NCBI GenBank assembly: GCA_045105515.1 | Contig: JBGCDR010000155.1 | Location: forward strand, 1-22,786 | Reading direction: 5' to 3' | Length of the DNA: 22,786 nt | From: Oligoflexales bacterium | GTDB lineage: Bacteria; Bdellovibrionota_B; Oligoflexia; Oligoflexales; Bog-1112 | Part shown: one piece after another, positions 1-22,786 of the stretch | Position numbering within the stretch: position 1 is the first letter of the stretch | How the letters are laid out: each line of letters begins with the position of its first letter | The notes under the pieces: model-generated | What the model saw: the letters and a program-made list of their open reading frames with translations, nothing else | Database searches by the model: none | Told to the model about the DNA's origin: nothing | Made by a program: the position numbers and the translations under genes

Positions 1-62
1 GAAAAACTATATGATTGAATTTTGGATGATAAACCGACGAATTAGAATATAAAGGAGATCGC

Positions 63-281
63 ATGGCTAGAATTAAAAAAACATTAGATATTGATTGGGA
101 TTATATTGCTAGGGCGTTTAGAGAATTTCTAAATTTTTGTAAATATCAAATCCGTGATGCTTTTAGGTGGATGGAACGCAACCCAGAAAAAGTAGCTATT
201 ATTGTGGCTGCTGTTGTGAGTGCGTTTTCAGGAAATTATGATCAACTTATAGAAGTTGGGATTATGTTAATCTCGGCCTAG
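63..281 (+). CDS. Small hypothetical protein (72 aa) with a hydrophobic C-terminal half
   Basis: ORF preceded by a strong RBS (AAAGGAG) just upstream of the ATG. No family recognised. Confidence 0.6.
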   Translation: MARIKKTLDIDWDYIARAFREFLNFCKYQIRDAFRWMERNPEKVAIIVAAVVSAFSGNYDQLIEVGIMLISA

Positions 282-536
282 TATTTTTCGGGCTAATTTC
301 TCTATTACATTTAAAGCACATAAAGTTTCCATAAAACTTGGATTGTGAGGACCATAGCTGTATCTATTGCTTATCGTGGGAATTTAAGAATTGAATTTGG
401 CCAGTTTAATCGCTATACTCGGCATCCATATTTTTAATACAGTGATTTAAGTGATCGATCGCACTGATGTTAACCCAGGGGAGGACGTTAATTTAACCCA
501 CTTAACTCTAGCTATGGGAACGCAGTGACCATTCCT

Positions 537-1274
537 CTATGCTACCTTTTTTCCAAGTCTATCTCGATAAGATCCACCTTTTAGTTTCAGCGTCAACGAT
601 GGCTTAGTTAAGCGATCAACAATAGCTTCAGCTATCACAGGATCTTCAAACAATTGATGCCAGCCTTTAGGAGATACCTGACTTGTTACTATAATAACCC
701 CTTTTTGATAGCGCTCTTCAATTATATCAATTAATGATGTTGCTTCATCATGAGTGTAGTTCCTCAATCCAAAGTCATCTAGGATCAGAACAGGTGATTT
801 AGTGATTTTTTTAACCATTTTAAGATAATCGCCAGAAGCTTTTGAGGCTAAGATTTCTTCAAATAAAAAATTCACTGAGAAGAAGAGAGAGGAAAATCCT
901 TCCGTGCATAGCTTTTTGCCAATGGACATGGCTATGTGAGTTTTACCTTCACCAGTTTTTCCCAGGATTACTAAGTTTTCCTGCGCTTTAAAAAAGTTTA
1001 GCTTTGCAAGATCCTTCATCTTAGCTTTGGATATGCCGCGATCAAATGAGTCATCCCAGTCTTCAATATCACAATCATGTCTAAACCTGGCTCGGGATAT
1101 AAGTCGTTTAGCTCTTGCATTCTTCCGGTAAAGCGCCTCATCCTCTAGTAATAGGCGAAGGTAGTCTAATGGATGAATCTGCGACTCCAGAGCGCTAGAA
1201 GTCCTATGATCTAAATGCTCCATAATCCCAATTAGACGAAGCTTTGAGCATTGCTTCTTTACTTGTTCCATCAT
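537..1274 (-). CDS. istB: IS21 helper ATPase IstB
   Basis: Walker A GKTGEGKT, Walker B LILDDFG, IIEERY and AEAIVDRL motifs; 245 aa. Confidence 0.95.
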   Translation of the reverse strand: MMEQVKKQCSKLRLIGIMEHLDHRTSSALESQIHPLDYLRLLLEDEALYRKNARAKRLISRARFRHDCDIEDWDDSFDRGISKAKMKDLAKLNFFKAQENLVILGKTGEGKTHIAMSIGKKLCTEGFSSLFFSVNFLFEEILASKASGDYLKMVKKITKSPVLILDDFGLRNYTHDEATSLIDIIEERYQKGVIIVTSQVSPKGWHQLFEDPVIAEAIVDRLTKPSLTLKLKGGSYRDRLGKKVA

Positions 1275-1879
1275 CCTCTTCCTCCTTTAGTCTTGGATAA
1301 TGTAAATGAATACTATCTAAATCCCTTGTGGGAGAGAGATCTTTTTTGGATTTGCTACTTACCTTATGTTGAAGAGCACATCCCTTAAAAAACTGAACTC
1401 TATGCTTATTAAACAGCAAGCATTGTGTTGCCGCGTATTCCATATCTTGCGTTCTAATATCCTTTAGTTTCATACATGCAAGCATTCCTTGAACAGCTCG
1501 TAAGCTTGCCAGGGGGCGATTTGAGCTAAACATCTTATGTATAAGTTCCGACATCTTAGGCCCTATAGACTGAGCTTTTGCTTTGGCTTTTGTTAGGTCA
1601 AATTGGGTTTGTTGGATTTTTTCTTCTGGGTAGTGACCAGGAGATATTGATTTTTTTCCCTTGCCCGATAGCTTCTGATGAACTGCTAAACTCTCAGAAC
1701 TATCATCGAAAACCTCTACGAGGTCTTTGCTAATCCTCACGTTAACTACATTGCCAATATGCTTATGTGGTATAGAGTAAAAGTTATGGTTTACTTGGAT
1801 CGTCGAATCTGGATGGACCTTTGCTTTCTTCCAAGTTTTTATGACATACCTGCAACTAGGCAACGGTAAAAGTTTAGGC
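1204..1879 (-). pseudogene. istA: IS21 transposase IstA, C-terminal remnant
   Basis: KLLPLP...KAKVHPDSTIQVNHNFYSIPH is typical of the IstA C-terminal region. The frame stays open up to the IS junction at 1880, the DDE core is missing, and the ORF overlaps istB. Confidence 0.88.
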
Positions 1880-3092
1880 TGTGCCCCTCCAAAATGCTAG
1901 TCAAGCTGCTACTGGCAACTCATAAAGACCATTGCATGCTTTTTTCCATTTCAGATCACCAATGAAACTCACTTGTACAACTGAATCTTGGTCTGCATAT
2001 TTACGTCCAGGTTTCACACCATCAATTCCAGAGTGGACCCTATCCTGATTGTAATATTCTTTAAAATGATCAAGCTTTCTCTTCAAATCTTCTTTGGTCC
2101 AAAATAGGGTCTTGTCGAGAAATTCCCTTCGGGTTGTTCCAATGACTCGCTCTATAAAGGGATTAGCTATTGGGGTGTATGGTGGCCCAAACACCTGTTC
2201 AATACCCACCAATTCCAAATTTCGTGTCCATTGTTCAAATTTATAAAGTGGATCGCGATCTCGACTAATCCTATTTGGAATGACTGAGGCTTCACCCAAG
2301 ATTTGATTGAACATGAAGCATAAATTGTGACCTTTAACTGAGTTTCCGCCATGAACAGAATAACCAAGTATTTTTCTAGAATATACGTCTATTACTGCTA
2401 GAACCCAATAAGTTTTCAGGTGAATCGATTCCACTCGAAAAAGATCGATTGACCACAAACTATCTTTGGTTTGAGACAGAAGAGTCAACCATGAGGGACC
2501 TGTTTTTTCAGGATCTGTTGTAAGCTTATGCTTTCTCAAAATTCTCCTTACCGTCTGCTCGCTTATCTTTGTACCCAGTAGGTCATTTATAGTCTGAGCT
2601 ATGCGAAGGCATCCAAAGTCGGGGTTCTTTTGTTTTAACTCAATAACAAGGTTGCGAATATTCTGTCCATAACCTCCCCTACCTTGTTTTTTCTTCTTAT
2701 TCGAGTACAGTCTTGTATATTTTTTCTTTACTAGAATTCGATGAAATTTCAGTATAGTAGCAGGGCTAACGAGAACACATACTTTTTCAAGCCTTCTTTT
2801 TGAACTTATAAAAAAACGGGACCAACCAAAAAGAAGTCTCTGCCATCTTGTCAATTTTGGGCTGCGAGTGGCTTTTCTTTTAAGAGAAATTAATTGATTT
2901 CGAAGGACCAAGTTTTCGGCTGCAAGCTCACGAACTCCCTGCTTCGTCGAACATCGAACCAGATTCATTAGTAGGTTTAATATTTCACAAATAAGCATCC
3001 ACATGCTTAGAAAGTTAGGACCGCAAAGCAAATTGTCAAGCCCTAGTAATATCGACAACTTACGTGTGTGACTGCAATTTTGAGGGGGGACA
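1880..3092 (-). mobile_element. IS481/IS3-superfamily-like insertion sequence (single integrase-core transposase, TGT...ACA ends)
   Basis: Imperfect terminal inverted repeats: TGTGCCCCTCCAAAATGC at 1880 versus the reverse complement of 3074-3092, TGTCCCCCCTCAAAATTGC. They enclose one DDE ORF. Confidence 0.85.
1901..3004 (-). CDS. DDE transposase, integrase core (rve) domain with HTH
   Basis: ENLVLRNQL, HTH region (NPDFGCLRI...ISEQTVRRILR), WSIDLF, RDRD, NPFIERVIGTTRREFLD, YYNQDRVHSG. Start uncertain: the ORF is open to 3058, and the ATG at 3004 or 2998 is likely. Confidence 0.9.
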   Translation of the reverse strand: MWMLICEILNLLMNLVRCSTKQGVRELAAENLVLRNQLISLKRKATRSPKLTRWQRLLFGWSRFFISSKRRLEKVCVLVSPATILKFHRILVKKKYTRLYSNKKKKQGRGGYGQNIRNLVIELKQKNPDFGCLRIAQTINDLLGTKISEQTVRRILRKHKLTTDPEKTGPSWLTLLSQTKDSLWSIDLFRVESIHLKTYWVLAVIDVYSRKILGYSVHGGNSVKGHNLCFMFNQILGEASVIPNRISRDRDPLYKFEQWTRNLELVGIEQVFGPPYTPIANPFIERVIGTTRREFLDKTLFWTKEDLKRKLDHFKEYYNQDRVHSGIDGVKPGRKYADQDSVVQVSFIGDLKWKKACNGLYELPVAA

Positions 3093-3723
3093 GGCTCGTC
3101 AAGAAAAGATGACTTTAGCCGGATGTATGGCGGCGCACATCAGACGTGGGTTTGTTAAAGCAGAAAAAGCTTTGAAGAAGGCTAACCCAAAAGCAAAGAC
3201 TAAAACGTCTATACCTTTAGATTTGATAGGTGCCCTGTACAAGGTAGAAAGAGAAAGCATTGGTAAGACATATGAAGAAAGACTTAAAAAACGCCAAGCC
3301 GAATCCGTTCCTTTAATGAAACAGCTTCATAGTTGGTTAATGGCAGAAAAGCCTAAGACGCTGCCAAAATCCTTGATTGGCAAGGCGATTCGTTATGCTC
3401 TGGATCAATGGGACAAAATGCAGCATTTTTTACAAGATCCCGATGTGCCACTGGACAACAATAGATCCGAGAGAGCTATAAGACCATTTGTAATTGGTAG
3501 GTCCAACTGGATTTTCTCAAACTCCTGTGCAGGAGCGGAAGCAAGTGCCACCCTGTATTCTCTGATAGAATCAGCGAAAGCAAATGGCTTAGACCCTTTC
3601 AATTACCTTTGCGTAGTTTTCAAAGAGCTATGCAAGGCTTCAAGTTTACATGACTATGAAGGCTTGCTGCCTTACAATATTCGAACTTACTTCGATATCA
3701 AGCCACTTATAAATCCCAAATAG
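3093..3723 (+). pseudogene. tnpC: IS66 transposase TnpC, C-terminal remnant
   Basis: GCMAAHIRRGF, LPKSLIGKAIRYAL, DNNRSERAIRPFVIGRSNWIFS, YSLIESAKANGLDP. The N-terminal part is missing, and the first ORF codons (3064-3092) belong to the neighbouring IS. Confidence 0.9.
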
Positions 3724-3812
3724 AAACTCCCTCATGGGCTAACCATCTGCGATACCTTAAATCTACTTGAATAATTTAGAATAGTGAAGACGGGTCATTT
3801 CTGACCGCTTAC
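3093..3812 (+). mobile_element. IS66-family element, 5'-truncated remnant with intact right inverted repeat
   Basis: 3' part of tnpC followed by a terminus ending ...GGGTCATTTCTGACCGCTTAC (reverse complement starts GTAAGC, the IS66 signature). Confidence 0.88.
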
Positions 3813-5777
3813 GTGCGCCGCGAGGCGCACACTACCTAACTGGCTGAAATGCCAGTCTCAGCAAAGCCTAGCCAGCAGCTTAGAACCGAGTTTTGTGCAA
3901 GCTGCGGACTCATAGAGAGAAAGGAGGCAATTAAGAGAGGAACAAAGCTTGTAAAGCGTAAACAGGGCCGTCTGCAGGCCGCAACGTGAGTGAAAGGGAA
4001 TTAGCCTCGATAAGTCAAAAGAAAAGGATGAGTCGACCTTTATGTAAGCAGGGGGAAGACAGCAAGAAGCTATCTTTATGGCGAGATAGTTGATGATTCC
4101 CGGGGTTTGTACCTGTGGCATGTAGACAAGAGGTAGTGTGTGAACGCGGGAGGCCCGCAGCTTCAGCCATGGAGGCAACAAGAGAATTCAAGGTCAGGTA
4201 AACCAAGGTTCTTTTGGAAACTGCGGGAGTCGGATCATCTGATATTACTCTGAGCAGGAGAAAGATCTGTACATGGGGAAGCGGATGACAAAAGGAGAAT
4301 CTTTCAATGGAAACATAGACTCCATGCAAAGGGAGAGGATGCCTTTATTCAAAGAAAGGAATAACATTACTATGACAACAGGAATCGAAAGAATAGCAGC
4401 AAAAGCCCAAACTAACAGTAGTCTTATTTTTACTTCCCTTGCGCATCACATTACAGATGAGTTGCTTTTGGAAGAGTTGAACAAACTTAAAACGTCTCGG
4501 TCCTCTGGAATCGACAATGAGTCAGTAAAAATGGCTAAACAAAGATTCTCGGAGTGGTCGCCTAAAATGTTAAAGCAAGTCCATCAAAAAGGATATCAAG
4601 CGCCACGGATTAAAAGGGTATTTATACCTAAACCCGGTAAGGAGGAGAAACGGCCATTAGGAATTCCAACAGTTACTGACACCGTGTTACAGCGTTCAGT
4701 AGCGCGAGTAGTTGGGGCAATATTTGAGCAAGATTTTTCCAAATCTTCATTCGGAGGTAGACCCGGATGTAGTGCTCATCAAGCCATATCAAAGCTTGTG
4801 ACATCAATCCATTTGGGTCGTACCAACTATGTTCTTGAGGCGGATATCAAGAACTTCTTTGGTAGTTTAGATCATACCTGGATGATGAAGTTTGTCGAAC
4901 AAAGGGTTAAAGATCGCAGAATTCTCTCATTGATCCGAAGGTGGTTAAAAGCAGGAATATGCAGTAATGGTGAATTGGTAAGACCCTTTGAAGGTACCCC
5001 TCAAGGGGGACCGGTGAGTGTGTTATTGAGCAATATCTTTCTGCATTTTGTGCTGGATCTTTGGATAGAAAAGGTAGTGCGCCCAAGAATGACTGGTGAA
5101 GTTTACTTTGTCAGATATATTGATGATTTTGTGCTCTGCTTTCAGCGAAAGAACGATGCTTTAAGGTTTTATAGTGCTCTGCCTAAGCGGCTAAGTAAGT
5201 TCGGTCTGCAACTTGAGCCTAGTAAAACGAGACTAATTGAGTTTGGACGTTATGCCTATAGAGATGCAAAACGTTTGGGGAAAAGGCCGCAAACCTTTTA
5301 TTTCCTTGGTTTTACATTTGTTGGTAAACGTAGCGGAAAAGGATCTTTTAAGATTGAATTGAGAACTGAAAAGAAAAGGAACCATAGGGCACACCAGAAA
5401 ATAAAGGAGCTTGTTAATAACTTGAGACATGCTCCAATCTCCTTCCAGATTAATAGAATTAATGCTCTACTTAGGGGATTATATCGCTACTATGGTGTGT
5501 TAGGTAATAATCAATCAATCCGAAACTTTTATCGCTGCGCTATGGTGACTTGGCGAAAATCACTTAGCAGACGAAGTCAAAAAGGCAAGATTACATGGGC
5601 AAAATATGAGAAAATTCTTGATTACTTTAAGCTAGCAAAACCTGAAATATATCTAAATTATCAGGACGTATATAAGGCTAGCATGCTGTAAATCTCCTTT
5701 TGAAGAGGCTCGTGCGGGAAAACCGCAGGCGGGCTTCTGTGGGGAGGGAAAAGCGTCAGCTTGTTCCCTTACCCGAC
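3813..5777 (+). mobile_element. Group II intron, full length (probably bacterial class E-like, no endonuclease domain)
   Basis: 5' GTGCG at 3813, RT/maturase ORF, domain V hairpin at 5705-5737, domain VI with bulged A5771, and 3' end CCCGAC at 5777. Candidate EBS1 GTAAGC (4044-4049) is complementary to the 5' exon end GCTTAC (3807-3812). Confidence 0.93.
4372..5691 (+). CDS. ltrA: Group II intron reverse transcriptase/maturase
   Basis: FTSLAHHI, IPKPGKEEKRPLGIP, LEADIKNFF, GTPQGGPVS, RYIDDFV and a maturase X region. The ATG at 4372 follows AAAGGA; the ORF is open from 4273. Confidence 0.95.
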   Translation: MTTGIERIAAKAQTNSSLIFTSLAHHITDELLLEELNKLKTSRSSGIDNESVKMAKQRFSEWSPKMLKQVHQKGYQAPRIKRVFIPKPGKEEKRPLGIPTVTDTVLQRSVARVVGAIFEQDFSKSSFGGRPGCSAHQAISKLVTSIHLGRTNYVLEADIKNFFGSLDHTWMMKFVEQRVKDRRILSLIRRWLKAGICSNGELVRPFEGTPQGGPVSVLLSNIFLHFVLDLWIEKVVRPRMTGEVYFVRYIDDFVLCFQRKNDALRFYSALPKRLSKFGLQLEPSKTRLIEFGRYAYRDAKRLGKRPQTFYFLGFTFVGKRSGKGSFKIELRTEKKRNHRAHQKIKELVNNLRHAPISFQINRINALLRGLYRYYGVLGNNQSIRNFYRCAMVTWRKSLSRRSQKGKITWAKYEKILDYFKLAKPEIYLNYQDVYKASML

Positions 5778-5805
5778 ATCCCGCCAACATAGTATCTATC
5801 CTTAA

Positions 5806-6708
5806 TCAAATTATCCATTTTGGCCTTTTAAGAACCTTAAGAGAACCATTATGAAATAAAAATAATGCTGGATAAAGAAACCATAAGTGAAAAAAAGGTA
5901 CATTCATGGAGGAGTGTATCACACAATGAAAAGCCAATGAGATTAGACCTAAACGAACCGAACCACTAAATAAAGACAAAGCAAGTATAAATCCCAGCTC
6001 AAATATGCCCGTAGAAATACCCATAATTCTAGCTATTAATGGCTGTATTGCAAGTTCAAGCCCTAAATTTGAATTAGACTGTTGTGCTGTCAATGCCATA
6101 AATGAAAAAATAGATTCTCCTTCTGTGAACCATTTTAATCCTCCTTTTATTAGTTTTGAATATCCAGCATTCCAATATATCAACGCAACAAAAAACTGTA
6201 CAAAAGAGATATAAATTGAAGCTCTTTCCCTTTCCTTTGTCGATTTTAAGGAAGTATCACGACGAAAAAATAGTCTATCGATTGAATAATATTCACCTGA
6301 TCTTGTGAAATTTAGTGCTACTAAGAAAAAATTTATATGAGTGTTATAATTCCAAACTGTTGAAAAATGAGCAATATATCCATTAAATATAAAGAATGAA
6401 ATGGTTAGAGTTAAGACCGCTATTCGAGAAAATAAACCTAGCAAACAGAATATCGCACTGATGAAAACGAGTGATTTTAAAAAATAGTAACTATTGAAAT
6501 CTAGGGCAGGTATCGCTGAGATAATCCCTTTCGGAACGTACAATATCGGCGCAGCGTCGACATAAAATTCGTTGTAAGGAGCGAAGTGAAGTAAAACTAC
6601 AACAATAAGTCCTAAAGTCACTCGAATTAATGCTGCCCGTTCGAGAGAATTGATTTGTCGGAATAAAAAATCAAAGATGCAAGAGAATATCCAATAATAT
6701 ATCTTCAT
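5806..6708 (-). CDS. HTTM-domain (SdpB / vitamin K-dependent carboxylase N-terminal-like) membrane protein
   Basis: Multiple TM segments with LLGLFSR, YSIDRL, IYWNAGYSKL..GGLKW, FELGF and FHCVI, characteristic of HTTM proteins. Confidence 0.75.
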   Translation of the reverse strand: MKIYYWIFSCIFDFLFRQINSLERAALIRVTLGLIVVVLLHFAPYNEFYVDAAPILYVPKGIISAIPALDFNSYYFLKSLVFISAIFCLLGLFSRIAVLTLTISFFIFNGYIAHFSTVWNYNTHINFFLVALNFTRSGEYYSIDRLFFRRDTSLKSTKERERASIYISFVQFFVALIYWNAGYSKLIKGGLKWFTEGESIFSFMALTAQQSNSNLGLELAIQPLIARIMGISTGIFELGFILALSLFSGSVRLGLISLAFHCVIHSSMNVPFFHLWFLYPALFLFHNGSLKVLKRPKWII

Positions 6709-7218
6709 TCATCTATTCTCTTCTCGAAAAGAATATCCTTTGATTGTTTCCACTACCGATATTTTTTCTTTGACTAAATAGTCAGTCAAATCGTATTTAA
6801 TATAGCTAAAATCAAATCCAATAAATTCTTTCCTGTTAGGAGAAATCGCAGTCCGATAGAAACCTTGGAAAGGGCTCCAAGGGCTATTTACATGTTTCAG
6901 TACCAATTTCGCTAATTGCTGCTTCTGATTTTCATCCTTACCATACCCGTAAACTTTATTAAATATTGCATTCGCAACAAAAAACTCCACGGGTAATGCG
7001 TTGCCAGGCAACACCACCAAACTTTCCCCAGTACTATCGATCAATGTAAGTTTGTAATAGATCCCACTAATACCTACTGGTTTGGCAAACATATCATAAG
7101 GGGAGAAGGGCCAACCCAATTTATATTCATCACATAGTTGCATTGTTTGGACTAGGCCAAATACTAAAAAACTTACACCAATCATGGCTCTGGTCACTGT
7201 CCACTTTCTCTCTTTCAT
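6709..7218 (-). CDS. Hypothetical membrane-anchored protein, HTTM partner (SdpA-like arrangement)
   Basis: N-terminal TM segment followed by WPFSPYDMFA. Its stop abuts the HTTM start (TGA ATG), and the RBS GAGGGA lies upstream. Confidence 0.65.
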   Translation of the reverse strand: MKERKWTVTRAMIGVSFLVFGLVQTMQLCDEYKLGWPFSPYDMFAKPVGISGIYYKLTLIDSTGESLVVLPGNALPVEFFVANAIFNKVYGYGKDENQKQQLAKLVLKHVNSPWSPFQGFYRTAISPNRKEFIGFDFSYIKYDLTDYLVKEKISVVETIKGYSFREENR

Positions 7219-7512
7219 GGTCCCTCTAGTCTTCTAAAAAATATTTTCAGTACTTCCACCCATCTAACTGATGGGAATGATTTAAAATACTCAATTGTAT
7301 TTTGTGCTTAAAGGTCGAATGTTCCAAAATTTAGGTGGAGCTATCATACAAGAGTTCTAATGACAATTGCTATATCCAAACCTATTTATATTGTGCTAAT
7401 TTTCCAGGACCCTTTTTCTCTCAGTGCCAAACTCGGGTATTTGAATTTATCGTAAATATATCATTATCATAACTTAAACAAAACCGTGACACTTTGAAAA
7501 TGAATCGAATTG

Positions 7513-7665
7513 TATAATATTTTATTGTTCGACGCAAGGGCGTTATCAAAAATATGAAGATACCTTATCGTTAATGGGGTTTGTCAAGTAAAACGAGAAT
7601 TTGATAATCATCAGATGTAACAGCGATTTTTAGGAAGCTCTTGCGTCGAACAATAAAATATCATA
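7513..7665. repeat. 29-bp inverted repeat pair (22-bp perfect core) separated by 95 bp, in a divergent intergenic region
   Basis: ATATTTTATTGTTCGACGCAAG (7517-7538) is the exact reverse complement of 7640-7661. It extends to 7513-7541 / 7637-7665 with 2 mismatches. Confidence 0.95.
7581..7608 (+). promoter_or_regulatory. Possible sigma70 promoter inside the inverted-repeat spacer
   Basis: TTGTCA-N16-GATAAT pointing toward mltB and the operon. Motif match only. Confidence 0.3.
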
Positions 7666-7727
7666 AAGTCCTACAACTTTTGAAAATATAAGCCTTAGAA
7701 CCACATTAAAAAAGGATTAGGCAGAAC

Positions 7728-8645
7728 ATGTTTTTGATCCCCAAATATAGTAAATTAGTCATTGTTACTATCATATTGATTTTTAGTCATTTTGTTTATG
7801 CGATGTCTGCTAATAACGATAAATTGGAATTATTGAAAATTACTCCTGAAGTTCGTGAATTTATCAGAACTATGGTCATAGAAAATGTAGGCAGTGAAGA
7901 CTTTCTCAGATCTACTCTTAGTCAAGCTAGGGTGGACCAAAGAATAATAACTATGATGGATAAGGCTTTTCCTCAAATACCTTACCCCGAATACAGAAGA
8001 AAATTTTTAAATCCTCAGTTGATTGAAAACGGATTTTTATTTTATAAGAAACATTCAAAACTTCTTGAACATTCCTATAACCAGTATGGTGTTGATCCCT
8101 TTATTGTTGTTGCGATAATGGGCATCGAATCAAATTACGGGGATAATCAGGGGCAACATGGTGCACTAAATAGTTTGGCTACTCTAGCGTTTCATTATCC
8201 GCGACGTTCTAAGTTTTTCAAAAATGAACTGAAAGCTTTTTTAGCTCTTTGCAGTGAAAATAATTTAGATCCTTTCATTGTAAAATCATCATTTGCTGGT
8301 GCATTAGGGGCACCTCAATTTATGCCTTCTAGCTACTTAGGATACGCCCGAACCTTCGAAACTAGAAAAAACGCAGATCTGTTTTTAAATCGAGGAGATG
8401 GTATAGCTAGTATTTCGAATTATTTATCCACTTTTGGCTGGGCAGAAAAAGATATGCGGTTTGGAAATAAAAAATCCATCGGAAATCAGAAAATAAAATA
8501 TGAAAAAGTGTGTATATCTGATACTGAACATAACTTACAAAAAAATAACTATAGAGTGTTGCTCCGGTATAACAATAGTCACAACTATGTAAAGGTTGTT
8601 TTTGAATTAGCAAGAAAAGTTGCGAGTCTTGCAGATAAAAAATGA
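7728..8645 (+). CDS. mltB: Lytic murein transglycosylase B (SLT_2 / family 3)
   Basis: Signal peptide-like N-terminus; YGVDPFIVVAIMGIESNYG (catalytic Glu), YPRRSKFFKNEL, SSFAGALGAPQFMPSSY, YNNSHNY. Confidence 0.93.
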   Translation: MFLIPKYSKLVIVTIILIFSHFVYAMSANNDKLELLKITPEVREFIRTMVIENVGSEDFLRSTLSQARVDQRIITMMDKAFPQIPYPEYRRKFLNPQLIENGFLFYKKHSKLLEHSYNQYGVDPFIVVAIMGIESNYGDNQGQHGALNSLATLAFHYPRRSKFFKNELKAFLALCSENNLDPFIVKSSFAGALGAPQFMPSSYLGYARTFETRKNADLFLNRGDGIASISNYLSTFGWAEKDMRFGNKKSIGNQKIKYEKVCISDTEHNLQKNNYRVLLRYNNSHNYVKVVFELARKVASLADKK

Positions 8646-8674
8646 TTTTATGTGATGTATAAAAGGGAATAGAT

Positions 8675-8935
8675 ATGGAAAGACTGCCATCAAAAATAAG
8701 ATATATGAAACCTTTATACTGGGGAGCTGGTGTTTGGATTTTAGCTTTTGCGGCGGATCAACTCAGCATCCACTCTATCGACAGTTTCAGTATAGGTCCT
8801 TTTTATGAAAAAGATGATTGCTTAGATGTGCTAAAAAAAATAGAAAAATTGAAAGAAAAAAGTTTATATGTAAAATACTCAACCAATGGGAAAATCAATT
8901 GGGGCCAAGGTAAACATTGGGACCTTAAAATATAA
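8675..8935 (+). CDS. Small hypothetical protein (86 aa)
   Basis: ORF with an AAAGGGA RBS that fills the gap between mltB and the next gene, with a short hydrophobic stretch. No family recognised. Confidence 0.45.
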   Translation: MERLPSKIRYMKPLYWGAGVWILAFAADQLSIHSIDSFSIGPFYEKDDCLDVLKKIEKLKEKSLYVKYSTNGKINWGQGKHWDLKI

Positions 8936-8951
8936 CTTAGAGAGATATTAT

Positions 8952-9959
8952 ATGAAAAATATTCCAAAAACATGGGAATGCGGCGCAGATCATTTTCAAT
9001 CAGTATTAACCAATGAATGGTATAAAGTAGTTTCTAGTTTGTTTTCAGAGGTAACTTGTACAACGATAGACTTTTTTAGAAAGGAAGGTCTTAGTCCGGT
9101 GTTACTACCTATTACTTGTCCTTCAATTTCGAGTCCTATGGGGCTCGGTAGTGACAGTTTACCTGTTGAAATTGAGTTGCATAATGAAAAAATCTATTTA
9201 GCGGATTCTATGCAATTTCATTTGGAATATCTTTTAAGGATTCAATCCCAAGGGGTATTCTACATTATGCCTACATTCAGGGGAGAAGATCCAGATGCAA
9301 CCCATTTGAATCAGTTTTTTCATGCAGAGGCTGAAATCCAGGGTGGATTCTTTGATGTTATGCAACTAGTTAATAAATACGTATTACAATTAACTAAAAA
9401 TATTAACTCGAAGCTTTCATGTGATCTAAATAAGGTAGGAATCAACACTGAACATTTAGATTTATTTATTAATTTGAATGGAAAAGTACCTGTTGTTGCG
9501 TTTGAAGATGTTTTTAATGACTTCAAAGACTCTGAATATATTGAATATATTAACTCTGATACTCCGATCATTACGAGAAAAGGTGAGCTTAAATTAATTG
9601 AAATTTTTAAAGGCCCAGTTTGGTTAAGTCATCCAAGGCACAACTCTGTACCATTCTACCAAGGTTGGAGTGAAGATAGAAAATCTGCTTTATCAGCCGA
9701 CCTTCTCCTAGGTTTAGGTGAAGTAGTTGGATGTGGAGAGCGTCACACTAGCTATCAAGATACTTATGAATCTTTAAAATCACATGGAGTTAACCATGAA
9801 GAATATGATTGGTACTTACGCTTAAAGAGAGAGTTTCCTTTGAAAACAGCTGGATTTGGTCTCGGAATAGAAAGGTTTCTCGCTTGGGTTTTAAAACATA
9901 ATGATATTCGAGACCTGGCGCTTTTCAACCGTTTAAAGGGAATTAAGTCAGCACCATAA
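8952..9959 (+). CDS. AsnRS/AspRS catalytic-domain paralog lacking the anticodon-binding domain (archaeal AsnA / AsnRS2-like ligase)
   Basis: YLADSMQFHLE, motif 2 FRGEDPDATHLNQFFHAEAE, ADLL..LGEVVGCGER, YDWY, motif 3 TAGFGLGIERFLAW. No N-terminal OB-fold. The ATG at 8952 is preferred over 8886. Confidence 0.88.
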   Translation: MKNIPKTWECGADHFQSVLTNEWYKVVSSLFSEVTCTTIDFFRKEGLSPVLLPITCPSISSPMGLGSDSLPVEIELHNEKIYLADSMQFHLEYLLRIQSQGVFYIMPTFRGEDPDATHLNQFFHAEAEIQGGFFDVMQLVNKYVLQLTKNINSKLSCDLNKVGINTEHLDLFINLNGKVPVVAFEDVFNDFKDSEYIEYINSDTPIITRKGELKLIEIFKGPVWLSHPRHNSVPFYQGWSEDRKSALSADLLLGLGEVVGCGERHTSYQDTYESLKSHGVNHEEYDWYLRLKREFPLKTAGFGLGIERFLAWVLKHNDIRDLALFNRLKGIKSAP

Positions 9960-9993
9960 TTTTTCTGAAAAAAACTCATAAATGGAGAACTAA

Positions 9994-10995
9994 ATGAATT
10001 CTGTATATGTACCACAATTAACTAAAAATGATATTGTTCATGTTGTTGCACCATCTAGGAGCATGTCAATAATTTCAAAGCAAGTACAAGATACAGCGAC
10101 GCAAAGATTAAATTCTTTCGGTCTTAATGTTTCTTTTGGAAAATATATTAATAATTCAAATAATTTTTGTACAACCACGGTCGAAGAAAGAGTAGAAGAT
10201 CTTCATTCTGCTTTTCTTGATCCAAATATTAAAGGCGTATTTTCTGTTATAGGTGGATTTTATAGTAACCATTTATTGGACTATATCGATTTTGATATAT
10301 TGAAATCAAATCCTAAAGTATTCTGTGGTTATTCAGATATCACAATCCTAGTAAATGCTATTTACAGAAAATGCGGATATATAACTTACTATGGACCTCA
10401 CTATTCAACATTAGGTATGGTTCAAGGTATCGATTATACTTTGAATAGCTTGAAAGATACTCTCTTTAGTTTTTCAGATAACGGTCTGACAATTGAGCCA
10501 TCCAGGAAATGGAGCGATGATCTTTGGTTTTTAGATCAAGATAAACGAGTGTTTATTGAAAATAGTGGACCAGTTGTTTTGAATAAAGGTATTGCAAAAG
10601 GACGTGCGATAGGAGGTAATCTTTTTGCTTTTGATTCGTTGAGAGGGACAGAATATATGCCAGATCTTGAAGATTCTATTCTATTTCTCGAATGTGATGA
10701 TACTCATGGGGACCTCACTCCTGCTCTATTTGATAAAATTATTTACTCAATTTTGCAGCATAAGGGTGCTAAAGGTATCAAAGGAATAGTCCTTGGTCGT
10801 TTTCAGAATTCCTGTAAATTTGATGAGTTAACACTATGTGACATTCTAAAAGCGAAAAATATGTTATCAGGCATCCCAATTGTTTATAATATGAGTTTTG
10901 GTCATACTACACCACAGTTCACTATTCCTATTGGTGCTGATACGATTTTAGATACTCAAGACTCTGAAAATGTTTGCTTACAATTCAAAAGGTAA
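9994..10995 (+). CDS. S66 family peptidase (LD-carboxypeptidase / MccF-like)
   Basis: VAPSRS, IGGFYSN, GYSDIT (Ser), GGNL, LFLE (Glu), FGHTTP (His). No signal peptide. Confidence 0.93.
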   Translation: MNSVYVPQLTKNDIVHVVAPSRSMSIISKQVQDTATQRLNSFGLNVSFGKYINNSNNFCTTTVEERVEDLHSAFLDPNIKGVFSVIGGFYSNHLLDYIDFDILKSNPKVFCGYSDITILVNAIYRKCGYITYYGPHYSTLGMVQGIDYTLNSLKDTLFSFSDNGLTIEPSRKWSDDLWFLDQDKRVFIENSGPVVLNKGIAKGRAIGGNLFAFDSLRGTEYMPDLEDSILFLECDDTHGDLTPALFDKIIYSILQHKGAKGIKGIVLGRFQNSCKFDELTLCDILKAKNMLSGIPIVYNMSFGHTTPQFTIPIGADTILDTQDSENVCLQFKR

Positions 10996-11001
10996 TTTTA
11001 T

Positions 11002-12294
11002 ATGTTAAGTCTTGAAAAAATTAAGGATATTTGTTTAAAAAGAGGATTTTTTTATAAACAAAATTGCGGTTCTTTAGAAGGGATTTACGAGTTAGGTCCC
11101 CTAGGTGTTATTTTAAAAAATAATATTATTTCCTCATGGAAACATAGTCTGCTTTCAAGAGACTATGAGATATACTCAATGGAAACTAGTAATCTGACTC
11201 CTCTTAAAGTTTGGGAAGTATCTCAGCATACAAAAAATTTTCATGACCCCGTAACTACCTGTACTCGTTGTAGCTTATCTTTCAGAACAGACAAATGTGA
11301 ACATGACCTAAAAGATAGTAAAGTAATTTATTACTGTCCAAAATGTGGCAATGAGAGTCATTCTATTGTTTCAAAATCATCTTTGCTGTTTGAAACAAAT
11401 GTTAACTTGAATGCAAAAAAAGAAAGTAAATTTATTTTACGGCCTGAAGGCTCACAACTAGTATATTTGCAGTACAAAAATTTAATAGATTCTATGAATG
11501 CTAAAATTCCTTTCGGAGTGTCTCATATAGGCCGATCTTTTCGAAACGAGACATTCGATGCGAACTCTTTTATTTTTCGTTCACTGGAATTTGACCAGTT
11601 AGATGTTCAATTTTTTGTTTCTGAATCCGAGGCCATAAAATATTTGGATATATGGACCAACAGACGGTTAGAATGGTATAAAAAGCTTTCCAATAATCCT
11701 GCAAACTATATAGCGAAGACTATTCCTCAGGATGATAGGAGCCATTATTCAAGCCAAACCAACGACATTTTATTTAATTTCCCATGGGGTAAAGATGAAA
11801 TTGAAGGAGTTGCTTGCAGAAATGATCTCCTAGGACTAAAAAATTTTTTCCCTCATGCTTTTGAGGGGGTTCGACAAGAAGACTTACCTTTTGTCATCGA
11901 GCCAAGTGCTGGATTGCAGCGAATGATATTATCCTTTCTTTTTGATGCTGCGGTAGAAAGTGAGTCAACCAACCAAGTCAATCTGAATATTCATCATGAT
12001 TTAGTCCCATATCATGTTTCTATAAACATCAACGGGAGCATGCCTCTTGTAAATTTATGGGAAGATTTGCATCAAAAAAACAAGAATATTCGAATCAATA
12101 AAACTTGTGAGTCTGAAAACAAAATATTTGAACTAATAAATAATCAAATTGGGACATTGTGGACGATTAGTAAAGATATGTCTGGATATGGGTATATTCT
12201 AAAGCACAGAGACAAAGATCTGCATCATTTTGACACATTAGAGTCATTGTCTAATCGATTAGCACTAGATTTTGAAAAATTACAGGATATATAA
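11002..12294 (+). CDS. Divergent glycyl-tRNA synthetase (alpha2 type) paralog with a degenerate anticodon-binding domain
   Basis: CLKRGF, YELGPLG, CxxC...CxxC, LRPEGSQ, IGRSFRNE, FIFRSLEFDQLD, FPWGKDEIEG, PFVIEPSAGLQR. The C-terminal domain lacks [15 protein letters not shown]. Confidence 0.88.
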   Translation: MLSLEKIKDICLKRGFFYKQNCGSLEGIYELGPLGVILKNNIISSWKHSLLSRDYEIYSMETSNLTPLKVWEVSQHTKNFHDPVTTCTRCSLSFRTDKCEHDLKDSKVIYYCPKCGNESHSIVSKSSLLFETNVNLNAKKESKFILRPEGSQLVYLQYKNLIDSMNAKIPFGVSHIGRSFRNETFDANSFIFRSLEFDQLDVQFFVSESEAIKYLDIWTNRRLEWYKKLSNNPANYIAKTIPQDDRSHYSSQTNDILFNFPWGKDEIEGVACRNDLLGLKNFFPHAFEGVRQEDLPFVIEPSAGLQRMILSFLFDAAVESESTNQVNLNIHHDLVPYHVSININGSMPLVNLWEDLHQKNKNIRINKTCESENKIFELINNQIGTLWTISKDMSGYGYILKHRDKDLHHFDTLESLSNRLALDFEKLQDI

Positions 12295-12298
12295 AGAT

Positions 12299-13582
12299 AT
12301 GAATACAAAAAAACCAGATAAAAAAGAGTTTATTAAGAACATTCTTTTCTGTAAGTGGGATCATGTTTTTCTAAAAACAGCTCTTGAAAGTAATCATGTA
12401 TGCCATTTGGTTCTCGACAAATATGATGCAAAAAGTCATGATTTCAATAAGGAGTTAGCTGATAAGTGTGCATCGTTTATTACAGTTAGTTCTTTCGATT
12501 CTATTGAAGAACTTTCAGCGGTAGCTGGGCATTTTATATCTTCGGAGATAAAAATTGATTTCGTTGTAAGCAATGGAGAGTATGGCCATTATGGAGCTGG
12601 TTTACTGGGATCTATTTTTGAGGTTCCAAATATTAATATTCATTCTGTAACCTCTGTCAGAGATAAGATATTGATGAAGAAAATGGCTGTTGATGGGGGG
12701 TTGCGTGCAGCATCTTATACCTCCATACCAGATATATCTGATATCTCAAACTTTAAAAGTAAATTGAGACATTTATCTTATCCTCTTGTACTAAAGCCTT
12801 CTAATGGTGTGGGTACAAGGTATACTTATATACTTAAAAATGACCAGGACTTAAAAGTCGCAGCTGAAGAAATAAGTAGTAACCTATGTCCTCCCCTTTA
12901 TTCTAGAAGTTTTATCATCGAAGAATTCATACCTGGTGAGGAATATAATATCGATGCCGTTTGGTTAAATGGTAAACCTGTTCTTTTTTCGATCGCAAAA
13001 TATTTTTCTCCGGTAATTCAGTACAAGAATAGCACTGTAGGATTGAGAATTTTAAACAAAGAAGATCATGAAGAACTCTATGAAGAATTATATAGCATGA
13101 ATATAAAAGCTAATAAAATTTTCAATATAAGAAATGGTTTAACACATATGCAAGTCTTAAAAGAACCTGGTAAGCCAGCTGTTTTTACAGAGATTGCCAC
13201 TCGTCATTGCGGAGGGTATGGTTGTGAAGCGATTGAGAAAAAGTGGGGTATAGATAATCGAGAAGCTTTTATTAGAATTCTACTTGGATGTGAGAAATCG
13301 GACTTGGCATTTAATGAAACACCTCATAAACACGTAGGATATTTTAACGTATCTCCGGAAAATCCTGGTGTAGTCGTCAATTCGCCTAATCCTGAAGAAA
13401 TAAAAAAGTTCAATGGAGTATTAGAAGTAAAACAGTGTCTTTTCGATGGAGAAGATTATGCGAATGACTATGGATGCAATTGGACGATGCTGGTACTTGT
13501 TGGAACGGAATCGATTGATAAGTTCCATGAAATTGTCAACACCGTGAACGAAAAATTTAAATATCAAACGGTTGGTAACTGA
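12299..13582 (+). CDS. ATP-grasp ligase (L-amino acid ligase-like), copy 1
   Basis: RDKILMK, YPLVLKPSNGVGT, FIIEEFIPGEE, HMQV, TEIATRHCGG. The ATG at 12299 is preferred. Confidence 0.9.
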   Translation: MNTKKPDKKEFIKNILFCKWDHVFLKTALESNHVCHLVLDKYDAKSHDFNKELADKCASFITVSSFDSIEELSAVAGHFISSEIKIDFVVSNGEYGHYGAGLLGSIFEVPNINIHSVTSVRDKILMKKMAVDGGLRAASYTSIPDISDISNFKSKLRHLSYPLVLKPSNGVGTRYTYILKNDQDLKVAAEEISSNLCPPLYSRSFIIEEFIPGEEYNIDAVWLNGKPVLFSIAKYFSPVIQYKNSTVGLRILNKEDHEELYEELYSMNIKANKIFNIRNGLTHMQVLKEPGKPAVFTEIATRHCGGYGCEAIEKKWGIDNREAFIRILLGCEKSDLAFNETPHKHVGYFNVSPENPGVVVNSPNPEEIKKFNGVLEVKQCLFDGEDYANDYGCNWTMLVLVGTESIDKFHEIVNTVNEKFKYQTVGN

Positions 13583-13583
13583 C

Positions 13584-14858
13584 GTGAATATTTTATTTTG
13601 TAAATGGGATAAGTCTTATCTAGAACTAATGCTAGCTCAAGGATTAAAAGTGTGGCAAGTATTAGATGATTTTGACAAGAATCTTAACAATCTTGATGCT
13701 GATTTGCTTGCTAAGTGTGAAAATATATTCTATGTCAGATCTTTTGACTCGATTGAGGAGATCGCTTCCATTGCCTCTTCACTAATTTCTGAAAATGTGA
13801 AAATTGAACATGTTGTTAGTAATGGTGAATATTCTATTTACGGATCAGCAGTTTTAAAGTCGATTCTTGGGCTTGAAGGTAATGCTGTGTTGAAAGGGCT
13901 ATGCTACCGTGATAAAAGAGCGATGAAACAGAAACTAAGAAAAAATCAGATTAGAACTGCCCGTTATGTATCCGTTTCAAATATTCATGATATTCATGAT
14001 CTATATGATAAAGCCCTCCAGATTGGTTTCCCAGTGGTTGTAAAACCGGCAAATGGGGTTGGAACACGGCTAACAGCTGTACTAAGGAATGCTAATGAAC
14101 TTAATGAATTCCACCAAAGGGTAATTGCTGAAATTAAACCTCCCATTTTTTCGTCACAATTTATTGTCGAAGAATATATTAAAGGTCAAGAATTCCATGT
14201 AGACGGGGTCTGGGCAGAGGGAAGAAATATTTGTTTTTCAGCAGGCAGGTACCATGCTCCATGCGTAGAGTTTAAGGAAAAGTTTTATGGATCTATGTTG
14301 CTAGATGAAAAGAATGATGAACACTGTCTTAAGGAACTTTTTGAGTTAAATAAGAATGTTAATCGTGCCCTTGGTATTTGTGATGGGCCTACTCATCTCG
14401 AAGTCTTTCTAGATTGTAACGGTGAATTTGTTGTATCGGAGATGGCAACAAGAATTGGTGGTGGGTTTATTATGGAAGCTAATCTGGAAAAAGATAATAC
14501 CTGTTTCAGATCCAATCATGTTAAAGTTCTGGTGAATCCAAGGAACTTTTCAAAATCTGAGCCACCACCTTCCCAATTGAAGGTGAGGTATTTCGGTTTT
14601 ATTAACTTGACACCAAAAGAAGAAGGCGTAATTACATCTATACCAAGCATCGATTCTTTAAAGAGTCATCCCGGAATTCTTCGTTTCCAGTTGCGTGCGA
14701 ATATTGGCGACTCTTTTAAGCACAGTCATGGTGGGAATTGGATACTTATGGTAGTTATCGCAGCACCTTCTGAAGAAGAATATCAGATGCTATGTAAAGA
14801 GATCATTGAAAAATTTATAATTCAAACGGTCCCTTTTATTTCTAAGGTAACTAATTAA
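13584..14858 (+). CDS. ATP-grasp ligase (L-amino acid ligase-like), copy 2
   Basis: [53 protein letters not shown]. The start is either GTG 13584 or TTG 13572. Confidence 0.9.
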
Positions 14859-14875
14859 TTTTAACATTTTATGAC

Positions 14876-16186
14876 ATGAGAAACCCTATGTTAGACAAGA
14901 TGAAAATGATTACGGCACTCTGTAAAAAACGTGGATTCGTATTTCAAAGCTCTGAAATTTATGGTGGCCTCTCAGGTGCTTGGGATTATGGGCCTTTGGG
15001 ATCTGAACTTAAGGCTAATATTAAAAAATTGTGGTGGGAGCACATGACCTACCGGCAAGATATTGTAGGAATAGATTCGGCAATTTTAATGAACCCAGAG
15101 GTCTGGAATACTTCTGGTCATGTCAAAAATTTTAGCGATCCTATGGTTGATTGCAAAATTTGTAAGCATCGCTTTAGAGCTGATACGATCGACTTAAACG
15201 CTCCTTGTCCAAATTGCCAATCTGAAAATAGCTTTACTGAGCCGCGTGATTTCAATCTACTATTTGAAACCTCTTTAGGATCAGTAAAAGATCACCAAAG
15301 TAAAGTTTATCTTCGACCTGAAACTGCTCAAGGAATTTTTGTAAATTTTATTAATGTACAGAAATCAACCCGAAAAAAAATTCCTTTTGGAATAGCTCAA
15401 ATAGGAAAATCCTTTCGAAACGAGATAACTCTTGAAAATTTTATCTTTCGAACTCGCGAATTTGAACAAATGGAAATGCAATATTTTGTTGAACCAGGCT
15501 CTCAATCAGCCCATATAGCCCAATGGAAAGAAGTAAGGATAAACTGGCTAAAAAGTTTGGGTTTTAATCAAGATAATTTGCGTTTTGTCGACCACGACAA
15601 GCTAGCGCACTATGCAGATGAAGCAGTAGATATTGAATATAATTTCCCAAAATTTGGTTGGAGTGAACTTGAAGGAATACATTCTCGAACAGATTTTGAC
15701 ATTAAGGGTCATATGGATGCTTCAGGCAAGAACTTACAGTATGTAGATCCTATTAATGGAAAGAAGTTCTGCCCATATGTGGTAGAAACTGCCATAGGGT
15801 GTGACAGGTTGTTTTTAGCTTTGTTATGTGAGGCTTTAGTAACAGATTCCGAAGATGATGATTTAGATAGGGCTTTATTGAAGCTAGATCCAAAAATTGC
15901 ACCTATAAAAGCAGCTATTTTACCCCTGCAAAATAAACCTGCTATCACTGAATTAGCTATAAAAACTTTTGATGATCTCAGAAAAAGGTTTAAAACAGAT
16001 TATGACACCTCTGGATCTATAGGTAAAAGGTATCGTAGGCAAGATGAAATAGGAACTCCTTATTGTGTGACTTTTGATTTCGATACTATAGAAGATAAAA
16101 AAGTTACGGTAAGGAATAGAGACACTGCTCAGCAATCTCGCGTCGAATTGTCTCATCTACAAAAGTATCTAGAGGATAGGATCTAA
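14876..16186 (+). CDS. glyQS: Glycine--tRNA ligase (alpha2 dimeric type), intact
   Basis: [95 protein letters not shown]. Confidence 0.96.
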
Positions 16187-16192
16187 CTTTCA

Positions 16193-17434
16193 ATGAAAAG
16201 TCAGGAAAAAATTTTTATTCTGTTGCTTCTTCAAGCGTTAGCATTGACAGGGTCCTCTTTGACAGGCTTTGCTCTTCCGTTATTGCTTTTTAAAGGTTCT
16301 GATCAGATTTCTGGCCTTGGATTACTATATTTTTTTCAAATATGGCCTGGCTTTTTAGTTAGCTTTCTAGCAGGATATATTACAGACCGATTCTCAAGGA
16401 GATGGGTGTCAATTATTTCATTGATAGCATATCTTTTGAATTTAGCCTGTCTTGGATTCTTTCATCATTTTAATAGTTTGGATAGATTAATCATCTATTT
16501 TTTTACTATAAATCTTTCCATAATTAATGCTTTTCAAGCATTATCTCTCTGTACCCTTATAAGTGAAAATGTGCGAAATGAAACTAGAGTTCTCGTTAAT
16601 ATTTTACTATCTCTCCGTAACACTGTCCCACGGCTATTGGCTCCAGCATTGTCCGGATTTCTAGTAGCACAAAATGAGATCAGTACAATTGTAGAAATTG
16701 ATTTCATAATTCATATCTTGTTTCTTTTTGTAGTTTTTGTTCTGTCTCATAATTTTAATAGTAGTAAAGATAATCAAATAAAATTGTTAGATTATAAAAA
16801 AGTGCTTTCGTTTATTGGTAAACAAAAAACTATGCAAAAGACTTTATTAAGTCTTTTGCATACTAATGCTACCACTTCAGTTTTTGGAGTTTTTATTATT
16901 CCTATTGCACTGAATTTTATGAACGAACACCAAATAGGTTTTAATTTGTCTATGGGTGGGATTGGGAGTGTTGTGGGAGCTTGCTGTTTTCAACGAAACT
17001 TTTTCAAACTTAATTTGAACCATATTTTGTTTTTTAGTCATTTAATTCAAGGTTTTTCTTTATTTTTTTTGGTAATTTTTTCATTTTATGATTACTTTGG
17101 CTTATTTTTATTTTTCTACTTTTTTACAGTTCCTATTCAAAATGGGCATAGCTATAGTGTTTGGCAAGAAAGTACCAATCCTTCGCTTTATGGACGCTTA
17201 TTTGCGTCTAAGGGAATGATTCTTCAAGCTAGTAGTATTATAGTTTTTTTTCTTATAGGCTACATTGGAGATTGGATTCTAATTCCAACTACAAGTAGAA
17301 TCCTTTCCCCAGATAAAGGTTATCTTGGGTTGTGTTTCTTTATATCGGCCTTAGGAATTACACATATTATTGCAGCATCTAGAATTTTTCTCCGCTCACG
17401 GCTAATATCAGAGTTTCAATATGAAAAGGTATAA
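16193..17434 (+). CDS. MFS transporter (DHA3/MefA-like exporter)
   Basis: About 12 hydrophobic segments, motif A GYITDRFSRR, and WQESTNPSLYGRLFA. Confidence 0.9.
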   Translation: MKSQEKIFILLLLQALALTGSSLTGFALPLLLFKGSDQISGLGLLYFFQIWPGFLVSFLAGYITDRFSRRWVSIISLIAYLLNLACLGFFHHFNSLDRLIIYFFTINLSIINAFQALSLCTLISENVRNETRVLVNILLSLRNTVPRLLAPALSGFLVAQNEISTIVEIDFIIHILFLFVVFVLSHNFNSSKDNQIKLLDYKKVLSFIGKQKTMQKTLLSLLHTNATTSVFGVFIIPIALNFMNEHQIGFNLSMGGIGSVVGACCFQRNFFKLNLNHILFFSHLIQGFSLFFLVIFSFYDYFGLFLFFYFFTVPIQNGHSYSVWQESTNPSLYGRLFASKGMILQASSIIVFFLIGYIGDWILIPTTSRILSPDKGYLGLCFFISALGITHIIAASRIFLRSRLISEFQYEKV

Positions 17435-18392
17435 AAATTTTTCGTTGGACCTAGGTCGATGGAATCATTCAACACTAGAAAATTTGATGGAACATTGTCA
17501 AGTTAACAAAAAAACTGCAAATGAGCGGATTGCATTTTGGATGGAGGAATTGATATCTATTCCTTTCGCCTTCGAATCGCAAAGAATGTGGCCCGAAAAA
17601 GGTCACATTCGTGTGGATTTAGAAACAATGGACTGTATGACTCTAGTATATTATGTTTTAGCCCTTTCTCGAAGTAGAGATATTAATGAATTTTTATCGC
17701 AGATTTGTTCTTTTCGTTATCATGGAGATGGATTAATAGATAGTGACCCAGAGAAGGGAAATATATTTAATTTTGCTTCTGAAGCATTTCTGAAAAATGC
17801 TATATCTAGGAAAATATTTATTGATTTAACTAGTGATTTAGTACCTAAAAAATATTTAGGTATTTTCTCAGCAAATCTAAAAAAAATTAGGCGCGCAAAG
17901 CTAATAGATATAAACCAGAATTTTATTAGCCCCATAACACAAGGTCGAGTTAGAAGTGAATTTATCGTAAAAGATGGATTTCCATACGTTTTTAAAGACA
18001 AAATTAAATCTGGGGATCTAATTTTATTTGGTAAGAAAAATAAAAATGATGACGAAGAACTTCCGATGCTGATAGCTCATCTAGGTTTTGTATATAGACC
18101 CCACGATGAAACTAATGGAAAAATAGGTTTGTATCACTCCACTAGGCATTTCCATTGGAATCCAAACGGAAATATTGACTCTCGACCACGTTTTACAGGT
18201 TTTTTTTATGATACAGAAAGAAAAAAAGAGCAAATAGGAACAGGTGTTGCAGGTGTTTTTGCTGGTGAGCATACTAAAACCATTGTAAATCCCAATTCAA
18301 CATGTTATGGGATGAATCAGGATGAAATAAGATCTATATTTGACTACGCCTCTTTTTCATTTGATGGTTTTAAGATTTTAAGACCTTTATAA
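17421..18392 (+). CDS. DUF1460 / NlpC-P60-like cysteine hydrolase (AmiA-like amidase fold), no signal peptide
   Basis: LETMDCMTLVYYVLALSRS (Cys), FRY, IKSGDLI, IAHLGF (His), LYHST, GFKILRP. Confidence 0.78.
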   Translation: MKRYKNFSLDLGRWNHSTLENLMEHCQVNKKTANERIAFWMEELISIPFAFESQRMWPEKGHIRVDLETMDCMTLVYYVLALSRSRDINEFLSQICSFRYHGDGLIDSDPEKGNIFNFASEAFLKNAISRKIFIDLTSDLVPKKYLGIFSANLKKIRRAKLIDINQNFISPITQGRVRSEFIVKDGFPYVFKDKIKSGDLILFGKKNKNDDEELPMLIAHLGFVYRPHDETNGKIGLYHSTRHFHWNPNGNIDSRPRFTGFFYDTERKKEQIGTGVAGVFAGEHTKTIVNPNSTCYGMNQDEIRSIFDYASFSFDGFKILRPL

Positions 18393-18457
18393 CCCTATAA
18401 AAAATAAAGATATTTGTTAATTAAAAAATAAATTTAAAATAGACATGGAAACACAAA

Positions 18458-19747
18458 ATGTTAAAATCATTGGATCTAGTAGCATCTGAAAACAAACAAA
18501 GCCCGTTGGTTCGAGCACTTCATTTAAGTAGTTACGGTGAAAAATATTATTTAAGCAACGAAATATTTGAAGATAAAAAAGACAGTCCTTATCCTGTAGA
18601 TGAATTTTTTCCCAAATTATTAATTGCAGGAAATAAATTGATTGCAGGCTTATTTAATGCCAATTGGTGTGATCCTCGACCATTATCGGGTACACACGCC
18701 ATGAACTGCTTATTGGCGGGTTTTGGGGACTTTGGTGATAATATTACAATAACTCCGGAGGTTAATAGTGGACATTTTGCTACTAGCTATATGGCTACTC
18801 GTCTAGGATTAAATAGTTCTTTTTCTTTGTATGACAAAGAAAAATATACTATTGATCCAATAAAGACAGCAGAGGTGATCAATACAAATAAGCCTTCGAT
18901 TGTAACATTAGATGCTAGCCATGTTTTATTTCCTCATCCATTAAAAGAGTTAAAGTCATATTTGAACTATAATCCTCTTATTGCATATGATGCCAGTCAC
19001 ACCATGGGCTTAATAGTGCATAAGATTTTTCAAGATCCATTTGAAGATGGTGCAGATATTATTCATGGAGGAACTCATAAGACATTTCCTGGTCCTCAAA
19101 AAGCAATATTCCTTGGAAAAAATGAAGAAATTCGTCAAAGAGTAGACGGTGTAATTTTTCCTAGATTTAGTTCTAATTTTCATTTACACCACATTATCAG
19201 CCTTTATGGTGCGGCATTGGAAGCTTTAGTATTTGGTAAATCATATGCAAACCAAGTTATCAAAAATGCTCAACATTTAGGTAAATGTATGCATGAAGCA
19301 GGACTTCCTGTAATGGCTGAGGATCATGGATTCACCAAATCTCATCAATTATGGTTAAATATTTCTGCTGATAAAGTTCCTCTACTAAATGAAATGGGAA
19401 TTCGAGCAACTGTTTTTGTCATTCCTGGAACTGATGGGCAACAAAAGGGGATTCGTCTCGGAACTCAAGCCATAACTAGGATGGGCTTCCAAGAGAAGGA
19501 TATGCAGGCCGTTGCAGGTTTTATTAAACAAGGTTTGATGGATAACAAGAACAGTAAACTTCTAAGGAATGAGGTTAGTGATTTTGTTAAAAAATTTGAA
19601 GGTATCTCTTTTGCTTTCAAAGATATTAAAGCAATTGTAGACGCCCATCCAGTTGGGGGTTTGTTGGCAGAGCATATGGAAGAAGGTGGATTAGACAAAA
19701 TATTTCAACACTTGGTCTGTGCTCCAACATTTTCAAACCAAAATTAA
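18458..19747 (+). CDS. SHMT-fold PLP enzyme, L-threonine transaldolase-like (LipK/ObiH/AbmH type)
   Basis: LDLVASEN, RPLSGTHAM, YDASHTMGL, GGTHKTFPGPQKA (canonical SHMT has TTTHKTLRGPRGG), TKSHQLW, GIRLGTQAITRMG. Confidence 0.85.
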   Translation: MLKSLDLVASENKQSPLVRALHLSSYGEKYYLSNEIFEDKKDSPYPVDEFFPKLLIAGNKLIAGLFNANWCDPRPLSGTHAMNCLLAGFGDFGDNITITPEVNSGHFATSYMATRLGLNSSFSLYDKEKYTIDPIKTAEVINTNKPSIVTLDASHVLFPHPLKELKSYLNYNPLIAYDASHTMGLIVHKIFQDPFEDGADIIHGGTHKTFPGPQKAIFLGKNEEIRQRVDGVIFPRFSSNFHLHHIISLYGAALEALVFGKSYANQVIKNAQHLGKCMHEAGLPVMAEDHGFTKSHQLWLNISADKVPLLNEMGIRATVFVIPGTDGQQKGIRLGTQAITRMGFQEKDMQAVAGFIKQGLMDNKNSKLLRNEVSDFVKKFEGISFAFKDIKAIVDAHPVGGLLAEHMEEGGLDKIFQHLVCAPTFSNQN

Positions 19748-20055
19748 TGGCGGTTAGTAGCTTTTTGTAAACGAGTTATTGAAATCTTTTTTGATACAAC
19801 CCAGTTTTGCCGGTAAACTTAAGCATAATGGCCCAGGTTATATAAGGCTCTAATTATATGCATTAAATGTTGCTATTACAGCTCTGATCACTTCCTGACC
19901 ATTGCTGTCCATTTTGTCCTTTTTGTCTATATAAAAGTTTGGAACAAGAAGCCACGAAAACGAGCAGAAATTTATATCGACTTCGAAAATTTTTAAGCCA
20001 CAATCCTCTTAAATTCATAAAAATACACTAGTGTTACGTAAAATAGAAAATCACC

Positions 20056-20184
20056 TTATAATAGACCTTTAAAATAAGTATCCTTTTCCTTTTTGCTTAG
20101 TCCATTAAAATCCTCAGAAACACCTGGAGGTAAGCACCTCCAAATCATGGATGGTGAGTTCCTATTTCGGTAGGTCTCCTGTGA
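20056..20184 (-). pseudogene. Possible 3' remnant of a gene cut by IS66
   Basis: A 42-codon frame (SQETYRNRNSPSMIWRCLPPGVSEDFNGLSKKEKDTYFKGLL*) stays open right up to the IS66-like end at 20185. Confidence 0.3.
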
Positions 20185-20202
20185 GTAAGCGCTTGTTCAT
20201 GA
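20185..20202 (+). repeat. 18-bp remnant of a second IS66 inverted repeat, in tandem with the IS66 left IR
   Basis: GTAAGCGCTTGTTCATGA is immediately followed by GTAAGCGCTCGTTTATGACCGT. Confidence 0.8.
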
Positions 20203-20287
20203 GTAAGCGCTCGTTTATGACCGTGTTTTAATCGTCAAAAAAAGCATTTATAACCGTATTGTTGTGTTTCATTTGAAAGGGTTATAA

Positions 20288-20635
20288 ATGGCTAAGAAGA
20301 AAAGTTTAAGTCGAGATATCTGGGAGATGCATATTTGGAAGTGGAGCAATAGTTCCCTCTCGATTACTAATTACTGCACGGAAAACTCTCTGTCGCGGCA
20401 GTCATTTTATAAGTGGAAAGGAATTTTCCACGATAAGACCCCAGAGAAAAGGGTGATTGAGCATCCTAAGAAGGAGGAATTTATTCCTGTAGAAGTTGCC
20501 CCCTCCAAAACTTTATCAAATAGCGGTCAAATTAAATTAAGCTTTACGTCAAATGACGGTCAGATATTCAGCCTAGAATCTTCGGACATGAATATGATGA
20601 TGAAATTATGCCAATTTCTCCAGGGTGCAAGATGA
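20288..20635 (+). CDS. tnpA: IS66 accessory protein TnpA
   Basis: W..HI..W..SSLSITNYC...LS..SFYKWK and FIPVEV; first ORF of the IS66. Confidence 0.9.
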   Translation: MAKKKSLSRDIWEMHIWKWSNSSLSITNYCTENSLSRQSFYKWKGIFHDKTPEKRVIEHPKKEEFIPVEVAPSKTLSNSGQIKLSFTSNDGQIFSLESSDMNMMMKLCQFLQGAR

Positions 20636-20982
20636 GATCCGTAGAAAGTTTTGAAAAGATATTTCTATATCCTAAGGCCGTTGATATGAGGAAACAAATA
20701 AATGGCTTGGCTCATATAGTGGAGTCGTCAGCTCTCAAACTTTTCAGCCCTAGCTTGTTTCTTTTTTCCAACCGTCACAGGAAGCTTGTTAAAGCCCTTT
20801 ACTGGGCTGACACCGGATTTTGTCTTTGGATGATGAAACTGGAAGAAAATCGTTTTCCTTGGCCCAAAAGCTCAGATAAACACCTTATTCTTTCTCCCGA
20901 GCAATTTAATTGGCTTATAAAAGGCGTGGATTTTAGCAAAATTAAGCCGCATCAAACCTTGCAATATGAGCGTTTTTCATAG
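20632..20982 (+). CDS. tnpB: IS66 accessory protein TnpB
   Basis: VDMRKQINGL, LFLFSNR, KALYWADTGFCLWMMKLE, FPWP. ATGA overlap with tnpA. Confidence 0.93.
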   Translation: MRSVESFEKIFLYPKAVDMRKQINGLAHIVESSALKLFSPSLFLFSNRHRKLVKALYWADTGFCLWMMKLEENRFPWPKSSDKHLILSPEQFNWLIKGVDFSKIKPHQTLQYERFS

Positions 20983-21016
20983 ATGAAACAGCGATTATTT
21001 TGTATACTTTTTTCTT

Positions 21017-22555
21017 ATGAAAACGAGAGAAAGCCTTCCAGAAAACCAAATAAATCCTCCTAACGAGCTAGTTAATTCACTAAAAAATCAGCTGGTTTGC
21101 AAACAAGAAACTATTGATCGTATGTCCACGCAGATCAAGAATCTTCATGCAGTTATTGATGGATTTAAGAGAGAAAAATTTGCGCCGAAATCTGAGGCTA
21201 TTCACCCAGGGCAGGGAACCTTGTTCAACGAGCCCGAGGTTCTGGTCACCGATAAGAAAAGTCATGAAGAACTTTCCCCAGTAAAGGGCTATAAAAAAAG
21301 AAAAGCCAGAAAAAAGACTTTATCCGATACGATTCCTCGAGAACAAAAAATCATAGACCTCACTCCGGACCAAAAAATCTGTTCTTGTGGCTGTGAGATG
21401 AAAAAAATTGGTGAGGATGTTAGCGAGAAAGTTGAGTATATTCCTCAAAAAGTAAAAGTCATTCAAAATATTCGCCCCAAATATTCCTGTCCTAAATGCA
21501 AGGAAAAAATAGTCCAAGAGCCAGCTCCAAAGGCTATTATTCAAAAGTCTTTTGCATCAGAATCATTGCTTGCTGCTATTATCACAGCAAAATACTGTGA
21601 TGGTCTCCCTCTATATAGGCAAGAGAGCATTTGGAAAAGAGCTGGGATCGAGCTTAAAAGAGCACGAATGGCTCACTGGATGATAAAAACCGCAAAAGAG
21701 CTAATGCCTCTATATAACCTTATTAAGGAGCACACTTTTTCATGGAATGTCGTGCATATCGATGAAACAGTCGTTCAAGTTTTAAAGGAAGAAGGAAGAT
21801 CTGCTGCAAGCAAGTCTTATGCTTGGATTGCTGCAAGAGCTGATGAAAAACCTTCGGTATATTTTGAGTATCATCCTAGTAGAAGCGGTAAAATAGCAGC
21901 TGAAATCCTCGATGCTTACTCGGGTTACGTGCTAACAGATGGCTACCGTGCCTATGATGTTGCCATGGCTGACCGCTATAAGAAGCATTGTGGCTGTTGG
22001 GACCATTGTAGGCGTGAGTTTTTTAAAGCATACGAAGCGGCAAAAAAAGATCCCAGTTCGCTGGCAGCCTACGCTCTCCATTACATAAGAATTCTATACC
22101 TAATTGAAAGAAGGGAGAAAGAGTCAAGCTCTTCACGAAGAAAAATTGCTCGCTCTCTTTATTCCAAGGCAGTCCTAGACCGACTTAAAAGTTGGATGCT
22201 CAGGAATATTGATAAGGTTCCCAAAACGTCAAATACGGGAAAAGCCCTTCATTACATGTATGGTCAGTGGGATAAGTTGACCCGCTTTCTTGAAAGTGGG
22301 GATGTTCCAATCTCCAATGAAAGAGCTGAAAATTCGATAAGACCTTTTGTAATTGGTAGGAAAGCATGGTTATTTTCAGATACTGTAGATGGTGCTGATG
22401 CTTCTATGTGCTTATACACTATTGTTGAGACAGCTAAAGCAAATGGTCACGAGCCATTTCACTACTACACTCGTATCCTAACAAAGATTCCTTACTGCAA
22501 AACCATTGAAGACTATGAAGCACTTCTTCCTTGGAACCTCAATCCAGAAAATTAA
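21017..22555 (+). CDS. tnpC: IS66 transposase TnpC
   Basis: Leucine-zipper region, Zn finger (CSCG...CPKC), KYCDGLPLYRQ, HIDET, TDGY, CWDHCRREF, SNERAENSIRPFVIGRKAWLFS. Confidence 0.96.
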   Translation: MKTRESLPENQINPPNELVNSLKNQLVCKQETIDRMSTQIKNLHAVIDGFKREKFAPKSEAIHPGQGTLFNEPEVLVTDKKSHEELSPVKGYKKRKARKKTLSDTIPREQKIIDLTPDQKICSCGCEMKKIGEDVSEKVEYIPQKVKVIQNIRPKYSCPKCKEKIVQEPAPKAIIQKSFASESLLAAIITAKYCDGLPLYRQESIWKRAGIELKRARMAHWMIKTAKELMPLYNLIKEHTFSWNVVHIDETVVQVLKEEGRSAASKSYAWIAARADEKPSVYFEYHPSRSGKIAAEILDAYSGYVLTDGYRAYDVAMADRYKKHCGCWDHCRREFFKAYEAAKKDPSSLAAYALHYIRILYLIERREKESSSSRRKIARSLYSKAVLDRLKSWMLRNIDKVPKTSNTGKALHYMYGQWDKLTRFLESGDVPISNERAENSIRPFVIGRKAWLFSDTVDGADASMCLYTIVETAKANGHEPFHYYTRILTKIPYCKTIEDYEALLPWNLNPEN

Positions 22556-22786
22556 TCATAGATAAAAAATCAAGCTAAATATGAATCGCGCAGTATTGCC
22601 TCGGGACGGTCAAAAACGAGCGCTTACCTTAATCTAGCAATCCGCCTTGCCTAAAACTTAATTTTCAACTAGGCAAAGATTAAAACCACCTAAGTCAGAA
22701 TATATAACTCAAACTTAAATTTGGATAATTACAATCTTTCATTAAATGACTAAAGCGTTCAAAAATAAGCGACTTATTACGGAATA

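Follow-up and report, generated by a model that had tools for sequence, protein, structure and literature searches.

Gene content and context of the operon

The window analysed here is the whole stretch of 22,786 nucleotides that makes up one contig of an uncultured bacterium of a predatory lineage (Oligoflexales bacterium), and it carries a nine-gene operon at positions 8952–19747 of the + strand (Table 1). An earlier note on this DNA had described nine co-oriented, tightly packed genes, and this layout was confirmed: all of them lie on the + strand at or near where the note had placed them, separated from first to last by +34, +6, +4, −11, +17, +6, −14, and +65 bp (range −14 to +65). The frame of the first gene is already open from 8886, and an alternative TTG start of the first ATP-grasp gene is open at 12272.

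Table 1. Genes of the operon, with their positions in the window and the principal model match of each product
Product	Position	Strand	Match
AgnA-like class IIb aaRS catalytic core, without anticodon-binding domain	8952..9959	+	PF00152, 4.3e-34
MccF-type S66 serine peptidase	9994..10995	+	Peptidase_S66 (N and C domains)
Highly diverged full-length GlyRS paralogue	11002..12294	+	NF003211, 252.6 bits (cut-off 312)
L-amino-acid-ligase-type ATP-grasp enzyme 1	12299..13582	+	ATP-grasp_4, 1.4e-14
L-amino-acid-ligase-type ATP-grasp enzyme 2	13572..14858	+	ATP-grasp_4, 2.7e-15
Intact short-form GlyRS	14876..16186	+	NF003211, 613.5 bits (cut-off 312)
MFS transporter	16193..17434	+	MFS_1, 2.6e-17
AmiA-like (DUF1460) amidase	17421..18392	+	PF07313, 3.5e-9
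SHMT-fold PLP enzyme, archaeal-SHMT/threonine-transaldolase group	18458..19747	+	FTase and SHMT models

The genes had also been assigned to an IS-bounded island. IS genes do flank both sides: the left flank carries IS21, an IS66 fragment, and a group II intron, and the right flank carries IS66 tnpA/B/C. The two IS66 transposases, however, are only 40% identical, and a composite transposon was therefore rejected. Because the window is the entire contig and terminates in IS sequence, its chromosomal context is not visible, and because the contig holds mobile elements and the cluster and nothing else, its assignment to the genome depends on binning and on an ordinary composition. Positions 3000 to ~20300 are matched with 0 differences by per-run public assemblies from three runs of one study, possibly the source of the window itself; two of the runs give one contig, and the third gives two that overlap. 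The cluster is accessory: the AgnA-like gene was found in 2/131 genomes sampled from the phylum and not in a same-genus genome that is 94% complete.

Homology to agrocin 84 and recurrence of the gene set

Agrocin 84 is a biocontrol agent against crown gall, and the analogy with it drawn in the earlier note proved to be one of direct homology. The AgnA-like protein is 40.9% identical, over 97% of its length (E=5e-61), to the agnA product ("Agrocin84-synthetase") of pAgK84 from Rhizobium rhizogenes K84, and the S66 peptidase shares 27.8% identity with AgnC5 ("MccF-like") of the same plasmid, where agnA and the AgnC5 gene flank agnB2, encoding the resistant LeuRS. The cluster, described earlier as undescribed, is thus of a type that is not wholly so. 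Aligned with AsnRS (1x54), the AgnA-like protein retains motif 2 (FRxE) and motif 3 (GFGLGxER), and its 246.7 bits against the NCBIfam archaeal-type asparagine synthetase A lie under the cut-off of 322. Its family comprises 123 representatives (E≤1e-30), and in 20 hand-picked long matches such domains are fused with GNAT (Acetyltransf_3), HIT, or Asparaginase_2. The peptidase matches the MccF-like 4e5s (E=3e-90) and E. coli MccF (3tla, 1.9e-31), against ~1e-16 for LdcA-type entries, which places it in the MccF clade; its GYSD, LE.DD, and GHT stretches align. Excerpts of PMC8323819 describe AgnA as the proposed phosphoramide-bond enzyme. The same excerpts give a ~1000-fold lower sensitivity for AgnB2, name MccF, MccE2, and MccH as microcin C immunities and aspartyl- and isoasparaginyl-adenylates as MccF substrates, and report that stand-alone MccF homologues are widespread and give microcin C resistance.

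Besides these two homologues, both clusters contain a second full-length aaRS, an exporter, and a mobile context, although the aaRS is LeuRS in agrocin 84 and GlyRS in the window, and the exporter is AgnG in the former and an MFS pump in the latter. The window adds two L-amino-acid ligases, the diverged GlyRS, the AmiA-like amidase, and the SHMT-fold enzyme, and together with the MFS pump these additions suggest that the carrier in its product is probably a peptide rather than an opine mimic. With the window proteins as queries (E≤1e-3), no homologue of AgnB1, AgnC1–C4, C6–C7, D, E, or F was found, and the window holds no AgnB1-type methyltransferase, AgnC1 homologue, or nucleoside-tailoring gene; an AgnB1-type methyltransferase (32–36%) and a NUDIX gene are shared by agrocin 84 with the related metagenome cassettes instead. 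No link emerged in hhalign comparisons among the diverged GlyRS, AgnC1, and two unknown families from the cassettes (probability ≤3.7%).

The two ATP-grasp enzymes are 33% identical to one another. The nearest solved structure of enzyme 1 is the L-amino acid ligase 4wd3 (2.9e-20), and its relatives comprise one at 67% identity and others at 32% or less; enzyme 2 matches 4wd3 first (3.8e-35), followed by BL00235 and BacD, and scores 26.3 bits against LAL_C2, under the cut-off of 29.4. The L-amino acid ligases of the rhizocticin and bacilysin pathways (4wd3 and BacD, 3vmm), which are known to couple an amino acid to a warhead amino acid, belong to the same ATP-grasp structural family, but they show low identity to the window enzymes, whose scores against the NCBIfam BacD and DdaF models fall far under the cut-offs. 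The MFS transporter has TIGR00900 and EntS-like matches under their cut-offs. The AmiA-like protein is placed by the Atlas in PF07313 clusters (0.94), and the Atlas model resembles AmiA-like (TM 0.65/0.84) and NlpC/P60 proteins, so the modelled fold appears NlpC/P60-like; its single-sequence prediction reached a pLDDT of 34.8, and a word search gave no homologue. The SHMT-fold enzyme scores 225.9 bits against the FTase model (cut-off 650) and 209.5 against the SHMT model (cut-off 335), and among solved structures it matches Methanocaldococcus jannaschii SHMT (8.2e-52) and ObiH (7k34, 2.8e-50) equally well. It has the SHMT fold in common with the ObiH/ObaG, FTase, and LipK transaldolases, its PLP-Lys, Asp, His, and Arg positions align with those of ObiH, and, like ObiH, it has no stretch matching the SHMT "YAEG-PG-R-Y-G"; transaldolases are, however, not separable from SHMTs by sequence, according to an excerpt of PMC10495429. 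The cluster gene is an accessory copy, the canonical glyA lying on another contig (C82; 541 bits, versus 65 for the cluster enzyme).

Conserved synteny was also found elsewhere, in agreement with the earlier view of these genes as a unit. The AgnA-like gene adjoins an S66 gene in 30 of 60 metagenome loci, four of which also contain GlyRS (L068, L070, L085, and L090), and the first three of these carry two full GlyRSs each (572–624 bits). Other cassettes with this gene pair have two GluRS copies (L062 and L064) or ThrRS (L066 and L103), and a Xenorhabdus bovienii megaplasmid has a like arrangement with LeuRS, a class IIa-core protein, and an MFS gene. ATP-grasp, AgnA-like, and S66 genes occur together in 14/38 loci, all 14 from Actinomycetota, while AgnA-like, S66, and methyltransferase genes form a recurrent unit in metagenome cassettes. 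An aaRS lies within ±6 kb in 10/60 loci, where a rough estimate of chance is ~10% or more per locus; such proximity alone is not rare by chance, and the weight lies solely with the duplications, with recurrence by cassette type, and with the signature described below.

The GlyRS genes and their substitutions

The GlyRS at 14876, read earlier as a resistance gene, is not the sole GlyRS of this genome. A long-form housekeeping copy, on contig C433, shares 94% identity with the GlyRS of the same-genus relative, nests among relatives, and shows 0 deviations across 98 conserved columns, while the cluster copy is of a foreign short-form lineage, falling in a separate clade outside that of the host and its relatives. 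Extra GlyRS genes were seen in this genome only, among the matches listed for 131 genomes sampled from the phylum (G000 included). The other copy in the cluster, called degenerate earlier, is divergent (Table 1) but not truncated: it has 430 aa, aligns end to end with GlyRS, and contains remnants of the anticodon-binding domain. Pfam recognises its core alone, and it is 35% identical to the cluster GlyRS. It retains RPE, FRNE, the motif 3 Arg, and IGT/RD of the anticodon domain, and has 34 changes at the 98 columns (≥95% conserved), E200D and E202Q among them, with a branch length of ~3. No orthologue above 37% identity was found among 5.8e9 proteins, and selection on this gene is therefore not measurable; it could be decaying.

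E202Q occurs in 9/9 cassette-linked GlyRSs, and A269H and P305S/T in 8/8 of the intact ones, the cluster GlyRS having E202Q, A269H, and P305T. In a reference set of just 69 GlyRSs, 59 of them retrieved using the diverged paralogue as query, position 202 is E in 69/69, position 269 is A in 66 and S in 3, and position 305 is P in 69/69. The cluster GlyRS groups with the metagenome cassette GlyRSs (the 96* set), and the signature may be a lineage trait, given that one clade for all eight was not rejected (AU p=0.434). The cassette GlyRSs on metagenome contigs could also be the only GlyRSs of their organisms.

A putative glycyl-adenylate mimic and its alternatives

Taken together, these results support the earlier interpretation of the cluster, and we consider the chances slightly better than even that the operon was acquired horizontally and encodes both the biosynthesis of, and immunity to, an aminoacyl-nucleotide antibiotic of the agrocin-84/microcin-C type aimed at glycyl-tRNA synthetase. 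With the same degree of confidence, we take the product to be a glycyl-adenylate mimic of that type, extended by the two ligases and exported by the MFS pump, with MccF-like hydrolysis and a resistant GlyRS as immunity. The AgnA-like enzyme is proposed as the warhead synthase: its class II core would use ATP to link AMP, through an N-acyl phosphoramidate bond, to an amide nitrogen on a unit derived from glycine, giving a non-hydrolysable mimic. The diverged GlyRS, proposed as a biosynthetic enzyme that activates or transfers glycyl, would supply or install the glycyl part via adenylation or from Gly-tRNA, and retro-aldol or transaldol chemistry of the SHMT-fold enzyme might yield glycine or a beta-hydroxy analogue. 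The two ligases would then extend the free amine by one or two amino acids, so that victims would take up the warhead in the guise of a peptide, and the MFS transporter is the proposed exporter. For self-protection, the S66 peptidase is proposed to cleave the aminoacyl-N bond of the aminoacyl-nucleotide and would thereby cut unmasked warhead, and the intact cluster GlyRS, proposed as inhibitor-resistant and possibly also a supplier of Gly-tRNA, would maintain tRNA-Gly charging; the AmiA-like amidase is a candidate immunity or maturation hydrolase.

Such a cluster would share with microcin C (mcc) the MccF-type S66 immunity and export by an MFS protein, and would follow the same logic of masking an aminoacyl-adenylate mimic with a peptide, but the aaRS-core enzyme would replace MccB, and any peptide part would come from the ATP-grasp ligases. 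No ThiF/MccB-type adenylyltransferase domain was detected among window ORFs of at least 80 aa, and neither a precursor-peptide gene nor a GNAT (MccE) gene was identified in the window. If correct, this reading describes a small Trojan-horse antibiotic related to agrocin 84 that inhibits the enzyme charging tRNA with glycine; to our knowledge, GlyRS is the target of no known natural antibiotic.

The main alternative, which we regard as possible but rather doubtful, is that the GlyRS pair is biosynthetic and not protective, the intact enzyme making Gly-tRNA and the diverged one transferring glycine to a scaffold, with another target such as AspRS, that of microcin C. Its models are AcmD and AcmF in ascamycin and SbzA in SB-203208. 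Excerpts of PMC12945691 describe for ascamycin (acm, Streptomyces sp. 80H647) an additional AlaRS of canonical type (AcmD), a transferase that resembles AlaRS but has diverged onto a branch of its own (AcmF), and the hydrolase AcmE, a pattern matched in the window by an intact and a strongly divergent GlyRS accompanied by hydrolases. Also in its favour are the aspartyl- and isoasparaginyl-adenylates accepted by MccF enzymes in the excerpts of PMC8323819, the AlaRS-core-like protein of eight metagenome cassettes (1riq, 1.4e-6; Atlas clusters with PF01411 in 17–22% of members), and an Oligoflexia MAG locus (L035) in which a full class IIb aaRS accompanies a related ATP-grasp enzyme. However, the window differs from ascamycin in having GlyRSs instead of AlaRSs, no sulfamate or nucleoside genes, and S66 and AmiA-like hydrolases in place of alpha/beta-fold ones, and whereas AcmF lost its ATP-binding residues, the divergent copy here has lost neither its full length nor the ATP-site arginines of motifs 2 and 3. 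AcmD, moreover, both supplies aminoacyl-tRNA and resists the product, according to the excerpts of PMC12945691, and a biosynthetic role is therefore compatible with GlyRS as the target. No extra AspRS was found in the genome, in which the PF00152 search returned one AspRS, one LysRS-like protein, and the AgnA-like protein, and inhibitor pressure accounts more readily than plain Gly-tRNA supply for the three shared substitutions at near-invariant positions of the intact cassette GlyRSs.

It is improbable that the operon is an island for resistance or detoxification that makes no product of its own, in which a resistant GlyRS, the MccF-type hydrolase, the amidase, and efflux would act against aminoacyl-nucleotide antibiotics of neighbours and the ligases would be unrelated. 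The frequency of resistance-conferring stand-alone MccF homologues (PMC8323819, excerpts), the mobile setting with IS elements on each side, and a window devoid of methyltransferase and nucleoside-tailoring genes are consistent with it, but the AgnA homologue has a synthetic step assigned in its sole characterised relative (same excerpts), the same tight operon also encodes a PLP enzyme and three more ATP-dependent enzymes of ligase type, and AgnA-like, S66, and methyltransferase genes recur together. Least probable is a chance gathering on a mobile element of primary-metabolism genes without a common product (an archaeal-type asparagine synthetase, a murein LD-carboxypeptidase, spare GlyRSs, a spare SHMT, and a cell-wall amidase), as the top NCBIfam names (asparagine synthetase A, LdcA, and SHMT), the PGAP naming of plasmid homologues as "asparagine synthetase A", and the failure of the PF00152 search to find AsnRS in this genome might suggest, but those NCBIfam scores are all under their cut-offs, the peptidase is MccF-type rather than LdcA-type, canonical glyA and GlyRS are at other sites of the genome, and the gene set recurs across phyla with its aaRS genes swapped.

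Gene content and setting of the candidate cluster

The best-supported reading of the operon at 8952-19747 is that it would encode an aminoacyl-nucleotide antibiotic cluster of the agrocin 84 and microcin C type, aimed at glycyl-tRNA synthetase (GlyRS). The AgnA-like protein would be the warhead synthase, the diverged GlyRS and the SHMT-fold enzyme would supply or install a glycyl (or beta-hydroxy) unit, the two L-amino-acid ligases would attach a peptide mask, the MFS transporter would export the product, and immunity would come from the S66 peptidase together with the variant GlyRS. Each of the nine genes listed in the earlier note was borne out by Pfam and NCBIfam (see table), with successive gaps of +34, +6, +4, -11, +17, +6, -14, and +65 bp. 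Because neither promoter-like sites (62 against 54.2 ± 6.8 expected) nor terminator-like sites (5 against 7.5) were enriched, the operon limits were drawn from gene spacing alone.

Features of the contig, with their family matches
Feature	Coordinates	Strand	Match or remark
IS21-family genes	537-3058	opposite	abut the IS66 fragment
IS66 transposase fragment	3064-3723		
Group II intron	3847-4114		RF02005, 87.8 bits; directly after the IS66 fragment
RT ORF	4273-5691		
ORFs of 300 and 169 aa	5806-7218	-	without Pfam/NCBIfam match
MltB-like lytic transglycosylase	7728-8645		228 bits, MltB cut-off 281
86-aa ORF	8675-8935		without family match; overlaps an upstream extension of the AgnA-like ORF
Promoter-like site	8849-8876		10/12
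AgnA-like protein (class IIb aaRS core without anticodon domain)	8952-9959	+	archaeal asparagine-synthetase-A model, 246.7 bits, cut-off 322 not reached
S66 peptidase	9994-10995	+	N and C domains both present
Diverged GlyRS-like protein	11002-12294	+	252.6 bits, below the NF003211 cut-off of 312
ATP-grasp enzymes (two)	12299-13582, 13572-14858	+	mutual identity 33%
Intact GlyRS	14876-16186	+	NF003211 (canonical dimeric GlyRS), 613.5 bits, above the curated cut-off of 312
MFS transporter	16193-17434	+	MFS_1, 2.6e-17
AmiA-like (DUF1460) protein	17421-18392	+	PF07313, 3.5e-9
SHMT-fold enzyme	18458-19747	+	top NCBIfam model fluorothreonine transaldolase, 225.9 bits, cut-off 650

For both ATP-grasp enzymes the best PDB match was the L-amino acid ligase 4wd3 (3.8e-35 and 2.9e-20), followed by BL00235 and BacD, and ATP-grasp_4 exceeded its cut-off in both, with LAL_C2 seen in the second only and below its cut-off (26.3 against 29.4). 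Both are predicted to be of the L-amino acid ligase type. The SHMT-fold enzyme can be regarded as an accessory copy, since the canonical glyA sits on another contig, C82 (541 bits, against 65 bits for the cluster enzyme). It matches an archaeal SHMT (8.2e-52) about as well as the threonine transaldolase ObiH (2.8e-50), and its catalytic H, D, K, and R align with those of ObiH, residues that are also common to SHMTs. The SHMT 'YAEG-PG-R-Y-G' segment, which we take to matter for folate chemistry, has no aligned counterpart in this enzyme or in ObiH. Transaldolases and SHMTs have been described as inseparable from sequence alone (PMC10495429). The AmiA-like protein was placed with PF07313 and an NlpC/P60-like fold by the Atlas; a word search returned no homologue, and its single-sequence AlphaFold model was unusable (pLDDT 34.8).

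The operon was described in the earlier note as lying in an IS-bounded island, and IS elements do occur on both sides: IS21 genes, an IS66 fragment, and a group II intron on the left, followed by two ORFs without family and the MltB-like gene, and IS66 tnpA/B/C on the right. A composite transposon was ruled out, however, because the two IS66 transposases share only 40% identity, and a long nucleotide repeat is absent within the window; the island is therefore IS-rich without being such an element. The left-hand elements form a nest of mobile DNA. Close upstream of the cluster, the MltB-like gene is possibly a truncated or divergent one, its match covering about the first 200 of about 290 profile positions (TIGR02282 1-201/290, SLT_2 4-204/292).

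The source assembly (6.29 Mb in 461 contigs, 90.9% complete, 4.8% contamination) contributes the window as one entire contig which carries mobile elements and the cluster only, so that its assignment to this genome depends on binning. Public per-run assemblies, all three from one study that is possibly the source of the window itself, match it from 3000 to about 20300 with zero differences. Two of these runs yield a single contig over this stretch, and the remaining run yields a pair that overlap; the right-hand IS66 has a depth of 2-4 times. In the sample of 131 phylum genomes, two yielded an AgnA-like gene, and none was found in the same-genus genome (94% complete); the cluster is accordingly accessory. 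Compositional foreignness was unsupported: the cluster has a GC content of 34.2%, the genome one of 38.3%, and the cluster's tetranucleotide correlation ranks at the 17th percentile among random 10.8-kb chunks, inside the range of the genome. A PF00152 search of this genome recovered AspRS, a LysRS-like gene, and the AgnA-like gene; AsnRS was not found in the 91%-complete assembly, which would fit tRNA-dependent asparagine formation.

Comparison with agrocin 84, microcin C, and ascamycin

In a tblastn search of plasmids, the AgnA-like protein matched agnA of pAgK84, annotated as 'Agrocin84-synthetase', with 40.9% identity over 328 aa (97% of its length, E=5e-61). After agnA, that plasmid carries a SAM methyltransferase gene and then the agrocin-resistant LeuRS gene agnB2. 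The same cluster includes agnC5, whose product, annotated as an 'MccF-like protein', shares 27.8% identity over 335 aa with the S66 peptidase of the window. The peptidase matched 4e5s at 3e-90 and E. coli MccF at 1.9e-31, against about 1e-16 for LdcA-type carboxypeptidases, and groups with MccF-type rather than LdcA-type enzymes. The window thus shares with the agrocin 84 cluster an AgnA-type core synthetase, an AgnC5-like S66 protein, and an extra full-length in-cluster synthetase. Compared with the housekeeping LeuRS, AgnB2 is less sensitive by a factor of about 1000 (PMC8323819), and its place would be taken here by the extra GlyRS, additional to the housekeeping copy and predicted to confer resistance. 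AgnA has been proposed to form the phosphoramide bond in agrocin 84, although its reaction is described as unproven and the pathway as unknown (PMC8323819).

What speaks against the agrocin-type reading is that a methyltransferase, an AgnC1 homologue, and a nucleoside-tailoring gene were not found in the window. The SAM-dependent AgnB1, C3, and C7 and the ProRS-like AgnC1 have no counterpart there: no methyltransferase domain occurs among its ORFs, and none of these four proteins gave a BLAST match. Comparison of AgnC1 with the diverged GlyRS by hhalign returned a probability of 0.2%, and AgnC1, two cassette families of about 380 aa, the GlyRS alignment, and the diverged GlyRS appeared unrelated to one another by the same method. 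With microcin C the likeness lies in the MccF-type immunity peptidase, the immunity enzymes of that system being MccF (S66), MccE2 (GNAT), and MccH (HIT) (PMC8323819). It differs in that no MccB-like ThiF-type adenylyltransferase was identified in the window (0 of 21 ORFs scanned, of 26 listed at ≥80 aa), nor, among these ORFs, an MccA-type precursor peptide with a terminal Asn.

Under the main rival reading the type of cluster is unchanged, but the GlyRS pair would be purely biosynthetic, as in ascamycin, where AcmD charges tRNA and the AlaRS-like AcmF moves alanine onto the nucleoside sulfamate (PMC12945691). The architecture of a canonical extra synthetase with a divergent paralogue of the same type is present in the window, but its diverged GlyRS retains the ATP-site arginines and AcmF does not. 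Since AcmD is also the ascamycin resistance enzyme (PMC12945691), the resistance and biosynthetic readings of the pair are not exclusive. An island for resistance only, to which the MccF-type peptidase and the variant GlyRS could belong, is less likely in an operon that also encodes an AgnA-like protein, two predicted ligases, and an SHMT-fold PLP enzyme. Also less likely is a chance gathering of primary-metabolism genes; GlyRS and SHMT do belong to primary metabolism, and the genome has its own copies of both on other contigs.

In the agrocin-type reading, the kind of cluster has one characterised example, agrocin 84, together with in-silico relatives carrying MetRS; actinobacterial agn-like clusters have an extra MetRS (PMC8323819). 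Three features are new here: the linked synthetase is GlyRS, the core is combined with L-amino-acid ligases, and the GlyRSs carry a three-residue signature. The earlier note's description of the cluster as undescribed therefore holds for the GlyRS link, for which no published precedent was found, but not for the cluster kind. Literature searches, which covered papers without their supplements, returned neither a natural product for which GlyRS serves as target or resistance gene nor a GlyRS-linked cluster, and a 2021 review of Trojan-horse aaRS inhibitors does not mention GlyRS (PMC8323819). The cluster is a strong genome-mining lead built wholly on sequence, and as a compact, nine-gene relative of agrocin 84 with a different synthetase it would offer a simpler system for studying the assembly of a stable adenylate mimic by an aaRS-core enzyme.

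The cluster GlyRSs and their residue signature

Whether the GlyRS at 14876 might be the only copy in the genome, a point raised in the earlier note, was settled by a second, long-form GlyRS on contig C433, which is 94% identical to the same-genus copy and nests among relatives in a tree of 37 GlyRSs. In that tree the intact cluster GlyRS was placed in the short-form group, beyond two well-supported branches (99 and 100), and the diverged paralogue on a branch of length about 3. Three GlyRS genes were seen in this genome only, other genomes having one or none among the matches listed, when 60 relatives were searched with the diverged paralogue and 131 phylum genomes (this one included) with the intact copy.

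The references for the signature were 69 GlyRSs (10 from the host and its relatives, 59 database hits), a small and biased set in which 98 columns reach a conservation of 95% or more. Across these, the host copy shows 0 deviations, the cluster GlyRS 5, and the diverged paralogue 34. Position 202 is E in 69/69 references and Q in 9/9 cassette-linked sequences; position 269 is A in 66/69 and S in 3/69 references and H in 8/8 intact cassette-linked copies; and position 305 is P in 69/69 references and S or T in 8/8 intact copies. Position 305 lies inside the 'IEPS/IEPA' motif and position 202 two residues past the last Glu of 'EFEQME', stretches which, from Thermus GlyRS, we take to line the glycine/adenylate pocket. 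The window GlyRS, seven metagenome cassette GlyRSs, and a phytoplasma GlyRS form one supported set of nine (96; diverged copy omitted), and a single clade of the eight cassette GlyRSs was not rejected (AU p=0.434). The signature may be a lineage trait; it also provides a hypothesis on inhibitor resistance that can be tested by mutation.

The diverged paralogue retains RPE, FRNE, and the motif 3 Arg; E200D is among its changes, and 'EIYGG' and 'GKRYRRQDE' are lost. No orthologue above 37% identity was found in a protein database search. Because it has E202Q, F155Y, and F158Y in common with the metagenome cassette copies, it derives from the cassette lineage, strongly diverged since.

AgnA-like and S66 cassettes in other bacteria

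The earlier note had asked whether these genes co-occur elsewhere, and they do. An AgnA-seeded metagenome scan kept 80 loci, 60 of which have an AgnA-like gene at least 30% identical; S66 was adjacent in 34/80 by tblastn and in 30/60 by clustering, the latter a lower bound because many of the contigs are only 1-3 kb long. The other neighbours in the 60 loci were four families of SAM methyltransferases (13, 11, 7, and 4 loci), one cassette methyltransferase family being 32-36% identical to AgnB1, as well as a family of about 380 aa without assigned function (9), an AlaRS-core-like family (8), AMP-binding enzymes (5), RelA/SpoT (4), HD (4), NUDIX (3), PLP decarboxylases (3), and ATP-grasp (2). 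A single ATP-grasp protein retrieved no loci from the genome collection as a query, whereas an alignment-based scan of species genomes, followed by tblastn with the window proteins, gave 38 loci, mostly from Streptomyces. A full-length AgnA-like gene (40-45% identity) lay within 10 kb in 18 of them, S66 in 15, and both in 14, all Actinomycetota; tblastn matches to GlyRS, the SHMT-like enzyme, and the AmiA-like protein were found in none of the 38. Three of these loci have, by Pfam, MFS pumps and a variable set of B12-radical SAM, P450, APH, aminotransferase, methyltransferase, and GNAT genes.

Full-length synthetase genes of several specificities stand beside the core. GlyRS does so in four metagenome loci (L068, L070, L085, and L090, seen as contigs alone, so that a further host GlyRS would not be visible), the first three with two GlyRS genes each (572-624 bits); GluRS-type genes do so in four, two of which (L062 and L064) have two copies, and ThrRS in two. 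A synthetase lies near the core in 10/60 loci, against a rough chance estimate of at least 10% per locus (±6 kb), and since such proximity is not rare by chance we place weight on the duplicated copies, the recurrence by cassette type, and the signature.

We propose, tentatively and with some doubt, that the window belongs to a modular, target-swapping family of aaRS-inhibitor cassettes and encodes the first GlyRS-directed natural antibiotic with a ligase-built peptide carrier. The constant core would be the AgnA-like synthase and the MccF-type peptidase, usually with a methyltransferase; the cognate synthetase, often in two copies, would name the target, GlyRS here and LeuRS, GluRS, ThrRS, or MetRS elsewhere; and the immunity GlyRS would owe its resistance to E202Q, A269H, and P305S/T. 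With such a cassette grammar, the synthetase inside a cluster would allow its target to be predicted in many uncultured bacteria.

Several individual loci deserve mention. L062 (9950-14415), L064 (1120-4816), and L053 have S66, TauD, AMP-binding, a no-name ORF, and the AgnA-like gene, then two GluRS-type genes, and this cassette would be a candidate GluRS-directed sibling of the window cluster. On the megaplasmid of Xenorhabdus bovienii CS03 (12025-20675 of the record), an 'asparagine synthetase A' (AgnA-like), a methyltransferase, and an LD-carboxypeptidase (S66) are followed by a nucleoside phosphorylase, VOC, GloA, leuS, a class IIa-core 'aminoacyl-tRNA ligase-related protein', and MFS, which by gene content is a putative agrocin-like cluster in a cultured insect-pathogen symbiont; in a search of a very small database, the class IIa-core protein gave a weak match to AgnC1 (E=0.002, 85 aa). 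In Pantoea agglomerans plasmids (six records), a 427-aa GNAT-AgnA-like fusion adjoins an MFS transporter and a metallophosphoesterase, with no S66 or aaRS gene within 9 kb.

The AgnA-like family comprises 123 representative clusters at E≤1e-30. Among 20 hand-picked longer members, Pfam identified fusions to Asparaginase_2 (10), HIT (4), carnitine acyltransferase (4), GNAT (Acetyltransf_3; 1), PP-binding (1), and methyltransferase (1). Four proteins of about 1300-1570 aa (P0082, P0089, P0092, and P0110) combine carnitine acyltransferase and Asparaginase_2 with a C-terminal AgnA-like domain, P0089 also having HIT.

Two loci come from closer relatives of the host. A 7131-bp contig of an Oligoflexia MAG carries a radical SAM gene, a 610-aa ORF, a full-length class IIb aaRS with OB-fold, a MATE pump, and an ATP-grasp enzyme with 30% identity to its window counterpart; these genes could represent a separate ligase cluster, linked to an aaRS, within the host's class. 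The phylum sample yielded just one further AgnA-like gene (49% identity), in a genome of the host's order (G075, contig C302); its neighbours are two no-name ORFs, APH, a methyltransferase, a nucleotidyltransferase, a PqqD-like gene, and S66, with a sigma-54 two-component pair alongside.

Follow-up and report, generated by a model that had tools for sequence, protein, structure and literature searches.

Why does an operon that already encodes an intact GlyRS, in a genome with a separate housekeeping GlyRS of 504 aa on contig C433, also carry a highly diverged GlyRS-derived gene? The question arises from the window analysed here, a stretch of 22,786 nucleotides from an uncultured environmental Oligoflexales bacterium (contig JBGCDR010000155.1 of assembly GCA_045105515.1, hereafter C155). 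The genes of the operon are separated by gaps of -23 to 65 nt, and mobile DNA lies on either side of them. The features are as follows.

3064..5691, forward strand: fragment of an IS66 transposase, then a group II intron, the mobile DNA on the left (NCBIfam; Rfam RF02005)
8886..9959, forward strand: AgnA-family gene, resembling 'asparagine synthetase A' (Pfam tRNA-synt_2, 118.4 bits)
9994..10995, forward strand: S66 serine peptidase, MccF branch, a hydrolase that may serve in self-immunity or processing (Pfam Peptidase_S66, S66C)
11002..12294, forward strand: the diverged GlyRS-derived gene, our main finding (Pfam, NCBIfam, BLASTP, tree and conservation analyses)
12272..13582, forward strand: ATP-grasp ligase 1, L-amino-acid-ligase-like (Pfam ATP-grasp_4)
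13572..14858, forward strand: ATP-grasp ligase 2, L-amino-acid-ligase-like (Pfam ATP-grasp_4; LAL_C2 at 26.3 bits, below its cutoff)
14876..16186, forward strand: intact second GlyRS, 436 aa, candidate resistant target and/or glycyl donor (NF003211, HGTP_anticodon)
16193..17434, forward strand: MFS transporter, candidate exporter (Pfam MFS_1, 63.2 bits)
17421..18392, forward strand: AmiA-like or DUF1460-type protein (Pfam AmiA-like, 36.9 bits)
18458..19747, forward strand: PLP enzyme resembling SHMT or threonine transaldolase (Pfam SHMT, 66.7 bits)
20288..22555, forward strand: IS66 element (orf, TnpB_IS66, DDE transposase), the right bound of the operon (Pfam)

The initial annotation had called the gene at 11002-12294 a degenerate GlyRS paralog, and the relationship is real: its product aligns with the intact GlyRS at 14876-16186 over 362 columns at 32% identity (BLASTP, E 7e-56), and its sole Pfam match is tRNA-synt_2b (32.4 bits against a cutoff of 29.3). 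It falls below both curated cutoffs for canonical dimeric (alpha2) GlyRS, scoring 252.6 bits on NCBIfam NF003211 (cutoff 312) and 184.5 bits on TIGR00389 (cutoff 243.3). A comparison set of eight other GlyRS reaches 596-634 bits on NF003211, and the two other GlyRS genes of the genome 613.5 and 610.6 bits, the former being the score of GlyRS 14876-16186, which also matches HGTP_anticodon at 72.1 bits. Four motif changes between the two operon copies had been quoted, and all were found in our alignments; REFEQMEMQ of the intact protein becomes LEFDQLDVQ, and the other altered segments read LRPEGSQLVY, EIEGVACRND and SENKIFELINNQIGTL.

The terminal branch of the diverged protein is the longest in the GlyRS tree, at 3.35 substitutions per site, where the median is 0.76 and GlyRS 14876-16186 has 0.94. 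Its closest non-self match in a search of 5.8 billion clusters shares 37% identity, the best in a second database of 1.84 billion representatives shares 36% (E 1.8e-54), and neither collection holds an orthologue for dN/dS. Positions 8800-19800 are present in single contigs of three DNA runs from one study, possibly the source, with 0 differences; none of the runs listed as carrying the locus is an RNA run.

Such a gene might be a decaying, functionless duplicate on newly acquired mobile DNA, its frame intact merely by luck, and the long branch, the singleton status in databases, the scores under family cutoffs and the location on an IS-flanked island are all in keeping with decay. (The intron on the left has its RNA domains at 3847-4114, 87.8 bits on Rfam RF02005, and an RT/maturase at 4273-5691.) Against decay, the frame runs from an ATG through 430 codons with zero internal stops and only the terminal one, where 2000 mononucleotide shuffles average 33.2 stops and never have fewer than 15, so that about 33 would be expected of an unselected frame at this divergence; the other five frames contain 20-46 each. 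Retention is also strongly skewed to catalytic residues: 51 of the 70 columns that are at least 90% conserved among 63 GlyRS are kept, and in the catalytic part 45 of 56. An AAGG-type ribosome-binding site lies 10-15 nt upstream (counted to the A of the ATG), and the gene is tightly packed in its operon. Because the frame is open and the catalytic columns are retained despite the longest branch, the gene appears to be selected and not decaying, as had been argued from the unbroken frame, and we regard decay as highly improbable. That the protein is a functional, highly diverged descendant of dimeric GlyRS, with a predicted role outside translation, is a proposal for which we consider the case evenly balanced.

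The neighbouring genes suggest what that role may be. The AgnA-family protein corresponds to the catalytic core of AsnRS and lacks an anticodon domain; it scores 246.7 bits on NCBIfam asparagine synthetase A, under the cutoff of 322, and its start is probably at 8952 (gene caller), giving the 335-aa form that is also present in the protein collection. With it as query, tblastn aligns 95% of its length to agnA, the 'Agrocin84-synthetase' of pAgK84 (39.8% identity, E 2e-61), and reciprocally AgnA finds C155:8922-9941 in the genome (E 7.8e-76). The closest solved chains to the adjacent S66 peptidase are the MccF-like BA_5613 of B. anthracis (E 3e-90) and MccF of E. coli (E ~2e-31), MccF-type chains thus being nearer than LdcA, which reaches only ~1e-16. 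It shares 28% identity (E 1e-39) with AgnC5, the 'MccF-like protein' of pAgK84, and AgnC5 as query returns C155:10012-10971. Both ATP-grasp ligases probably begin later than their open frames, the first at 12299, 4 nt past the stop of the diverged GlyRS gene, and the second at 13650, these being the 427-aa and 402-aa forms of the protein collection. The SHMT-like enzyme scores 225.9 bits on NCBIfam fluorothreonine transaldolase and 209.5 bits on SHMT, both below cutoff, and may supply or use glycine. By Pfam, no carrier-protein gene was found in the operon; Rfam detected no riboswitch or T-box in the window, the group II intron being its only match; and promoter-like and terminator-like counts in the window were no different from shuffle level. 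The operon content, namely an AgnA homologue, an MccF-like peptidase, two ATP-grasp ligases, an MFS pump and a second GlyRS, fits a biosynthetic role.

Whether the diverged GlyRS could act in such a pathway depends on which parts of a GlyRS it has kept. The relevant segments within the gene are these.

11056..11079, forward strand: counterpart of the YxG loop (residues 19-26), with a 2-residue deletion and Tyr and Gly replaced by C22 and S24
11446..11604, forward strand: core of the glycyl-adenylate site, with E149 (RPE), R181 and E183 (motif 2), F197 and Q199 retained
11899..11922, forward strand: motif 3, IEPSAGLQR, with E300, S302 and R307 retained in the alignment
11989..12291, forward strand: C-terminal 101 residues, at the position of the anticodon-binding domain, with sequence likeness lost

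The ATP-binding motifs and the Zn-site cysteines were said to be intact, and both are. Motif 2 (SFRNE) keeps R181 and E183, so that the class II arginines of motifs 2 and 3 are present together with the adenine-stacking Phe, with R181, E183, F197 and R307 in invariant columns; the insertion-domain cysteines C87, C90, C112 and C115 are retained, as are Y249 of the SHYS lid and E266. The motif-2 loop contains one extra residue. For M. tuberculosis GlyRS, the ligand-contact residues and glycyl-AMS contacts given in the accessible part of PMC12208437 correspond to E149, R181, E183, F197, Q199, Y249, E266, E300, S302 and R307, the counterparts of E300 and S302 having roles there towards the glycine amine and in discrimination at C-alpha. 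In that same portion of the contact list, the sole change at a conserved position is Glu216 to Asp201, and by this measure the 'remodelled amino-acid pocket' of the initial annotation was overstated. All 63 GlyRS have Glu at this column, and the glutamate triad for the glycine amine is incomplete in the diverged protein, with E149 and E300 kept and D201 as the third member. With the Glu-Asp-Glu triad, S302, the SHYS lid and Q199 all in place, the pocket is largely conserved, and nothing points to a different amino-acid specificity. The change to D201 is conservative and the function of the triad may persist; it could also weaken glycine activation instead of retuning it. From the residues retained, we infer that the protein would still form glycyl-adenylate.

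The replacement of an invariant Glu by Asp might alternatively represent a trade of catalysis for binding, in which case the protein would be an immunity decoy, a pseudo-synthetase that sequesters a glycyl-adenylate-like product or intermediate in the producer with no turnover. Retention of the adenylate-binding residues alongside degraded tRNA-handling parts would suit a decoy, as would the adjoining MccF-like peptidase of immunity type. We rate this distinctly unlikely. Immunity could plausibly come already from three other products of the cluster, namely the MccF-like peptidase, the MFS pump and the intact GlyRS; stoichiometric sequestration is costly; and residues that matter for chemistry, as described in the available sections of PMC12208437, are kept as well, among them the lid Tyr249 and the ligands of metal and ribose.

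Whereas the adenylation residues and the A76 pocket are kept, the anticodon domain and the acceptor loops are degraded. An anticodon motif had been reported lost, and the loss goes further, the whole domain being unrecognisable in sequence: HGTP_anticodon is absent from the entire protein by Pfam, residues 330-430 match no Pfam family at E<=10, and hhalign aligns the C-terminal region with the C-domains of eight canonical GlyRS at a probability of 2.4% over 12 columns. The stretch from the first strand to the SIGKRY position is ~11 residues shorter, SIGKRYRR being termed an 'anticodon motif' from domain conservation, without a cited contact map. The C-domain carries a net charge of -2, a value that 15 of the 63 GlyRS equal or fall below. 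In an AF2 model, itself built from an alignment of canonical GlyRS, the C-terminal region is alpha/beta and overlays the GlyRS C-domain; mean pLDDT is 69.2, falling to 33-49 at residues 341-380 and below 50 in the motif-2 loop and at residues 344-378. The YxG loop, whose Tyr and Gly are conserved in 97% and 98% of 63 GlyRS respectively, is both a dimer contact and a loop for the tRNA acceptor stem in the part of PMC12208437 available to us. Both acceptor-stem loops of the diverged protein are altered, YxG by deletion and motif 2 by insertion. These losses in the sequence suggest that the protein may be tRNA-independent, although the residues that stack A76 are kept.

A stripped-down GlyRS that recognises nothing beyond the acceptor end might still charge tRNA-Gly or a single isoacceptor, and so feed the pathway with Gly-tRNA or serve as a drug-insensitive back-up. 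The A76-stacking residues F80, H76 and P148 are retained in the alignment, together with R181 and the whole adenylate site. Class II catalytic cores are able to charge acceptor minihelices, which counts in favour of residual charging. So do related clusters in three Firmicutes genomes of 1.2-1.6 Mb, each with two GlyRS in an AgnA/MccF-like cluster and a third elsewhere: these cluster pairs are canonical (596-634 bits), with an anticodon domain in every copy, so loss of tRNA reading is not generally needed and use of Gly-tRNA is possible. In the Firmicutes loci GlyRS-A is preceded by a 320-aa protein for which the Oligoflexales genome has no match. Charging by the diverged protein is nonetheless opposed by the changes in both acceptor-stem recognition loops and by the unrecognisable C-domain. 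The operon encodes no member of Fem, CDPS or other known families that use aa-tRNA (Pfam), the window contains no tRNA gene, and an intact GlyRS is already present three genes downstream. On this balance we consider tRNA charging unlikely.

A structural part is also conceivable, since GlyRS of this kind dimerise through the catalytic domain, according to the accessible text of PMC12208437. The diverged protein could be a non-catalytic or regulatory partner, as HisZ is, forming a heterodimer with GlyRS 14876, whose gene is in the same operon, or with another cluster enzyme, and tuning activity or drug sensitivity. The fold is mostly kept, the AF2 model giving Z 25-27 to GlyRS chains and about 25 to Pol gamma B chains. 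We find a partner role very unlikely, as YxG, named in that same portion of text as an element of the dimer interface, is deleted or changed, and conservation is centred on catalytic residues and not on the interface alone.

Reuse of a class II core with loss of tRNA recognition is known from AsnA (archaeal type) and from the Pol gamma accessory subunit, which has the GlyRS fold; Pol gamma B has lost its catalytic residues, whereas the diverged GlyRS has kept them. HisZ, EpmA/PoxA and the amino acid:carrier-protein ligases likewise employ the class II core for adenylation or binding and have lost tRNA recognition. To our knowledge, none of AsnA, HisZ, EpmA/PoxA, the carrier-protein ligases and Pol gamma B is derived from a bacterial GlyRS, and a full-text literature search found no paper on a bacterial GlyRS paralog.

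The nearest known parallel is the agrocin 84 cluster (pAgK84 of Rhizobium rhizogenes K84, CP000632.1; agnA, agnB1, agnB2, agnC1, agnC5), which shares with the present operon an AgnA-type enzyme, a homologous MccF-like S66 peptidase (AgnC5), an export pump and a setting of mobile DNA. Both also have an extra intact aaRS beside the housekeeping one, there the LeuRS AgnB2 and here GlyRS 14876-16186, whose insensitivity to a drug is a candidate property. In the accessible portion of PMC8323819, AgnB2 gives immunity, AgnA is proposed for the phosphoramide link of agrocin 84, and AgnC1 is a remote ProRS-like protein and candidate ligase; as far as that portion goes, AgnC1 is a second degenerate aaRS-like gene in its cluster, as the diverged GlyRS is here. 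AgnC1 was considered as a direct counterpart of the diverged GlyRS and rejected, there being no BLASTP similarity between them. The present operon differs in having no AgnB1-type methyltransferase (no AgnB1- or L016-type match on contig C155) and no homologue of AgnC2-C7 or AgnD in the window, and in possessing two ATP-grasp ligases, the SHMT-like enzyme and the AmiA-like protein. The agrocin 84 pathway that serves for this comparison is itself a proposed one.

Two further systems bear on the division of labour. In albomycin biosynthesis (Streptomyces), as set out in the available part of PMC8323819, the SerRS AbmK resists the product, confers immunity and supplies seryl-adenylate to AbmF, by which it is coupled to a nucleoside amine, the end product being an aminoacyl-adenylate mimic. 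The initial annotation had compared the diverged GlyRS with AbmF; on the account in these sections this is wrong, for AbmF uses the seryl-adenylate that AbmK makes, and AbmK is the better analogue. By analogy, the two GlyRS-derived genes here could divide the two jobs of AbmK. Albomycin differs in relying on a complete SerRS (AbmK) and on a partner, AbmF, that is no paralog of an aaRS, and in having a siderophore part, which the present operon lacks. The microcin C operon (mccABCDEF) shares an MccF-type S66 peptidase and an MFS pump with ours, and its product class is a peptide on a non-hydrolysable aminoacyl-adenylate that inhibits an aaRS. It has a ThiF/MccB-type enzyme, a family that Pfam does not detect among the scanned proteins of our window, and its target is AspRS; the ATP-grasp ligases here could, by analogy, replace its ribosomal peptide. 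The earlier reading as an adenylating ligase stands in part, strengthened by evidence for selection, by the adenylate residues and by the operon context, and without the remodelled pocket and the AbmF analogy that had accompanied it; its tRNA independence is a possibility.

We therefore favour, with moderate confidence, the prediction that the diverged GlyRS is a glycyl-adenylate-forming biosynthetic enzyme without anticodon reading, in a mobile operon of the agrocin 84 or microcin C type that would make a nucleotide antibiotic against GlyRS; the intact GlyRS 14876-16186, as part of the same reading and with equal confidence, is a candidate for the resistant copy of the target. The diverged protein would probably aid the building of a glycine-mimicking inhibitor and not protein synthesis. 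It would make glycyl-adenylate and transfer the glycyl group to a small nitrogen nucleophile instead of tRNA-Gly, candidate acceptors being ammonia, an adenosine-bearing amine or a phosphoramidate seated at the normal position of A76; alternatively, a partner ligase might receive the adenylate, in the way that AbmF is supplied by AbmK. The AgnA homologue would then help to assemble a non-hydrolysable glycyl-adenylate mimic, which the ATP-grasp ligases may lengthen by amino acids that act as an uptake handle. The MFS pump would export the product, and the MccF-like peptidase and the intact GlyRS would protect the producer.

Related loci were surveyed through AgnA-family genes, taking the best 80 of 293 confirmed stretches. 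Among these 80 loci, 63-65 have an MccF-like gene, 32-35 an AgnB1-like methyltransferase, 20 an ATP-grasp ligase and 22 an aaRS or aaRS-like gene (Pro-, His-, Met-, Lys- or Gly-type), while ThiF among the related loci is confined to L022 and L036. No homologue of the AmiA-like or SHMT-like proteins occurs across the same 80, and because these two genes lack counterparts in AgnA loci the operon may use other chemistry than agrocin 84 does.

A broader proposal, which we put forward tentatively as possible but doubtful, is that the present operon is the first natural GlyRS-directed member of a modular AgnA/MccF-like family of aaRS inhibitors, its product a non-ribosomal counterpart of microcin C. 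Such clusters would be widespread, and their aaRS-derived genes would set the warhead and predict the target. In the Oligoflexales case glycine would pass to ammonia or to adenosine phosphoramidate in the former A76 pocket, the AgnA homologue would finish a glycyl-N-phosphoramidate adenylate, the two ATP-grasp ligases would attach an amino-acid uptake handle, and immunity would come from the intact GlyRS and the MccF-like peptidase. GlyRS has 0 occurrences in the accessible part of the Trojan-horse review PMC8323819, hence no GlyRS-directed natural product is described in that part, and a full-text literature search found none.

A resistant-looking GlyRS and a specialised GlyRS derivative in one cluster form a concrete lead to a GlyRS-directed compound, and the derivative is a lead on how an aaRS core may be turned from tRNA charging to small-molecule acyl transfer. 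The wider pattern, in which AgnA and an MccF-like peptidase are joined by an aaRS-type gene that varies between clusters, offers genome mining a rule that can be tested, namely that the extra aaRS type would predict the target; the 22 loci with such a gene among the best 80 of 293 extend over many phyla, and the finding could help to settle the agrocin 84 pathway.

The ATP-grasp genes were tried as another route to related clusters. A protein search with the two ligases gave a single outside match at E<=1e-20, and the sole strong match among 131 genomes of the phylum (G016:C22, E 1.5e-61) was rejected, being a different ATP-grasp/aminotransferase/MFS cluster from which aaRS genes are absent. 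The Pro-like protein of locus L026 has no BLASTP similarity to AgnC1. Some of the aaRS-like genes in the AgnA-family loci score far under their family cutoffs, and one Pro-like gene is without an anticodon domain.

The genome that carries this contig comprises 6.29 Mb in 461 contigs, and the paralog of glycyl-tRNA synthetase (GlyRS) is encoded there on the + strand at 11002-12294, with an ATG start and a length of 430 aa. It shares 32% identity with the product of the 14876-16186 ORF over 362 columns (BLASTP, E 7e-56), and among solved chains it comes nearest to GlyRS from Mycobacterium thermoresistibile, M. tuberculosis and Thermus, with E-values of 3e-50 to 1e-42. Pfam recognises tRNA-synt_2b alone in the paralog (32.4 bits), the anticodon domain being absent, and both the class II core and HGTP_anticodon (72.1 bits) in the 14876 protein. 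Against NF003211, the NCBIfam model for GlyRS, the paralog scores 252.6 bits, below the cutoff of 312, compared with 613.5 bits for the 14876 protein and 610.6 bits for the third, housekeeping GlyRS on contig C433. Every motif pair by which the initial annotation had distinguished the paralog from the intact copy was seen in both alignments examined. We regard it as an even call that the paralog is a biosynthetic glycine activator in which anticodon reading has been lost and that the 14876 GlyRS is a resistant copy of the target.

The paralog is isolated among known proteins. The best non-self match in a search of 5.8 billion clusters is 37% identical, and an exhaustive search of 1.84 billion representatives returned a best match of only 36% (E 1.8e-54). 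In a 64-row GlyRS tree, built by a quick method with SH-aLRT support only, its terminal branch measures 3.35 substitutions per column, where the median is 0.76; it has no firm placement and pairs with neither GlyRS of its own genome. A decaying copy might be expected to diverge in this way, but the reading frame contains only its terminal stop, where 2000 shuffles gave a mean of 33.2 stops (minimum 15) and the other five frames contain 20-46. The 63 other GlyRS show conservation of 90% or more in 70 columns, and the paralog retains 51 of these (56-70 in those 63, median 68). The catalytic part accounts for 45 (out of 56) and the C-terminal part for 6 (out of 13); one column is gapped. Since the frame is open and conserved columns persist despite such divergence, the pattern points to selection on the catalytic core with the C-terminal part released, and not to neutral decay; the earlier view that the gene is not decaying is borne out, and a decaying copy is most improbable.

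Ligand contacts of M. tuberculosis GlyRS with glycyl-sulfamoyl-adenosine, as described in PMC12208437, were mapped onto our GlyRS alignment. Arg197, Glu199, Phe212 and Gln214 are retained in the paralog as R181, E183, F197 and Q199, and Glu165, Glu324 and Arg331 as E149, E300 and R307, so that the ATP motifs are present, as had been proposed (motif-2 R181/E183, F197, motif-3 R307). Ala326 corresponds to S302, the human enzyme likewise having Ser, and the lid motif [AS]HY[AS] reads SHYS with Y249. Two differences fall at variable positions, Glu218 to Q203 (also Q in the intact neighbour) and Thr209 to S194; the sole change at an invariant contact is Glu216 (Glu in 63 of 63 GlyRS) to D201. Beside E149, G-S-Q-L replaces the usual T-A-Q-G; a pattern check of 149 representatives found TAQ, TCQ, TSQ, TTQ, LAQ, NAQ and ACQ at this position and no GSQ. 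According to PMC12208437, Glu324 and Ala/Ser326 exclude side chains; because both counterparts are intact, the substrate is likely to be glycine or something of its size, and the 'remodelled amino-acid pocket' of the initial annotation was an overstatement. A sequestering decoy would also keep such ligand contacts, and we consider it quite unlikely.

The same source places Phe83, His79, Pro162 and the motif-2 Arg at the A76 site, all retained in the paralog (F80, H76, P148, R181), and describes two loops, the YxG loop and the motif-2 loop, that become ordered on tRNA binding. The YxG loop of the paralog is two residues shorter and lacks the near-invariant Tyr and Gly (now C22 and S24), the motif-2 loop has one extra residue, and the segment after NRTD is ~10 residues shorter, with an invariant His replaced by F282 and a near-invariant Asp by G278. 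A tRNA-dependent minimal GlyRS would fit the A76 site better than these loops, and is unlikely.

The anticodon part is no longer recognisable in the sequence, in line with the loss of the anticodon motif first suggested: residues 330-430 alone give no Pfam hit at a threshold as loose as E<=10, and their match to a profile built from the C-domains of eight canonical GlyRS has a probability of 2.4% over 12 columns. A few C-terminal columns still coincide in global alignments (IGT; R403 and D404). The net charge of this part, -2, is equalled or undercut in 15 of 63 GlyRS and says little about RNA binding. An AlphaFold2 model (mean pLDDT 69.2, pTM 0.64; Foldseek E-values down to 3e-29) superposes over residues 1-430 on Mtr GlyRS chain residues 2-461 (Z 25-27), and its alpha/beta C-terminal domain overlays the Mtr GlyRS C-domain, the model having been built from a canonical GlyRS alignment. 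Block pLDDT across residues 341-380 is 33-49, with stretches 344-370 and 372-378 below 50, so that retention of the C-domain fold is no more than a possibility. With the catalytic contacts retained, a HisZ-like partner subunit is decidedly improbable.

The paralog belongs to an operon of nine genes, all on the + strand between 8886 and 19747, with gaps of -23 to 65 nt and a G+C of 0.32-0.37, slightly under the 0.383 of the genome:

Gene 1, + strand, AsnRS-core protein
Gene 2, + strand, S66 peptidase
Gene 3, 11002-12294, + strand, the paralog
Genes 4 and 5, + strand, two ATP-grasp ligases of the L-amino-acid-ligase kind
Gene 6, 14876-16186, + strand, intact GlyRS
Gene 7, + strand, MFS transporter
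Gene 8, + strand, AmiA-like protein
Gene 9, + strand, SHMT/threonine-transaldolase-like enzyme

The AsnRS-core protein matches agnA of pAgK84 ('Agrocin84-synthetase') at 39.8% identity, the match covering 95% of the query (tblastn against plasmids, E 2e-61), and the S66 protein matches AgnC5 with 28% identity (E 1e-39); reverse queries with AgnA and AgnC5 return 8922-9941 and 10012-10971 respectively. Against solved chains the S66 protein finds BA_5613 (E 3e-90), E. coli MccF (~2e-31) and LdcA (~1e-16), and on these values is far nearer to MccF-type chains than to LdcA. The window thus resembles the agrocin 84 cluster in sharing AgnA-type and AgnC5/MccF-like homologues; there the recorded order is agnA, a SAM methyltransferase, agnB2 ('Agrocin 84-resistant leucyl-tRNA synthetase'), agnC1 and further genes to agnC5 ('MccF-like protein'). 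The review PMC8323819 describes the agrocin 84 pathway as not known, and states that AgnA has an aaRS-type adenylation domain. AgnA was proposed to link the amide precursor with AMP via a phosphoramide bond, and the remotely ProRS-like AgnC1 is another candidate for this step. It further reports that AgnB2 is ~1000-fold less sensitive than the housekeeping LeuRS, and that actinobacterial agn-like clusters carry a MetRS. On six Pantoea agglomerans plasmids, an AgnA-like match (40-41% identity, tblastn) coincides with a gene whose annotation is 'GNAT family N-acetyltransferase' and which may be AgnA fused to an MccE-type acetyltransferase.

In albomycin synthesis the SerRS AbmK has two roles: it is resistant to the product, and it provides the seryl-adenylate that AbmF couples to a nucleoside (PMC8323819). 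The initial annotation was mistaken in naming AbmF as an analogous aaRS paralog, since AbmF is not one and uses the adenylate made by AbmK (PMC8323819). On the simplest account, two such roles would here be shared between two GlyRS genes: the intact 14876 GlyRS would serve as the resistant copy of the target, and the paralog would activate glycine for biosynthesis, release from translation having led to loss of anticodon reading. Ammonia could accept the glycyl group, as could a partner ligase or, within the retained A76 pocket, an adenosine-bearing amine or phosphoramidate. The paralog would be a cluster-borne aaRS derivative within a predicted aaRS-inhibitor pathway, and such derivatives are already a known sort; full-text literature searching turned up no account of a bacterial GlyRS paralog or of a biosynthetic cluster containing a GlyRS, and, for clusters that combine MccF, asparagine synthetase and ATP-grasp, nothing beyond what PMC8323819 covers.

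Three Firmicutes loci, L063 (11926-16675), L068 (13041-16874) and L093 (2425-7881), contain an AgnA-like gene, a ~320-aa protein, a GlyRS, an S66 peptidase and a second GlyRS. L063 and L093 also have a methyltransferase, and L068 has a radical SAM gene. Their genomes, of 1.2-1.6 Mb each, have a third GlyRS outside the cluster, making four occurrences, window included, of two cluster GlyRS beside one housekeeping copy. Clusters of this sort evidently have two uses for a GlyRS activity. The Firmicutes cluster copies are canonical (596-634 bits, HGTP_anticodon in all) and form one clade in the 64-row tree; loss of tRNA reading, as judged from these comparisons, is particular to the window, and because both Firmicutes copies are canonical the evidence cuts both ways for our reading of the paralog. 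The ~320-aa conserved protein always precedes the Firmicutes GlyRS pair. The motif-3 entry of the 14876 GlyRS is VVETAIG, against VIEPSAG in most GlyRS and IIESTxG in the Firmicutes cluster copies; these positions line the glycine pocket, and their substitution could be linked to inhibitor insensitivity.

An alignment of the AgnA family found 293 confirmed stretches in species-representative genomes, the best 80 of which were taken as loci and searched by tblastn. Among these best 80 of 293, an S66/MccF-like gene occurs in 65 (E<=1e-8), 64 (E<=1e-10, >=40% coverage) or 63 (AgnC5 query), an AgnB1-like methyltransferase in 32-35, an ATP-grasp ligase in 20, and an aaRS or aaRS-like gene in at least 22, a lower bound for the types tried with seven queries (Pro-like, His-like/HisRS, Met-like, LysRS, GlyRS) that includes some possibly housekeeping neighbours; counterparts of the window's AmiA-like and SHMT-like genes occur in none. 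Such neighbours are suggested by relA upstream in L063 and L067 and by the bona fide HisRS and LysRS in L075 and L082. Several cluster aaRS-like genes are far under family cutoffs: the Pro-like genes of L026 (392 aa, without anticodon domain; 109 bits, cutoff 558) and L017 (140.6, cutoff 437), the Met-like gene of L022 (215.5, cutoff 336) and the His-like gene of L043 (~91, cutoffs 272-287). The loci range across Actinomycetota, Bacillota, Pseudomonadota, Myxococcota, Chlamydiota, Elusimicrobiota and Patescibacteria, and AgnA with MccF-like S66 looks like a widespread agrocin-84-like cluster family in which the extra aaRS type varies.

Other arrangements were seen. In Vibrio ostreicida and Photobacterium galatheae (L022, 5078-15381, and L036), AgnA-like, diverged MetRS-like and S66 genes accompany ThiF-rhodanese, TfuA, YcaO and methyltransferase genes. 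A Deltaproteobacteria MAG (L016, 440-7053) has AgnA-like, methyltransferase, S66, MFS, ATP-grasp and PurD-like genes in a row; the last resembles phosphoribosylamine-glycine ligase (106.7 bits, cutoff 288) and might allow glycine to be attached to an amine without an aaRS. A genome of the same family has, on G016:C22 at 1687-7736, a separate operon of ATP-grasp, class V aminotransferase (805 aa), ATP-grasp and MFS genes without aaRS genes, probably a dipeptide-type pathway.

The operon is flanked by IS66 elements, a group II intron and IS21/IS481-type genes. Between mobile DNA and an SLT_2 transglycosylase gene, ORFs of 300 and 169 aa (5806-7218, - strand) have no significant Pfam and no NCBIfam match, the sole Pfam row for the 169-aa ORF being sub-threshold RNF180_C (E 0.0062, 17.3 bits, cutoff 27). 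An IS66 transposase fragment at 3064-3723 is followed by the group II intron (Rfam RF02005, 3847-4114; RT/maturase ORF, 4273-5691), which may have landed in or beside that IS.

Follow-up and report, generated by a model that had tools for sequence, protein, structure and literature searches.

What is an intact glycyl-tRNA synthetase (GlyRS) gene doing in the middle of a row of biosynthetic and export genes? To answer this question, we analyzed the whole 22,786-nucleotide stretch of DNA that carries the gene (hereafter the window), which makes up contig C155 of a metagenome-assembled genome. The reading we favor is that the window GlyRS is a cluster-borne spare enzyme for self-protection, possibly also supplying glycine chemistry; we put its probability at roughly one in two.

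The GlyRS open reading frame (ORF) runs from 14876 to 16186 on the forward strand and encodes 436 amino acids without interruption. The protein, of the alpha2 type, scored 613.5 bits against the NCBIfam glycine--tRNA ligase model NF003211 (cut-off 312) and 498.7 bits against TIGR00389 (cut-off 243.3). Pfam detected the class II core (tRNA-synt_2b) and an HGTP anticodon-binding domain (PF03129, 4.3e-20, residues 345-434). Across 150 diverse GlyRS representatives, 45 positions are conserved family-wide (in 93% or more of the sequences); the window protein keeps 45 of 45, among them the residues of class II motifs 2 and 3. The AF2 model had a pLDDT of 88.7, with the C-terminal alpha/beta domain modelled at 94-98. 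Judged by its conserved residues and family scores, the protein appears to be a fully functional-looking enzyme. Indeed, it resembles the housekeeping alpha2 GlyRSs of Bacteriovoracia and mycobacteria (PDB 8u2q, 8sld and 8t5n; Thermus 1ati/1b76) in domain order and in all conserved residues, matching the mycobacterial PDB entries with E-values of 3e-137 to 2e-134. It differs from these enzymes in having TLEN where they have TPGN, and in a genomic setting that is not a housekeeping one. The first-pass annotation had described a complete GlyRS lying between ATP-grasp genes and an exporter, and both points held: spacers of 18 nt and 7 nt separate it from the second ATP-grasp gene upstream and from the gene for a major facilitator superfamily (MFS) transporter downstream, respectively.

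The gene belongs to a tight operon of about 12 kb, with neighboring ORFs lying -23 to +66 nt apart (negative values being overlaps) over 8886-19747, all on the forward strand. At the head of the gene row lie an MltB-like lytic transglycosylase gene (7728-8645; Pfam SLT_2, 1.1e-63, profile positions 4-204 of 292), whose membership of the operon is uncertain, and an 86-aa ORF (8675-8935) with one hydrophobic stretch and no family match, which overlaps the listed start of the next ORF and may not be a gene. The operon proper opens with an AsnA-like ligase (8886-9959; Pfam tRNA-synt_2, 4.3e-34), an AsnRS/AspRS catalytic core without an anticodon domain; its start may lie downstream of 8886. This protein scored 246.7 and 227.1 bits against the NCBIfam asparagine synthetase A models, under their cut-offs, and matched AsnRS (1x54) and archaeal AsnA (1nnh/3p8t) in the PDB; these matches mark it as AsnRS-derived. 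It is followed by an S66 serine peptidase (9994-10995), a GlyRS-derived paralog (11002-12294) and two ATP-grasp ligases of the L-amino-acid-ligase type. The ATP-grasp ligases (12272-13582, Pfam ATP-grasp_4, 1.4e-14; and 13572-14858, ATP-grasp_4, 2.7e-15, with LAL_C2, 9.2e-6) are 33% identical to each other. The second had only nine homologs at E <= 0.001 in a large protein database, the best outside match being a Kitasatospora protein (P0184) at 32% identity.

Downstream of the GlyRS gene, an exporter-like MFS transporter of the EntS/DHA3 type (16193-17434; Pfam MFS_1 and MFS_3) scored under the cut-offs of both TIGR00900 and the EntS model. Next come an AmiA-like, amidase-like protein (17421-18392; PF07313, 3.5e-9), for which there was no PDB sequence match, and a divergent PLP enzyme of the SHMT fold (ObiH/SHMT-like; 18458-19747). 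The PLP enzyme is as near to the threonine-aldolase entry 7k34 (2.8e-50) as to archaeal SHMT (4bhd/4uqv, 8e-52), matches bacterial SHMTs at 9e-24 or weaker, and is 23% identical to the genome's own glyA product (contig C82). The predicted biosynthetic ligases are thus four ATP-dependent, amide-forming enzymes (the AsnA-like, the GlyRS-derived and the two ATP-grasp proteins) in an NRPS-free operon. From its protein families, the gene set looks like a small-antibiotic-type operon. Promoter-like and terminator-like sites were not above shuffled expectation (69 versus 59.7 +/- 8.0 and 6 versus 8.2 +/- 3.2, respectively), and no T-box, glycine riboswitch or other regulatory RNA matched Rfam at E <= 0.1 in the window apart from a group II intron.

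The same gene row could be read as one that remodels or recycles peptidoglycan, with GlyRS supplying glycine for wall peptides. Three of its families (MltB-like, S66 and AmiA-like) resemble wall hydrolases, and ATP-grasp ligases are able to add residues to stem peptides. However, the S66 peptidase falls on the MccF branch by sequence. It matched the MccF-like protein BA_5613 (4e5s) at 3e-90 and MccF entries at 2e-35 to 5e-31 (about 1e-35 at best), far nearer than true LD-carboxypeptidases, which it matched at 3e-17 or weaker (about 1e-16). In addition, the MFS protein matched exporter families and gave no AmpG match, Pfam found no Fem-type transferase among the window ORFs, and no such operon occurred in any other genome of the phylum-level set (130 genomes). 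We therefore consider a cell-wall role quite improbable.

To place the window enzyme among other GlyRSs, we searched its own genome and built a tree. A housekeeping-type GlyRS of 504 aa is encoded on contig C433; it is 95% identical to the GlyRS of a same-genus genome and groups with the GlyRSs of the order. No GlyQ-type enzyme was found in the genome. The window GlyRS is accordingly not the only one, subject to correct binning of C155. In each of the 130 other phylum-level genomes, the GlyRS matches added up to a single gene at most. In the tree, the window GlyRS and one other protein (P0003) formed a clade with support 100, sister (support 99) to 40 Bacteriovoracia-type short GlyRSs. On this placement, the window copy falls outside its host lineage, is foreign to it, and is horizontally acquired. 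Its path from the common node was the longest among the 42 tips (0.73 versus a median of 0.47), a mild speed-up, and at sites where 90% or more of the 118 nearest homologs agree, its clade carries 26 changes of its own. P0003, the only close relative (75% identity), is encoded on a 4.4-kb contig. A homolog of ATP-grasp 2 of at least 235 aa and near 75% identity was absent from the large database, and P0003 could therefore simply be the housekeeping enzyme of a lineage not yet sampled.

The operon is imported, mobile and rare. Its GC content is 34.1%, against 38.4 +/- 1.6% for the genome, and its tetranucleotide distance lies at the 99th percentile of the genome. On the left (537-5691) are IstB/IS21-type ATPase, Mu-type and rve transposase ORFs, an IS66 transposase fragment, and a group II intron with a reverse transcriptase (Pfam and Rfam; intron RF02005 at 3847-4114, 87.8 bits). 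On the right is a complete IS66 element with TnpA, TnpB and transposase (20288-22555, forward strand; Pfam and NCBIfam), whose read depth was about twice that of the operon in three runs (21-24, 57-66 and 64-73 versus 12, 35 and 40, respectively). Separate assemblies of these runs, all from one study, each placed the operon on a single contig with zero mismatches (2800-20310, 2800-20232 and 7188-20265), so the gene order is not an assembly chimera.

None of the genes on the 22.8-kb contig links it to the host lineage, so the status of second copy rests on metagenomic binning, and the estimated contamination of the genome is 4.83%. The contig could then belong to another organism in the sample, in which the window GlyRS might be the sole GlyRS. 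Consistent with this idea, the contig holds mobile and island genes only, the operon composition is atypical of the genome, the nearest GlyRS relatives are Bacteriovoracia-type, and, for a 300-aa membrane protein encoded in the flank, the remaining 94 genomes of the order yielded no ortholog, just one weak match at 25% identity. By contrast, the left flank (1-7700) is genome-typical in tetranucleotide use (34th percentile), an rve transposase has a 74%-identical counterpart on contig C64, and an IS66 end matches contig C262 at 98.6% over 146 nt. Moreover, it would be strange for any genome to keep its sole housekeeping GlyRS next to a degenerate paralog of that enzyme, within an operon bounded by IS elements. 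Misbinning is thus a quite improbable explanation.

The first-pass annotation had seen no Fem or CDPS-type tRNA-dependent enzyme in the window, overlooking the highly divergent GlyRS-derived paralog at 11002-12294 (forward strand, 430 aa). This protein scored 252.6 bits against NF003211, under the cut-off of 312, and had no Pfam anticodon-domain match; none of its homologs exceeded 37% identity. It keeps 35 of the 45 conserved GlyRS positions, with 3 of the 10 losses in the C-terminal domain, where its His408 and Phe410 align with R413 and R415 of the full-length window GlyRS and the anticodon-domain signature residues are lost. The residues for ATP and amino-acid activation are not lost: motif 2, motif 3 and conserved Glu residues are kept, with R147, E149, R181, E183, R193, E196, R273, E300, G304 and R307 (paralog numbering) all present. 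Its predicted structure matched GlyRS structures over 435-472 columns, suggesting a two-domain GlyRS fold. Given adenylation residues without the anticodon signature, an ATP-driven, tRNA-independent ligase fits the paralog better than an AcmF-type enzyme would.

This bears on whether the window GlyRS might be a supplier only, feeding Gly-tRNA(Gly) to tRNA-dependent glycyl transfer by the paralog (AcmF/SbzA-type or VlmL-type supply) in a pathway whose product is not directed at GlyRS. According to PMC12945691, synthetase look-alikes perform tRNA-dependent transfer in ascamycin and SB-203208 biosynthesis, SbzA being one such precedent, and AcmD and AcmF share a cluster as the full GlyRS and its same-family look-alike share this operon. 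The window GlyRS also keeps all tRNA-domain signature residues, and the paralog is still modelled with both GlyRS domains. However, the paralog, unlike AcmF, keeps its adenylation residues and has lost the anticodon-domain signature; Gly-tRNA is already made by the host's own GlyRS; and the exporter and MccF-like peptidase suggest a toxic product. We regard supply as the sole role as rather unlikely, although less so than a cell-wall role or misbinning.

We then compared the locus with known systems. As described in PMC12945691, AcmD of the ascamycin producer Streptomyces sp. 80H647 not only synthesizes Ala-tRNA but also resists the product better than canonical AlaRS does. Here, as there, a full-length extra synthetase (14876-16186), a same-family look-alike (11002-12294) and a hydrolase are encoded together. 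The synthetase is GlyRS here and AlaRS there, the paralog retains adenylation residues that AcmF has lost, no nucleoside-sulfamate genes were seen in the window operon, and ascamycin comes from an actinomycete, whereas the host here is an uncultured Oligoflexales-type bacterium. Among the cases of target-copy immunity in the consulted sections of PMC8323819 are agnB2 (LeuRS, agrocin 84), abmK (SerRS, albomycin) and asnS (actinobacterial mcc-like clusters); the accessible text of a preprint on tiarins (bioRxiv 10.64898/2025.12.02.691738) describes cluster-borne synthetases that are always duplicated and are read as immunity. The window resembles these systems, as described in those parts, in having a same-specificity second synthetase in a cluster beside an export pump with the housekeeping copy elsewhere. 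It differs in that resistance is only putative for the window GlyRS, and GlyRS is not named in those passages. The window biosynthetic enzymes are also unrelated to those of Trojan-horse inhibitor clusters: scanning the 21 window ORFs with Pfam revealed no MccB (ThiF-like) or MccA family, and no RiPP precursor or siderophore part was found among them. The S66 peptidase lies on the side of MccF, an immunity factor in the same review sections, and MccF-like proteins, and is encoded alongside the MFS pump, as mccF is alongside mccC, although its nearest solved relatives are uncharacterized "MccF-like" proteins (4e5s, 5usd and 4h1h) and mccA and mccB are absent from the 21 ORFs scanned.

Searches for related operons elsewhere returned none. 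The paralog search of the phylum-level set of 131 genomes found the operon only in the host genome. Using tblastn against 72,556 plasmids, the paralog detected ordinary GlyRS genes only (19 records) and ATP-grasp 2 distant ATP-grasp genes only (210 records), all below 60% identity. A contig scan with the Kitasatospora ATP-grasp protein found other cluster genes at 0 of the 80 loci returned, and close relatives of the paralog and of ATP-grasp 2 were absent among 5.8 billion proteins. No related cluster with a GlyRS travelling alongside the pathway was found in the plasmids, the 80 ATP-grasp loci or the 131 genomes.

A review (PMC9976931) links the motif-2 loop of class II synthetases to recognition of the tRNA acceptor end. 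In the window GlyRS, the strand-loop-strand comprises residues 180-192 (15413-15451, forward strand), and Leu186-Glu187, encoded at 15431-15436, lie in what the AF2 model renders as a flexible loop (residues 184-191, pLDDT below 50) between strands 171-181 and 195-205. The first-pass annotation had held that bacterial alpha2 GlyRSs usually carry a Pro-type loop and that losing the Pro is a plausible resistance substitution. The first statement was correct for the nearest relatives: 110 of the 118 best homologs (the protein itself and P0003 left out) have the loop FRNEITPGNFIFR. Pro occurs at its position in 98% of them, as does Gly, and the two stand together in 116 of 118. It did not extend to the wider set of 150 diverse representatives (clustered at 50% identity), in which Pro occupies the column in 107 and is absent in 43. 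Hydrophobic-Glu loops (ITLEH, IRLEH) occur in 8 of these 150 among ordinary GlyRSs, and the host's own housekeeping GlyRS and 8 out of 8 relatives within its order have an I(I/V)(V/T)EH loop. Only the exact ITLEN loop is rare, being confined to the window GlyRS and the 75%-identical P0003. Because Pro-less loops are common in ordinary GlyRSs, the host's own enzyme included, the loop argument is weak and the resistance substitution unsupported: by this comparison, the Leu-Glu loop is a derived trait of a small clade, not evidence of resistance. Adaptation of the loop to an odd tRNA was ruled out, since all three tRNA-Gly genes in the genome carry the bacterial U73 and G1-C72 stem.

The frequency of Pro-less loops is also compatible with a redundant GlyRS picked up as a passenger by a mobile island, with no tie to any product and a loop that drifted neutrally in a little-sampled lineage; IS elements do flank both sides. 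Yet only the short spacers given above separate the gene from its biosynthetic and export neighbors, and it keeps every conserved residue, whereas an unused copy of an essential enzyme would be expected to decay or to sit at the island's edge. We judge such a passenger quite improbable.

Three genomic features point to a target copy of the resistance type: the gene is duplicated, it lies among biosynthetic genes, and its phylogeny disagrees with that of the host. The window GlyRS shows all three, the second copy being subject to binning. The proposal of a candidate self-resistance target copy thus drew support from the extra copy, the biosynthesis-plus-exporter operon and the foreign phylogeny, and lost the loop as a resistance mark. 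With a second, imported GlyRS in an operon resembling a small-antibiotic factory, the copy most likely protects the producer. The operon product would inhibit GlyRS, and the window copy would be less sensitive. Co-transcribed with the small NRPS-free biosynthetic operon, the product-insensitive GlyRS would keep tRNA-Gly charged whenever the operon is on, and export by the MFS pump and hydrolytic detoxification would act alongside it. The window GlyRS may also feed a glycine step of the neighboring GlyRS-derived ligase, as AcmD does for AcmF.

A bolder version is possible but doubtful: the operon might make the first natural GlyRS inhibitor, a glycine-derived or glycyl-adenylate-mimicking small peptide. 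Such a peptide would be built without an NRPS by two synthetase-derived and two ATP-grasp ligases, and the insensitive target would be the imported enzyme, in which the motif-2 loop is remodelled and further clade-specific changes lie beside the catalytic motifs. No nucleoside-building genes were seen in the operon, so an adenylate mimic is only one option for the product. GlyRS is not named as a natural-product target in the accessible parts of reviews including PMC8323819 or of the tiarin preprint.

Should the self-resistance reading fail, the locus would be a useful caution that what looks like the loss of a conserved residue from a synthetase loop may be another lineage's normal state. Extra synthetase copies in clusters have repeatedly led to the target and the existence of new antibiotics, as with agrocin 84, albomycin, ascamycin and the tiarins. 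If the reading is true, this locus would be a compact, cloneable 12-kb lead to a new inhibitor class and, after AcmD/AcmF, a second example of a synthetase paired with its look-alike.

The GlyRS gene at 14876-16186 on the forward strand was, as the first-pass annotation claimed, complete: a single open frame of 436 codons. Its product reached 613.5 bits with the NCBIfam glycine--tRNA ligase model NF003211 (threshold 312) and 498.7 bits with TIGR00389 (threshold 243.3), and Pfam recognised a class II core together with an HGTP domain for anticodon binding. All 45 positions conserved in at least 93% of 150 GlyRS representatives were kept in the window enzyme, and likewise in P0003, a metagenomic protein that is its sole close relative. 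An AF2 model of the window GlyRS had a pLDDT of 88.7. The start codon is ambiguous: ATGs in frame occur at 14876, at 14888 and further downstream, and none has an evident ribosome-binding site.

The assembly that contains the window spans 6.29 Mb in 461 contigs, with 90.86% completeness and 4.83% contamination; searching it revealed a second, housekeeping GlyRS on contig C433 (L002:931-2445), a 504-aa ORF with two insertions, bringing the count to two copies; the window copy is not the sole GlyRS. The two enzymes shared 44% identity by tblastn and 50% in a MAFFT alignment. The housekeeping GlyRSs of the host order (C433 and L007-L014, loci from relatives) were long forms of about 500-550 aa with two insertions. 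For the GlyQ-type alpha subunit, PF02091 gave 0 matches in this genome, compared with matches in 7 out of 14 control genomes. Among 131 genomes searched at phylum level, this genome alone had four GlyRS matches; all others had two at most, which represent two halves of one long gene.

We built a GlyRS tree of 67 rows, comprising every third of the 118 top matches, every fourth of the 59 matches of a GlyRS-derived paralog in the window (11002-12294), nine relatives' loci and three proteins of the window genome; no row was dropped after selection. The C433 enzyme grouped with same-order GlyRSs and was 95% identical to that of a same-genus genome. The window GlyRS paired with P0003 (75-76% identity, support 100), which is encoded on a 4.4-kb contig, and the sister group of this pair comprised 40 short Bacteriovoracia-type GlyRSs (support 99). 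From their common node, the window GlyRS had the longest path among the 42 tips, at 0.73 versus a sister-clade median of 0.47 (range 0.38-0.69), a mild speed-up at most.

Translation gave residues 180-192, the motif-2 loop, exactly as first reported. Among the 118 nearest homologs (best matches, excluding the query and P0003), 110 had FRNEITPGNFIFR, five had minor variants and three were not caught by the search pattern; Pro and Gly each reached 98% in their loop columns, so the (T/S)P(G/R)N-type loop described as usual is indeed typical of the nearest relatives. ITLEN occurred in the query and P0003 only, and Leu-Glu is a derived state within this small clade. A more diverse set, the best 150 of the 50%-identity representatives (12,701 matches at E <= 0.001), had Pro in that column in 107 out of 150 and lacked it in 43 (A 12, V 11, T 10, L 5, S 3, I 1, R 1). 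In nine of the 150 the next residue was Glu, and eight of these nine had no Pro; ITLEH and IRLEH, from ~600-aa proteins, are among the eight. The C433 housekeeping GlyRS has FRNEIIVEHFIFR, all eight loci retrieved from further genomes in the host order have I(I/V)(V/T)EH, and one further, more distant genome has ITPRN. The Leu-Glu loop nevertheless resembles what is ordinary in other functional GlyRSs, including that of the host. The proposal that loss of the loop Pro is a resistance substitution is therefore unsupported, as 43 of 150 representatives, the host housekeeping enzyme and eight out of eight order loci are likewise Pro-less, and a resistance effect of the Leu-Glu pair as such is improbable.

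In the AF2 model the catalytic domain had a single long segment of low confidence, residues 184-191, flanked by strands 171-181 and 195-205; this segment is the flexible motif-2 loop. In class II synthetases, this loop lines the ATP site. Passages of a tRNA identity review tie the class II loop to discriminator-base reading (PMC9976931). All three tRNA-Gly genes of the genome carry the usual bacterial U73, so nothing points to an atypical tRNA partner for the window GlyRS. The third of these genes, tRNA-Gly(UCC) on contig C286 (630-700), is built differently, with 71 nt, another D-arm and no CCA encoded, and lies at the end of the genome's compositionally most atypical 12-kb chunk.

The window GlyRS departed at 26 sites from residues conserved in at least 90% of the 118 nearest homologs. 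Changes next to catalytic motifs included A79T (adjoining conserved G81-H82), M129L, A179S (directly preceding F180-R181 of motif 2), P186L, G187E, L276I, and S306A and V307I (between E304 and G308). The pattern hints that the surroundings of the active site were remodelled but is not decisive, because the window lineage is only ~60% identical to its sisters.

The GlyRS lies in a forward-strand row of ten genes (8886-19747; spacing -23 to +66 nt). The row encodes an AsnA-like ligase, with an AsnRS/AspRS catalytic core and no anticodon domain (8886-9959); an S66 peptidase (9994-10995); the 430-aa paralog (11002-12294); two ATP-grasp enzymes of the L-amino-acid-ligase type sharing 33% identity (12272-13582 and 13572-14858); and, beyond the GlyRS, an MFS protein matching exporter families (EntS, DHA3-type; 16193-17434), an AmiA-like protein (17421-18392) and an SHMT-fold enzyme (18458-19747). 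The last was equally close to PDB 7k34 ("threonine aldolase", 2.8e-50) and an archaeal SHMT (8e-52), had only 23% identity to the genome's glyA, and might yield a beta-hydroxy amino acid instead of glycine. Structure-database comparison placed the peptidase in the MccF branch (MccF-like structures 3e-90, MccF 2e-35 to 5e-31, LD-carboxypeptidases 3e-17 or weaker), and together with the MFS protein it echoes the microcin C immunity set. Directly upstream are a doubtful 86-aa ORF and an MltB-like lytic transglycosylase gene (7728-8645) whose product matches profile positions 4-204 of 292 only; it seems to lack an internal part and to keep a family-like C-terminal tail. That the row is a cell-wall operon is improbable.

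The paralog scored 252.6 bits against the GlyRS model, under the cut-off, and shared 31-35% identity with genuine GlyRSs; a search of 5.8 billion proteins gave no homolog exceeding 37% identity. Its tree position is unreliable because its branch spans 9.8 changes per site. It kept 35 of the 45 conserved positions, including the arginines of motifs 2 and 3 and the conserved glutamates, and lost G31, D37, G81, T150, Q175, E200 and D275, plus G383, R413 and R415 in the C-terminal domain (window-GlyRS numbering). The adenylation motifs are thus kept and the anticodon-domain signature residues lost. Its model (pLDDT 74.2; possibly biased, being built on an alignment of true GlyRSs) matched GlyRS structures over 435-472 columns. 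The paralog may be a synthetase-derived ligase that is ATP-driven, probably independent of tRNA, and acts on glycine or on a small amino acid like it.

Three per-run assemblies carried the operon on single contigs with zero mismatches (2800-20310, 2800-20232 and 7188-20265), indicating that the gene order is real; coming from separate runs of one study and possibly the window's own source, they are evidence of contiguity, not of independent occurrence. Mobile elements flank the row on both sides. On the left, an IS66 transposase fragment (219 aa; 3064-3723) is directly followed by a group II intron (Rfam RF02005, 3847-4114; reverse transcriptase ORF, 4273-5691), which looks to be lodged in or beside the broken IS66. 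The right IS66 (20142-22786), multi-copy and ending the contig, had about twice the operon depth in all three runs, and the contig's last 140 nt had about four to nine times that depth. That the window GlyRS is a passenger gene is improbable.

Operon GC was 34.1% versus 38.4 +/- 1.6% for genome contigs >10 kb, and in tetranucleotide use its distance to the genome average fell at the 99th percentile, compared with a typical 34th for the left flank. Mis-binning of the contig would fit the absence of a vertical marker among its genes and a 300-aa multi-pass membrane protein, encoded with an adjacent 169-aa protein on the reverse strand (5806-7218), for which the order's other 94 genomes gave no ortholog and one weak match (25% identity). 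Neither ORF matched Pfam or NCBIfam, and neither had an ortholog in those genomes. However, three links, its only ones, tie the contig to the bin: an rve transposase that shares 74% identity with one on C64, a match between an IS66 end and C262 (98.6% over 146 nt), and the left flank's typical composition. Mis-binning is improbable.

Duplication, clustering with an exporter and foreign phylogeny, the signs by which genomes reveal a resistant target copy, are all present. The proposed self-resistance copy is supported in part by these signs, although not by the loop Pro, and we put the probability that the window GlyRS serves self-protection, whether or not it also has a supply role, at about 0.5. 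That the enzyme solely supplies Gly-tRNA is unlikely. Passages of published work offer precedents: agnB2 (~1000-fold less sensitive) and the cluster-borne abmK and asnS copies (PMC8323819), AcmD/AcmF and SbzA (PMC12945691), and tiarin clusters, whose synthetases are always duplicated (bioRxiv 10.64898/2025.12.02.691738). GlyRS is not mentioned in the passages covered of PMC8323819 or of the tiarin preprint, whose eight targets are listed in supplementary data, and is named for classification only in those of PMC7916415. A full-text search on GlyRS with biosynthetic gene cluster or self-resistance, covering main texts, returned no report of a cluster-borne GlyRS. The locus represents a synthetase copy carried by a gene cluster, here an orphan operon free of NRPS genes.
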